A stretch of DNA of 64,000 nucleotides from a virus (Duplodnaviria > Caudoviricetes), in IMG/VR virus record IMGVR_UViG_3300023119_000004. The stretch is one strand, 5' to 3'. Positions within the stretch are counted from its first letter, which is position 1, and each line of letters begins with the position of its first letter. The notes beneath the pieces are model-generated. The model was not told the origin of the DNA. It saw only the letters and a list, made by a program, of their open reading frames with translations, and ran no database searches. Shown piece by piece: positions 1-64,000 of this stretch. Made by a program: the position numbers and the translations under genes.

Positions 1-137
1 CGCTCGGTAGAGCAATGTGACACAACGCATTTCTGCAACCATGCCTGGGTACCACCCCTAAGCCGTCAAGTTCGACCCTCTGGTAAAGGCCTCTTCCTTG
101 CACTATATACATCGGACCGCTAAATCCTTTGCAACTT

Positions 138-166
138 ATAATACTAATATAACAAATGTTTGTGAA
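138..166 (-). promoter_or_regulatory. sigma70-like promoter (TTCACA-N17-TATTAT) firing leftwards out of the window
   Basis: Minus strand reads TTCACA (166-161), a 17-nt spacer, then TATTAT (143-138), just beyond the capsid terminator. Confidence 0.5.
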
Positions 167-210
167 AAAAGCAAGTAGTAAGTTTACCAAAATATAGAAA
201 TTGGAGTCAT

Positions 211-241
211 AAAAAAAGGGCGAACCTAAGTCCGCCCTTTT
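211..241 (-). terminator. Rho-independent terminator of the major capsid gene
   Basis: Minus strand AAGGGCGGA-CTTAGG-TTCGCCCTT followed by a T run, about 25 nt after the capsid stop. Confidence 0.85.
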
Positions 242-266
242 AATCAGTTTAGTAACTGTCTCTGGC

Positions 267-1433
267 TTACGAGAAAGTAACGTTGCTAATAGCAACTGTA
301 CCTAAGTAGTCTGCCGCATTACCTAGAGATGATGCTGTGTTTGATAACTCAACATAACCGTATCTAGTCATGAACGAAACTACTGGCTCGAATGAAGCCG
401 GATCTAGCACAACACCGCTTGACATTAAAGGAATGTATGGGCAGTAGAATGCTGGAGCATCTGACTCAGATGAACCTTTGTAGCCAACTAGTACTGAAGT
501 ACTGTCGTTTGCATATGAATCAACGTAAATCTTCATAGCACCATTCAAAGTACCAACCATTTTAGTGTTTGTTGGTGCTTCAAAAGTACCTTCAGTTGTT
601 CTTGCGAACGCTGAAGTTGTTGCTGATTGAAGAACAGTTAAAGCGTGTGGTGAAACTACTGCGTAGTTACCAGCGCCTCTACGTGTACGCTGAGCGATAG
701 TGTTAGCAACACGGTTGATCATCACAGCCAAAGCCGCGTGTTCGTCACCTACGAATGTTGCAGTACCTGATACCGCTGTTTGGTCATATGACTGTTGGTT
801 TTGCGTACCAGCCAATGCACGTAATGAAGCAAGAACTTCTTGGTCGATTTCAGCAGTAATTTCTTGTGCTAAAGCCGCCATAATTTCAGCCTCAATATCG
901 ATACCTTGCTGTGCTTGAGCATCTTGAGCCGCTTCAAACGTCCAACGAGCACTCAACTTACGAGTTTTCGCTTCGACAGTTTGTTTCAAGATTTGAATCG
1001 ACATACGCTTACCAGCCGCACCTTCAAGTGCCGCAGTAGCGGAACCTGCTGGAGTAGCATCTGTAGCGTTACCTGAATAGGCCGCCGCGATCTTGAACGG
1101 TGATAATGCTTCTTCACCAACTTCGTTACCATCAGATGAATCTGCGTAACGTACTCTTAATGTGTGGATCTGACCAACTGGACCAGTCATTGGTTGTACA
1201 CCAACCAATTCGTTTGCGATCACAGTAGGCATAACCCTTCTGATTACTGGTAGGATAACTCTGTTTAGAGTTGCGACATTACCGGCACTTGTAGCACCTG
1301 CTGTTGCAGTCTCATTCAACCACTTGCGTGTGTTTTCTAGAGTACTTGCCATTACAGCCTTTTTGTTACCATTTAGGCCTTCTAAAAGTGCAGTTTTGGT
1401 ATCCTGCCAGCGACTTTCTAGTAGTTCTGACAT
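267..1433 (-). CDS. gp23: major capsid protein, T4 gp23-like
   Basis: Motifs VGVQPMTGPVGQIHTLR, VEAKTRKLSARWTFEAAQD, AFYCPYIPL and FMTRYG are typical of T4-superfamily capsid proteins. Last gene of the head operon. Confidence 0.95.
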   Translation of the reverse strand: MSELLESRWQDTKTALLEGLNGNKKAVMASTLENTRKWLNETATAGATSAGNVATLNRVILPVIRRVMPTVIANELVGVQPMTGPVGQIHTLRVRYADSSDGNEVGEEALSPFKIAAAYSGNATDATPAGSATAALEGAAGKRMSIQILKQTVEAKTRKLSARWTFEAAQDAQAQQGIDIEAEIMAALAQEITAEIDQEVLASLRALAGTQNQQSYDQTAVSGTATFVGDEHAALAVMINRVANTIAQRTRRGAGNYAVVSPHALTVLQSATTSAFARTTEGTFEAPTNTKMVGTLNGAMKIYVDSYANDSTSVLVGYKGSSESDAPAFYCPYIPLMSSGVVLDPASFEPVVSFMTRYGYVELSNTASSLGNAADYLGTVAISNVTFS

Positions 1434-1443
1434 TGTTTTCTCC

Positions 1444-2547
1444 TTATTTCAATCCTGCAAGTCTTCGAATGTCAACAATATTATTTGCTACATCTGAACT
1501 TACACTACTAACGTTAGTATTTTCTTTATTGCCTGTAATTTCTTTTGCCTCTGACTCTGTTAATGTCGCCTTCTTCGCTGGCGTTTTACCGTCAATAACT
1601 GCCGGTAAGTACTTATCAAACGCACTTTGCAGTTTGTCTGTTTGTACTGATTCCAGTAAATCTGACATAATTTCACGCTGGTCCTTGCTCAAAGGTCCAG
1701 TTAGTTCGTGCATTACTTCTTTGCGTTTAGCCGCATCAGCAATTTTAGCAATTTCTGCTTCTTTGCTTTCAACGATCTTCTTAACTTCCGCAGATTCTGC
1801 TTTTGCTTCTTCAATTGCCTTGTCTTTCAACTCAACAACTTTCATAAGTTTTGCAGTTTCTGATTTCTCATTCAAGTAACTGTTAGTATACTCCTGAGCA
1901 AATGTTTCGAAAATCTTGCGACCAAAATCGTTTTTACGTGCTGAGTCAATATCTTCTTTCAATTGACCAATCTCTTTCTTAAGTGATTTGCCAACAGTTT
2001 CTGATACCATCTTAGCACTACGCTCAACAAAAGTCTTACGTACTTTTGCTAAGTGTTCCTTAGCCTCACGTACTAAACGTACTTTAGTTTCGGCTAAGTC
2101 TTTTTTATCTTCGTGGAACTCTGCAATTTCTTTTGCTAGAGCCTCTACAACGAAATCTTCAAGTTTGCCAAACTTAGTTGACATTACTTTCTGATCTTCG
2201 TGTAACTCACCCACTTCCTTTTTAAGTTGCTCAAATACAAAACCTTTTAGTTGTTGTGCGTTTTCACGCATAGCAACAGCATATTTTGCTCTTGCTTCTG
2301 CTAATTGTTTTCTATCTTCTGCAAACTCGGAAATTTCTTCGCTTAATTTGTCTGATACAAGTTTATCAACTGCTTCTACCATTTGAGCCTTATCGTGCTC
2401 ATACTTTGAAGCAAACTCTTCGCGAAGTTCAGCAGTTACAGCAAGTTTGTTTTCTTGTACTTGCTTGTCCCATGCTTCTTGGATGGAGGCTTTCACGTCT
2501 TCTGAAATTACATCATTTTCAAAAAGTGATTTTAGTGCTTCCAACAT
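1444..2547 (-). CDS. gp22: prohead scaffold/core protein, gp22-like
   Basis: Lys/Glu-rich coiled coil lying between the protease and capsid genes, the T4-like position for the scaffold. Confidence 0.8.
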   Translation of the reverse strand: MLEALKSLFENDVISEDVKASIQEAWDKQVQENKLAVTAELREEFASKYEHDKAQMVEAVDKLVSDKLSEEISEFAEDRKQLAEARAKYAVAMRENAQQLKGFVFEQLKKEVGELHEDQKVMSTKFGKLEDFVVEALAKEIAEFHEDKKDLAETKVRLVREAKEHLAKVRKTFVERSAKMVSETVGKSLKKEIGQLKEDIDSARKNDFGRKIFETFAQEYTNSYLNEKSETAKLMKVVELKDKAIEEAKAESAEVKKIVESKEAEIAKIADAAKRKEVMHELTGPLSKDQREIMSDLLESVQTDKLQSAFDKYLPAVIDGKTPAKKATLTESEAKEITGNKENTNVSSVSSDVANNIVDIRRLAGLK

Positions 2548-2560
2548 TTGGTTTCTCCTA

Positions 2561-3196
2561 TTACCTGAGTCCTTTGATTATGTTAACCAATGACTCTTTT
2601 AAATACTTTTGCGCCTTGCTATCGCCTTGAACTTCACGTGCTATTTGTAGTGCCTTGTACCCCCCACGGGCATTCATTAATTGCTCATAGATTGGTGTTG
2701 GGTACGCACCTGGAGCACTTGGTTGAGCAACGATATCAACAGTGATAATTTCGTAATCGCTCACTTCGCCGGATCCGTCCTCTCGGACGTTACCAGATCC
2801 CCTTGATGAAACACCTAGTTTAACTCCGCTTTCAAGCATTGTTTGAACTAGTTGTCCCATCGGGGTTGGTAAAATTTTCATTTTTCCGTATCCATTAGGT
2901 CCATCCATCCACATATCAGTAATCATATGGGATACACGGTCTAAGTTAATGTTAAGTCCTTCGGGGTGATCAACTTCTCCAAGAACCGAATATCCGCCGC
3001 TAATCTGATCATTAAGGGTTTGGACAGCCTTCCCAATCTCGGTAACAGGGTAAACACGCTGGTTTGCATTACGCACACCACCTTGAATGCAAATTCCTTT
3101 TAAGAAAAGGTCTTTGCCCCCTTTATCGTTTTCGGAAGTCTCAACGACCATCTTTGCTTGGTCGAATGTTAGGTTCTCTTTAAGTGTAAACACCAT
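2561..3196 (-). CDS. gp21: prohead maturation protease, gp21-like
   Basis: NANQRVYP, LGEVDHP and GVSSRGSG (catalytic His/Ser motifs), plus DIVAQPSAPGA. Confidence 0.93.
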   Translation of the reverse strand: MVFTLKENLTFDQAKMVVETSENDKGGKDLFLKGICIQGGVRNANQRVYPVTEIGKAVQTLNDQISGGYSVLGEVDHPEGLNINLDRVSHMITDMWMDGPNGYGKMKILPTPMGQLVQTMLESGVKLGVSSRGSGNVREDGSGEVSDYEIITVDIVAQPSAPGAYPTPIYEQLMNARGGYKALQIAREVQGDSKAQKYLKESLVNIIKGLR

Positions 3197-3209
3197 CTAT
3201 TTCCTTAAC

Positions 3210-4208
3210 TTACTTGCCTAGTAATGACTTTTTGTCAGTACCAGTTTCGCCTGCGCCTTTTTTCTCAGCGCCATGGCCTTTTGAGTCAGACTTTAATGAC
3301 TTAGAAGCCTTACCGCCTGGAACGTTTACGTTACCTGCGTTATCTTCTTTAGGTGATTTATCAGCAAGACCTGCATCAGATCCACCGCCTTCACCGCCTT
3401 TAGCAATGTTAGCCGCTGTGCCACCCATGTCATTTTTAGACGCAACAGTTGATTTAGTATTAACATTAGATTCTGAATTTGATGGATCAGAAACTTTTTG
3501 TACATACTCTCTCATTAGTTCTGTTTGGTCTTTTGGCATTTCCTTCTTTTCAAAAGCAGGAACTGCTTCTGGCTCAAGAGCGAAGCCTTCATCGGCTTCT
3601 TCGTCACCTTCGTCATCGCCAGCGTCCATATCCATTTCTGGACCTTCTTCGCCGTCGTCATCACCTTTATCTTCATCTGACATCATTGCGTCAAATTCTG
3701 CTTTAAGGTCGTCGAAAGTGTCTTCTAAATCGGCAACTCTGTCTTCTAAATCTTCTGAATCTTCGTCACCGTTATCTTCTTCGTCGTCACCACCTTCGAT
3801 GTCAGCCATCATGTCGTCTGCTGGGTCACCGCCCATATCGTCGTCACCTTCTGGCACTACATCAGTGATGTCTTCTTCAACAGCATCTTCGTCGTCTTTT
3901 GCTTCTGCTTCGTCTGTTTTTTCTTCATCTTCGTCAGTTGCTTCGTCGACTTTGTCTTCGTCATCATCTTTAGATGCTTCGTCAACTTTATCTTCGTCTG
4001 CTGTTTCTTCTTTTTCTTCTACTTTATCGTCAGCGTCTTCTTTTGCAGTTTCTTCAACTTCAACTTCTTCAACGTCTGATTCTAGTAATCCTTCGTAGAT
4101 GTCTCTTGACTTTTCTACTACGATCTCGTGGAACAGGTCTTCTGCACCAGCACGATCGTCAGCGATTAACTTTTCAAGCATCGCTTCAAATTTATTTTGG
4201 TTTGACAT
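3210..4208 (-). CDS. highly acidic prohead core/internal protein
   Basis: Long Asp/Glu-rich middle, helical N-terminus, Gly/Lys/Ser-rich tail. Sits where T4 has gp67/gp68. Good SD (AGGAGG). Confidence 0.6.
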   Translation of the reverse strand: MSNQNKFEAMLEKLIADDRAGAEDLFHEIVVEKSRDIYEGLLESDVEEVEVEETAKEDADDKVEEKEETADEDKVDEASKDDDEDKVDEATDEDEEKTDEAEAKDDEDAVEEDITDVVPEGDDDMGGDPADDMMADIEGGDDEEDNGDEDSEDLEDRVADLEDTFDDLKAEFDAMMSDEDKGDDDGEEGPEMDMDAGDDEGDEEADEGFALEPEAVPAFEKKEMPKDQTELMREYVQKVSDPSNSESNVNTKSTVASKNDMGGTAANIAKGGEGGGSDAGLADKSPKEDNAGNVNVPGGKASKSLKSDSKGHGAEKKGAGETGTDKKSLLGK

Positions 4209-4252
4209 ATTATATCCTCCTGTTGGTTTAGATGTGGTTAGGCTGTCAATAA

Positions 4253-4260
4253 TATTTATA
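4253..4260 (-). promoter_or_regulatory. T4-type late promoter TATAAATA
   Basis: Exact TATAAATA on the minus strand about 45 nt upstream of the prohead core gene. Confidence 0.75.
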
Positions 4261-4310
4261 GTTTATAGGAAAAACACCCTGAAAAGGGTGCAAAAACGGG
4301 CCGTTTTACA

Positions 4311-4910
4311 TTAGGATTTACGAAAACCATGTAAATCCATAAATTCTTCAACGGTTATATGGCTCAAATTGCCCAATTTCTTTAGCGGGTCTGGACAATA
4401 ATCATTTTTATACTCAGTAACACGAATGTACTTTTTTTGCGGATTCTTCTGGATAATTATGCCAGTTTGTCTAGCCCAATTACCATGATACGTTTCAGCA
4501 TCTACGCTTTTTTTATAGTTTTCCGTGTCTGCGTACAAATTATTTATCTTTCCAGCAATACCTCTAAAGTCAAATCCTAAAATATAAATTGTTTCGTTAT
4601 TGTGTCCTTCTCCGTAAGTTGCAAGCCATAATGCTGTAGGTCCACTACTCCATCCTAGTGGTTCTTTAAAGTAATTAAACTTGTGAAATTTATCGTATAG
4701 TTTGTTTGGATTAGTCCAAACCTCGTGTGTAAGTTGATACCCTGAGTTATTAATTTCTTTAACCATCTTGCTATCTACTGCTACTAGATAGTCAGGTTCA
4801 AACGACCTGTAAACAGCGTTACAAGCGTATATCTTACCAAGGTCTTTAAGTTGATTTAGGTCTATTGACTTTCTGCTAGTACCATTACCTAGCACAAATG
4901 CTGTCGACAT
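4311..4910 (-). CDS. hypothetical protein, DUF115/MAF-like nucleotide-sugar transferase-type fold
   Basis: AFVLGNGTS, YACNAVYR, PDYLVAVD, SSGPTA and IYILGFD match the pattern of DUF115/GT29-like Rossmann domains (recognised by eye). Confidence 0.45.
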   Translation of the reverse strand: MSTAFVLGNGTSRKSIDLNQLKDLGKIYACNAVYRSFEPDYLVAVDSKMVKEINNSGYQLTHEVWTNPNKLYDKFHKFNYFKEPLGWSSGPTALWLATYGEGHNNETIYILGFDFRGIAGKINNLYADTENYKKSVDAETYHGNWARQTGIIIQKNPQKKYIRVTEYKNDYCPDPLKKLGNLSHITVEEFMDLHGFRKS

Positions 4911-4912
4911 TA

Positions 4913-5158
4913 CTAAACACCTGCTTCTGCATTAGCGGCGATTCCGTACATTTGGCGTACGAAATGCAATTCCTTTTCTTGCTCCTCTTTATGCATATCA
5001 GATGCTCGTCTCATTTTATTAATTTGACGTAGCGTTAGTCGTGTTTTACGTGTGTCGTCTTTGGTCACAATAGAATCGTCATATGCTGGATCATATGCAT
5101 CATTCTCTGCAGGTTGCAAAGTTTCTTTGTCGAAATAAAAGATCTCACGTAGTATCAT
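4913..5158 (-). CDS. small hypothetical head-module protein
   Basis: Fills the gap between the portal gene and the next gene. ATAAATA motif at 5164-5170 just upstream. Confidence 0.65.
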   Translation of the reverse strand: MILREIFYFDKETLQPAENDAYDPAYDDSIVTKDDTRKTRLTLRQINKMRRASDMHKEEQEKELHFVRQMYGIAANAEAGV

Positions 5159-5173
5159 ACTATTATTTATTCC

Positions 5174-6919
5174 TTATTGTGCTGGAGGAGGAGTTCCGCC
5201 GCCTGTTGCTGTATCTGGTGGAGGTGCATTACCTCCGTCAACTGGTGCCGCGCCACCTTCGCCCTCTGGTGCTGTATCTTCTAGGCCGCCTTCACCGCCT
5301 AGGTCTGCTCCAATACCTGCTCCGCTAATTCCTGCGCCTCTAAGTTCGCCACTTGCGTCTGTTGGTATTGGTTGAATTGTTTCGTCGTTTTCTTCACGCC
5401 ATAATCTTTCGTTTTCTGCAACTTCTTCTGCACTTAGTCCTAAGAATCTACTTAGTGCAAATCTATTTGCAACATAAGGTATACCCGCCATCTGTGTAAA
5501 TGTTCCAACTCTAGCATTATCAAGTTCTGACTGTCTGTAACTTGCAAAGTTTTGTGGTGGATTCATTTTAAGATCAAACATTGCTGTATCAATGTTTACA
5601 CCTTTTTCTAATAGATAGCGTTTAAACTCTTGATTAAACTCTTCTGAAACAAGACCTTGTAGTCTTTCACAGTATGTATTAAAACGTAATTCTTGAATAT
5701 AAGCAGTACCTACTCTACCATCTTGGAACTGTGATGCTCCGTCATCTGGTCCTGTTGGTAAGTATGAACTTGGAATACGTAAACCTCTAACAAGTTTATT
5801 AGTAAAGTATTTTAGATCGTCAATTTCGCCTAGGTTAGTACCGCCTGGTAGTGTTTCAACTTTTGATCCTCTACCTTCTGCTGTTTGTGGAAAGAAGTAA
5901 TCTTCATTAATTGATAAAGGATTGTATGCACTATCAATAACATTTTGTCCACCACCTGTTTGAGATGGAATACGTCTTTGGTGTATGTCTGTTTTAACAC
6001 GCTCAACAAATTGCATTGCCAAGTGTGATGGCATATTACCTACGTCTACATAAAACACTCTACGTTCAGGTGCTCTTTGTACCCTGTAAATAATGATAGC
6101 GTCTTCTAATAATTCTTTTTGTTTGTAAACTTTAAAAATACTTTCAAGTAATGAATTACCAAATGGGAAGTTATTGTCTAATCCTTCTGACAATGACAAG
6201 TGTACAACGTGTTCAGCATCAATAGCAACTTCCTTCATGTCTTTTTGGAATCTGCCACCTGCTTGTGTTTGACTCGGTGCGCCTACCATTCCACGAGCAC
6301 CGCCTGTCATATATCCGTCTCCGCCACCTGTAACATTTCCGTTTGTTTGATGTGGAGTAGTAGCAATACCATTAACAAAGTTTAAGTTAATGTTTCTAAC
6401 AATGTACTGCTCGGGCTCTTTGCCTTGGCTTTCGTTTACAATAATTTTAGTTACGTTTGCTGGGTCAACATAAAACCATTTTTTAGTTTCTGGGTCTCTA
6501 ATAAAAAATGCATCGCCGTATTTGAAAACATTACGTAAAATACGAAACATTTTTGTTTCAAAGTTTTGTAGTTTTGACCACTGTTTTAAATATAATTTAA
6601 GCGTCTGTACTTCTGTACTAGTTGCAGTATTATTAAACTGTAAACTAAAGTTAGTTTCGTTTGTTTTATTTGTTTGTGTACAAAATTCTGCTAAAATATC
6701 AAGTGCGGCATTAACTTCACTATCCATATCCATAGTGTTGTATTGTCCGTAACGCTCTACACGATTTGGAGAACCTACGTAAACGTCTGGAAGATATGAT
6801 GAATAGTTTGCCTGTGCAGGTCCAAGACCTTGGCTATTATTCATTCCCCCTAAAGGACTAAAATTTCCATTTTGTGCTTTATCACCTTCAACTGGTGTAA
6901 AGTATCTTTTCCAACTCAT
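5174..6919 (-). CDS. gp20: portal vertex protein, gp20-like
   Basis: LLEDAIIIYRVQRAPERRVFYVDVGNMP, EDYFFP..EGRGSKVETLPGG and LRIPSSYL are hallmark gp20 motifs. Confidence 0.95.
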   Translation of the reverse strand: MSWKRYFTPVEGDKAQNGNFSPLGGMNNSQGLGPAQANYSSYLPDVYVGSPNRVERYGQYNTMDMDSEVNAALDILAEFCTQTNKTNETNFSLQFNNTATSTEVQTLKLYLKQWSKLQNFETKMFRILRNVFKYGDAFFIRDPETKKWFYVDPANVTKIIVNESQGKEPEQYIVRNINLNFVNGIATTPHQTNGNVTGGGDGYMTGGARGMVGAPSQTQAGGRFQKDMKEVAIDAEHVVHLSLSEGLDNNFPFGNSLLESIFKVYKQKELLEDAIIIYRVQRAPERRVFYVDVGNMPSHLAMQFVERVKTDIHQRRIPSQTGGGQNVIDSAYNPLSINEDYFFPQTAEGRGSKVETLPGGTNLGEIDDLKYFTNKLVRGLRIPSSYLPTGPDDGASQFQDGRVGTAYIQELRFNTYCERLQGLVSEEFNQEFKRYLLEKGVNIDTAMFDLKMNPPQNFASYRQSELDNARVGTFTQMAGIPYVANRFALSRFLGLSAEEVAENERLWREENDETIQPIPTDASGELRGAGISGAGIGADLGGEGGLEDTAPEGEGGAAPVDGGNAPPPDTATGGGTPPPAQ

Positions 6920-6927
6920 TTGTTCTC

Positions 6928-9576
6928 CTACATACCAAAGCCATTCTCACGAATGCCTTTAGTTTGTTTTTTAAGTTCTTCTAACATCATAGCGTTTAAA
7001 CTATTTAAGCGATCTAATTTCGCTTCTGCGCCGTTCTGGCCTTCAGTTGACACATTAATCATTTTTTCAATACTTGCTTTAGTATCTGCATCCATTTTAG
7101 AATAAGCCGCTTGGTAATTTCCAATTTCTTTTGTTAATTCTTTTAAACTGTCAGCAACTTCATCTAAATCGGCTTTGTCCATTGCTTCCATAAACTTAGC
7201 AATACCTTGTAATCCATTACCAATTTTTTCTAATCCAGCGGCATCAATATCAGCAAAACTCTTTAATCCTTCTGCTAGGTCATCAAAGTTGCCGTCATTT
7301 CCAAATAGACTTCCTAAGAACTTACCAAAACTATCCATTACACCGTCACCAGTGAATGCACTAATACCTTTGTGTAAACTTGCAAGTGCTGGACCAATCA
7401 ATTGCATTTGTTGTGGATTTAAATCTTCAAACGATTTTAATCCTGCGGATAGTTTTTCAAATGCGCCTTCACCGATGAAACTAGCAACAATACCGCCTTT
7501 GGCTAACTGCATCATGTTATCAGTTAAAGGTCCTAATGCTTTACCAACATCGCCTAACTTTTTAGAATCCATGTTTTCAAACTTGATAACACCGTCTGCG
7601 AGTTTTCCAACACCTGTAGTAATTGCTTCGATTAACGCGGCAATACCAAATCCTGCAACACCTATTCCTGTAAACGCGGCCGCAACTAATAATAGTCCTG
7701 GACTTGCTAATGAACCTGCGGCACCTACTGCAATAACTGCCGCCGAAACTACTCCAAGTCCGATTGCCATTTCTTTAAATCCAATGTCTGGTATTAGAGA
7801 TCCTAGTAAGCCTCCGCTGTCTCCTTCTTTGTCTGCTTCTGCTAGTAACTTTTCTTTTTCAGCAATTAATTTTTTACCTTCATCAGTACCGGCGCCACCA
7901 GCCGCCGCAATTTTTTTATCATATTCTGTGTTGACTGCGGCTTTTTTATCTACGGCTTTTTCACCAAACACCATTGCTTTTAAAGGTTTGATAAGATATT
8001 TGTCAATTAGTTCACTAAACTTCATAGTTTTAAAGTCTGCAATAAATCCTTCTAAGAAATTACTAACACCGTCAAACATCTCTTTCATTTTCTTGGTGCC
8101 TTCGGGACTTGAAAGCCAAATAGTAAGTTTATTAAACTCTTTCATAACGCCTTCAAATACGCCTGAATCTAATATCTTACCAACAATGATGTTACGTAGT
8201 TTAGTAATTGCACTTTCGAAGTTTAGTATACCTTTTCTACCGTTTTCTTGTGCTTTTGCTTGTGCGTCAACAGCGTCTGCAACATTACCGGAAACAAATC
8301 CTAAACTCATTAATTCTGAGTTAGCATCGTAAGCGGTTGAGCCTAATGCACTTAATGTTGCAATCATTCCGCCTTCTGCTTTTGCTCTTGCCGCGGCTTT
8401 TTGTTGTGCTTCTTTTAATGCTTCAACAAATTGATCTTGTGTTACAGTACCGTTTTTAAGACCTCTAGCCATTTCAAGAATTTCTGGATTTGTTCTGCCT
8501 AAGGACTTGGCAAAGTCACTGATAGGTACGCCGCCTGTTGCAACTAATTCTGTAATTGCTTCTTTCATTTGCGGTGAAGCGTTACCTACAACTGCTAACA
8601 CACCTTGAACTTGTTTCTTAGTGCCTTCTTCCATTGAAGCAAATAAGTTTTTAAGTCTTTTGTCTGTCGATTGTTGTTTTAATTCTTCTGCCGCTTGTTT
8701 TCTACTCATACCAGTAATTTTAGATAACTGGTCAAGTTGCATAATATATTCGTTTGTTCCCTTGGCAAGTTGACGATCACTCATCTGCGTAACTCTACCT
8801 TGGATCTTTTGCATTTCAATGTAATCAGCAGTAAACTCTGTTACGTCTTGCATTGTCATACCAAGTGCTGAAAATGTTCCTTGGTTCTTTTGAATTTCTC
8901 TTGTGATATTTGTAAATCTTGTTGCACCTGCACTTGCACCGCCAAATGCTGTAGCCAACATTGATGAATTTTCTGCTAGTGTGCCTGCAAGTGTTTCCAT
9001 GCTTATACCTGCTTCTGCCGCTTTACGTCTTATTTCAAATAGGTCGCCACCAAAATCAATACCTGCATTTGATAATTCTCTAAAAGTATCAACTTGTCCT
9101 TCAATAATGTTAACAAAGGTCTGTGCCGCTCCGCCTAATAATCCTCCAACAAGTGGAATCTTACTTGCAAGTCCCGTAACGTGTTTACTAAAGTCTGATA
9201 GTCTATCGCCACCTGCTAATACTTCAATAGCCAAATCACCTGTGGCTTTTACTGCATTTCCAAGTCCACTAACAAGTCCAAAAGTGTACTTGTCAACGGC
9301 TTTTGTCATATCTTTGAGTTTATCTGTGGCTTTTTTGACTGCTCCGGTATTCTCTTGACGTGTTTTTGTGCCTTCTTTTATAGCATCTGTTGATTTTTGC
9401 TGGCCTAAAATACCTGCTTGTTGTGCTTTATTGAACTGTTCTTGTATTTTTCCACCAGTTCCTCCGCCTTTTCCGCCAGATTCTAGTGCTTTTAATACAC
9501 GTAATAAGGTGGCTTCTGATGCGGCATTACTAGTAACACCATCCATTCCTCCACCACGATAATTGACTTCAACCAT
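6928..9576 (-). CDS. tape measure protein
   Basis: 882 aa, helical, Ala/Gly/Lys-rich, with a long hydrophobic segment (MAIGLGVVSAAVIAVGAAG...). Adjacent and divergent to the chaperone pair. Confidence 0.7.
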   Translation of the reverse strand: MVEVNYRGGGMDGVTSNAASEATLLRVLKALESGGKGGGTGGKIQEQFNKAQQAGILGQQKSTDAIKEGTKTRQENTGAVKKATDKLKDMTKAVDKYTFGLVSGLGNAVKATGDLAIEVLAGGDRLSDFSKHVTGLASKIPLVGGLLGGAAQTFVNIIEGQVDTFRELSNAGIDFGGDLFEIRRKAAEAGISMETLAGTLAENSSMLATAFGGASAGATRFTNITREIQKNQGTFSALGMTMQDVTEFTADYIEMQKIQGRVTQMSDRQLAKGTNEYIMQLDQLSKITGMSRKQAAEELKQQSTDKRLKNLFASMEEGTKKQVQGVLAVVGNASPQMKEAITELVATGGVPISDFAKSLGRTNPEILEMARGLKNGTVTQDQFVEALKEAQQKAAARAKAEGGMIATLSALGSTAYDANSELMSLGFVSGNVADAVDAQAKAQENGRKGILNFESAITKLRNIIVGKILDSGVFEGVMKEFNKLTIWLSSPEGTKKMKEMFDGVSNFLEGFIADFKTMKFSELIDKYLIKPLKAMVFGEKAVDKKAAVNTEYDKKIAAAGGAGTDEGKKLIAEKEKLLAEADKEGDSGGLLGSLIPDIGFKEMAIGLGVVSAAVIAVGAAGSLASPGLLLVAAAFTGIGVAGFGIAALIEAITTGVGKLADGVIKFENMDSKKLGDVGKALGPLTDNMMQLAKGGIVASFIGEGAFEKLSAGLKSFEDLNPQQMQLIGPALASLHKGISAFTGDGVMDSFGKFLGSLFGNDGNFDDLAEGLKSFADIDAAGLEKIGNGLQGIAKFMEAMDKADLDEVADSLKELTKEIGNYQAAYSKMDADTKASIEKMINVSTEGQNGAEAKLDRLNSLNAMMLEELKKQTKGIRENGFGM

Positions 9577-9604
9577 TTATTATATACCCAGTTAACTCAG
9601 ATTC

Positions 9605-9636
9605 ATAAATATGTTATATGAACATATATTATTTAT
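9605..9636. promoter_or_regulatory. face-to-face pair of late promoters (ATAAATA on each strand)
   Basis: ATAAATA at 9605-9611 (+, toward the chaperone gene) and at 9630-9636 (-, toward the tape measure gene). Confidence 0.6.
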
Positions 9637-9649
9637 CCGGAGAAAAACC

Positions 9650-17383: not shown

Positions 17384-18389
17384 GTACTAAATCCTTGTAT
17401 ATCTCAAGTAGTTTCGCTTTATTAAAGTTATCACTGTCAATTGCTTCAATTTCTTTAGCAACAATTTGGTCTACACTTTCAAATTGTTGAATATCAATAT
17501 CAGAATTGATTTCTTCATCCTTTGTATTTGGAATAAGTGTAATTTCTCTACAATTATAATCCTTAATAAATGTTTCTTTGATAAAAGTTGCTTCTTCAAA
17601 CGATATAGGTAAGTCTAATGTAACCCTAAGATACATTTTAGGTTTAATAAGTGTATCTTTTTCGTCAAGTAGTTGCGACAGTTTTACTGTTCTGTACTTT
17701 GGACAGTTCCACCAGTTAATATATTCTGGCTCGCCGCCCCATTCCAATACCATCATACCACGTTCATCATCCCATGCATCAGCATAGTTGTGTGGAAGTG
17801 CATTACCAATATAGTGTATCGGTCCTTGCACCTGACGTTTATGGAAGTGTCCACTGAACACATATTCTTGATGTTTAAAGTGGTCTGCTTTCAATTCACC
17901 AGTATCTGGCATCTGTACCATTGCGTTCATATAGAAGTTTGGAAGTTCAAAGTGGCCAAACATATATTTGGATTTAATTTTTGAAATATTTTTCCATTCA
18001 TCTTCTACCAACCAAGGCACAAGTGTTACATCATCTTGTGTCATGATTTCATTTACCATGGTAATGCCTTCGATATGCTTACCAAAAGCAATACTATTCA
18101 AATCTCGTTTGTCTTTATAGTATAAATCATGGTTACCAGGAAAGAAATAAAACTTTTCAAATGCTTTACCTAGTTTTTCTAAACATCGAATGGTGTAATC
18201 AAGTGTGGTAATGTTCAAACTGTTTCGGTTATGGTGCCAATCGCCCATAAAAATACCAGTTTCGCAACCTCGTTCCTTTGCTTGATCGATATACCAATCG
18301 ATAAATTCCTCACAATCTTCATTGTGAGTTCTTGAATTAGATTTTAATCCAAAATGGATGTCTGTAAATACTGCAACTTTCTTAAACAC
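17376..18389 (-). CDS. gp47: recombination endonuclease nuclease subunit (SbcD/Mre11-like)
   Basis: Metallophosphoesterase motifs DIH, GDWHH, GNHD, GHF and SGHFHK. GTG start with AAGGA SD. Confidence 0.95.
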   Translation of the reverse strand: MFKKVAVFTDIHFGLKSNSRTHNEDCEEFIDWYIDQAKERGCETGIFMGDWHHNRNSLNITTLDYTIRCLEKLGKAFEKFYFFPGNHDLYYKDKRDLNSIAFGKHIEGITMVNEIMTQDDVTLVPWLVEDEWKNISKIKSKYMFGHFELPNFYMNAMVQMPDTGELKADHFKHQEYVFSGHFHKRQVQGPIHYIGNALPHNYADAWDDERGMMVLEWGGEPEYINWWNCPKYRTVKLSQLLDEKDTLIKPKMYLRVTLDLPISFEEATFIKETFIKDYNCREITLIPNTKDEEINSDIDIQQFESVDQIVAKEIEAIDSDNFNKAKLLEIYKDLVHD

Positions 18390-18413
18390 GTTTTTTCCTT
18401 ACGATAACTTGTA

Positions 18414-18442
18414 ATTGTACCTGAAAACTTCAATGAAGTCAA
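18414..18442 (-). promoter_or_regulatory. sigma70 promoter TTGACT-N17-TACAAT for gp47-gp46
   Basis: -35 at 18442-18437 and -10 at 18419-18414, 17-nt spacer. Confidence 0.75.
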
Positions 18443-18449
18443 CCGGCAT

Positions 18450-19283
18450 TTACTCATTATTCTTTTTGTTTCCGTAATGTTCTGCTTGTTCTCTTTCAAA
18501 TACGCCTTGATTCTGCCTTGTGAAACTTGGATTCATGTTATTCATTTCCAAGATGTCGTCTCTAATGTTTTGATTGCGTTTTTCAATGTTGATAATACGT
18601 ACAAATGAGTTTGTGACTGCCGCTGTGTAGTAAGCAAACGGGTTGTTACTCTTAGATTCATCAAATTGTAAACCAATTTGAGTAAGTTGTAGTATCGCTT
18701 GTCCTCGCATTTCATCATTATAAGTGTATCCTCTCACGTTACCTCTTGTTGCATAACGTTCACACAACTTCATCCACATCAAAGCAAGTTTGTTTGTTGC
18801 TTGGCCGGCCTTAAGATCAAAGTGACCATTCTTCATTCCGCCTTGCCAATGGCTCTTACCAACACACACTAGTTCGTCTTTTGAGTTAAACTTATAGTGC
18901 TGGAAAGGTGGAAAGTTCAATTTTACTTTTGTGTCTGCTACTGTTTTTGGATTTTTCTTACGACCCTTTTCTTCTGGGATATGATCATACGTCATAATTC
19001 TAAAAATAAGTTCGTTTTTTTCAATTTTTCTGTAATCTACTTCGCAATCTGCTTGTTTTACTTTTTCGCCTGCTTCTTTACGTGCTTCGTAGTCTGCTTG
19101 ACTTAGTCTTTTGGCTTTATTACGCTTTGCTTCAGCAATAGTACGTATGTTAATCTTGTCTATACTTGGTAAAATAATATCGTATCGATGGTATTCTTCG
19201 TCTACAAAACTGCAATATGATGTTTTTGACTTATGTATTTCCGCAAGAAGATCTCGGTTGTTTAGGTAGTTTTGTCTTTTCAT
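18450..19283 (-). CDS. gp55: phage late-transcription sigma factor, gp55-like
   Basis: NYLNNRDLLAEI N-terminus, YTYNDEM and FDESKSNNPFAYYT, next to gp47 as in T4-like phages. Start reassigned from 19301 to ATG 19283, because the GGAG SD overlaps the upstream ATG. Confidence 0.8.
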   Translation of the reverse strand: MKRQNYLNNRDLLAEIHKSKTSYCSFVDEEYHRYDIILPSIDKINIRTIAEAKRNKAKRLSQADYEARKEAGEKVKQADCEVDYRKIEKNELIFRIMTYDHIPEEKGRKKNPKTVADTKVKLNFPPFQHYKFNSKDELVCVGKSHWQGGMKNGHFDLKAGQATNKLALMWMKLCERYATRGNVRGYTYNDEMRGQAILQLTQIGLQFDESKSNNPFAYYTAAVTNSFVRIINIEKRNQNIRDDILEMNNMNPSFTRQNQGVFEREQAEHYGNKKNNE

Positions 19284-19313
19284 ATTAAATAAATTCTCCA
19301 TAAGTTACTGTCT

Positions 19314-19342
19314 ATTATAAACTACGTACATAACTTTGTCAA
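19314..19342 (-). promoter_or_regulatory. consensus sigma70 promoter TTGACA-N17-TATAAT
   Basis: Perfect -35 (19342-19337) and -10 (19319-19314), upstream of the sigma factor gene. Confidence 0.9.
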
Positions 19343-19343
19343 C

Positions 19344-19349
19344 TAAATA
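19344..19349 (+). promoter_or_regulatory. late promoter TAAATA for the baseplate operon
   Basis: The same hexamer recurs just upstream of + strand structural genes at 24466, 24937, 43183/43187, 47683, 50516 and 58700. Confidence 0.65.
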
Positions 19350-19370
19350 ATAGTAAGGAGTTAACCAATT

Positions 19371-20264
19371 ATGGGAATAGTTAGAGACAGTAGTGGAAAT
19401 CCAGTAAGAGACAGCAAAGGCAATCCTGTTCGTTCTGGAAGTCCAGATTCACAAGCATCAAATACAAAGCCAGGTCCAAGTGGTCCACCACCACAGTTTG
19501 TAACTGACTTTATTGATTCTTTAGGGTTCGGTAAAAAACTGAGATCAAAGAACCTAGCAGGACTGTTTGATAAAAAAGGCGGCTCTACCAGCAATGTAAA
19601 CTTTAAAGGTTCAAAGCGTGACTGGCGTGTTAAACTTTCAGTTCCGGACAGTTTCAAAGGATCTCCATTGTTAAAGGTTTTAGCAAATACCGGTGGTTTG
19701 GTATTTCCTTATACTCCGACAATTATTGTTGCTCATAGTGCAAACTATAATGCCATAACCCCTGTACATACTAATTATCCTTATTTTGCATACCAGAATT
19801 CACAAGTGGATCAGTTGGTAATTACAGGAGACTTTTTTGTACAAAACGGAGCAGAAGCAGAATATTGGGTAGCGGCAATGCACTATCTAAGATCATGTAC
19901 AAAAATGTTTTATGGCGGAGATGAAGAAACTATTGGTGCACCACCGCCTGTTGTAAAATTAAATGGTTATGGAGATTTTATTTTTAATAATGTTCCTGTT
20001 GTTATTACAAACTTTACAATCGACTTACCTCAAGACGTTGATTATATTCAAACAGGACTTAACGGTGTTACGGTTAAGCGTGGAGAGATCATGACAGATT
20101 TTGAAATGGAAATTCCAACTGGCCCAGGAGTAAGTTGGGTTCCGACACAAAGTTTGATTACTGTAACAGTACAGCCTATCTACAGCAGACGTGAAATTGA
20201 ACAGTTTAGTTTACAAAAATATGTTAATGGATCATATTTAAGTAACGGCAAAGGATTTATTTAA
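19371..20264 (+). CDS. baseplate/tail-tube initiator protein (gp48/gp54-like)
   Basis: GLVFPYTPTI...YFAYQNS and PPPVVKLNGYG...VPVVITNFTIDLP. First gene of the baseplate cluster. Confidence 0.6.
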   Translation: MGIVRDSSGNPVRDSKGNPVRSGSPDSQASNTKPGPSGPPPQFVTDFIDSLGFGKKLRSKNLAGLFDKKGGSTSNVNFKGSKRDWRVKLSVPDSFKGSPLLKVLANTGGLVFPYTPTIIVAHSANYNAITPVHTNYPYFAYQNSQVDQLVITGDFFVQNGAEAEYWVAAMHYLRSCTKMFYGGDEETIGAPPPVVKLNGYGDFIFNNVPVVITNFTIDLPQDVDYIQTGLNGVTVKRGEIMTDFEMEIPTGPGVSWVPTQSLITVTVQPIYSRREIEQFSLQKYVNGSYLSNGKGFI

Positions 20265-20569
20265 TGGCAAAGTACGAAGAATCAAGTCCTTGGAAAAATA
20301 CACCTAATAACGAAACTGGTGAATATCTAGATTTTATGAGGCCGAGACCAGTGCCAGCATCGCCTGATGATGTGTTATATGAAATTGAACCTCAATATAA
20401 CTACAGACCAGACCTACTAGCATATGACTTATACGGAACACCTAAACTATGGTGGGTGTTTGCTCAACGAAACATGGATGTTATCGAGGACCCAGTTTAT
20501 GATCTTAAAGTAGGTACTTCAATTTATCTACCTAATGGATCTACACTAAAGAATTCATTAGGAGTCTAA
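20264..20569 (+). CDS. baseplate wedge protein with LysM-like fold (gp53-like)
   Basis: YRPDLLAYDLYGTPKLWWVFAQRN. TAATG coupling to the upstream gene. Confidence 0.75.
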   Translation: MAKYEESSPWKNTPNNETGEYLDFMRPRPVPASPDDVLYEIEPQYNYRPDLLAYDLYGTPKLWWVFAQRNMDVIEDPVYDLKVGTSIYLPNGSTLKNSLGV

Positions 20570-20570
20570 G

Positions 20571-22913
20571 ATGGCTATCGGCGATCCAGAGTACGAAAAA
20601 AAGAAAAAAGAATCAGGCAAGGGCGAAACAGATCAACTTAATGGTGAAGTTGCTGACTTTGAACATGAAGGTTCAGTATCAAAAACAGATAGTAAATCAA
20701 AATCCGATACTGAGAAAAAAGATACAGTAAAAACTATCAAGTACGAAAACATCAAGAAAGTTAATCTTAAAGATAACGAACTTGAAAGGTTTAGAACTGT
20801 TAACCATCTTTGGAGTTTATACTGTTTAGACAATAACGAATTACGTGATCCTGATAACACCTATATGCTTGAAGGTAAAGAACCTAATGTTGTTGTTATC
20901 AAAGCCGCAGGCGGCACACAAAACGTAGGGTTTCGCAAAGCAACTACTAGTTTAGAAAGACAAGGCGGTAGGGTAGAATACTATATTAATAGTTGTTCTA
21001 TTAATTCTGTTATTAGTCCTAACAGTAGATCTCGTGTAACACAAATGCACCAAGGTTCTTTTACAGTTATCGAACCTTATAGTATGGGACAATTCTTAGA
21101 AGCACTGATGGTTGCCGCTCAAATGGCAGGACATAATAATTATGTAACCGCACCGTTCTTACTAGTTGTTGAAATGGTAGGTTGGGACGATGAAAATAAT
21201 TCACAGCGTATTGGCAGAAGGTGCTTACCTGTTCAGTTATCTGAATCATCAATGAGCGTTGATCAAAGTGGTAGTGTGTATGAAGTATCATTTATTTCAC
21301 AAAACTCCTCAGCATACTCTGACTCAGTACAAAACATTCCACATGATATTACAATTATTGGTAATCAATTAGCAGAAGCATTACAAAGTGGTGGTCAAAG
21401 TTTAACAACTGCTCTTAATACAACACTTCTTAAACGTGAAGAAAAAAATGAAAGGACGTTTGCTGACGAATATATTATTTTATTTCCTAAAGAAGATGCA
21501 CTTCAAAGTAAAAAGTTAGAAACAGCAAAAGAAAATACTGAAGAAGGTGTTGTTAAAGGTTCACAAGAATATTATGCAACAGTTGGAGGAGAAGAAAAAG
21601 GAACAGTTGAAATTGATTACGATGCATGGTTAGCAGACACACTAGGTATTAGTGTAAAAAGAAGTGATCTAAGTGAAGCAGTAAAAGTTCAAGCATTATC
21701 GGAAGAAAACCTAAACGATGTTGGTAAATCAAAACTTGTTTTAGATAAACTACAACCAGGTGAAATTAATCATAGCGGATATGGCAGAGTATATGACCCG
21801 ATCAAAAAAACTTTTGAACAAAAAGGAAATAATATTCCAAGTGATAAGCGAGCCTTTAAATTCCAAAAAGGAACACGTATAACAAATATTATTGAAGAAA
21901 TGGTGTTACAAAGTGAGTATGGTAAAAACTTACTTGAACGTAAAGTTGAAGATGGATATCGTCCGTGGTTCACAGTTCAAGCAATGGTGTTTAATGTTCC
22001 TGTTAAAGAAGTTGAAGCACGTAAGGGTAGACAGCCAAGGATTTATGTTTATAGGGTTGTACCTTATAGAGTTCATGCAAGTACTTGGATGTCGCCAACA
22101 GATGTTGCACCTGACACAAAACCGTTACTAGTTGATGTTAATAAAGAGTACAATTATATGTACACAGGTAAAAACAAAAACGTACTTAACTTTGACATTA
22201 GATTTAACTACAGATTCTTAACACCAGTTCCGCTTGATAATGCCTCTGATACTAAGTCTAAGCAAAATGCAGGCGATAGTGCAACTGCTGACAAACAAAA
22301 TCTTGGAGGTGATACTCCGCAAAAAGAAGGTGATAAAGAAAAACCTAAAGTAGCATTAAAGCCGTTAGTAGGTGCAGAACTAGAAGTGATCACAAGTGGT
22401 ATGAGAGCAGTACCACAGGATACAAAAGATGTAATTGCTAGAACATTCCACAAAGCACTTGTTTACAGTAATGCAGACATGGTGCAAGTAGAATTACAAA
22501 TTATGGGAGATCCGTATTTCTTATCAGATAGCGGAATGGGAAATTACCAAAGTGCCGCAGGAGCAACTTGGTTTGAAGACGAAAACGGTCAAATTGATCA
22601 CGTGCGAAGCCAACAATACATTGTTTTAAATTTTAGAACACCATATGACTATGCTCTTAATAAAGATACAATAGAATTTCCAACAATGATAGATGAAAAC
22701 AACGGCGTAGTTGTTAGAGAATTTAGTGGTTTGTACCAAGTAACAGAAATAACACATACATTCGAAAACAACCAATTTACCCAGACACTTAAATTAAATA
22801 GAATGACTAATCAACAAGAACTTGACACGCCTAAGAAAGCAACAGGTAATAATAATCCTACAGAAGAAAAGGCGCAAGAGAAAAAAACCGCAGGCGGAGG
22901 CAGTGGTAGGTAA
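20571..22913 (+). CDS. baseplate hub protein (gp27-like)
   Basis: Lies between the gp53-like and gp5-like genes. C-terminal IMGDPY...FSGLYQVTEITHTFENNQFTQTL is typical of hub proteins. Confidence 0.6.
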   Translation: MAIGDPEYEKKKKESGKGETDQLNGEVADFEHEGSVSKTDSKSKSDTEKKDTVKTIKYENIKKVNLKDNELERFRTVNHLWSLYCLDNNELRDPDNTYMLEGKEPNVVVIKAAGGTQNVGFRKATTSLERQGGRVEYYINSCSINSVISPNSRSRVTQMHQGSFTVIEPYSMGQFLEALMVAAQMAGHNNYVTAPFLLVVEMVGWDDENNSQRIGRRCLPVQLSESSMSVDQSGSVYEVSFISQNSSAYSDSVQNIPHDITIIGNQLAEALQSGGQSLTTALNTTLLKREEKNERTFADEYIILFPKEDALQSKKLETAKENTEEGVVKGSQEYYATVGGEEKGTVEIDYDAWLADTLGISVKRSDLSEAVKVQALSEENLNDVGKSKLVLDKLQPGEINHSGYGRVYDPIKKTFEQKGNNIPSDKRAFKFQKGTRITNIIEEMVLQSEYGKNLLERKVEDGYRPWFTVQAMVFNVPVKEVEARKGRQPRIYVYRVVPYRVHASTWMSPTDVAPDTKPLLVDVNKEYNYMYTGKNKNVLNFDIRFNYRFLTPVPLDNASDTKSKQNAGDSATADKQNLGGDTPQKEGDKEKPKVALKPLVGAELEVITSGMRAVPQDTKDVIARTFHKALVYSNADMVQVELQIMGDPYFLSDSGMGNYQSAAGATWFEDENGQIDHVRSQQYIVLNFRTPYDYALNKDTIEFPTMIDENNGVVVREFSGLYQVTEITHTFENNQFTQTLKLNRMTNQQELDTPKKATGNNNPTEEKAQEKKTAGGGSGR

Positions 22914-24460
22914 TGGCTGAATTTGATAGAATATCGTTTAATAGAAAACTTTGGACAAGACCAGGACCGTATCTTGCAAAAGTTCTTAACGTGCTTGACC
23001 CAGAATATATGGGTTCGTTATCAGTTCAGTTACTAAAATCAAATGAAGTAGGCGGACCTGATTTATCACAAGCCGGTACATATACAGCAAGATATCTTTC
23101 ACCCTTTGCTGGACAAACAACAAGATCTGGAATTAGTAAAAATGATACTTATAGAGATAGCCAACAGTCTTATGGGTTTTGGGCAATCCCGCCTGATCCA
23201 GGTACTATAGTACTTGTTATTTTTGCAGAAGGAAATCCTAATCAATGTTACTGGTTAGGTTGTATCCAAGACAAATATATGAATTTTGCAATGCCTGGTC
23301 AAGTATCAACATCATACACAACTGATGGAACTCCTGGAGATTTACAAGGTAAGAAAATTCCTGTTGCAGAATATAATAAAGTTTTAGAAGAAGGTCTAGG
23401 ACAAGATCCAACACAGTTTAGAAAACCATACCAAACAGAGTTTGTAAACAATTTAGAAGAACAAGGATTACTTGAAGACGAAGCAAGAGGAACGTCGACG
23501 TCAAGTGCAAGACGAGAAGTACCAAGTGCAGTCTTTGGTATAAGCACACCTGGACCATATGATAAGCGTCCTGGATCACCTAATGAGCGAGTAGGAACCA
23601 CTGCGGATTTTGCAAATATTACACGCTCAAGGCTTGGTGGATCAGAGTTTGTAATGGACGATGGCGATGATAAATTGTTGCGTAGAAGCAACGCTTCATC
23701 GGGCGGTCCTGATTATGCAAAAGTAATGATGAATGAAGATGATGGCGATCCAACATTACCTCATAACGAATTATTACGTCTTAGAACTAGAACAGGCCAT
23801 CAGGTACTTTTACATAATACAGAAGATTTAATTTACATTGCTAACTCAAGAGGAACTGCCTGGATTGAATTAACATCAGACGGTAAGATTGACATCTATG
23901 CAAAAGATAGTATTAGTATGCACACTGAAAATGATTTTAATTTAACAGCAGATAGAAATGTTACTATTGAAGCAGGTGCTAACATTGCAATAAAAGCAAG
24001 TGGAAACTATATAGGAACTAAATCAACACTAGGACAAATTCAAATGGAATCTAGTGCAAACACAAATATACTTGTTGGAGGAGATACTAAAATAACAACC
24101 AATGGCGGTATGCACATTAACACAACATCATATAATTGGTTTACTTCAGGAGGTACAACAGAAATTAAAAGTGGTGCTGATCATATCGAATCAGCGGCAA
24201 ACATTCATATGAATGGTCCATTAGCAACAGAAGCAGGAAAGGTTGGTGCTTTAAATACACACAGTCTTCCAGGTCATGCCGCCCATCCTATTTTAGCACA
24301 AAGATCTCCACAACACGAACCGTGGAATCATCATGAAAATTTAAATCCGTTAGCATTTAAAATTGTAGCAACAGATAGAGACAATGCTGTTACAGTTGCT
24401 AACCCAAATCCAGCAACACCAACGCCGGATCCATTTAGAAAGGATTCAGTGGCTAACTAG
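22913..24460 (+). CDS. gp5: baseplate central spike, gp5/VgrG-like (no lysozyme domain evident)
   Basis: N-terminal OB-like region (YGFWAIPPDPGTIVLVIFAEG), RLRTRTGHQVLLHN, and beta-helix-type repeats. Confidence 0.75.
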   Translation: MAEFDRISFNRKLWTRPGPYLAKVLNVLDPEYMGSLSVQLLKSNEVGGPDLSQAGTYTARYLSPFAGQTTRSGISKNDTYRDSQQSYGFWAIPPDPGTIVLVIFAEGNPNQCYWLGCIQDKYMNFAMPGQVSTSYTTDGTPGDLQGKKIPVAEYNKVLEEGLGQDPTQFRKPYQTEFVNNLEEQGLLEDEARGTSTSSARREVPSAVFGISTPGPYDKRPGSPNERVGTTADFANITRSRLGGSEFVMDDGDDKLLRRSNASSGGPDYAKVMMNEDDGDPTLPHNELLRLRTRTGHQVLLHNTEDLIYIANSRGTAWIELTSDGKIDIYAKDSISMHTENDFNLTADRNVTIEAGANIAIKASGNYIGTKSTLGQIQMESSANTNILVGGDTKITTNGGMHINTTSYNWFTSGGTTEIKSGADHIESAANIHMNGPLATEAGKVGALNTHSLPGHAAHPILAQRSPQHEPWNHHENLNPLAFKIVATDRDNAVTVANPNPATPTPDPFRKDSVAN

Positions 24461-24476
24461 GTAGGTAAATATTGTT

Positions 24477-24914
24477 ATGGCAGATTTATACAAAAATATT
24501 AAGGTTAAAAGTCCAAAGGCTAACAACAATCCCCCGACGACAACTAATCGTGCTTATAAAGGATTGAGTACTGTAAACCCTGAAAATAACAGTACTGTAT
24601 TGTACGATATTGGATTAATTAAACAAGATTTGCTAAACCATTTTCACATAAGACAAGGTGAAAAATTAGAAAACCCGGAATTTGGAACAATTATTTGGGA
24701 CGCAATTCATGAACCTATGACAGAAAGCATGAAAGAAGCAATTACAAAGAATGTTCAAGATATTGTTGACGCTGATCCTAGGATTGTCGTTAATCAAGTT
24801 ACTATAGACACATACGAAAGTGGTATCTTAATTGATTGTGATTTAACTTATCTACCATACAATATTAGTGAAAAAATGCGTATGACATTTGACGACAGTA
24901 TGGGACTGATTTAA
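24477..24914 (+). CDS. gp25: baseplate wedge/sheath initiator, gp25-like
   Basis: IKQDLLNHF..RQGE...PEFGTIIW and DPRI. Confidence 0.85.
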   Translation: MADLYKNIKVKSPKANNNPPTTTNRAYKGLSTVNPENNSTVLYDIGLIKQDLLNHFHIRQGEKLENPEFGTIIWDAIHEPMTESMKEAITKNVQDIVDADPRIVVNQVTIDTYESGILIDCDLTYLPYNISEKMRMTFDDSMGLI

Positions 24915-24962
24915 GTACGTAGTTAACTCAATCAAATAAATACTGTATAATAAGGAAAGCAA

Positions 24963-27900
24963 ATGTCATCGACAAATAGACAAAACAGATTATTAGTTGC
25001 AGAAGATTGGGCCAAAGTATACCAATCTTTCCGTAACGCAGAATTTAAGTCATATGATTTCGACAATCTACGTCGAACAATGATCTCTTATCTTAGAGAA
25101 AATTATCCAGAAGATTTTAACGATTACATCGAGTCAAGTGAGTATCTTGCATTAATCGACCTTATTGCTTTCCTAGGTCAAAACATTGCTTTCCGTATTG
25201 ATCTTAATGCAAGAGAAAACTTTTTAGAACTTGCTTCACGTAGAGAAAGTATTCTGCGTTTAGCACGTTTGTTGTCTTACAATCCTAAACGTAATATTGC
25301 CGCTAACGGCTTGTTAAAAATGGAAAGTATTACAACTAGTGAAGATGTAATTGACAGTAACGGTACTAACTTATCTGGACAAACTATTATTTGGAATGAT
25401 CCTTCAAATTCAAATTGGAGAGAGCAGTTTGATAGAACACTAAATGCGGCACTTCCTAATAACAGTCCGTACGGTAAGCCAATTAAGAAAGACAATGTTG
25501 AAGGAATTCCTACAGACCAATACAGACTTAATGCTTCAAACACTGATGTACCTGTTTACACATTTACAAAAAATGTTGATGGACGTAATTTACAATTCCA
25601 GATTGTTTCTACAGATGTTACTGATGGTATTATTTCTGAAGAAGCACCGTTACCAGGAAACAGTTTAGCATTTTTATATAGAGACGACGGTAGAGGTCCT
25701 GGATCAACTAACTCGGGATTTTTTGCACACTTTAGACAAGGTACACTTGACCAAGGCGAGTTTACAATTAATCGACCTAGTACTAACCAAACAGTAAACA
25801 TTGAAGCAACAAATGTTAATAATACTGACCTTTGGTTATACAAATTAAATTCGGTTGGTGCTGAAGATCAGTTATGGACCAAAGTTGATGCACTTGAAGG
25901 TAACAACATTGTTTATAACAGTACAAGAAAAGACCAAAGAAACGTTTACGCTGTGCTAACAAGAACAGGTGATGCTGTAGATCTTATTTTCTCAGACGGT
26001 ACATTTGGTAACTTACCTAAAGGTACATTTAGAACCTACTATAGAACAAGTGCTAATGATGAGTTTAATATTGTACCTGCAGATATGCAAAGTATTTCAG
26101 TTACAATTCCTTATACTTCTAAAGCAGGAAACCAAGAAACTTTAAACATTACATTTAGTTTAAAGTACACAGTTGATAACAGTTCATTTAGTGAAACAAA
26201 TGCAAGTATTAGAGATAATGCTCCTGCAACTTATTATACACAAAACAGAATGGTTACAGGTGAAGACTATCAAGTTGCACCATTAGCAGTTAGCCAAGAA
26301 ATTATTAAAGTTAAAACAGTAAACAGAACAGCAAGTGGTATTTCAAGATACTTTGATTTATTAGATGCAACAGGAAAATATTCTAGTACAAATATATTTG
26401 GTACTGATGGTGCATTGTATAAAGAAGATACTGTTAATAAAACTTCGTTTACTTTTTCAACAAGAACTGATGTTGAAGGAACTATTGAAAACGTAATTAC
26501 ACCAATCCTTTCACAAACAGAGCAGATTAATTTTTACTTAGACAAGTTTCCTAAAGTATTAGTTGCAGACTTACAAGCAACTTGGAAACAAAATAGCAGT
26601 GGAACAAATTACAGCACAGGTAGTTTAATTGAAACAGCAGATCAAAGATACCAAGTTGGTGTATTTACTGGTAGCGGATTAAGATTTATCGAAGCAGGAA
26701 GTTTGTGTAAATTTACTGCACCAACAGGATATCATTTTAAAGATGAAAAACTAGTAGTTGGACAAGCAAATTACACAGGATCAAAAACATATATGTGGTC
26801 CAAGGTTGTTAGTGTTGCTGGTGACGGCACAGTTGATAACGAGGACGGAACAGGTCCTATTATTTTTAATGATGTAGTTCCTGAAGGTGCAATTCTAATT
26901 GAAATTAGACCTAAGTTTGCACGTTCGTTAGTTGCTGACGTTAAATCACAAATTATTGATCAAATTTTTGCATATAAAACATTTGGGTTAAGATACGATT
27001 ACAGCCAACGTCAATGGCGTGTTGTTACAGAAAATAACTTAGACATTATTGGATCGTTTTCAACTGGTAAAACAGGCGATCTTACAAACCAGCAATTAGA
27101 TGCAAGTTGGTTGCTGTTATTTGAAACAGACGGCGAAACTTATAATGTTGAATATAGAGGACTTCGTTATGTTTTTGAAAGTAACGAAGAAATTAGATTC
27201 TATTATGATAGCAAAAATAAAATTTATGATAATACAACAGGACAGATTATAAAAGACAAAATTAAAGTACTATCAATTAATACTATGCCTGATGATACTT
27301 CTCCGTTCAACCTTGACTATGATTGGCAAGTTGTTAAAGAGTATAGAGATCCAGAAGGATACATTGATAGTAAAAAAGTAGAAGTTGGATTTTTTGATAC
27401 AGATGACGATTCTGTAGTTGATGACCCTGAAACATTTATTCAAGTAGTTGCACCTACAGTTAACCCAACATCTAAATGGGTGTTTACTAAAAAGTATGTT
27501 ACTACTGATAACATTGATGATTACAAATATGTTGATAACGATAGCGAAAATATTACTGTTGTAGAAAACGAAGGACTTGTTGGCTCACTAAGCGGATTAG
27601 CAGACGGTAAAACATTTTATATTGTAGCAACAGATGTGTTTAAAAAATACAACAAAACTTCAGGACTACTTGAATTAACTACAGATTATAGAGCCTACGT
27701 TGGAAGAGATAAAATAAAATTCCAATACATTCATTCTGCAGACGACGATTCAAGGATTGATCCAAGCAGTACTAATATAAACGATACCTATTTATTAACT
27801 AAGCAATATGATACTGCTTTTAGACTGTATTTGTCGGGTGTAACTGCAACCAAACCGTTACCACCTAGCAGTGATGCATTATTCAACAACTATGGTAGTG

Positions 27901-28385
27901 AAATTAATAAAATTAAATCAATTAGTGATGATGTAATTTATCATCCAGTTAAGTATAAAGTGTTATTTGGAAGCAAAGCGGATACAGATGTGCAGGCAAT
28001 ATTTAAAATTGTTAAAAACCCAGACGAAGTTGTAAACGACAACGACATTAAAGCACAAGTTGTTGCCGCAATCAATGAATTCTTTGCATTAGAGAATTGG
28101 GACTTTGGTGATACATTCCACTTTGCAGAACTAAGCACTTACATAATGAATAGAGTTACTCCTGACATTGTTAACTTAGTAATTGTTCCTAGACAAGATT
28201 CATCAGCATTTGGTAGTTTATTTGAAATTAAATCAGAAAACGATGAAATTTTTATTAGCGGAGCAACAGTTGACGATGTTGAGATTATTGATGCAATTAC
28301 AGCAAGTAGGCTTAAAGCATCAGGTAGTGTTGTAACATCAGGTACAGCAACAACATCAGGAATTGTAAGTGGAACAAGTTACTAG
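24963..28385 (+). CDS. gp6: baseplate wedge subunit, gp6-like
   Basis: YDFDNLRRTMISYL, LELASRRESILRLARLLSYNPKR and QNRMVTGEDY. Confidence 0.85.
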   Translation: MSSTNRQNRLLVAEDWAKVYQSFRNAEFKSYDFDNLRRTMISYLRENYPEDFNDYIESSEYLALIDLIAFLGQNIAFRIDLNARENFLELASRRESILRLARLLSYNPKRNIAANGLLKMESITTSEDVIDSNGTNLSGQTIIWNDPSNSNWREQFDRTLNAALPNNSPYGKPIKKDNVEGIPTDQYRLNASNTDVPVYTFTKNVDGRNLQFQIVSTDVTDGIISEEAPLPGNSLAFLYRDDGRGPGSTNSGFFAHFRQGTLDQGEFTINRPSTNQTVNIEATNVNNTDLWLYKLNSVGAEDQLWTKVDALEGNNIVYNSTRKDQRNVYAVLTRTGDAVDLIFSDGTFGNLPKGTFRTYYRTSANDEFNIVPADMQSISVTIPYTSKAGNQETLNITFSLKYTVDNSSFSETNASIRDNAPATYYTQNRMVTGEDYQVAPLAVSQEIIKVKTVNRTASGISRYFDLLDATGKYSSTNIFGTDGALYKEDTVNKTSFTFSTRTDVEGTIENVITPILSQTEQINFYLDKFPKVLVADLQATWKQNSSGTNYSTGSLIETADQRYQVGVFTGSGLRFIEAGSLCKFTAPTGYHFKDEKLVVGQANYTGSKTYMWSKVVSVAGDGTVDNEDGTGPIIFNDVVPEGAILIEIRPKFARSLVADVKSQIIDQIFAYKTFGLRYDYSQRQWRVVTENNLDIIGSFSTGKTGDLTNQQLDASWLLLFETDGETYNVEYRGLRYVFESNEEIRFYYDSKNKIYDNTTGQIIKDKIKVLSINTMPDDTSPFNLDYDWQVVKEYRDPEGYIDSKKVEVGFFDTDDDSVVDDPETFIQVVAPTVNPTSKWVFTKKYVTTDNIDDYKYVDNDSENITVVENEGLVGSLSGLADGKTFYIVATDVFKKYNKTSGLLELTTDYRAYVGRDKIKFQYIHSADDDSRIDPSSTNINDTYLLTKQYDTAFRLYLSGVTATKPLPPSSDALFNNYGSEINKIKSISDDVIYHPVKYKVLFGSKADTDVQAIFKIVKNPDEVVNDNDIKAQVVAAINEFFALENWDFGDTFHFAELSTYIMNRVTPDIVNLVIVPRQDSSAFGSLFEIKSENDEIFISGATVDDVEIIDAITASRLKASGSVVTSGTATTSGIVSGTSY

Positions 28386-28402
28386 TAGAGGAATGATTAC
28401 TA

Positions 28403-31400
28403 ATGGCATTTAATGATAATCAGAATGATTCACCATTACCAGTAGGCGCTAATCAAAGTCGCAGAACAAGCGTCGACCATCTTCCGAGATATTTTAGAAC
28501 AGACACTAACAAAAAGTTTCTATCTGCTACACTTGACCAACTTTTAAGTCCGGGCGTTGCAGAAAAGATCTCTGCATACTACGGCCGTAGAATTGCAAAA
28601 GCAAGACAAGCAGATGACAACTATGTTGAAGATGTTTCAACTGCACGTGAAAATTATCAATTTGAACCAGCAACAATAGTTAAAGACGAACTTGATAACG
28701 TAACGTTTTACAAAGATTATAACGACTATAAAAACCAACTAAAAGCATTTGGCGGAACTGTTTCAAATGATGATGTTTTAAATAGACAAGAATATTACTC
28801 TTGGTCGCCAAAGATTAATTGGGATAAGTTTACTAACTTTAGAGAATATTATTGGTTACCAAACGGTCCAATTGGTATCGGTATTGTCGGACAAGCAAAA
28901 GATGTTGAAAGCACGTTTACTGTAACAAGCAAAGATAATGTTGACAATAGATCTTATTTGTTTACTCCAGACGGATTAACATCTAATCCTACATTAAAAT
29001 TATACAGAGGACAAACATATACGTTTGATATTAATGCTCCTGGTATGCCATTGACGTTTAGAACTGCACGTAGTTTAGATGCAGATGTTCTTTATACAGA
29101 CGGTATCGATGACAGCACAGGACAAACAGATGTAGGTACAGTCACCTTTGAAGTTGACATTAATGCACCCGATACGTTATATTATGTTAACGCAAATGAT
29201 ATTAATGCAAGTGGACTAATTAAAATTTACGACATTGTTGATAACAGTTTTATCGATGTTGAAAATGATGTTATTGGCAAAAAGTCTTATAAAATGAATA
29301 ATGGTTATGAACTTTCAAATGGTATGAAAGTTTATTTCCGAGGACAAGTAACCCCTGAAAAATATGCTAAAGGTGAATGGTATGTTGAAGGTGTTGGTGA
29401 TGCTATACGTTTAGTATCAGAACAGCAGTTACAGATCCCCGGAGCATACTCTACAGAAAAACCTGTTTTGTTTGATACAGAGGCATTTGACAGATTACCT
29501 TTTAGTAATGCAAACAGTTATGCTGGAACAAAAGATTATATTCTTATTAACCGTGCAAGTAAAAACTTAAATAGTTGGTCAAGATATAATAGATGGTTCC
29601 ATAGAGATGTAATTGAAACCACAGCAGTAATTAACAATATTGTTCCAGAGATTGATCAAGAAAATCGTGCAAAGCGTCCTATTATTGAATTTGACGCAGA
29701 TCTTAAATTGTTTAACTATGGAACTGAAGCAAAAGCAGATGTTGACTTAATTGATACATTCACACAAGATGTATTTTCAACTATTGAAGGACAACTAGGT
29801 TATAACATTGACGGACAAGATGTAACTGATGGTATGCGTATTTTGTTTAACGCAGACCCAGATTCATTTGTTGCTGGTAGAATTTTTAAAGTTAACTTTA
29901 TTACACACAATAATGTTAGACAAATTAGTTTAATTGAAGAAACTGATGGCAAGCCATTATTAAATGAAACCGTACTTGTTAAGCGTGGCAACGAAAACAA
30001 AGGTTTAATTTACTATTATGATGGAACAACTTGGAAAAAGACACAAGAAAAAACATCAGTAAACCAATCACCGTTGTTTGATTTGTATGATGATAGCGGA
30101 TATGTGTTTAACGACAGTACTGTTTATCCTAGTTCAACATTTGCTGGTAATAAATTATTCAGTTACAAACAAGGTACAGGTACAGTTGATTCTGAATTAG
30201 GTTTTGCTCTATCATATCGAGCATTAGAAAACACTGGTGATATTGTATTTGATTTTAATATTTCAGGTGACGAATTTAATTACCAAGACGGTACAGATAT
30301 CTTAACTGTTAAAACTGATATCGGTTTACTTAGAAAGTATACTACTAGAGAAGAATTTGATTATGTTAATGGCTGGGAAAAGGGTTTTGCTCACAGCCAA
30401 CAACTAGTACAAAGACAATATATTGTTGATACACAAACAAATGATTTTGCTATTGACGTTTACAATCGTAGCGGCGATCTTAATGACTTGTGGTACAGAG
30501 TTTATGTTAATGATGTTAGGAAAACAGATTTAGTAGACTTTAGTATTGTAAGAGTAAATGGAATTGCGTATGTTAACTTTATGAAACCGTTAACAGCCGG
30601 CGATAATCTATTAATTAAAACAAGAAGTGCAACAACAAAAAATTCAAATGGCGTTTATGAATTTCCAATTAATTTAGAACGCAATCCTCAGAATGAAAAT
30701 ATTAAATCGTTTACACTAGGCGAAGTAAATGATCACGTACAGAGTATTACAGAAAATTCAGACAAGTGGTCGGGAACATTTCCAGGTGTAAGTAATTTAC
30801 GAGATCTAGGATCTGTATCAACTTATGGTGACAAATTTGTACAGCATTCGGGTTTAACAAATTTAAGTTTATATCATATTACTAATAAAGATTCAAACAT
30901 TGTTAAGTCAATGCGTTTTGCTAAAAATGAATATGCTAAATTTAAACGGTTATTCTTACGTTCAGCAGAAACACTAGGCTTTGACGGTAATCTTCAAATA
31001 CACTTTGAGAAAGTAATAGCAGACGTTAACAAAAACAAAACTAACGATATGCCGTTCTTCTTTAGTGATATGATTGGCCATGGAACATTTAAATTAACAG
31101 AACATACAGTTAGAGATTCTGATCAAGGCTACTACAGTTTAAGACAGGATTTTAATTTAAGAACACTTTCAGATAAAGCAGTAGGTGTATATGTAAATGA
31201 TGTACAACTGATCGAAGGAGCAGATTATATCTTTGAAGAAGGTTTTGAAAGTTTTGTTAATATTACAAAAGTTTTAACTCCGGGTGATATAATTAAAATT
31301 TACGAGTTTGAAAGCACTAACGGATCATTTATTCCTCCAACACCAACTAAGTTTGGATTGTATCCTAAGTTTATTCCGTCTAAGTATATTGACGATACTT

Positions 31401-34400
31401 ATAGAGAGCCTGTAGAAGTAATTCAAGGACACGACGGCAGTATTTTTAAATGCTATGGTGACTATAGAGATGATTTATTATTAGAATTAGAAACTAGAAT
31501 CTATAATAATATTAAAGTACAATACGATACAAATTTAATTGACATTCATGAATTCCTAGGCGGCGAATTTAGAGATACGGGTATTACAGCAGAGTCGATT
31601 GATAAAGTTATGATTACTGACTTTACTGAATGGCTAACTATTTTAGGAAACCTGGACTACACTGATAATAGTTTTTATGAAAGAACAGATTCATTTACTT
31701 TTAACTACTCAAGAACACTAACACCTAAATTAACTAAAAGTTTAGGCTTCTGGAGATCAATTTACAAGAAAGCATATGATACTGATCGTCCTCATACCCA
31801 TCCATGGGAAATCTTAGGGTTTAGTATTAAACCTACATGGTGGAATGATGTATACGGTCCAGCGCCGTACACTAGTGAAAATAAAATTTTATGGACAGAC
31901 ATTGAAGAAGGCATTATTAGAGAACCTGGCAAGCCATTAGAATATAAATCACAATATGCTCGTCCTGGTGTAACTAATTGGATTCCAGTAGACGATAGCG
32001 GCGCACTTTTGAGTCCTTTAGCAAGTAACTATTCAAAAGAATTTACAGCAACTAATTCTAAGTTTCCATTTACATTTGGTGATATGGCACCAACAGAAAA
32101 TGCTTGGCGTAGAAGTTCAGAATATCCTTTTGCATTACTAACTGCTTGGTTAGTAACTCAACCTAGTAAGATTATGGGGTTAGGTTGGGATAGAAGTAGA
32201 ATTATTCGTAACAATGCAGGATTAATTGTTTATAAAGATACTTTAAAAGCATTGCGTTTACAAGACATTGTATTTCCTAACACAGTAGAAGATACAACAC
32301 GTACATATACAGCAGGATTTGTAAATTATATTGCTGATTATATGAATTCAAAAACAGTTAATGTTTATTCGCAGTATAAAGAAAACTTAACATCTATATC
32401 AAATCAATTAGGATTTAAAATTGGTGGATTTACTTCAAAGAATAAATTTAGATTAGTACTTGACAGTAGAACACCTTACAACCAAGGTAACGTATTTGTT
32501 CCAGAAGAAAACTATGATGTATTTTTAAATTCAAGTTCACCTGTTGAAGTTGTAAGTTACAGTGGTGTTATTATTGAGAAGAAAACAAATGGATTTGTAA
32601 TTCGTGGATACGATAAAACAGCACCATACTTTAAATATTATACTCCGGTTGTACTAGCAAACGATCCTTTAATTAATGTAGGCGGTATTTCAGAATCATT
32701 TGTTGAATGGACAGCAAATAAAACATACGCACAAGGTGCTATTGTTAGATTTGGATCTGAGTTTTATGCAACTAAAGAATCACATCAAAGTACAGACGGA
32801 TTTGATCAAAGCAAGTTTCAAAAGTTAGTAGACCTTCCTGTTAAAGGCGGACGTTCTGCATACTTTAGACGTAACTTTAATAAAGAAATTAATAGCGAGC
32901 CGTTAGAACTTGCGTATGGTACTACCTTGAGAACAGTTCAAGAGGTTGTTGATTTCTTATTAGGATACGGAAATTATTTAGAAACAGTTGGATTTGATTT
33001 TAATAATTTTAATGCAGACATTAATCTTGTTGAAAACTGGTCAACAAGTGCAAGAGAATTTATGTTCTGGACAACACAAGGTTGGAAAGAAAATAGTGTT
33101 ATTACGTTATCGCCTGGAGCAAATAGATTAGAACTAAGTTCGAAATATATTATAGCAGACAATGTGTTTGATGATTTCTATGATTATTCAATATTAAAAT
33201 CTGATGGTAAAAAACTATTACAAGAATATGTAAAAGTATTTAGAGATAGAGATAATAACTTTACAGTACAAGTTAGAAATACTGCTGATGGTATATTTGC
33301 AATTAAAATTCCTTTATTGCAAAAAGAACACGTTTGTATTATTGACAACGAAACAGTTTTCAAAGACATTGTGTATGACCAGCCAGCAGGATACAGACAA
33401 GAACGCATTAAGGTTTTAGGGTATAGAACAGATGACTGGACAGGTGGCTTAAACATTCCAGGATTTGTGTACGACGAAGCAAGAACAACACAATGGGCTT
33501 CTTGGCAAGATTATTCAATCGGCGATACTGTAAAATATAAAGAATTTTATTATGTTGCTAAAAATAAAATTCCTGGAACAAACGTTTTTAATAATGATGA
33601 CTGGCAAAAACTAGAAGAAAGACCAGAGTCTGGACTTATTGCTAACTTAGATTATAAAGCAAAACAGTTTGGCGATTTTTACGATCTAGATACAGACAAC
33701 TTCGACTCAGATACCCAACGGGTTGCACAACACTTAATTGGTTATCAAAAACGACAGTATCTAGAAAACATCATTCAAGATGATGTATCTCAGTATAAGT
33801 TTTATCAAGGATTTATTCAAGATAAAGGAACACAAAATAGTTTAACAAAATTATTTGATGCATTATCAAATACAAACGAAGATAGTTTAGAGTTTTTTGA
33901 AGAATGGGCAATTCGTTTAGGACAATACGGCTCAAGTGATTCATTTGAAGAAGTTGAATTTACTTTAGACGAATCTAAGTTTAGATTAAGTCCACAGCCT
34001 GTTGAACTTGTTGATACTATTGATGGAACAGAAACAGACCTAATTTATAGACAAAGACCGTTTGAAGTTTACTTAAAACCAAATGATTATAATCATAAAC
34101 CGTTTCCAACAAATACTAATGTAAAATATGTTTATGATACAGCAGGATACGTTAATGCTGATGATGTTAAAATTAGTTTAGCAAATTATGATGATATTTT
34201 AACACAGTCGGTTAACGATTATAATGTTGACGATTATTTATGGATTGGTAAAAAAGGTTTAAGTTGGACAGTTTTAAAATACGTTAGAACAGACGACAGG
34301 GTTGAAAGTGTTACCAAAGATGGTGACTTAGTACGTATTAAACTAGAAGGCCAAGCACGTTATGAAGATAATGAAATTATCGGATTGCTTAATGTTGAAG

Positions 34401-37400
34401 GCGCAGAAAAATTCTTCAAAGTTAAAACAGTAGAGTTACAAGACATTATTTGTTACGATAATGGCGAAACATCTGATGTTGAAGAAACTAGTGGATTTGT
34501 AACTAGATTTAATACTGCAAGAACAGCCAACTTTGATAGTGCTAATCTTTTACTATCAAATCAAAATTTAAAAGTAGGTGAAACACTTTGGATTGATGAA
34601 GATAGCAAAGGAGATTGGACAGTATTAAAGAATACTCCAACCTTTGAACAACAACAAATTCTAAGTAATGTTAGATCGTCAGATCAATCAGTTGAGTTTG
34701 GTAAAGTTATCAGTGTTGACGAACGTAATAATACACTTGTAATTTCATCACCTGAAAACGAAAGTGTACATATCTTTAAACGTTTTACAGATACAGTTGA
34801 GTATAATCATATACAAACTATTAGTCCACCAGTTGGGTTATATTCAGGTAATGGTAAATTTGGTAAGAGCGTTACAATTAGTTCGGATTCAGAATTTATT
34901 GTAGTTGGTGCTCCTGAAGCCTCTAATGTTAAAACAAAATTTGTTGAACCATATTCACAAGGATCGGTTTACGAACCTAAAGATATAGTTTCTTATCAAG
35001 AGCAACTATGGCAAGCAAACTACAGAGTTGAAGCCGCACTAGGAACTTATCAATTTGGTGGATTCTATACAACACATGATATTGAAGTAGCATCATTTGA
35101 TGCTGATACAAATAGTTATCCTGAAACAATTTATGCTATCAGAGGTAATTATAAATTTGATGGCGCAACTGATCATATGTTAATTAGAGCACCGGTTGCT
35201 CAGTACATTGGTTCGGCAGTCGGTGACACAATTAATTTACAATGGAATCAATACTCTCAAAATTATCCAAACGGCATTTTACCATTTGGACCAACTGGAC
35301 CGGGCGTTGCAGAGTTCGAAGGTAATAAAGTTATCGCAGGTAAGATTGATACACTTTTATTTGTTGAAAACTTAATTAGGTTCCCACAAGTAGGTGATGT
35401 TATTTCAACAGAAACTGCTATTGGTACAGTACAAGATATTATCATTGACAATGTTAACCAAGGTTTAATTTATATCTCCGACCAGAACGGTCAGTTTGAA
35501 ACAACCGGTACACTTATCTATAACGGTCAGAGTATGGGTACATATGAAACTGTTGAGTTTGAAAATTCAAGTGATCATTTTGCAGGCTGGTGGAGAGTTA
35601 ATAATCTAACACCGTTTATTACAGCAACTAAAGAAGTTACTACTCCTAACTTTGTTATTGCAGACTATATTACAGCAAGTGAAAGTAAATCACCAGAGTT
35701 GTATGGTAATACCATGGACGATGTATATCAAGTTAATCAAGATTTACAAAATCCGACCAGAGGCGGTAAGATTGGTATTTTAAGTTACTATGATAAACAA
35801 GGATTGCCAGAAACTTCACCATATTGGTTTGTTAGAGCACCTAAAATAATTACAGATACTTTAAACACTAGTGATACGTTTACTATGAAAGTAAACAGAG
35901 TTAAAGGTGGCGATCCGTTAACAGTATTTGATCCCTCTGCGTTAGGGTTAACTTTTGATTATCTTGACCAACCTCACACAGTTTATGATCTATGGGACGG
36001 ATATATTGATGTAACGTGGACAAACTTTACACCACCTCCTATTCAAGTACCATATGTTCCGCAAGAAGGCGAAACAGTAATTGAAGAATCAACAGGCGCA
36101 ACAGCAGAAGTTGCATTTGTGCAAGAAGCATTACTTGGTGCAAGAATTTATGTTAAGAATTTATCAGGAACATTTAGTTACGGTAATAACAATAATGCTG
36201 TTGGATATCTTTCAATTGTAACAGGGCAAGGATTTAATAGATTATCTGGACGTATTGATACTACAGATTTAACTACAAATTATTTAGGAAAATATATTGT
36301 TGTAAGAAACAATGATAGTACGTTACTTCCTGTAACTACTCCAACATTTAAAAATGAAATTGAAATACAATTTTATAAGAGTAGATCAGTAACAGGCGTA
36401 CCAAGACCAGCAAACATTCCTAATCCGTTAAACAGAGATTGGACCCAAGTTAATAACTTAAAACTAGATGCTGATGGTAATGATAGTGGATACACCAAAG
36501 AAGGTGCTTACTTTGTTTATACCAAAACCGGTGGCGGCGAATACAAACTTAGATTTGGATATTCAAACCTTGGAAGACACGACAATGCATTCTTAGGAAA
36601 TCAAATATCAATTAACAAAAAAGGTGATTTGTATAGATTATTTGTTGCGGCACCAGGTGACGGAACTCCGTCAAACCCAGGTAGAATTCACTTTGTTAAA
36701 AAAGGTGTAGAAGACAATATAACTTACGACTGGGATATTGCACAAGACAGAAAATACAAAGGTGTGTTTGATAATACAGTTGCTTACTACACAGATGATA
36801 TTGTTGTGTATGATGGAAGTTTTTACAAGAGTACTACAAACCAAGTTGCAGGTAATTTCTTAATTGCTAACTGGGATCTATTAGATACACACATTGATTA
36901 TTTAGGCTATGTTCCAAACGACACAGCAACAAATGTTACAGGTGACGGGTCGTTTAACACTTTTGATAGCACAAGCACACTTATTAATTTTGCACATCCG
37001 TTTACTGTAAGTTTAGATGGAGATGTAATTGCTACGGTTGCAGACTATACAGATCAATTCCCTGCAATTGGAATTTATAGATATAATAACGGACACTATG
37101 AATACTATCAGACTATTGCAACACCTGATGCAGTTATTAGTACTTTCTTTGATAATCAAGAAACAGAATTTGATACTGGCGATACACAATTCCAAATTTC
37201 ATCACCAGATAGTAAATTTGCAAGTGCTTTAACACTAAGCGATGATGGTGAATACCTAGCAGTTGGTGCACCACTAGATGATGATAGAAGCAACGACAAT
37301 GGTAAAGTGTATGTTTACAAAAACGTTGAAAATTACTATCACTTACATCAAACAATTTATAGTCCAAACAATACTGTTGCAGAAAGATTTGGTCAAGCAA

Positions 37401-40400
37401 TTGACTTTACTGGAGATACTTTATTAGTATCTGCACAAGGTGGTGATTTACAAAGTACTACAACATTTGATGATATTACCACAACATTTGATAACAACCT
37501 AACACAGTTTACAAATATTAACAAAGACAGTGGACAAGTATTTGTATATCAACGTATCGATGAATTCTTATTGTATGCAGAAAAATTTGCATATCAGAAT
37601 CCAGAAGTAGAAAGATTTGGCGAGTTTATTCTTGCAAATGAAAATCATGTTTACGTTTCTATGCCAGAACTTTCAGTAACTGACGATAATCTAATTGGAA
37701 CAGTTATTGACTTTAAACGTAACCGCGACAGACTTCCTTGGACTATTGCTACACAGCCTAGTTTACAAGTTGACTTAAACAAATTTAAAGGTGTGTTCAT
37801 TTACACCAAAGACGGAAGCGGCATTTCAACCAAACTAGATTACATTGATCCTATCCAAGGAAAAATTGCTGGTCCTGCAGAAGAAGAACTAGCATTTAAA
37901 ACACCATTTGATCCGGCAACTTACACTTATGCAACTAATGGTAAAACTGTAGATACAGAAAATTACTGGGCAGAAGAAAAAGTAGGACGACTATGGTGGG
38001 ATATTAGCAAAGCAAAATGGATTGATCCATATCAAGGTAATATCATTTATAATTCAGCAAACTTTAATAAACTGTTTGTAGGATCAAGCATTGATGTTTA
38101 CGAATGGGTTGAAACAGATATTACACCTGAAAGATGGGACACACTTGCTGATACCGAAGTAGGCTTAGGCAGAGGCATTAGTGGTACGACAGCATACGGA
38201 ATGGAAGCGTATGTAACTAAACGCCTATATGATGATGTATCTAAATCATTCTACAACAAATATTATTACTGGGTTAAGAATAAAAAAGTTATTCCTGATT
38301 TAGAATTTAGAAAAACTAGTGCTTATGACGTTGCACAGTTAATTGAAGATCCAGCGGCGCTATCATATAAGTTTGTTGCAATTTACGGAAACAATAAATT
38401 TGGACTTTATAATTGTAAGAGTTTAGTTGAAGGTACTAATCGTGCTATTAATTTCCGTTATTGGACGATTGAAAACCAAGATATTAATTTACATAACGAA
38501 TATCAGTTAATTTCAGAAGGACTTAAAACAAGCAAACCTAATGCAGATATTGAACGCAAATGGGTTGACAGTTTAATTGGTACTGACGAAATGAACAGAC
38601 CGGTGCCTGATCCTCAATTGTCATTTAAACAAAAATACGGTGTATTAAACAGACCAAGACAGAGTATGTTTAAAAACAATAAAGAGGCTCTTAAACAAGT
38701 TATTGAAAGAATTAACAGAGTACTAGCAACACAACTTATTGTTGACGAGTTAGACTTTACACGTTTATTAGATAAAGATCAATTCCCTAGATTAGAAAGC
38801 GGTAAGTTTGACGTAGAGGTTGACACTGACAGTGAATTACAGTTTGTAGGTATTTCTAAATCTAAACCTGCTAAACTAACACCAGTATTTGAAAATGGAA
38901 AATTAGTTGATGTTATTATTAACGATCCGGGTGCTGGATATAAAACAATACCAACATATAACTTTGAACAGTTTGGAGATGGTAACGGTGCAAGAATAAC
39001 AATTGAATTAGATGCTAACGGAAGTATTTCTTCAGTAGCAGTTAGAAGTGCCGGTAAAGAATATTCTAGTTCAACTAATCTTTCAGTTAGACCATTTGCA
39101 GTTCTAGTTAAAGCGGATAGTACAGTTAATAACAAGTGGTCAATTTTTGATTATAATAATATTACCCAAGAGTGGGAAAGATCATCAACACAATCATACG
39201 ATGTATCTGAATGGTGGGATTATATTGATTGGTATGCTACTGGCTATAACCAATTTACACCTATAACATTTAATATTGACGAGTCTTATCAATTAACTAG
39301 TTTAGATACTGCTGTAGGCGATATTGTAAAAATTAATAACGTTGGTACAGGCGGTTGGTTACTGCTAGAAAAAACATCCGATACAGCAAGTGTTGATTAT
39401 ACTACAAATTATACTACAGTTGGTAGACAGGACGGAACTATTAAGTTTAGATCTTCACTTTACGATCCTGCAACAAGTAATGTTGGTTTTGACGGATTAA
39501 GTTATGACACTCAATTCTATGACAATCAACCAACACTTGAATTAAGAATTATTTTTGAAGCAGTTAAAGAAGATTTATTTGTAGGAACGATTGAAGCAGA
39601 ATATAACAAACTATTCTTAGCAAGTGTTAGATATGCATTTAGTGAGCAACTATTTGTTGACTGGGCATTTAAAACTTCGTTTATCAAAGCAAAACATAAT
39701 GCTGGCGATTTACAACAAAAAATTACATTCCAAAATGATAGTTTGCCTAGTTATGAAGACTTTGTTAAAGAAACTAAACCTTACAAAACTAAAATTAGAG
39801 AATATCTAAGTAACTACACTAAAACCGATGATTCAAACAGTACTGTTACTGATTTTGATGTACCGCCGACATATAGTGATATTACAGGACGTATTGAACC
39901 AACATCACTAAAAGTTAATAATGATCTAATTTTAGGAACAGATTTAACAACTACATATTATCCTAATAAACATTATATTGACAATGTAGGCTTTGAAGTA
40001 ACAAAAGTAAATGTTACAAATAAAGGTAAAGCATACACTGAAATTCCACAAGTAAGATTTATTGGCGGTGGCGGCACAGGTGCAACTGCTGAAGCAAAAC
40101 TAGGAACAGGCGGCGGCGTTGTAAGTATTGAAGTTACAAATCCAGGTAAAGGATATATTTCAGCACCATTGGTTGAGATCGACGGTAGTTTAAATGTTGA
40201 CTCGGGGATCCAAGCAACAGCATCTAGTGTTATTGGTAATAGTAAAATACGAAGTGTACACTTAAGAACTAAATTTGATAGAGTATCTGGAACATTCTTA
40301 GTTACTACACTAAATGAGAGTGAAACTTTTGCAGGTAACAACAGTTTAACAGATTTTGATCTTAAGTTTCCAATGAACTTATTATCAACACAATACAGTA

Positions 40401-43189
40401 TTACAGTTAATGGCTTAGAAGTTCTTAAGAGCGACTATAGTGTATCGAATATTGAATACAATGATAAGTCATATACTAGATACAGAGGTAGAATTTCGTT
40501 TGAAAGTCCGCCAGCAGATAATTCAGTTATTGTTGTAACATACAACAAATCAATTGATATGTTACAAGCACAAGATAGAATTAACTTATTCTATAATCCA
40601 GTAACTGGTCAAATTGGTAAAGATATTGCACAGTTAATGCCAGGTGTTGATTACGGTGGTGTCCAAGTTAAGTCGTTTAACTTCGGTACAGGTACTGGTT
40701 GGGGTAACGAGCCGTTCTACACAACATCATGGGATTCATATGATTCTACATACGAAGATGAAGTATTCCAATTAGATGGTAGCACAATATCGTTAACACT
40801 TTCACAACCATTAGAAGAAGGTGTAGAATATAATGTTTATTATAAAGATGCATTGAAAGGCGGATATGTAAGACTAGATCATCCAGACTATGACGGTAGT
40901 ACTGTTGAAGCAAATCCAAAAGCAATTATGTTACCATTAATAGGTGACGGAGTACAAACAGAATTCTTAATTGACAATGACAAGTTGGTTACAAAAGCAG
41001 ACGATGTAATTATTATTAGAAAGTCTACAAGCGATGGATCATTTATTCCTGATCCAGAAGCGTATGATACATTACTAACAGGTGGCGACATGGCTTACTC
41101 GTCAGCAAAAGGTATTAATGCTGAAGAGATTATAATTGACGGTGACGATTTTGTTTCCGAGCATACATCACATGGTCCAGAAGAACTTGTTCCAGGGCAG
41201 ATTTTAGATTCAGTTAACATCAAAGTATTTGACAGAATTAATGACGGTAGTGGAGTAATCGAAAACTACAACTTTAAATTTGAAGGTAGTTACACATTCC
41301 CACTTAACAGTTATCCAGCAAGCCAAAAAGACATCTTTATTAAAGCAAATGGAACAATTTTAAGTGAAGATAAATGGAGTGTAAATTATCAAGATAAGAC
41401 AATCACGCTTTCAAATGTAACTCTTAATAACAATGATCCTGTTAACATTATAACAATGTCTACTAACGGTGAAAATATTTTAGATAGTGATACATTTGAA
41501 GGTGACGGAAGTACATCAGTATTTGTTACTAGTGTTCAGTTTAAACAAGGATTAAGTTTCTATGTTACTAAGAATGGTGAAGATGTTAACGCTGACTTAG
41601 CAGAAACCGATGATACATTTGATACATCAGGTCAAGCATTGTTAAGATTAAACATTGCACCTGACGTTGGTGACATTATTCAGTATGTAATTTACGATAG
41701 TGCGGCTAAGAGTTTCTCAAGTGTTACAACAGACACATTTACAGGTGACGGAGTAACAAAAGTGTTTACACTTGGACTTGCACCGTTTAATGACACTCCT
41801 TTACAACACAACACTATTGTTAAAGTTGGTAACAGAATTTTACGTGCAGGATATAACGAACAATTTACAATTAGTTCAGTAAGAGAATATCAGTTAAGAC
41901 CATATCAGTTCTCAACTGCTTCAATTCCAGCAGAAACTATTAGAGTTTATATTAATGATGTTGAACAAGAACAAAACGTAACTTGGCGCTGGAATAGATT
42001 TAACAGTTCGGTAGAATTATTTGTTGATACAGGCGAAGATGGCGATCAACTAGATGTATTCATTATTGACGATGGCGAGTATGACTTTGGATACATTGAT
42101 CCAGTTACAGCACAGTGGACATCAACACCAACAGAACTAAGGCTAGATGTTGCACCAGCAGTAGGCGAAACAATTACAGTATATCAATTTAGCAATCATG
42201 ATGTTCTTAAAGTTGAAAGAGAGATATTACAAGTTGTTGCTAGAAATGCTGTAACCATTGGCACAGGTGATTATACAGAATACCATCAATTAGCAAATGG
42301 AATCATTAAATTGCGTAAGCCTGCTATTGATACAAATTATGTTTGGATTTCAATTAACAATGAATTATTAACACCAAGTGTTGAATATAGCGTAATGGAA
42401 GACAAGCAAACAGTTAGACTAGCAATTGACGTTGATCAGAATGATAATATTGAAGTAATACACTTTAGTAACCCTGTTATTGTTCCAAAATTTGGATATA
42501 GTCAATTTAAAGATATGCTTAATAGAACGCACTTCAAGAGATTGGGCGACGATGTACAGTATGCACTTGCTAAAGATTTAAATTACTATGATACAAGTAT
42601 TAGTGTAACAAACTATGACAGTTTACCAGAACCTAACAAAGAAAGAAGTATTCCAGGTATTGTGTTTATTAACGGTGAACGTATTGAATACTATCTAAAA
42701 GAGGGCGGCCTTTTAAGACAACTTAGAAGAGGAACACTTGGAACTGGTATTGCACAGTTACATACATCAGGCTCAGCAGTACTTGATCAAAGTAACTTCC
42801 AAACTATTCCTTATAAGGATAGAACACTATCACAAACATATATTGCAGATGGATCAACAAATACAGTAGTATTAGACTTTATTCCAAAATCTGTAAACGA
42901 GTTTGAAGTGTTTGTTGCTGGCAAACGCCTACGTAAGAACGCTATATCGGTGTTTGACCCAACAGTAGACCTTGATAGTCCAGAAGGTGATGTAATATCA
43001 CCAGCAGAATTTAGTGTAGATGGAGTAACTTCGACTTTAGTCTTAGCAGATACTCCAGCAATAAATACTAGGATTGTAGTAATTAGACGTATTGGTAAAG
43101 CCTGGACAGACCCAGGAACACCACTACATAGACAAGAAAATGACATTGCTAGGTTCTTAAGAAACAAAGAGGTGGCGTTACCTAAATAA
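28403..43189 (+). CDS. 4,928-aa giant baseplate/virion protein (gp7 position)
   Basis: Uninterrupted 14.8-kb ORF after gp6, containing FG-GAP-like propeller repeats, chitin-binding-like modules, NPGxGY repeats and GDG(S/V)T repeats. Confidence 0.75.
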   Translation: MAFNDNQNDSPLPVGANQSRRTSVDHLPRYFRTDTNKKFLSATLDQLLSPGVAEKISAYYGRRIAKARQADDNYVEDVSTARENYQFEPATIVKDELDNVTFYKDYNDYKNQLKAFGGTVSNDDVLNRQEYYSWSPKINWDKFTNFREYYWLPNGPIGIGIVGQAKDVESTFTVTSKDNVDNRSYLFTPDGLTSNPTLKLYRGQTYTFDINAPGMPLTFRTARSLDADVLYTDGIDDSTGQTDVGTVTFEVDINAPDTLYYVNANDINASGLIKIYDIVDNSFIDVENDVIGKKSYKMNNGYELSNGMKVYFRGQVTPEKYAKGEWYVEGVGDAIRLVSEQQLQIPGAYSTEKPVLFDTEAFDRLPFSNANSYAGTKDYILINRASKNLNSWSRYNRWFHRDVIETTAVINNIVPEIDQENRAKRPIIEFDADLKLFNYGTEAKADVDLIDTFTQDVFSTIEGQLGYNIDGQDVTDGMRILFNADPDSFVAGRIFKVNFITHNNVRQISLIEETDGKPLLNETVLVKRGNENKGLIYYYDGTTWKKTQEKTSVNQSPLFDLYDDSGYVFNDSTVYPSSTFAGNKLFSYKQGTGTVDSELGFALSYRALENTGDIVFDFNISGDEFNYQDGTDILTVKTDIGLLRKYTTREEFDYVNGWEKGFAHSQQLVQRQYIVDTQTNDFAIDVYNRSGDLNDLWYRVYVNDVRKTDLVDFSIVRVNGIAYVNFMKPLTAGDNLLIKTRSATTKNSNGVYEFPINLERNPQNENIKSFTLGEVNDHVQSITENSDKWSGTFPGVSNLRDLGSVSTYGDKFVQHSGLTNLSLYHITNKDSNIVKSMRFAKNEYAKFKRLFLRSAETLGFDGNLQIHFEKVIADVNKNKTNDMPFFFSDMIGHGTFKLTEHTVRDSDQGYYSLRQDFNLRTLSDKAVGVYVNDVQLIEGADYIFEEGFESFVNITKVLTPGDIIKIYEFESTNGSFIPPTPTKFGLYPKFIPSKYIDDTYREPVEVIQGHDGSIFKCYGDYRDDLLLELETRIYNNIKVQYDTNLIDIHEFLGGEFRDTGITAESIDKVMITDFTEWLTILGNLDYTDNSFYERTDSFTFNYSRTLTPKLTKSLGFWRSIYKKAYDTDRPHTHPWEILGFSIKPTWWNDVYGPAPYTSENKILWTDIEEGIIREPGKPLEYKSQYARPGVTNWIPVDDSGALLSPLASNYSKEFTATNSKFPFTFGDMAPTENAWRRSSEYPFALLTAWLVTQPSKIMGLGWDRSRIIRNNAGLIVYKDTLKALRLQDIVFPNTVEDTTRTYTAGFVNYIADYMNSKTVNVYSQYKENLTSISNQLGFKIGGFTSKNKFRLVLDSRTPYNQGNVFVPEENYDVFLNSSSPVEVVSYSGVIIEKKTNGFVIRGYDKTAPYFKYYTPVVLANDPLINVGGISESFVEWTANKTYAQGAIVRFGSEFYATKESHQSTDGFDQSKFQKLVDLPVKGGRSAYFRRNFNKEINSEPLELAYGTTLRTVQEVVDFLLGYGNYLETVGFDFNNFNADINLVENWSTSAREFMFWTTQGWKENSVITLSPGANRLELSSKYIIADNVFDDFYDYSILKSDGKKLLQEYVKVFRDRDNNFTVQVRNTADGIFAIKIPLLQKEHVCIIDNETVFKDIVYDQPAGYRQERIKVLGYRTDDWTGGLNIPGFVYDEARTTQWASWQDYSIGDTVKYKEFYYVAKNKIPGTNVFNNDDWQKLEERPESGLIANLDYKAKQFGDFYDLDTDNFDSDTQRVAQHLIGYQKRQYLENIIQDDVSQYKFYQGFIQDKGTQNSLTKLFDALSNTNEDSLEFFEEWAIRLGQYGSSDSFEEVEFTLDESKFRLSPQPVELVDTIDGTETDLIYRQRPFEVYLKPNDYNHKPFPTNTNVKYVYDTAGYVNADDVKISLANYDDILTQSVNDYNVDDYLWIGKKGLSWTVLKYVRTDDRVESVTKDGDLVRIKLEGQARYEDNEIIGLLNVEGAEKFFKVKTVELQDIICYDNGETSDVEETSGFVTRFNTARTANFDSANLLLSNQNLKVGETLWIDEDSKGDWTVLKNTPTFEQQQILSNVRSSDQSVEFGKVISVDERNNTLVISSPENESVHIFKRFTDTVEYNHIQTISPPVGLYSGNGKFGKSVTISSDSEFIVVGAPEASNVKTKFVEPYSQGSVYEPKDIVSYQEQLWQANYRVEAALGTYQFGGFYTTHDIEVASFDADTNSYPETIYAIRGNYKFDGATDHMLIRAPVAQYIGSAVGDTINLQWNQYSQNYPNGILPFGPTGPGVAEFEGNKVIAGKIDTLLFVENLIRFPQVGDVISTETAIGTVQDIIIDNVNQGLIYISDQNGQFETTGTLIYNGQSMGTYETVEFENSSDHFAGWWRVNNLTPFITATKEVTTPNFVIADYITASESKSPELYGNTMDDVYQVNQDLQNPTRGGKIGILSYYDKQGLPETSPYWFVRAPKIITDTLNTSDTFTMKVNRVKGGDPLTVFDPSALGLTFDYLDQPHTVYDLWDGYIDVTWTNFTPPPIQVPYVPQEGETVIEESTGATAEVAFVQEALLGARIYVKNLSGTFSYGNNNNAVGYLSIVTGQGFNRLSGRIDTTDLTTNYLGKYIVVRNNDSTLLPVTTPTFKNEIEIQFYKSRSVTGVPRPANIPNPLNRDWTQVNNLKLDADGNDSGYTKEGAYFVYTKTGGGEYKLRFGYSNLGRHDNAFLGNQISINKKGDLYRLFVAAPGDGTPSNPGRIHFVKKGVEDNITYDWDIAQDRKYKGVFDNTVAYYTDDIVVYDGSFYKSTTNQVAGNFLIANWDLLDTHIDYLGYVPNDTATNVTGDGSFNTFDSTSTLINFAHPFTVSLDGDVIATVADYTDQFPAIGIYRYNNGHYEYYQTIATPDAVISTFFDNQETEFDTGDTQFQISSPDSKFASALTLSDDGEYLAVGAPLDDDRSNDNGKVYVYKNVENYYHLHQTIYSPNNTVAERFGQAIDFTGDTLLVSAQGGDLQSTTTFDDITTTFDNNLTQFTNINKDSGQVFVYQRIDEFLLYAEKFAYQNPEVERFGEFILANENHVYVSMPELSVTDDNLIGTVIDFKRNRDRLPWTIATQPSLQVDLNKFKGVFIYTKDGSGISTKLDYIDPIQGKIAGPAEEELAFKTPFDPATYTYATNGKTVDTENYWAEEKVGRLWWDISKAKWIDPYQGNIIYNSANFNKLFVGSSIDVYEWVETDITPERWDTLADTEVGLGRGISGTTAYGMEAYVTKRLYDDVSKSFYNKYYYWVKNKKVIPDLEFRKTSAYDVAQLIEDPAALSYKFVAIYGNNKFGLYNCKSLVEGTNRAINFRYWTIENQDINLHNEYQLISEGLKTSKPNADIERKWVDSLIGTDEMNRPVPDPQLSFKQKYGVLNRPRQSMFKNNKEALKQVIERINRVLATQLIVDELDFTRLLDKDQFPRLESGKFDVEVDTDSELQFVGISKSKPAKLTPVFENGKLVDVIINDPGAGYKTIPTYNFEQFGDGNGARITIELDANGSISSVAVRSAGKEYSSSTNLSVRPFAVLVKADSTVNNKWSIFDYNNITQEWERSSTQSYDVSEWWDYIDWYATGYNQFTPITFNIDESYQLTSLDTAVGDIVKINNVGTGGWLLLEKTSDTASVDYTTNYTTVGRQDGTIKFRSSLYDPATSNVGFDGLSYDTQFYDNQPTLELRIIFEAVKEDLFVGTIEAEYNKLFLASVRYAFSEQLFVDWAFKTSFIKAKHNAGDLQQKITFQNDSLPSYEDFVKETKPYKTKIREYLSNYTKTDDSNSTVTDFDVPPTYSDITGRIEPTSLKVNNDLILGTDLTTTYYPNKHYIDNVGFEVTKVNVTNKGKAYTEIPQVRFIGGGGTGATAEAKLGTGGGVVSIEVTNPGKGYISAPLVEIDGSLNVDSGIQATASSVIGNSKIRSVHLRTKFDRVSGTFLVTTLNESETFAGNNSLTDFDLKFPMNLLSTQYSITVNGLEVLKSDYSVSNIEYNDKSYTRYRGRISFESPPADNSVIVVTYNKSIDMLQAQDRINLFYNPVTGQIGKDIAQLMPGVDYGGVQVKSFNFGTGTGWGNEPFYTTSWDSYDSTYEDEVFQLDGSTISLTLSQPLEEGVEYNVYYKDALKGGYVRLDHPDYDGSTVEANPKAIMLPLIGDGVQTEFLIDNDKLVTKADDVIIIRKSTSDGSFIPDPEAYDTLLTGGDMAYSSAKGINAEEIIIDGDDFVSEHTSHGPEELVPGQILDSVNIKVFDRINDGSGVIENYNFKFEGSYTFPLNSYPASQKDIFIKANGTILSEDKWSVNYQDKTITLSNVTLNNNDPVNIITMSTNGENILDSDTFEGDGSTSVFVTSVQFKQGLSFYVTKNGEDVNADLAETDDTFDTSGQALLRLNIAPDVGDIIQYVIYDSAAKSFSSVTTDTFTGDGVTKVFTLGLAPFNDTPLQHNTIVKVGNRILRAGYNEQFTISSVREYQLRPYQFSTASIPAETIRVYINDVEQEQNVTWRWNRFNSSVELFVDTGEDGDQLDVFIIDDGEYDFGYIDPVTAQWTSTPTELRLDVAPAVGETITVYQFSNHDVLKVEREILQVVARNAVTIGTGDYTEYHQLANGIIKLRKPAIDTNYVWISINNELLTPSVEYSVMEDKQTVRLAIDVDQNDNIEVIHFSNPVIVPKFGYSQFKDMLNRTHFKRLGDDVQYALAKDLNYYDTSISVTNYDSLPEPNKERSIPGIVFINGERIEYYLKEGGLLRQLRRGTLGTGIAQLHTSGSAVLDQSNFQTIPYKDRTLSQTYIADGSTNTVVLDFIPKSVNEFEVFVAGKRLRKNAISVFDPTVDLDSPEGDVISPAEFSVDGVTSTLVLADTPAINTRIVVIRRIGKAWTDPGTPLHRQENDIARFLRNKEVALPK

Positions 43190-43209
43190 ATACAATGTAG
43201 GAAACAAAA

Positions 43210-43824
43210 ATGACAGATAAATTTAACGAAAAACAAGGTATTCTTTTACAAGGATACATCAAGATTACAGACCCAAATACTGGAGAAATCCTGGTAGATA
43301 AGCGAAATGCTATCCACTATGAAAACATGAGTATTTCATTAGCGGAAAGTCTATCAAACCAAGGACAAGGCATGATTTACCAAATGGCTTTTGGTAATGG
43401 AGGTACTTCTGTTGATCCTACTGGAATTATTACATATCTGTCACCAAACTCAACAGGAACTAACGCTTCGTTATACAACCAAACTTATGCTAAAGTTATT
43501 GATAATAACAATGTTAATAACACAGATCCTACAAGAAACAAATTAGAAACACGCCACGTAAGTGGAACAAATTATACAGATATCATTGCAACTTGTTTGC
43601 TAGACTACGGTGAGCCAGAAGGCCAAGACGCACTAGACAATGCAACAGGTAATGAGAGTTTATATGTTTTTGATGAACTAGGCTTAGTAAGTTATAGTTC
43701 TTCCGGAACAGGTAGATTGCTAACACACGTAATTTTCCACCCAGTACAAAAATCATTAAACAGACTTATTCAAATTGATTATACTGTTAGAGTACAATCA
43801 CTAACAGGTTTTAACGAGGCGTAG
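43210..43824 (+). CDS. virion structural protein (baseplate-associated)
   Basis: Beta-rich protein (YQMAFGNGG...FDELGL...LTHVIFHPVQKS) between the giant protein and the fibres. Confidence 0.6.
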   Translation: MTDKFNEKQGILLQGYIKITDPNTGEILVDKRNAIHYENMSISLAESLSNQGQGMIYQMAFGNGGTSVDPTGIITYLSPNSTGTNASLYNQTYAKVIDNNNVNNTDPTRNKLETRHVSGTNYTDIIATCLLDYGEPEGQDALDNATGNESLYVFDELGLVSYSSSGTGRLLTHVIFHPVQKSLNRLIQIDYTVRVQSLTGFNEA

Positions 43825-43827
43825 TAA

Positions 43828-45870
43828 ATGGCATACACAGTTAGATATACGGACTTAGCAAACAAAGGAAGCGTTGTAGTTGAAGACAACACTATCAACG
43901 AACAGACTAGTTTGCAATTACCAGGCAGAAATACAACTGCTTATGGAACTGCCATTGCTGAAAACTTTTTACATCTATTAGAAAATTTTGCTTTTAATAG
44001 TGCTCCTGATAATCCTGTTGAAGGACAATTATGGTACGATACAACACCGGGTGTTGATCAATTAAAAATTTATGACGGTACTAACTGGGTTAGTGCATCA
44101 GGTTTAAAGAAAGGCAACACACAACCAGCGGCAAACCAATCAGTTGTTGGCGACTTGTGGGTTGACACAGATAATCAACAGTTATACTTGTACACTGGTG
44201 CAGGTTGGATCTTAGTAGGACCAACTTTCTCAGATGGATTAGCAACAGGTGCTAGAGCATCTTCAATTATTGGTACAGACAATGTAACATATACAGTTAT
44301 TATTATTGAAGTAAGAGCAAAAACAGTAGCAATTATCGCAAGTAATGCCTTTACTCCAAAGACAACACTTGAAGGCTTTACATCTATTAAGCCAGGATAT
44401 AATTTAAGTAATGCTGATATTACAGGACAAGGTGTCGGTAAGTTTTACGGTACATCAGAAAAAGCAGAAGCATTAATTGTTAATGGTGAATCTGTACCGG
44501 CAAGTAACTTTGTAAGAAGCGATCAAGAAACACCGTCAACTGTTCCATTAAGAATTAAAGCCAACGGCGGCCTAACAGTTGGTGCTGATAGTGCGATGAA
44601 CATTGGTATTGAAGGCCAAGCAGGTATTATTTCGCACAGAACATCAGGATCAAACATCGACGTTCGTGTTAATAACGAAGGAGAAACAACAACAGTTATT
44701 CGTGTTGATTCAACAGCAAAAGTTGGTATTAACAATTTATCACCAGACCAAAGTTTAGACGTTGTAGGTAACATTCAAACAGATAGTAAAATACTTGTTG
44801 AAGGTGTAACAGATTCATCGTCAATTAGTACAGGATCAATTATCACTAAAGGTGGTGTTGGTATTGCTAAAAAACTTTTTGTAGGAAGCGATACAAATAT
44901 TGCAGGGTTATTAACAGCAGGTAATATTGTTCCTAACATTACTGTAACACGTAACTTGGGTACACAGAATGAACAATGGTTAAATGTTTTTGCACAAAAC
45001 TTTGTAGGTAACTTAACAGGTAACGTTACAGGTGCTGTTAGTGGTAGATCAGGATCTACAGATAAACTTGCTTCAGCAACAACATTTAGATTAGTTGGTG
45101 ACGTAAGTGCTCCAGAATTTACGTTCGACGGACAAGACGAATCCGTTAAAACTTTTGATACAACAATTAGTAACACATTCTTAGCAACAAAACCTGAGAA
45201 GGGCGAGTCACAAACAACAGACGAATTCATTTTTAATAGAACTACTCCAGACACAGAAGGCGATACTGGTGTATTTAAAATTAGCCGAACTAACCTATTT
45301 AAAGCGATCCCTACACTCCCAATTGGAATGATTACTCCATTCGGCGGATTAATTATGCCAGATGATTGGTTATTGTGCGATGGTAGAGAAATCTTAATTG
45401 CAGAATACCAGAACTTGTTTAACGTAATCAAGTATAACTTTAAAGATCAAACACTTGTTTCCGCAGGTAGATTTGCACTACCAGATCTACGTGGTAGATT
45501 TGCATTAGGACTTGACGACATGGGCGGAGAAAGTGCAAACCGTGTAACAAGTTCAGCGGCTGACACATTAGGTAACGTTGAAGGTTCAGAAAGCAAACAA
45601 ATTGCTACACAGAACTTACCAGAACACGAACACGATTTAAGAGGTCCTACAGGAGACCAATACTACACAATTAGAGATATTACAGGAACTCCAAATGACC
45701 CACAAGGTATTGTTTATGATGCTCCAACTGGTACAGGAGCAGGACAAGCATATCCATCATCAGGTGGTATATTAACTAACCAAGGATTAGGGCAGGCGTT
45801 AAATGTTATGAACCCGTATATGGCGTTGAACTATATTATATACGCAGGTGAAAATACAGGGAATCTATAA
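43828..45870 (+). CDS. tail fibre with C-terminal phage tail collar domain
   Basis: Shared N-terminal anchor (ENFLHLLENFA..GQLWYD), and a collar motif PIGMITPF...WLLCDG...FALPDLRGRF..G. Confidence 0.8.
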   Translation: MAYTVRYTDLANKGSVVVEDNTINEQTSLQLPGRNTTAYGTAIAENFLHLLENFAFNSAPDNPVEGQLWYDTTPGVDQLKIYDGTNWVSASGLKKGNTQPAANQSVVGDLWVDTDNQQLYLYTGAGWILVGPTFSDGLATGARASSIIGTDNVTYTVIIIEVRAKTVAIIASNAFTPKTTLEGFTSIKPGYNLSNADITGQGVGKFYGTSEKAEALIVNGESVPASNFVRSDQETPSTVPLRIKANGGLTVGADSAMNIGIEGQAGIISHRTSGSNIDVRVNNEGETTTVIRVDSTAKVGINNLSPDQSLDVVGNIQTDSKILVEGVTDSSSISTGSIITKGGVGIAKKLFVGSDTNIAGLLTAGNIVPNITVTRNLGTQNEQWLNVFAQNFVGNLTGNVTGAVSGRSGSTDKLASATTFRLVGDVSAPEFTFDGQDESVKTFDTTISNTFLATKPEKGESQTTDEFIFNRTTPDTEGDTGVFKISRTNLFKAIPTLPIGMITPFGGLIMPDDWLLCDGREILIAEYQNLFNVIKYNFKDQTLVSAGRFALPDLRGRFALGLDDMGGESANRVTSSAADTLGNVEGSESKQIATQNLPEHEHDLRGPTGDQYYTIRDITGTPNDPQGIVYDAPTGTGAGQAYPSSGGILTNQGLGQALNVMNPYMALNYIIYAGENTGNL

Positions 45871-47678
45871 TGAGTTATAAATTAAATAAAACAGATGGAA
45901 GTTTGCTTGTAGATTTAGTAGATGGCGTACTAGATACAACAACTACTGACATCTCTTTAATTGGTAAAAACTACAGCGGCTTTGGTGAAGCATTTAACGA
46001 AAACTTAATTAGACTATTAGAAAATTTTGCTAGAAGTACAGCACCGACTAGGCCACTAACTGGTCAAATCTGGTATGATACATCTGAACAAAGATTAAAA
46101 GTTTATAACGGTGAAGAATTTAGAACATCAGGTGGTCCAATTGTTGCTAACAGCCAACCTTCGAATATTGTTGCAGGTGACCTTTGGATTAACAACGAAA
46201 CTAATCAATTATTTTTTAGTAAAAACGGAAGTGATTTAGAATTAGCAGGTCCAATTTGGACTGCTGGACAAGGCACTACAGGATTTAAATCTGTCACACT
46301 ACTTGATACACAAAATAACAGTAAAGTTATTTTAGAAATGTGGATGGCAGGAGTACTTGTAGGTGTATGGAGTTCAAGCGAATTTGTTCCGGCACCGGCA
46401 TACGCAATCACAGGATTAGACAGAGTACTAAAAGGATTTAATGTACTAGCAGATGAATTCCACTTTAGAGGTAGAGCAACTGCTTCAGAAACACTTATTA
46501 CACAAAATGGTATTGCAAAAGGTGCAAACGCATTCCTACCTACAGACGCCGATGGTGTTACAGTTGGTGCATTAACTGTTGCAAACTCTTCGGGTATTAC
46601 AATTGGTGTTTCACAGAATAATCAACAAAAAGTTGTTGGTACAACATTTATTTCAGAAAACCAACTTTCAAATCATGATTATAAAATTAGGGTTAGAAAG
46701 ACAACAGGATTTGTTGACGCTATTACTATTGATACTAGTGAATCAGCAATTGGTATTTTCCAATCAAATCCGCAATACACATTACACGTAGGCGGATCAA
46801 TGAAAGTTGACGGTGAACTATTATTACAATCACCGGCTGTTAACATTGAAACACAAAATTTAAGAGTTGAAGATAAAAATATTGAACTTGCAGTAACTAG
46901 TGATAGTACAGTATTAAATGATGCAAGTATCGATTCAGGTGGTATTATTCTAAAAGGTAGTGCCGGCGATAAAGAATGGATTTGGAAAAACTTTGGCAAA
47001 TGGTGGGAGTCAAGTGAAAACATCAACGTCCGTGATACTAAAGGTTATTACGCAGACGGTGTTGAAGTTCTTAACAAAACAGAAATCGGTTCAACAGTTA
47101 CAGATGCACTAGGACTAAACAGAATTGGTACACTACAATATCTAAATGTAGATGATGTTAACATTAACGGTAGTAAAATTGCAAATAGCACAGGTCCGTT
47201 ACAATTAGAAAGTAATGGTGCTATTACAATTACTAACAATCAAAAAATTACAGGACTTGCTGAACCAACAGATAATACAGATGCGGCAACCAAGTTTTAT
47301 GTTGATGACCAAATTAACATTGAACCGGTTGTAATGAGTTTAGATATTACAGGCTTAAATAACTCACAAATTGCTTCAATTATTGAGGACATTTATCCAG
47401 CAGGTAACAAGAAAGCAGGAACTTATGCTTATGTAGCAACAACAACACTAACTGGTGCTACGGTTACAGGTGTTGATGTTGACTCTGTTAAGAATATTTC
47501 AAGGATTGCAGTTGATTCAAATGGCGTACAAAACGAATCAGTTGTACAGGATATATCATTTGCGTCAGCAACTGGTGCTGTTAATGCATCCGTTTCAAGG
47601 GGATTAAAACGCTTTGTCGTATCCACAGGACAATGGCAGTTTGACACAGATCTTGGATCTAGTGGTGGATTGTGGTAA
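45870..47678 (+). CDS. tail fibre/baseplate protein, paralogue 2
   Basis: Same N-terminal module (GKNYSGFGE..NENLIRLLENFA..GQIWYD), plus a PTDNTDAATKFYVD fibre motif. Confidence 0.7.
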   Translation: MSYKLNKTDGSLLVDLVDGVLDTTTTDISLIGKNYSGFGEAFNENLIRLLENFARSTAPTRPLTGQIWYDTSEQRLKVYNGEEFRTSGGPIVANSQPSNIVAGDLWINNETNQLFFSKNGSDLELAGPIWTAGQGTTGFKSVTLLDTQNNSKVILEMWMAGVLVGVWSSSEFVPAPAYAITGLDRVLKGFNVLADEFHFRGRATASETLITQNGIAKGANAFLPTDADGVTVGALTVANSSGITIGVSQNNQQKVVGTTFISENQLSNHDYKIRVRKTTGFVDAITIDTSESAIGIFQSNPQYTLHVGGSMKVDGELLLQSPAVNIETQNLRVEDKNIELAVTSDSTVLNDASIDSGGIILKGSAGDKEWIWKNFGKWWESSENINVRDTKGYYADGVEVLNKTEIGSTVTDALGLNRIGTLQYLNVDDVNINGSKIANSTGPLQLESNGAITITNNQKITGLAEPTDNTDAATKFYVDDQINIEPVVMSLDITGLNNSQIASIIEDIYPAGNKKAGTYAYVATTTLTGATVTGVDVDSVKNISRIAVDSNGVQNESVVQDISFASATGAVNASVSRGLKRFVVSTGQWQFDTDLGSSGGLW

Positions 47679-47710
47679 AAGATAAATAGTAACATAGGGG
47701 TTAAAAAGAA

Positions 47711-49198
47711 ATGGCATATACTATTGATAGATACAACGGCACTACACTAACAGTAGTCCAAGACGGAACTGTAGACCAGACTACGGACATTAAACTTGTC
47801 GGTAAAAACTACGCTGGATACGGTGAAATTCAAAACGAGAATTTTTTACATTTATTAGAAAACTTTAGCGGAGCAAACCAACCTCCCAAAGCCATTTCAG
47901 GACAGGTTTGGTATGATTCTTCTTCAAGTAAATTAAAATTTTACGATGGTTCTAAGTTTAGAACAACAGGTGGTGCAGAAGTTAGTGCTACAGCCCCAGC
48001 AGGTTTAGCGACTGGAGACCTTTGGTGGGATTCAGCAAACGAGCAATTATATGCTTACAGCGGAACAGGTTATGTGCTAATTGGTCCACAAGGTGCAGGT
48101 ACTACAGTTACACAGATGGTATCAGCATCAGTTAGAGATACAACAAACACAAACAGAGTGATTATTAAAGCCGTTGTCAACGATGAAGTAATTTACATCA
48201 TTAGTGGAGCAACATTTACTATTGACTCAACAGATCCGCAAAACGCAATTACAGGATTTGACGTAGTTAAAAAAGGCTTAACATTAAGAAACACACAAAA
48301 CGCAACAGGCGGTGTTACAAGTACTACTGATTACTATTGGGGTACAGCAAGTAACTCATTAAAACTTGGCGGTTATACCGCATCAGACTTTGCACTAGCA
48401 GGATCAGGATCATTTACATCACTTGTTAGTTTTGCAGATGCAGGTATTTCAATTGGTGATTCAAACGATCTTAAGATTTTTATTGAAAATGACAACGAAG
48501 GTGTTATTAAAAATGACGTAGGACGTAAAATTCACGTTAGAGTTGATAATGCACAGGGTGTTGAGCAATCAGTATTTACAGTTGAAGATACAGGTGTAAT
48601 GCCAGGTGCAAATAACACATACGATTTTGGTACAAACGTTGCTAGATTTGCAACGATGTATGCAACAACATTTGACGGTGAAGCAACTTCCGCACAAACA
48701 ATGAAAGTTGGTGCTAACTATCGTTATCCAGATACTGCGTCAACATTTAATACTGTTGCTGTTAGAGATGGTGCAGGTAACTTACTTGCAAACGAATTTA
48801 CAGGTGTTGCTTCAAGTGCAAAATACGCTGACTTAGCAGAGAAATATACTACAGGAACAGATCTTCCGGTAGGTACTATTGTTGCTGTATGTGATGGAAT
48901 TGAAGATGTTGAAGGTGCTGAAGTAGAACCAGCAGAAGCAGGATCAATTCCAGTAGGAGTTGTTTCAGATGCACCAGCATACTTAATGAACAGCGAAGCA
49001 GAAGGTCAAGCAATTGGTCTTAAAGGTCGTGTTCCAGTAAGAGTAAAAGGGTTAATTAACAAAGGCGAAGCAGTTTACGTTGATATGGATGGTGTAGGTC
49101 ATTCGGTCAAAGGTGAATATATAGTGGGCGTTGCTTTAGAAACTTTCGAACCAGAAGGTGACGAAGAAGGCCTAGTAGAATGTATATTGAAGGTATAA
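47711..49198 (+). CDS. tail fibre, paralogue 3, with C-terminal intramolecular chaperone (peptidase G2-like) domain
   Basis: Same N-terminal module. C-terminal ADLAEKY..GTIV..GVVS..AYLMN..GRVPVRVKG. Confidence 0.7.
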   Translation: MAYTIDRYNGTTLTVVQDGTVDQTTDIKLVGKNYAGYGEIQNENFLHLLENFSGANQPPKAISGQVWYDSSSSKLKFYDGSKFRTTGGAEVSATAPAGLATGDLWWDSANEQLYAYSGTGYVLIGPQGAGTTVTQMVSASVRDTTNTNRVIIKAVVNDEVIYIISGATFTIDSTDPQNAITGFDVVKKGLTLRNTQNATGGVTSTTDYYWGTASNSLKLGGYTASDFALAGSGSFTSLVSFADAGISIGDSNDLKIFIENDNEGVIKNDVGRKIHVRVDNAQGVEQSVFTVEDTGVMPGANNTYDFGTNVARFATMYATTFDGEATSAQTMKVGANYRYPDTASTFNTVAVRDGAGNLLANEFTGVASSAKYADLAEKYTTGTDLPVGTIVAVCDGIEDVEGAEVEPAEAGSIPVGVVSDAPAYLMNSEAEGQAIGLKGRVPVRVKGLINKGEAVYVDMDGVGHSVKGEYIVGVALETFEPEGDEEGLVECILKV

Positions 49199-49204
49199 AG
49201 TAAA

Positions 49205-49597
49205 ATGGCAATCACAAGAAACATAAACCCAAATAGACCGCAAAGAGGCAAAAGGTCTGTAAAACTAACAGGAGAAGCGTCTCCGCAAGAAATACCTCTA
49301 ACTGCTGGCACGGTGACATTGATTGCCAACGGCTCAGGAACAACCTTTACACTGGCTAATGGTCAAGAAGGACAGATGATGACCTTTGTGGCAAGTTCAG
49401 ATGGTGCTGGCAACATAAACGATATTAGAGTAAACTGTAGAGCAAGATACGCATTTGACAGCGGCGGCACAAGAATCACAGGGTCAAGTAGCACAGCAGA
49501 ATGGGCACCATTCACGGCTTCACAAGAACATTCAATGGCCTGGGCAGTATTCACAGATGGCGAATGGTGTTGGAGTCAAGGTACTAACGAGGAATAA
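49205..49597 (+). CDS. 130-aa hypothetical (fibre tip-like) protein
   Basis: Beta-rich TFTLANGQEGQMMTF...WAVFTDGEW, located in the fibre cluster. Confidence 0.55.
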   Translation: MAITRNINPNRPQRGKRSVKLTGEASPQEIPLTAGTVTLIANGSGTTFTLANGQEGQMMTFVASSDGAGNINDIRVNCRARYAFDSGGTRITGSSSTAEWAPFTASQEHSMAWAVFTDGEWCWSQGTNEE

Positions 49598-49607
49598 GGA
49601 ATAGACA

Positions 49608-50498
49608 ATGGCAGTCGGTGATATTATTACAGCCGCAAGGTATAACAACTTGCAATCTCGTGTAGCAACAGTAATGGGAGTAGGCTCCGGTGATGACGGA
49701 TATGGTCAAAACCTAGCAAGTTCTCAGGTAGCAACTAACGCTATTGTGTTAGCAACAGATATGCAAACACTTTATACTGACTTAGCAAACGCCAGAATTC
49801 ACCAAACAGGTACACAGCCTACAGAAATTGCTTTTATTAATCAATCAGACATTATTCTTGATAGTGATACTATTAACAAAAAAGGTGTTGTACAGTTTGA
49901 AAACTTAACTACTTCAGCAGAAAATGACAAATTTGTTATTGCTGGTTCACAAGCAAGTGCAGAACCAGGAGTACAAGCACAGTACACACAAAACTGGAAT
50001 GGTACTTTATCTCATATTTTTGATGTAGTATTTGCAGATGCAGATCATCGTAGACAGTATTTCAATGCAGGTGGCGAAATTAGACTTGCGTCTAATATTA
50101 CATATACAGGAACTAGTGCTAAAACTATTGACTGGATGACAATGTTGGTAAACATTGGTACAGTTAAATTTAACTACACGTCAACACTTCCAACAGGAAC
50201 TGGTACTGGTAGTGCAATTGGTTTCCATGATCTTACAACAGGTCCACAACAAGTGTTTATTAAAAACGGTAGCGGAAACTATGCCGCAAACAACTATAAA
50301 ATCGAAGCACAACTAAATGGTACTACTAGTGTTAGATTTACAGTAACGTTTAACGATGATAACACAGGTAACCCAAATACAGACGAAAACGTTTTGGGTA
50401 CACTTAACAGCACAATTACTCAATTAAGAGCAACTGGTAATGCTGTTGAAGTCCAATCACCTACATATACTAACGAACCAAGTTCAAATCTAACTTAA
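49608..50498 (+). CDS. virion structural protein
   Basis: Thr/Gly/Asn-rich (GDIITAARYN; RRQYFNAGGEIR). Last gene of the fibre cluster. Confidence 0.55.
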   Translation: MAVGDIITAARYNNLQSRVATVMGVGSGDDGYGQNLASSQVATNAIVLATDMQTLYTDLANARIHQTGTQPTEIAFINQSDIILDSDTINKKGVVQFENLTTSAENDKFVIAGSQASAEPGVQAQYTQNWNGTLSHIFDVVFADADHRRQYFNAGGEIRLASNITYTGTSAKTIDWMTMLVNIGTVKFNYTSTLPTGTGTGSAIGFHDLTTGPQQVFIKNGSGNYAANNYKIEAQLNGTTSVRFTVTFNDDNTGNPNTDENVLGTLNSTITQLRATGNAVEVQSPTYTNEPSSNLT

Positions 50499-50501
50499 TC
50501 C

Positions 50502-50530
50502 TTGCATTTTAGATCTAAATAGTGTATAAT
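50502..50530 (+). promoter_or_regulatory. composite promoter: sigma70 TTGCAT-N17-TATAAT with an embedded late TAAATA
   Basis: -35 at 50502-50507, -10 at 50525-50530, TAAATA at 50516-50521. AAGGAG SD follows. Confidence 0.7.
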
Positions 50531-50547
50531 ACACTAAAGGAGATCTT

Positions 50548-50898
50548 ATGGACGAACGATTAGAAAAAGCATTAGACTTTGCCAATTATATGACTACCCT
50601 AAATAACCAAAAAAGAGTAGCAAAAGAAAAGTTCTATGAAACAAACGTCTATTATTTTAATGGTGGACAATTTAGTGTAACAAAAGAACTACTAAACTTT
50701 TGTAATATGTTGGTACAGTCGGGTCAAGAAAACGTTGTGTTAATTGACGATAATGATATTCCTGTACGTATTGAAAAAATTGATGACTTTTATAGCGAAG
50801 CATTAGACATTTATTTTACAGCAACTAACGAATATCACACAGAATACGAAAAAATTAGAACTAACAGGAAAGTATCTGGACTTGTAGAGTATGAGTAA
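50548..50898 (+). CDS. 116-aa hypothetical protein
   Basis: Strong SD. First gene of the modification cluster, overlapping the next gene. Confidence 0.7.
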   Translation: MDERLEKALDFANYMTTLNNQKRVAKEKFYETNVYYFNGGQFSVTKELLNFCNMLVQSGQENVVLIDDNDIPVRIEKIDDFYSEALDIYFTATNEYHTEYEKIRTNRKVSGLVEYE

Positions 50899-51736
50899 AG
50901 GAGCATTAATTTTTGCTAGAAACAATGCTCAAATAGATTACATCAAACAAGCACACTTTTTAGCAAAACGTATTAAAATATATTTAGGTATACCTACAAG
51001 TATTGTTACAGACAGTATTGAATACTTGCATTCGGCGTATCCTGATTACCAAGAAGTGTGGGATAAAGTAATTGAAGTGCCTTTTCAACAAGGTATTAGT
51101 AACAAAAGATATTATGACGGAAGTAATGTCTTTAAAAACTTAGAATTTAAAAACGACCTAAGAACACAAGCATACGATCTAACACCATATGACGAAACAT
51201 TAATGTTGGATAGCGATTATATTATTGCTAACGATTTATTTAAAGAGTGTTTTACATCAGACCACAATTTTCAAATATACAAAGATGCAAAAGATTTGTC
51301 AGGTTTTAGAGAAGTAGCAGAATTTAAAAATATTAGCGAAACAAGTGTTGACTTTTATTGGGCAACAGTAGTTTATTTTAAAAAGTGCAAAGAAGTAGAA
51401 ACATATTTTAACTTAACAAAGCATATTCAAGAAAATTGGCAACACTATAACAGTATATTTCAAATTAATAAAGGAACATTTCGCAACGATTGGGTGTTTA
51501 GTATTGCTATTCATATTATGAATGGTTATCAACATGGAGACTTTGCAACACCTCTGCCAGGAACAAAGTATTTTACTACTGATAGAGATATTCTATGGGA
51601 ACTTGATAAAGAAAACTTTTTGTTCTTAATCGAAAAGAAAGACCATTTAGGAGAATATACGCCTTTAAGGATTAAAGGTAGTAATGTACACGTTATGAAC
51701 AAGTTTAGTTTAACAAGGATTATTGATAATGAGTAA
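50891..51736 (+). CDS. GT-A fold glycosyltransferase-like protein
   Basis: TPYDETLMLDSDY (DxD), FRNDWVFSIA and VHVMNK. Confidence 0.65.
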   Translation: MSKGALIFARNNAQIDYIKQAHFLAKRIKIYLGIPTSIVTDSIEYLHSAYPDYQEVWDKVIEVPFQQGISNKRYYDGSNVFKNLEFKNDLRTQAYDLTPYDETLMLDSDYIIANDLFKECFTSDHNFQIYKDAKDLSGFREVAEFKNISETSVDFYWATVVYFKKCKEVETYFNLTKHIQENWQHYNSIFQINKGTFRNDWVFSIAIHIMNGYQHGDFATPLPGTKYFTTDRDILWELDKENFLFLIEKKDHLGEYTPLRIKGSNVHVMNKFSLTRIIDNE

Positions 51737-52565
51737 AGGATTTGTATTCATTGCACAAAACAGTGAAGACGATTATGTAAAACAGGCTTGTTTGTTAGCA
51801 ATGAGTTTACACGCTACACAAAAAGATCCTAAAATTTGCCTAATTACCAATGACGAAGTTCCTGAAAAATATGTATCACTGTTTGATTGTATAAAAGAAA
51901 TCCCCTGGGAAGATAGTGCAATAGAAGCAGAGTGGAAAGTACAGAATAGATGGAAAATTTATCATGCTAGTCCGTATGATGAAACTATTGTAATGGACAC
52001 AGACATGGTTGTATTGCAAGATTTAGAAAGTTGGTGGAACTTTTTAAGTAATTATGACCTATATTTTGTAAGCAAGGTGTTTACTTATAGAGGAGATGAA
52101 GTAGTAGATAACTATTATCGTAAAACTTTTATTGCTAACGAACTGCCAAACTTATATGCAGGGTTTCATTACTTTAAAAAGAGTGATTTTGCAAAAGAAT
52201 TTTATACTTGGTTAGAACTAGTTATGAATAACTGGGAACTATTTTATGGAAAATATGCTAAAGAACTATATCAGAAATCACTATCAGTAGATTTAAGTGC
52301 GGCTATTGTTGCAAAGATACTAGACTGTGAAGAAAAAATTACTAATAAGAAAGCAACCATACCAAGTTTTACACACATGAAGCCTAGAATACAAGGTTGG
52401 TACAATCCAAGTGCTACTTGGCAAAGTAGAGTTGGTAGTTATCTAACAGATGACCTTAAATTAAAAATAGGAAATCATGCTCAAACAGGCATTTTTCATT
52501 ATACTGAAAAAACGTTTGCATCAAAAGATAAGATTTCAAAGTATGAAGGAGTGTTAAAACTATGA
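51723..52565 (+). CDS. GT-A fold glycosyltransferase-like protein (paralogue)
   Basis: SPYDETIVMDTDM (DxD), PSFTHMKP and FHY. The N-terminus resembles the upstream gene. Confidence 0.65.
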   Translation: MIMSKGFVFIAQNSEDDYVKQACLLAMSLHATQKDPKICLITNDEVPEKYVSLFDCIKEIPWEDSAIEAEWKVQNRWKIYHASPYDETIVMDTDMVVLQDLESWWNFLSNYDLYFVSKVFTYRGDEVVDNYYRKTFIANELPNLYAGFHYFKKSDFAKEFYTWLELVMNNWELFYGKYAKELYQKSLSVDLSAAIVAKILDCEEKITNKKATIPSFTHMKPRIQGWYNPSATWQSRVGSYLTDDLKLKIGNHAQTGIFHYTEKTFASKDKISKYEGVLKL

Positions 52566-53155
52566 TTACAATGAGACCTCCTGTTGTTATTGATAAAAGA
52601 TATGCTATCTTTAATCCTACAAATGGTGACTTGATTAGTGTTACTAATTCACAACCAAAAGAAGGAAGTTATATTCCAGTAGAAGAAAAAGAGGTATCTA
52701 GTATTGTTAATGGTACAGAACCAATGTCATATTATTATGTACATTATAACAAAACTAAAAAAGAATACCAGTTAAGAACTAGGAACAACTTTGATATTGA
52801 TAGTTACTATGTTGATGATCTTATATATGAAGTAAAAGAAGAACAAATTAAAGACGCAGATATACGTATTACTAAAAATGTAAAAGATACGTGTTGGAAA
52901 TTTAGTATTGGCGGAGATTTAAAAGCAAACATACTTGCTCAAAAAGTAAGTTTTAAACAAATTATGTTTTTTTCAATTACAAAGAAAAACGATCCAAACA
53001 TTTTGTACAAAACAATCTCTTTTAACTTTGAAGATTTAGTTGACGGTAAGTACATTGTATTGCCATTTGATAGTAAATTTGAATTTGATAACGAACCAAT
53101 TGGCATTTATACAATTAAAAGATTTGACAAGTATATGTACGAGGTAATTAAATGA
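52562..53155 (+). CDS. 197-aa hypothetical protein
   Basis: ATGA overlaps at both ends. Confidence 0.65.
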   Translation: MITMRPPVVIDKRYAIFNPTNGDLISVTNSQPKEGSYIPVEEKEVSSIVNGTEPMSYYYVHYNKTKKEYQLRTRNNFDIDSYYVDDLIYEVKEEQIKDADIRITKNVKDTCWKFSIGGDLKANILAQKVSFKQIMFFSITKKNDPNILYKTISFNFEDLVDGKYIVLPFDSKFEFDNEPIGIYTIKRFDKYMYEVIK

Positions 53156-54039
53156 AGATTAACATTGCAGAGCAAGATATTATATTCTTAAGTTACGATG
53201 AACCTAACTGCGAAAAGAATTATGTTGATTTATGCAAAAAAATTCCTTGGGCAAAACGTGTTCACGGAGTACACGGTTCAGATGCCGCACATAAAGCCTG
53301 TGCAGATTTGTCAGAAACAAAACACTTTGTAACAGTTGACGGAGATACTATTGTAGATCCGGAATTTTTAAATGTAGTTTTAGATTTAGACGTAATGGGC
53401 GTTGATGATGATTATCAATTTAGTTGGTGTGGACACATCGATGTTAACGGATTAAAATACGGCAACGGCAGTTTAAAAATGTGGACTAAAGAATTCGTTA
53501 AAAATATGAAAACACATGAAAACACCGACGGCAATGATGATACAAATATTGAATTTTGTTATTTTGACAACTATTACCAATTAAACGAAAACTATAGCAC
53601 TAGTATTATTAGTTCAACACCGCATCAAGCATGGAGAGCAGGATTCCGTGAAGGTGTTAAGATGAGTTTAAACAGAGGTGCAAGAGTTTCTGATCTTAGC
53701 AAAGACATTTGGTGGCAAAATTACCAAAGATTGTTAATTTGGATGAACGTTGGTGCAGATGTTACTAACGGAATTTGGTCAGTGTACGGTGCAAGGCAAG
53801 GATGTCATCTAGCATATTGTACAGATTGGGACATTTCACAAACTAGAGACTTTAAAATCTTAAATGAGATGTGGGAAAAAGAAAAAGATAAGGATGCTTG
53901 GGCATTAGATGAATCAATGGAAGAACTAGGAGCAAAATTAGGAGAAGCAGGACTGCCGATTAGTCCAAAACCTTTCGATGCTGGACAAAGTAAAATGTTT
54001 AAAGCAGTTTATGAAAACACTCCTAGAGTTATTAGATGA
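53152..54039 (+). CDS. GT2-like glycosyltransferase
   Basis: FLSYDEPN..KRVHGVHG..AHKACA..FVTVDGD, and AWRAGFREGVKM. Confidence 0.55.
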   Translation: MKINIAEQDIIFLSYDEPNCEKNYVDLCKKIPWAKRVHGVHGSDAAHKACADLSETKHFVTVDGDTIVDPEFLNVVLDLDVMGVDDDYQFSWCGHIDVNGLKYGNGSLKMWTKEFVKNMKTHENTDGNDDTNIEFCYFDNYYQLNENYSTSIISSTPHQAWRAGFREGVKMSLNRGARVSDLSKDIWWQNYQRLLIWMNVGADVTNGIWSVYGARQGCHLAYCTDWDISQTRDFKILNEMWEKEKDKDAWALDESMEELGAKLGEAGLPISPKPFDAGQSKMFKAVYENTPRVIR

Positions 54040-55403
54040 GCGAACTAGATAAAATTAAAGAAATAATGCCGATAGTAGAAGAGGAAACATCTCCTACTTT
54101 TTGTTTAGCAAAGTGGCATCATACTACTATCTATTTACAAACAGGTGAAACACATAGTTGTTATCATCCTGCTCCGCACCCTATACCATTAGAAGAATTA
54201 AAAGATAATCCAAGTGCATTGCATAACACTAAAGAGAAAAAAGAACAACGTAAGCAGATGTTATGTGGACAAAAGCCAGAAGGTTGTAACTATTGCTGGA
54301 AGATCGAAGCAATGGGCAAAGACTTTGTTAGTGATAGACATATCAAAACTACGAGTATCTATAGACCCGAAAGAATTACGGAAATAAAACAAAAAGGGGC
54401 GGATTTTAACATAAATCCGGAGTATATTGAGATTAACTTTAGTAATGAGTGTAATTTTAAATGCGGTTATTGCCATCCTAAGTTTAGCAGTAGATACTAT
54501 AATGAGATTAAAGAACACGGACCATATAAAATGTCAACAGCACATAGGCAAGACATTGACTGGTTTGAGTTATATGACAATGAAGAATCAAACCCCTATG
54601 TGAAAGCATGGTGGGATTGGTGGCCGGAAGTCTCCAAGACTCTTAATATTTTGAGAATTACGGGAGGTGAGCCTTTAATGCACAAGAGTACTTGGAGACT
54701 TTTCGACGAGTTGGAAGCAGATCCTAAGCCACATATTCAAATCGAAGTAAACAGCAATATGGGTGTTAAAACTAAACTAGTAGAAAAACTTGTAGAACGT
54801 ATTAACACACTAAAAGAAAAGAATTGTATTAAAAGTTTTAAACTTTATACAAGTATAGATACTTGGGGCGAACGTGCAGAATATACACGTACTGGTTTAG
54901 ATATTGAACTATGGGAAAAGAACTTAGATTACTATCTAACTAATACAAACTTTCCTGTAACATTTATGATTACATTTAATTTATTTGCTGTTACAAGTTT
55001 TAGTTTGCTATTATCAAAGATTTTAGAATGGCGTGTAAAATATAATAATGAAAATGCAACACAATGGCAACGTATTAGATTTGATACTCCACATTTAAAA
55101 GAACCTACAATCTTTGACATGAATATTTTACCTAAAGAAAAGTTTATGCCATATATGCAAGACCATTTAGATTTAATAGAGCGTTTTAAAGATGATAATG
55201 ACAACACAAAGTTTAGTAGTTTAGAATATGAAAAGTTTAGACGTGTTGTAGACTATATGGCAACTACTAATTATGAACCTGAAAAACTAGAACAAGCACG
55301 TAGAGATTTCTCACGTTGGTTTACAGAATACGATCGTAGACGCGGAACTAATCTTGTTAGTGTATTTCCAGAATTAGAGCAATTTTATAATGAGTACAAG
55401 TAA
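54036..55403 (+). CDS. radical SAM protein with N-terminal twitch (Fe-S) domain
   Basis: N-terminal CLAKW..SCYH..CNYC, then CNFKCGYC (CxxxCxxC) and ITGGEP. Confidence 0.85.
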   Translation: MSELDKIKEIMPIVEEETSPTFCLAKWHHTTIYLQTGETHSCYHPAPHPIPLEELKDNPSALHNTKEKKEQRKQMLCGQKPEGCNYCWKIEAMGKDFVSDRHIKTTSIYRPERITEIKQKGADFNINPEYIEINFSNECNFKCGYCHPKFSSRYYNEIKEHGPYKMSTAHRQDIDWFELYDNEESNPYVKAWWDWWPEVSKTLNILRITGGEPLMHKSTWRLFDELEADPKPHIQIEVNSNMGVKTKLVEKLVERINTLKEKNCIKSFKLYTSIDTWGERAEYTRTGLDIELWEKNLDYYLTNTNFPVTFMITFNLFAVTSFSLLLSKILEWRVKYNNENATQWQRIRFDTPHLKEPTIFDMNILPKEKFMPYMQDHLDLIERFKDDNDNTKFSSLEYEKFRRVVDYMATTNYEPEKLEQARRDFSRWFTEYDRRRGTNLVSVFPELEQFYNEYK

Positions 55404-56568
55404 AGATACATTTTGTATATTACCCTGGAGCCATATGTATGTCAATCCAGATGGCAATGTGTTACCTTGTTGTATTGGTAAGTGGGACAAACCTTTAGGA
55501 AATACTAAACATAATACTATTAAAGAAATTTGGAATAGCGAAGCATACAAAAAGTTACGTCTTGCATTACTAAATGGTGAACAACCAAACGAATGTTCGC
55601 AATGCTGGGCACATGAAGCAAGTGATGTTTGGAGTTTTAGAAAAGAAAATAATAAAAAGTTTTCTAAGCATTTAGGTGTGCGTGAACTAACTAATCAAGA
55701 CGGCAGTTTAGACGTAATGAAATTACTTTACTTTGATGTACGCTGGAGTAATATTTGTAATTTTAAATGTAGAACGTGTAGTGCAACATACAGTTCAAGT
55801 TGGGCAATAGAAGATAATGCGAACGGAAAGAACGTTCCTGTATATACATTTGCAGGAGGAGATTCTAATGACAGTTTGTTTGAACAGTTTAAGCCATATT
55901 TAAAAGATATTGAAGATTTTTATTTTGCAGGTGGCGAACCGTTAGTAACAGATAAGCATTACGAAATTTTAGATTATTTAATTGCTGAAAATAAAACAGA
56001 TGCAATATTACAATACAATACTAATTTAAGTAACCTAACTTATAAAGGTAAACTTGTAACAGATTACTGGAAACAATTTAAAAAAGTACAAGTAAGAGCA
56101 AGTTTAGATCATTATGGTTCTAAAGCAGAATACATTAGAGAAGGAACTGACTGGAATAAGATTATTGAGAATCTTAATTTTATTAAAAAAGAATGTCCTC
56201 ACGTAATTATGAGTTTTAATGCAGTAGTAAGTGCATTTAATATTGTTACACTTGTAGACTTTTTAGAATATATGACAGATAATGGATTTGACGTAAACAG
56301 TTGTACTTTATATAATCTTGTTGATCCTGTACATTATAGTGTTTCAGCAGTACCAACAGAAAAACTACAACACGCAAAACAACGTTTAGAAGAATATTAC
56401 AATAAAATAACTAATAGAGAACACAAAGAAACTATTAATAGTGTGTTAAAGTATATTAGCAATGTAGAATATAATCCAGACCATAATGCTATATGGGCAA
56501 ACAAAAATTCTTACTACGATCAAATACGTAAAAGAAGTTTTGCTGAAACTTTTCCTGAATTATTATAA
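55390..56568 (+). CDS. radical SAM protein with N-terminal twitch/SPASM domain
   Basis: CILPW..GNVLPCC..CSQC, then CNFKCRTC and FAGGEP. Confidence 0.85.
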   Translation: MSTSKDTFCILPWSHMYVNPDGNVLPCCIGKWDKPLGNTKHNTIKEIWNSEAYKKLRLALLNGEQPNECSQCWAHEASDVWSFRKENNKKFSKHLGVRELTNQDGSLDVMKLLYFDVRWSNICNFKCRTCSATYSSSWAIEDNANGKNVPVYTFAGGDSNDSLFEQFKPYLKDIEDFYFAGGEPLVTDKHYEILDYLIAENKTDAILQYNTNLSNLTYKGKLVTDYWKQFKKVQVRASLDHYGSKAEYIREGTDWNKIIENLNFIKKECPHVIMSFNAVVSAFNIVTLVDFLEYMTDNGFDVNSCTLYNLVDPVHYSVSAVPTEKLQHAKQRLEEYYNKITNREHKETINSVLKYISNVEYNPDHNAIWANKNSYYDQIRKRSFAETFPELL

Positions 56569-57438
56569 ATGCAAGATTGGTTCTAATTGATCTGATTGAC
56601 GCAATCTAAGTTCATAGTTACAACTATCAACAAATCTTTGTCCTGAACTGTAAATATGAAACTTTGGAACACCTTTACTTGCACCGTTCATCATTGTAAC
56701 CCACTTTTTAAAACTTTCGGCTACTGCGGCATCGGTTTCGTCACGCCAGTTATGTTTAAAAACTGCTTTGAGATAATTGTAATATTCAACTATATGAGGA
56801 TGACCGTCTTGAAAATCTTTGTTTACAGTTTTTCTATCTTGTTTAAATTTCTTTTGAATATCGTTGTTCCAAAGAACTTCGTAAAAACTAGGCTGTATAG
56901 TTTCAAGAACTGGTCTGTAGATGTCTGCTAGTTTTTTAATTTTATCATGATGTTGTGTGCGTCTGTTTAAGTTCCATTGATCGGTGTAGTCAACAATTTT
57001 CATCATTTGCAAGAAATGAAATTGTGTTTTATGTTTTAGATGTTCGTTTGCCGCATAGATGAATGCAAAATCTCTAACGTAAGCACCATACTCACTAAAC
57101 CAAGTTTGCACCCACTTTTCGTCATACTCGCCTTGTGTGTAAATGTTACCCGGCACAAGCCAACCGTCACGTTGAGGAAGATATCTATCCTCTCTACAAA
57201 CATTAGTCCATTGTACAATAACTAGGTCTTCGTGTGTAAAATTATATACAGCATCTGCCTGCATTAGCGAATTAAAAATATAATGATTACCTGCACCCGA
57301 ACGACCAAAGTTTCTAAACTCAGCCTCAGGAAATTCTGCTCCGATAACATTTGCCCAAGTACCCCAAATATATGAAGTAAAACTACAACCAAATGTAAAG
57401 ATTCTTTTTGGTTTATTATGAATTAATTGTTTTGCCAT
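56563..57438 (-). CDS. SGNH/GDSL-like esterase or acyltransferase
   Basis: FTFGCSFT, FGRSGAGN and C-terminal DGHP. Confidence 0.55.
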   Translation of the reverse strand: MAKQLIHNKPKRIFTFGCSFTSYIWGTWANVIGAEFPEAEFRNFGRSGAGNHYIFNSLMQADAVYNFTHEDLVIVQWTNVCREDRYLPQRDGWLVPGNIYTQGEYDEKWVQTWFSEYGAYVRDFAFIYAANEHLKHKTQFHFLQMMKIVDYTDQWNLNRRTQHHDKIKKLADIYRPVLETIQPSFYEVLWNNDIQKKFKQDRKTVNKDFQDGHPHIVEYYNYLKAVFKHNWRDETDAAVAESFKKWVTMMNGASKGVPKFHIYSSGQRFVDSCNYELRLRQSDQLEPILHL

Positions 57439-58684
57439 CTGCTGTATCTCTCATGTATTTACACAAATCAAAAAATTGTGCTCTTGTATGTTTACCTGCT
57501 AACATTGTTTTAAAATTATTTAACAGTTTATCACTTTCTGCATATTTCCATTTGACTTGTTCTTCCCAAGTCATATTTCTTAATTGAAGGACTACTCTTT
57601 CTAGTTCTGCATAAATCTTTTTCCAGCGTTTATAATCGTCTGGTTCGTCATCAAAACTATAATCAAAGCAGTCAAAAAGTTGATAGCCGTACTCTTGCAA
57701 CTTTTTGTTTGCACCTTGTTGCCCCCAAATAATAAATGGTTGCATATGAAACATTGATCTAAATGTTTTTTCACTCCAAAACTGACTAGTACCTTGCCAG
57801 TTTTCAGCAAACGTTTCGTTAACTATTTGAAATAACGTTTGATCGTGTAAGTGTGTATTAAGGAACATAGCATGGTTTGTAATAAAATCTTCTGTGTCTG
57901 CAACTAAAGGTAATACAGTTTTATTCCAGCGTCTTAAGTGTTTAGGTTCAATACCGTGGTCGCCTGGAATTTGACTAACATAACCATCCCAACTAAAATA
58001 TTTAGAATTAAAGTTTCCGTGACTTATAAGGCCGTCAAACAAGTAGTCACCGTGAAATATCTCCCAAGCAGACAATGTTCTATGTGGTCTATTAACTCTA
58101 CTTAAACTTAAGAATAGTTTATTCTTAAATTTTGACTTGGTTCCTTTTTTACTTGCTTTTAATCTTTTGTTTGCTTGTTCATTAATATCACCGTGTTGGT
58201 CCACAATAAGATTTGCACCTTGCACACCAAACAACATAGATTCAAAATTGTTAAAGCACATTAGTTTAATGCTTCTAGTAATTCCGTGTTCTTGATTGTA
58301 TCTTTTTAAATTATCATGATCTAGCATATTACTAGAAATATAAATTACTCTTTCGGGATCAACACCGTGTTCTTTACAATTAAAATACAGTACATCAAAA
58401 AATGGTTGATCGTAAATTGTGCTAAAGCCCTCGGTACTTGCATCAAAGATAAAAAATGTTTTCTTATCCTTTTTCAGTTGACGTAGATGAGATAAACGCA
58501 TTTGTCTAAAAATTGGTGCAGTTTTTGGCCATCTAGGATATTTAATCAATCCTTGATAAATGGTAATGTCCTTGTGTACAATACCACTTTTGTTAAATTC
58601 TTCTTTTAAAAACTCATAGGTTAGAGTGTTTTGCGGACACGATAAAAAATCGTTATGTTGAAAAAAGCCAATGATGCGATTCAT
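57416..58684 (-). CDS. glycosyltransferase-like protein (GT-B/GT10-like C-terminus)
   Basis: FLSLSRVNRPHR and IVNETF..FWSEKTF..QPFIIWG. Start reassigned from TTG 58699 to ATG 58684. Confidence 0.45.
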   Translation of the reverse strand: MNRIIGFFQHNDFLSCPQNTLTYEFLKEEFNKSGIVHKDITIYQGLIKYPRWPKTAPIFRQMRLSHLRQLKKDKKTFFIFDASTEGFSTIYDQPFFDVLYFNCKEHGVDPERVIYISSNMLDHDNLKRYNQEHGITRSIKLMCFNNFESMLFGVQGANLIVDQHGDINEQANKRLKASKKGTKSKFKNKLFLSLSRVNRPHRTLSAWEIFHGDYLFDGLISHGNFNSKYFSWDGYVSQIPGDHGIEPKHLRRWNKTVLPLVADTEDFITNHAMFLNTHLHDQTLFQIVNETFAENWQGTSQFWSEKTFRSMFHMQPFIIWGQQGANKKLQEYGYQLFDCFDYSFDDEPDDYKRWKKIYAELERVVLQLRNMTWEEQVKWKYAESDKLLNNFKTMLAGKHTRAQFFDLCKYMRDTADGKTINS

Positions 58685-58699
58685 GTTTCTGGGTTCCAA

Positions 58700-58718
58700 T
58701 AAATACTATGTATTTATA
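58700..58718. promoter_or_regulatory. face-to-face pair of late promoters
   Basis: TAAATA (+) at 58700-58705 and an exact TATAAATA (-) at 58711-58718. Confidence 0.65.
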
Positions 58719-58744
58719 TGCGTACTTAATTAACGGAGAATAGT

Positions 58745-59917
58745 GTGAATATTGGATTTATTGGTTTGGGTAAATTAGGTTTACCTTGTGCAGAAGTTAT
58801 TGCAGAAAAAGGACACAATGTCAGCGGTTACGACATAGTTGATGTTAAGAGCGATTTAGTTTCAGTAAAAGAAACTATTAAAGAAGCAGTACATGATAGA
58901 GATATTGTTTTTATTGCAGTACCTACACCCCATCATCCAGACTATGACGGTAAGCAACCGACAGCACATTTAGAACCAAAAGATTTTTCGTATGATATTG
59001 TAATTGATGTAGTACGCGAAGCAAACAGACATATGAATAACAGTCAATTACTTGTGCTTATTAGCACAGTTCTTCCTGGTACAGTACGTAGAGAATTTGT
59101 ACAGCATATTACTAATCCAAGATTTGTTTATAATCCATACTTAATTGCAATGGGTACAGTTGCTTGGGATATGGTAAATCCTGAAATGGTTATGATTGGA
59201 ACCGAAGACGGATCTAAGACAGGCGATGCAAAAGAACTTATTGATTTTTATAAAACAATAATGGAAAACAAACCAAGATACGAAGTTGGTACTTGGGACG
59301 AATGTGAATGTATTAAAGTTTTTTACAACACATTTATTAGTACTAAAATTGGATTCGTTAATATGATTCAAGATGTTGCAGAACGTCAAGGTAATATTGA
59401 TGTTGATGTAGTTACTGAAGCATTATCAAAAAGTACACAACGTATAATGGGTCCAAAATATATGAAAGCAGGTATGGGCGATGGCGGTGCTTGTCACCCA
59501 AGAGATAACATTGCTCTACGTTTTATGGCACAACAATTAGACTTGCAATATGACCTATTTGATGCTATAATGAATGCACGTGAAGTACAAGCAAAAAATA
59601 TGGCAAAGTATTTGGTAAAACTTGCTTCTGCAAATGACTTGCCAATTTTGTTAAATGGAATTGCGTATAAGCCTGATGTTCCATACAAAGACGGAAGTTA
59701 TAGTTTGCTTGTAGGACACTACTGTAAAGAATTAGGATATCACTGTATTGAAGTCGATCCTTTAGCAAGTCCGCAAAAAGGTCCTTTTAGTGCAGTTGTT
59801 TTACTAGCACATCCTAAACTTTATTGTTTCCTCAACGACGATAGTATTGTTGTTGACCCGTGGAGAGAATTTAAGTCTGATACGCTTAAAGTGTATCATT
59901 ATGGTAATACAAGATGA
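58745..59917 (+). CDS. ugd: UDP-glucose/GDP-mannose 6-dehydrogenase family protein
   Basis: GLGKLG Rossmann motif, FIAVPTP, STVLPGT, YNP, KVFYNTFISTKI and catalytic GGACHPRD. Confidence 0.9.
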   Translation: MNIGFIGLGKLGLPCAEVIAEKGHNVSGYDIVDVKSDLVSVKETIKEAVHDRDIVFIAVPTPHHPDYDGKQPTAHLEPKDFSYDIVIDVVREANRHMNNSQLLVLISTVLPGTVRREFVQHITNPRFVYNPYLIAMGTVAWDMVNPEMVMIGTEDGSKTGDAKELIDFYKTIMENKPRYEVGTWDECECIKVFYNTFISTKIGFVNMIQDVAERQGNIDVDVVTEALSKSTQRIMGPKYMKAGMGDGGACHPRDNIALRFMAQQLDLQYDLFDAIMNAREVQAKNMAKYLVKLASANDLPILLNGIAYKPDVPYKDGSYSLLVGHYCKELGYHCIEVDPLASPQKGPFSAVVLLAHPKLYCFLNDDSIVVDPWREFKSDTLKVYHYGNTR

Positions 59918-60822
59918 AAAAAATTTTAATAGTTGGTGATAGCAATGCACTAGGTGAGTGGGGAACAATTATTCCTGGGCCGGGGTGTGCTAACAACAAC
60001 GATCCAGAAGTGTTTCGTCCTTGGAATAAAGAAAAATATTTAAGCGGTGATTTTCCTAAACCTTTTCAAGTTGTTTGGCCAGGCTTTGGTTATCATTTAG
60101 ATCAAATGGGTCATTGTACAGTTAACTATGCTTTTGGCGGAGCAGGAAATTTCGAAAGTATTTTTAAAGTTGAAGAAGCACTAGGATTAGCACCTTGCTT
60201 TACAAGTCCTGTTTTTTATAATCCTGATTTAATTATATGGATGCTAACAGAGCCTTGTAGAGATTTAAAAAGAAGTTTATGGCCAGATGAAGCAGGCTTG
60301 TATGATTTAGAGAAGTATCATAAACAAAGTGATCCGCTAGTAGCAGAAGCAAAGTCAATTAAAGAAATAAATGACGGCCTGCTTAAAATTGCACTAGACG
60401 GCGCACAAAAAATTTATGAAGAAACTAATATTCCATGGTTAGTAATTGAAGGCTGGGGAAAATTACCAGAAGATATTTCACAATACACTTTTATTAAACA
60501 CGTTCATCGCGGATGGATGGATAGTATTATAGAACGTCCGGTTCCGTTAATTAGTTCTTGGGGTACAGCAGAAAATGTACGTAGACGTAGACCCGACCTA
60601 ACAGAAAATGCGGCAGATGCATTACGTATGTTTGCTAGACAACGACCTGAACTAAACATTCCGGATATTCCAGAAGGTATAGAAACAGAATTTAGAAGCA
60701 TTGTTGAAGATTACGAAGTTGTTATTGACCTAATGAATAAAAGTGATAAGTTTCCAGATAACTGTCATGTTGATAGACATATACAAAAACAACTAGCAGA
60801 GGATATTGCAAAATATGTATGA
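59914..60822 (+). CDS. SGNH/GDSL-like hydrolase
   Basis: LIVGDSN, NYAFGGAGN and C-terminal DNCH. Confidence 0.55.
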   Translation: MKKILIVGDSNALGEWGTIIPGPGCANNNDPEVFRPWNKEKYLSGDFPKPFQVVWPGFGYHLDQMGHCTVNYAFGGAGNFESIFKVEEALGLAPCFTSPVFYNPDLIIWMLTEPCRDLKRSLWPDEAGLYDLEKYHKQSDPLVAEAKSIKEINDGLLKIALDGAQKIYEETNIPWLVIEGWGKLPEDISQYTFIKHVHRGWMDSIIERPVPLISSWGTAENVRRRRPDLTENAADALRMFARQRPELNIPDIPEGIETEFRSIVEDYEVVIDLMNKSDKFPDNCHVDRHIQKQLAEDIAKYV

Positions 60823-61498
60823 TATAGTTTTTATAAGTTGGCAAGAACCCAATGCAGATGAAGTATATGCAAAGTTAAAAGAAAAGTTTCCTATGGCTAA
60901 ACGTGTTCATGGTGTAAAAGGAATTCATAATGCACATATTGCCGCGGCAAAAAAATGTTTTACAAAAATGTTTTGGGTGGTAGACGGTGATGCTATTATT
61001 AAAGATGACTTTGATTTTAGTTACGAAGTTGACGAGTACAATGTAGATACAGTTCACGTATGGCGTTGTGAAAATCCTGTAAATGATTTAGTTTATGGGT
61101 ATGGCGGAGTAAAGTTATTACCTCGGTCATTAACACTAAAAATGAATACTGAGACAGTTGATATGACAACAAGTATTAGTGATAACTTTAAAGCAATGGA
61201 TCAAGTTAGCAATATTACTGCTTTTAATACAGATCCTTTTAATACTTGGAAAAGTGCATTTAGAGAATGTGTAAAATTGTCTAGTAAAATCATTGATAGA
61301 GAAGAAGATGAAGAAACTTTATTTAGACTTACTGACTGGTGTCAAAAAGGCATGGACAGACCATTCGGAAACTATTGTATCGATGGTGCTCGCCGTGGTA
61401 GTGACTTTGGTCTTGCTCACCGTAATGAGCCTGAGTCTTTAAAACTTATAAACGATTGGGATTGGTTGCATGAGCAATTTTCAAAAAATTCCATTTGA
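60806..61498 (+). CDS. GT2-like glycosyltransferase (paralogue of 53152..54039)
   Basis: FISWQEPN..KRVHGVKG..AHIAAA..WVVDGD, and TWKSAFRECVKL. The true start may be the second Met (about 60815). Confidence 0.55.
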   Translation: MQNMYDIVFISWQEPNADEVYAKLKEKFPMAKRVHGVKGIHNAHIAAAKKCFTKMFWVVDGDAIIKDDFDFSYEVDEYNVDTVHVWRCENPVNDLVYGYGGVKLLPRSLTLKMNTETVDMTTSISDNFKAMDQVSNITAFNTDPFNTWKSAFRECVKLSSKIIDREEDEETLFRLTDWCQKGMDRPFGNYCIDGARRGSDFGLAHRNEPESLKLINDWDWLHEQFSKNSI

Positions 61499-62450
61499 CA
61501 AGATTACACGCTTTGGTCAAAAAACAATGCTTGACGAAGGCGTGTTTTCTGTTAGTTGGATACTAGGAAGATTTTGTAATTACAAATGTAGTTACTGCTG
61601 GCCTTATGCTAATACAGACAAACCAGATCACTTTAGTTTGCAGACATATAAACATACAATAGATGAAATTAAACGCCAAGCAAATGATAACGGATTTAGC
61701 AAATTTCATTTTAGTTTTAGTGGTGGTGAACCAACAGCATACAAACACCTACTTGAACTAATTCAATACTATGAAGATTTTAAAAGTCCATATTTAAGTA
61801 TTCACATGACAACTAATCTATCTCCTAACAAGTCATGGTGGATGCGTTGGTTAGATAAAACCTTTGTTATGGATAGAAGAAGTTTAACAGCAAGTTATCA
61901 TGCAGAGTTTGCTGACGAAAAAGAATTTGGTGATAAGTGTTTAATGCTTATGGAAAATAATACACTTGTAACAGTTAATCAAGTTATGGTTCCAGAACAC
62001 TTTAACGAATATTACGATAGATGTGCAAGATTAAATGAAAGGGGAATTCATGTCACACTCAAGCCGCAATCAGATCCTACTGCGTCATTTGTGGTCTCTG
62101 GTTATACAGATGATCAACTGGAAAAATTACAAACAGGATTCCCGCAAGAAATCGACGGAGAAGAAGTCGCACAAGTTCGCCTCGAAACAAATGATGGAAT
62201 AAAATACGAAATAGATCAAGCAGAACGGTTTAATGCTTTTGGATTTAATAAGTTTAAAGGGTGGAACTGTAATGCAGGATATCAAAGTTGTATTATACGT
62301 GGTAATGAAGTTAAGAGGGCATATAGTTGTAGTGACGAACCATTAGGTACACTTACACACGGTTTTACGCTGTTTAAGACACCATCTAAATGCGTTACTG
62401 ATACTTGTGTTAGTAGTGCAGATAACAAAATACCAAAGGTAAAACTATGA
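61470..62450 (+). CDS. radical SAM protein with C-terminal twitch-like cysteines
   Basis: CNYKCSYC, FSGGEP, and C-terminal CNAG..SC..C..C. Confidence 0.85.
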   Translation: MSNFQKIPFDKITRFGQKTMLDEGVFSVSWILGRFCNYKCSYCWPYANTDKPDHFSLQTYKHTIDEIKRQANDNGFSKFHFSFSGGEPTAYKHLLELIQYYEDFKSPYLSIHMTTNLSPNKSWWMRWLDKTFVMDRRSLTASYHAEFADEKEFGDKCLMLMENNTLVTVNQVMVPEHFNEYYDRCARLNERGIHVTLKPQSDPTASFVVSGYTDDQLEKLQTGFPQEIDGEEVAQVRLETNDGIKYEIDQAERFNAFGFNKFKGWNCNAGYQSCIIRGNEVKRAYSCSDEPLGTLTHGFTLFKTPSKCVTDTCVSSADNKIPKVKL

Positions 62451-62761
62451 AGAAGTTATGGGAACGCCTCAAGGCGCATGATAAAAAAGTAAAAGAAGCA
62501 CAAGCAAATTTTAAAGTTTCTGATATAAAGAACAAATACGTTAGAGCATTTATGTGGATATTCATGCTTAAATTTGTATGGGATATTACTACATTATTTG
62601 AAAAATATTTTCCTATGAAAAAAGTATATAAGGTATTAGGTTTAGGTTGGACAAAGTTAGGCTATTATGTGTTTTGGTTATTATGGTTTATATTTGTAGT
62701 TGTATCATTGTATTACATATTAGGCGAAGAATTATTTGATCAACTGGTAAATGAATTATGA
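62447..62761 (+). CDS. small membrane protein
   Basis: Two aromatic-rich hydrophobic segments. ATGA overlaps at both ends. Confidence 0.6.
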   Translation: MKKLWERLKAHDKKVKEAQANFKVSDIKNKYVRAFMWIFMLKFVWDITTLFEKYFPMKKVYKVLGLGWTKLGYYVFWLLWFIFVVVSLYYILGEELFDQLVNEL

Positions 62762-63360
62762 AAATTGAATTAGATGATATTATGTTTTGGATGGACGCTA
62801 TACGCAATAGCGAAGACAAGTATCGCACACTTGAAAGTTTTTGGAAAGGACAGTTGCGTAGTAAACGTTGGTTAATAGAACAACTAGAACAATCAGCATT
62901 GCCTAGCAAAAATAGAATTGTAATACACGGAGGGTGGAACGGTGTGTTAGCAAGTATGATATTCAATAGCGATATTAATGTTGAACATATTACTTCGGTA
63001 GATATAGATTCAGAGTGCGAACAAATTGCTAGTACAATGAACAAACGTCAAGAGATGGAAGGACGTTTTAAATCAGTTACAGCAGATATGTGTGATTATA
63101 AGTATGAAGCAGATATTGTCATTAATACAAGTTGCGAACATATTACACAAGAACAGTACGAGCAATGGTTAAGCAATGTTCCACAAAATGCTACTATAGT
63201 TTTACAAAGTAATGACTATGATGAGTTAGATGAGCATATTAACTGTTCAAAGGATTTAATGAACTTTTCAGATAAATCTAAAATAAAAGTTTTTACTGGT
63301 GCAACACTTAGGCTCGATAAGTATAATAGATTTATGATTATAGGTAAGAAACGTGTATAA
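62758..63360 (+). CDS. class I SAM-dependent methyltransferase
   Basis: IHGGWNG (motif I variant), SVDID, ADMCD and INTSCEH. Confidence 0.7.
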   Translation: MKIELDDIMFWMDAIRNSEDKYRTLESFWKGQLRSKRWLIEQLEQSALPSKNRIVIHGGWNGVLASMIFNSDINVEHITSVDIDSECEQIASTMNKRQEMEGRFKSVTADMCDYKYEADIVINTSCEHITQEQYEQWLSNVPQNATIVLQSNDYDELDEHINCSKDLMNFSDKSKIKVFTGATLRLDKYNRFMIIGKKRV

Positions 63361-64000
63361 TATAGAAGACATTAGAGCGATACATTTAGAAGTAACGTCA
63401 AAGTGCCAAGCCTCTTGTCCTATGTGTGCTAGAAATTTACAAGGCGGTCCGTTAAATCCTTTCCTTAAACTAAACGAAGTTGATCTAGGAACATTTGTAA
63501 ATTGGATTCCAAGAAACATTGTACGTCAACTAGATCGTTTGTATATGTGTGGTAATTTCGGCGATCCTATTATTGCAAATGACACACTTGAAATATTTCA
63601 ATATTTACGTGAAACAAATCCATCGATTAGTTTAAGCATGAATACAAACGGTAGTGCTAGGAATACAGAATGGTTTAAAGATCTTGCTAATTTAAATGTG
63701 CGTGTTCGTTTTGGTATTGATGGATTAGAAGATACACACAGTAAATATCGTATTGGTACAGACTGGAATAAAATTATAGAAAATGCAAAATCATTTATCA
63801 ATGCTGGCGGATATGCTATTTGGGATATGTTAATTTTTAGTCATAATGCACATCAAAAAGAAGCGTGTAAAGAATTAGCAGATACTATTGGCTTCAAAGA
63901 GTTTTACAGTAAAAACACAAGTAGATTTAGAGATGACGTATTACCTGTATTAGATAAAACAGGAAAACAAGTTGATACACTTTACCCAACAGAAAAGAGT
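63353..64000 (+). CDS. radical SAM protein (partial, runs off the window; absent from the ORF track)
   Basis: GTG at 63353 gives MYNIEDIRAIHLEVTSKCQASCPMCARN (CxxxCxxC), then MCGNFGDP and TNG. Open to the window end. Confidence 0.85.
   Translation, partial: MYNIEDIRAIHLEVTSKCQASCPMCARNLQGGPLNPFLKLNEVDLGTFVNWIPRNIVRQLDRLYMCGNFGDPIIANDTLEIFQYLRETNPSISLSMNTNGSARNTEWFKDLANLNVRVRFGIDGLEDTHSKYRIGTDWNKIIENAKSFINAGGYAIWDMLIFSHNAHQKEACKELADTIGFKEFYSKNTSRFRDDVLPVLDKTGKQVDTLYPTEKS

Follow-up and report, generated by a model that had tools for sequence, protein, structure and literature searches.

A fibre-linked island of glycosyltransferase-like and radical SAM genes in an uncultured T4-like phage as a candidate glycan-tailoring pathway

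The tail-fibre genes of an uncultured T4-like phage of salt-marsh origin are followed by a dense run of genes, which raises the question of what these genes build and on which molecule the product is placed. Within the window (the whole stretch of 64,000 nt that was analysed) the ORF call gave 16 ORFs at 50548-64000, straight after the tail-fibre genes, with overlaps of 4-29 nt at 14 of the 15 junctions and a 45-nt divergent spacer (58700-58744) as the sole gap; the count of at least 16 tightly overlapping genes in the initial annotation is thus borne out. Its extent, 50548-64000, holds only for a part, since the whole island covers approximately 32 kb and the window takes in the fibre-proximal 13.5 kb, i.e. 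less than half. Beyond the window are six further radical SAM genes, six genes for AspH-like oxygenases, a halogenase gene (Trp-halogenase homolog, E 1.4e-73) and an adenylation (AMP-binding) fragment, and the far end is a second receptor-binding gene, the Mtd_N-type m455. Upstream are genes for a 4,928-aa structural protein and for the fibres, and the island sits within the fibre module. CheckV puts the completeness of the genome record at only about 51%, so that little can be concluded from absent genes. The fibre-side features are:

43828..49198, plus strand: three tail-fibre genes (680, 602 and 495 aa) with PHROG tail-fibre and tail-protein matches
49608..50498, plus strand: x296, fibre-associated protein, which adjoins the cassette on its upstream side in relatives

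Comparison with relatives shows that about 20 viral contigs keep the block from gene A to gene Q in the same order behind fib3/x296, and that in one 268-kb relative (G001) the entire island is colinear from fib3 to m455. The cultured Ralstonia jumbo phage RsoM2USA carries a compact A-B-C-D-E-F-L-O cassette after the fibre-like ORF355; among other cultured phages none was seen to match the island at the DNA level or closely at the protein level. The three tail-fibre genes have an N-terminal domain of approximately 90 aa in common, which also matches ORF355. In 11 contigs gene A is preceded by an x296 ortholog (60-72% identity), and distant copies of x296 occur in L032 and as the C-terminal part of ORF355. 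Marine phages and one soil phage keep both the gene order and the linkage with a fibre-associated gene, i.e. the genes are tightly syntenic and fibre-linked in relatives rather than scattered. The cassettes of relatives add a KdsA-like synthase, a phosphomannomutase (PMM), a DegT-type sugar aminotransferase and a B12 radical SAM enzyme, while the core common to distant phages lacks the oxygenase/halogenase part and consists of glycosyltransferases (GTs) with one or two N-twitch radical SAM enzymes.

The genes that argue for glycan building are:

50891..51736, plus strand: B281, GT8/glycogenin-like GT-A glycosyltransferase
51723..52565, plus strand: C280, GT8-like paralog of B281 (alignment with B281, common DxD)
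53152..54039, plus strand: E295, candidate GT2-like GT-A glycosyltransferase
57416..58699, minus strand: I427, GT-B fold glycosyltransferase (structure comparison of the AF2 model)
58745..59917, plus strand: J390, NDP-sugar 6-dehydrogenase (UDP-glucose/GDP-mannose dehydrogenase family)
60806..61498, plus strand: L230, GT2-like, paralog of the N-terminal 220 aa of E295 (common VDGD)

Four or five GT-like ORFs had been claimed and we find five, all for soluble proteins: two GT8/glycogenin-like (B281, C280), two GT2-like (E295, L230) and one GT-B (I427). B281 has the invariant residues D107-x-D109 and H267, the B281/C280 profile retrieved glycogenin from PDB (E 2.6e-6), and Foldseek matched the B281 AF2 model (pLDDT 74) to glycogenin, LARGE1 and GlyE. 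C280 matches phrog_1903, and identities to RsoM2USA proteins are 36% for C280 (ORF352), 43% for E295 (ORF350) and 45% for L230 (ORF348). E295 carries the motifs DIIFLSYDEPN and VDGD, its Atlas structural neighbours have GT2-like names (TM 0.93) and PF00535 (Pfam GT2) is present in fused E+L homologs; its profile search against PDB gave no match, and the GT2 support for E295 and L230 is weaker than the support for the other GTs. I427, which likely starts at the Met at residue 6 (58684), has the motif FWSEKxFR, and related viral clusters include fusions with GDP-mannose-dehydratase-type epimerases. The claimed UDP-sugar dehydrogenase is recognised in J390 by two of the three UDPG_MGDP_dh Pfam domains above cut-off (N-terminal, E 3e-19; central, E 4e-19), by phrog_9148 (E 1.7e-98) and by the motifs GLGKLG and GGACHPRD, with the catalytic Cys250 motif intact; the TIGR03026 score of 168 bits is below the cut-off of 189.8. 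Its nearest homologs, in phages Bellamy and HTVC008M, adjoin GT, carbamoyltransferase and NadE-like genes. Together with the sugar-metabolism genes added in relatives, the five GT-like proteins and the dehydrogenase agree with the glycan building and tailoring pathway proposed initially, a reading that is well supported at the level of predicted functions.

In structure comparison the AF2 model of I427 (pLDDT 73) gave VIA Z scores of 10-11 against T4 BGT, H. pylori FucT, TarM and GtfC, and with these scores tied the T4 DNA beta-glucosyltransferase is as near as the protein/teichoic-acid GTs, which counts against a fibre acceptor. Scores of about 10-11 were likewise obtained against the T4 beta- and alpha-glucosyltransferases and the DNA glycosyltransferase of phage HY126, and a UGDH homolog is also encoded by phage SP-15, the DNA of which carries glucuronate; the island might then provide DNA hypermodification, where a tailored glycan on a modified base shields the phage genome from restriction. 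We regard this as very unlikely, given that GT-B is the class of the characterised phage DNA GTs considered here, while only one of the five GT-like proteins is GT-B and the other four are GT-A, that the units bear late-type rather than early promoter motifs and that the island is embedded among fibre genes. Moreover, in line with the initial annotation, which saw no nucleotide kinase, thymidylate-synthase-like or base-hydroxylase gene, the island holds no nucleotide-metabolism genes, dNMP kinase and dCTPase included; searches gave no ThyA-like or TET/JBP (Tet_JBP) match in the record and no ThyA-like match in two related records, all three records being incomplete.

The candidate tailoring enzymes include four radical SAM proteins in the window:

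54036..55403, plus strand: F455, radical SAM, N-terminal twitch domain (NF033640, 322 bits)
55390..56568, plus strand: G392, radical SAM, N-terminal twitch domain (NF033640, 371 bits)
61470..62450, plus strand: M326, radical SAM without N-terminal twitch domain (Pfam Radical_SAM, E 4e-12)
63353..64000, plus strand: P, radical SAM, C-terminal SPASM; first 216 codons of 328 aa

All four, the number claimed before, have CxxxCxxC (at residue 139 in F455, which is 37% identical to RsoM2USA ORF349, and at residue 36 in M326). The ORF of P runs past the window end, and in full (L001:17251-18237, minus strand) it has Radical_SAM and SPASM domains. Against NF033640 (NCBIfam N_Twi_rSAM, twitch domain-containing radical SAM protein; cut-off 170 bits) F455, G392 and three paralogs beyond the window score 214-423 bits, and in all of these a Cys-rich domain precedes CxxxCxxC; in G392, which has more than 4,400 homologs, mostly from viral contigs, the Pfam order is SPASM (residues 9-73) and then Radical_SAM (120-274). 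The family into which F455 and G392 fall is itself a computational definition only, and a literature search turned up no characterised member or substrate. The twitch radical SAM enzymes BtrN and HygY are models for H-abstraction chemistry on sugar carbons, and it is by such analogy that we infer the substrates of the radical SAM enzymes in the island.

Twitch radical SAM enzymes are also typical of aminoglycoside pathways, and this counts for another kind of product, i.e. an aminoglycoside-like or glycosylated RiPP-like compound, or a peptide or protein that is cross-linked, hydroxylated and halogenated, with sugars as only a part. The SPASM radical SAM enzymes, the six AspH-like oxygenases, the Trp-halogenase homolog and the AMP-binding fragment beyond the window point in the same direction, and the distal half (SPASM radical SAM, AspH-like oxygenases, halogenase) could act on peptide instead of sugar; a radical SAM gene within a cyanophage GT cluster has also been read as antibiotic synthesis (PMC12801897). 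As an account of the island this appears improbable: the conserved core is made up of GTs and N-twitch radical SAM enzymes without the oxygenase/halogenase part, no precursor peptide, NRPS/PKS/cyclitol synthase, exporter or immunity gene was noticed among the annotated ORFs, and the fibre linkage and late motifs are left unexplained.

The remaining genes in the window are:

50548..50898, plus strand: A116, small conserved protein, invariably the first gene of the cassette
52562..53155, plus strand: D197, conserved protein (orthologs 56-71% identity)
56563..57438, minus strand: H291, conserved, SGNH-like motifs FGCSF, SGAGN and DGH (motifs only)
59914..60822, plus strand: K302, SGNH/GDSL-like by motif (GDSN, GGAGN, DNCH)
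62447..62761, plus strand: N104, small protein, C-terminal hydrophobic segment (Kyte-Doolittle, residues 68-97)
62758..63360, plus strand: O200, class I methyltransferase-like (Methyltransf_25, E 0.003, below cut-off)

Family searches gave no match for A116 (orthologs 37-90% identity; RsoM2USA ORF354, 35%), and D197 has no match in PDB or Pfam. The other assignments of the initial annotation hold in part. The two SGNH-like proteins show the motifs, and one K302 ortholog matches Lipase_GDSL with E 0.021, but PDB and Pfam searches gave no SGNH support for H291 or K302; K302 has only 30 homologs, none annotated. For the methyltransferase, O200 has the motifs VIHGGWNG, DID and NTSCEH (34% identity to RsoM2USA ORF347), while the Pfam match is sub-threshold. 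The membrane protein, N104, has one clear hydrophobic segment but is small (104 aa) and not polytopic; it is the only membrane-like protein of the island.

Late-type motifs were found ahead of the units, as had been noted, at 50515 (plus), 58699 (plus) and 58717 (minus), all as consensus matches:

50515..50521, plus strand: CTAAATA, 27 nt upstream of gene A
58699-58705, plus strand: ATAAATA, precedes J390
58718 down to 58711, minus strand: TATAAATA, precedes I427, divergent to ATAAATA

Baseplate and fibre genes are also preceded by the motif, at a distance of 25-45 nt, and it is under-represented overall (68 observed versus about 182 expected). Because the units are headed by this baseplate/fibre-type motif and neither intergenic gap (ahead of A; 58700-58744) has a match to a sigma70-like site, the island is probably transcribed late, as far as promoter predictions go. 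RNA-library contig ends from three runs fall at 50545-50554 near A and at 58728-58736 in the I/J gap, and metatranscriptome contigs from four runs span the fibres and the island at uneven depth (fibres 6-41 versus island 0.3-7), where RNA-library contigs can contain DNA and give no timing.

Taken together, we tentatively propose, with confidence slightly short of even, that the island serves to build a glycan in the cytoplasm and to tailor it by radical chemistry, probably as a decoration of fibre/receptor-binding proteins. Late in infection J390 would make a uronic-acid nucleotide sugar, and the GT-A and GT-B enzymes would add sugars stepwise to a cytoplasm-made acceptor; the acceptor is placed in the cytoplasm because no polytopic membrane protein, such as a flippase or polymerase, is encoded among the 44 island ORFs. 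By analogy, H abstraction at sugar carbons by the radical SAM enzymes would lead to epimerisation, oxidation, deoxygenation or C-alkylation, O200 would methylate the glycan, and O-acyl groups would be put on or taken off by H291 and K302. The phage's own fibre/receptor-binding proteins would be the likeliest acceptor, and virions would then be released with their adsorption apparatus decorated. The acceptor is the least certain step: apart from the tied I427 scores, x296-like proteins occur in PA5oct-like phages without the cassette, the fibres have no obvious Ser/Thr-rich tract, and GT8 enzymes, which include LPS core transferases, also build LPS cores, where soluble core GTs need no phage-encoded flippase.

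This last point bears on remodelling of the host envelope, in which LPS core, O-chain or another surface glycan would be modified at the cytoplasmic face and exported by host transporters, and the product would block superinfection or alter grazing and recognition. The AspH oxygenase family, with six members beyond the window, includes LpxO and KdoO, and one relative's cassette has a KdsA-like gene. Such remodelling is the published reading of the GT8, UGDH and rfaE genes of the host recognition cluster (PMC7029224), and cyanophage GT clusters have been read likewise (PMC12801897). Nevertheless, we consider it unlikely here. The island encodes no initiating phosphoglycosyl transferase, flippase, polymerase, ligase or polytopic membrane protein, the late-type motifs common to structural genes would put surface remodelling so near the end of a lytic cycle that it could bring little benefit, and the strict post-fibre position in phages with hosts as unlike as marine bacteria and Ralstonia is left unexplained.

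Decoration of the phage's own proteins has a parallel in mycobacteriophages, where the systems of Freeman et al. 2023 reportedly consist of two or three GTs and a methyltransferase that target capsid and tail-tube C-termini, and are said to be without radical SAM enzymes, dehydrogenase and fibre linkage. In mycobacteriophage virion glycosylation, as cited in PMC12619734 and PMC12801897, soluble phage GTs decorate the phage's structural proteins; phage-encoded soluble GTs are the likeness, and the present island adds radical SAM enzymes, dehydrogenase and fibre linkage. The LPS-like/cell-wall-synthesis clusters of P-SSM2, S-SCSM1 and S-SCSM2R resemble it in their many GTs and nucleotide-sugar enzymes, S-SCSM2R having KdsA/KdsB and one radical SAM 'maturase' within the GT run, but fibre linkage and N-twitch radical SAM arrays are not reported for these cyanomyovirus clusters (PMC12801897). 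The DNA-glycosylation systems T4 AGT/BGT and 5hoC arabinosylation (PMC13326640) share the I427-type GT-B fold and a phage nucleotide-sugar supply, but their clusters use GT-B enzymes only and have a ThyA homolog, nucleotide kinases and a dCTPase, partner genes that were not found here. Finally, pelagimyophages and cyanomyophages have a host recognition cluster, the proposed role of which is to modify the host O-chain (Zaragoza-Solas et al. 2020, PMC7029224). It is likewise a big island in the structural region of marine T4-like phages with fibre genes and GTs mixed, GT8 as the commonest GT, and with radical SAM cassettes and UDP-glucose 6-dehydrogenase; phages that have it often encode Asp/Asn beta-hydroxylases, and its content varies within a conserved frame (PMC7029224). 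It lies between VrlC and the neck gene gp14, while here gp14 was not found after the island, and the A-B-C-D-E-F core, the N-twitch family and the RsoM2USA link are not defined in that paper (PMC7029224). The pathway had been called uncharacterised, but comparable fibre-linked islands are already published under the name 'host recognition cluster' (PMC7029224), and the present island matches that kind and is not undescribed.

The window stems from one IMG/VR virus record of 184,930 bp, in which it occupies 33589-97588 on the minus strand; CheckV puts the completeness of this record at ~51%. The left half of the window carries genes for a major head protein of T4 type, a portal, nucleases resembling SbcCD, baseplate hub and wedge proteins, and a structural protein of 4,928 aa, which probably represents the giant VrlC-like protein known from T4-like marine phages. 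This gene is followed by three fibre genes having a common N-terminal domain of ~90 aa, the third (fib3) being followed by the gene for a fibre-associated protein, x296. From 50548 to the window end we find 16 ORFs (A to P, the part within the window of what is here referred to as the island; numbers after the letters give lengths in aa). Neighbouring ORFs overlap by 4-29 nt at 14 of their 15 junctions, which leaves a 45-nt divergent spacer as the sole gap. On the basis of this ORF count and the overlapping junctions, the initially annotated run of at least 16 tightly overlapping genes after the fibres is real and well beyond chance. Features in the window discussed below are:

28403-43189, 4,928-aa ORF, phrog_10938 'virion structural protein', with one stretch resembling head closure Hc2
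50515, late-type motif ahead of A
54036-55403, F, radical SAM enzyme (Pfam)
55390-56568, G, radical SAM enzyme (Pfam)
58699, plus strand, late-type motif ahead of J
58717, minus strand, late-type motif ahead of I, reading TATAAATA
58745-59917, J, NDP-sugar 6-dehydrogenase (PF03721, 69.6 bits; PF00984, 68.9 bits), with GLGKLG and the catalytic-Cys motif GGACHPRD
61470-62450, M, radical SAM enzyme (Pfam)
from 63353, P, radical SAM enzyme (Pfam)

The window and the copy in the genome record differ at ten positions (12684, 34711, 35614, 36628, 36803, 36926, 37243, 41101, 52548 and 52828). All ten are transitions, and six are within the gene for the 4,928-aa protein; the differences may reflect closely related variants or separate versions of the record. 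Between fib3 and x296, contigs of two metatranscriptome runs skip 403 nt, which is nearly exactly a 130-aa ORF (x130, 49203-49607), and some population variants may lack this small gene.

Four radical SAM enzymes had been proposed, and Pfam identifies four, F, G, M and P, each carrying CxxxCxxC. Specifically, F (322 bits) and G (371 bits) match NCBIfam NF033640 (N_Twi_rSAM, 'twitch domain-containing radical SAM protein'; hereafter N-twitch) above its curated cut-off of 170 bits, and three more members are located beyond the window, at 423, 228 and 218 bits, with 214-225 bits in a separate search. In F and G a Cys-rich twitch/SPASM-like domain precedes the radical SAM core (in G, Pfam SPASM at 9-73 and Radical_SAM at 120-274), and Cys residues are conserved in the alignment. 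One scan of species genomes revealed no cellular relatives of this clade. At 160-169 kb in the Vibrio phage K566, four radical SAM genes of N-twitch-like type form a cluster of their own; the surrounding genes are hypothetical, a PagP-like gene is close by, and no recognisable fibre gene adjoins. Hence, the family also travels without the fibre-linked core.

The initial annotation counted four or five glycosyltransferase-like ORFs and our data give five. The paralogs B281 and C280 share an invariant DxD and a C-terminal His, and their sequence profile matched glycogenin in the PDB (E 2.6e-6). Moreover, an AlphaFold model of B281 (pLDDT 74) gave Foldseek matches to glycogenin, LARGE1 and GlyE at probability 1.00 but low TM values (0.4-0.5). 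B and C thus have a GT-A fold, a DxD site and profile similarity to GT8 members; since neither matched any Pfam glycosyltransferase even at E 10, and the PF01501 threshold was not reached, we refer to them as GT8-like and do not file them as GT8 members. E295 and L230 are also paralogs, with a VDGD motif and more than 7,900 database members in their family. Fused E+L forms of ~510 aa have a precomputed Pfam GT2 match, both halves of one such fusion align to E, and Atlas neighbours are named GT2-like; profile-profile comparison detected no link between E/L and B/C. The model of I427 (pLDDT 73) has a GT-B fold, with tied matches (VIA Z 10-11) to T4 beta-glucosyltransferase, H. pylori alpha-1,3-fucosyltransferase, TarM and GtfC. 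The sequence of I427 includes FWSEKxFR, a motif resembling the E-K motif of GT10, and related viral clusters include fusions to GDP-mannose-dehydratase-type epimerases. PDB profile searches with I, E/L, K, H, O and D gave no match.

For J, annotated earlier as a UDP-sugar dehydrogenase, the NAD-binding and central domains and GGACHPRD (catalytic Cys in a GGxCxxxD motif) place it in the UDP-glucose/GDP-mannose dehydrogenase family; the C-terminal UDP-binding domain and TIGR03026 both scored under cut-off, and J is therefore given the broader name NDP-sugar 6-dehydrogenase. The other proposed assignments are more tentative. H291 and K302 are candidate SGNH proteins, with motif-level matches seen by eye to a superfamily whose blocks I, II, III and V are GDS, G, GxND and DxxH, and with Lipase_GDSL in one ortholog (E 0.021) as the sole profile match, and profile-profile comparison detected no kinship between the two. 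O200 has class I methyltransferase motifs, although its Pfam match is under threshold. The proposed membrane protein corresponds to N104, which is small and has one clear hydrophobic segment. A116 and D197 are conserved, with no family assigned.

The gene run extends ~19 kb further in the genome past the window end. This extension includes a further six genes for radical SAM enzymes, among which are the three N-twitch members mentioned above, six AspH-family 2OG oxygenases, a small kinase-like ORF, and a Trp-halogenase homolog with an AMP-binding fragment next to it. The following features were mapped at locus L030:

201-2726, plus strand, AAA (MoxR-like) ATPase and DUF2201 metallopeptidase/VWA-like protein, a pair just past the island
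4352-5719, plus strand, m455, 455 aa, with the N-terminal Mtd_N domain of the Bordetella phage major tropism determinant (E 1.2e-10), ~18.9-20.2 kb past the window end and on the opposite strand
5764-6432, plus strand, AMP-binding fragment, 222 aa, adjoining the halogenase homolog
6404-6991, plus strand, 195-aa ORF, adjoining the halogenase homolog
6957-8183, minus strand, flavin-dependent Trp-halogenase homolog (E 1.4e-73)

The 222-aa fragment and the 195-aa ORF could together represent one adenylation enzyme that has been split in two. The island is terminated by m455, which has its own late-type motif. It is consequently positioned in the structural region, with the baseplate wedge, the 4,928-aa protein and three fibre genes before it and an Mtd_N-type receptor-binding gene at its far end; with receptor-binding genes on both flanks, the island sits within the fibre module.

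Comparative analysis showed that the order A to Q (Q lying beyond the window) is colinear in ~20 contigs from IMG/VR, ENA and NCBI at 50-85% protein identity, and this cassette is located directly behind fib3 and x296 in every contig that extends that far. In one related virus record (G001; 268 kb, 75% complete) the entire island, from fib3 to the Mtd_N gene, is present in identical order. Distant lineages keep the core x296-A-B-C-E-L-F-G-J, most also have H and I, and D is variable; the accessory genes vary by lineage and include a KdsA-like synthase, a phosphomannomutase, a DegT-type aminotransferase, a B12 radical SAM enzyme and oxygenases. Among 50,697 cultured-phage records the core was present in one only, the 344-kb Ralstonia jumbo phage RsoM2USA, in which ORF354-ORF347 correspond to A, B, C, a D-sized gene, E, F, L and O (34-45% identity). 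These genes are located directly behind ORF355, the N-terminus of which matches the fibre N-terminal domain and the C-terminus x296. All the counterpart genes, ORF347-355, are listed as hypothetical in the RsoM2USA paper. A DNA-level search of cultured phages gave no match, and neither did a structural protein, the searched set probably being without near records. Scattering of the genes in relatives, which would speak against a common pathway, was not seen; the colinearity across the ~20 contigs, G001 and RsoM2USA is tight and fibre-linked, and the objection fails.

The cassette and the x296 fibre-tip type do not strictly occur together, as PA5oct-like phages have x296 and no cassette. A cellular origin was also rejected for long contigs that had looked cellular: a 371-kb contig is phage, and so is contig PAHU01000005.1 (154.6 kb; NCBI GCA_002705285.1), filed in a 'Euryarchaeota archaeon' MAG. 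The latter encodes orthologs of fib3 (66%) and x296 (60%) and a complete A-Q cassette, and is almost certainly a mis-binned phage contig; consequently, names such as 'hypothetical protein [Euryarchaeota archaeon]' mislead.

The late-type motifs reported ahead of the units are present upstream of A, J and I. The motif, [ACT]TAAATA, is under-represented overall (68 found vs ~182 expected) and also precedes baseplate and fibre genes at a distance of 25-45 nt, and no sigma70-like site was detected in either intergenic gap (ahead of A and in the I/J spacer). Together, this points to late co-expression of the island with the virion genes, as predicted from the promoter motifs. T4 DNA glucosyltransferases, by comparison, are early genes. 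Contigs of four salt-marsh metatranscriptome runs span fibres and island at 95-100% identity (mostly ≥99%), with uneven depth (6-41 over the fibres vs 0.3-7 over the island) and ends clustering at 50545-50554 and 58728-58736, three runs each. Such RNA-library contigs do not prove where transcripts begin, and some of them may derive from DNA, but an even carry-over of DNA would not produce this pattern.

The enzyme families and the gene order are directly observed. The earlier interpretation holds in part: a glycan pathway is well supported, the virion being one candidate target, and that the island builds and tailors a glycan is in our view likely. As to its target, the host envelope, DNA and the virion were considered. 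A hydropathy scan of 44 island ORFs revealed no polytopic membrane protein, the 104-aa N104 alone having a clear hydrophobic segment, and the Pfam families among them included no initiating phosphoglycosyl transferase, flippase/ABC exporter, polymerase or ligase. Without a polytopic membrane protein a lipid-carrier surface-polysaccharide pathway (Wzx/Wzy or ABC type) is not encoded, and the acceptor would be met in the cytoplasm. With respect to DNA, the phage DNA-glycosylation clusters consulted for comparison combine an enzyme making the hydroxylated base handle (ThyA homolog or TET/5mYOX) with kinases and a dCTPase, and their transferases are GT-B only, in contrast to the present island where four of the five glycosyltransferase-like proteins are GT-A. 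Agreeing with the earlier statement that DNA-hypermodification partner genes are absent, no ThyA homolog (PF00303) was found in the record or in two related ones (all three 45-75% complete), and no TET/JBP (PF12851) in this incomplete record in a search run without a positive control. The lack of membrane machinery and of DNA-modification partners, the late motifs and the transcripts, all of them indirect evidence, lead us to favour a phage-made cytoplasmic acceptor. Fibre proteins would be the best fit for the conserved island position. Against them, the fibres have no Ser/Thr-rich tract (a mucin-like acceptor tract was rejected, S+T being 15-21% with no enriched stretch), and x296-like proteins occur without the cassette in PA5oct-like phages. 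That the virion fibres are the target is rated as plausible, at slightly less than an even chance.

From family knowledge, J would form a uronic acid by oxidising an NDP-hexose, sugars would be added stepwise by the GT8-like enzymes (retaining), the GT2-like enzymes and the GT-B enzyme, O would methylate, and H and K would handle O-acyl groups. The twitch enzymes BtrN and HygY catalyse dehydrogenation and epimerisation, respectively, and by likeness to these the N-twitch enzymes may act on sugar carbons. For the enzymes of the distal part (SPASM radical SAM, AspH-like oxygenases and halogenase), the glycan and protein side chains are both possible substrates. We tentatively suggest, as a possibility we lean against, a virion post-translational modification factory, in which the phage would glycosylate its own receptor-binding fibres and rewrite the attached sugars (perhaps also the protein) by N-twitch radical chemistry, with further changes added by the distal oxygenases and halogenase. 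Should the acceptor be the fibres, a chemical layer would escape any prediction of host range that relies on the fibre sequence alone, and the N-twitch enzymes would perform new carbohydrate chemistry. If the factory exists as proposed, the fibres would bear a surface unpredictable from any gene sequence, and two things would come to light: a novel class of radical SAM enzymes that modify carbohydrates, and a hidden host-range layer in abundant marine and soil jumbo phages.

Uncultured marine T4-like and jumbo phages commonly carry fibre-linked glycosyltransferase/radical SAM islands. Database homologs number >7,900 for one glycosyltransferase family of the present island and >4,400 for one of its radical SAM families. 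To our knowledge, no member of these families has a known product or target. The compact core in RsoM2USA (ORF347-355) offers a cultured handle for telling the three candidate targets apart.

The kind of island has already been published. Zaragoza-Solas et al. 2020 (PMC7029224) described a 'host recognition cluster' (HRC) in pelagimyophages and cyanomyophages, a large island of variable content among the structural genes that combines tail fibres with glycosyltransferases (most often GT8), UDP-glucose dehydrogenase and cassettes of radical SAM genes, and that its authors read as host O-chain modification (PMC7029224). Compared with this published description, the present island is likewise large, located in the structural region with tail-fibre genes, encodes GT8-like enzymes, an NDP-sugar dehydrogenase and radical SAM cassettes, and varies in content among relatives around a kept core. 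The match is uncertain as to position: the HRC is stated to lie between VrlC and gp14 (PMC7029224); here the phrog_10938 giant protein precedes the island and DUF2201 and AAA genes follow it, with no recognised gp14. Apart from this the description matches, and the island is therefore a further case of the HRC kind and not a new kind of system. To that description the present analysis adds the assignment of folds to the core, the membership in the N-twitch family, the lack of export machinery, the motifs of late type and the counterpart in cultured RsoM2USA, by which a widespread and uncharacterised chemistry is now testable in a cultured phage.
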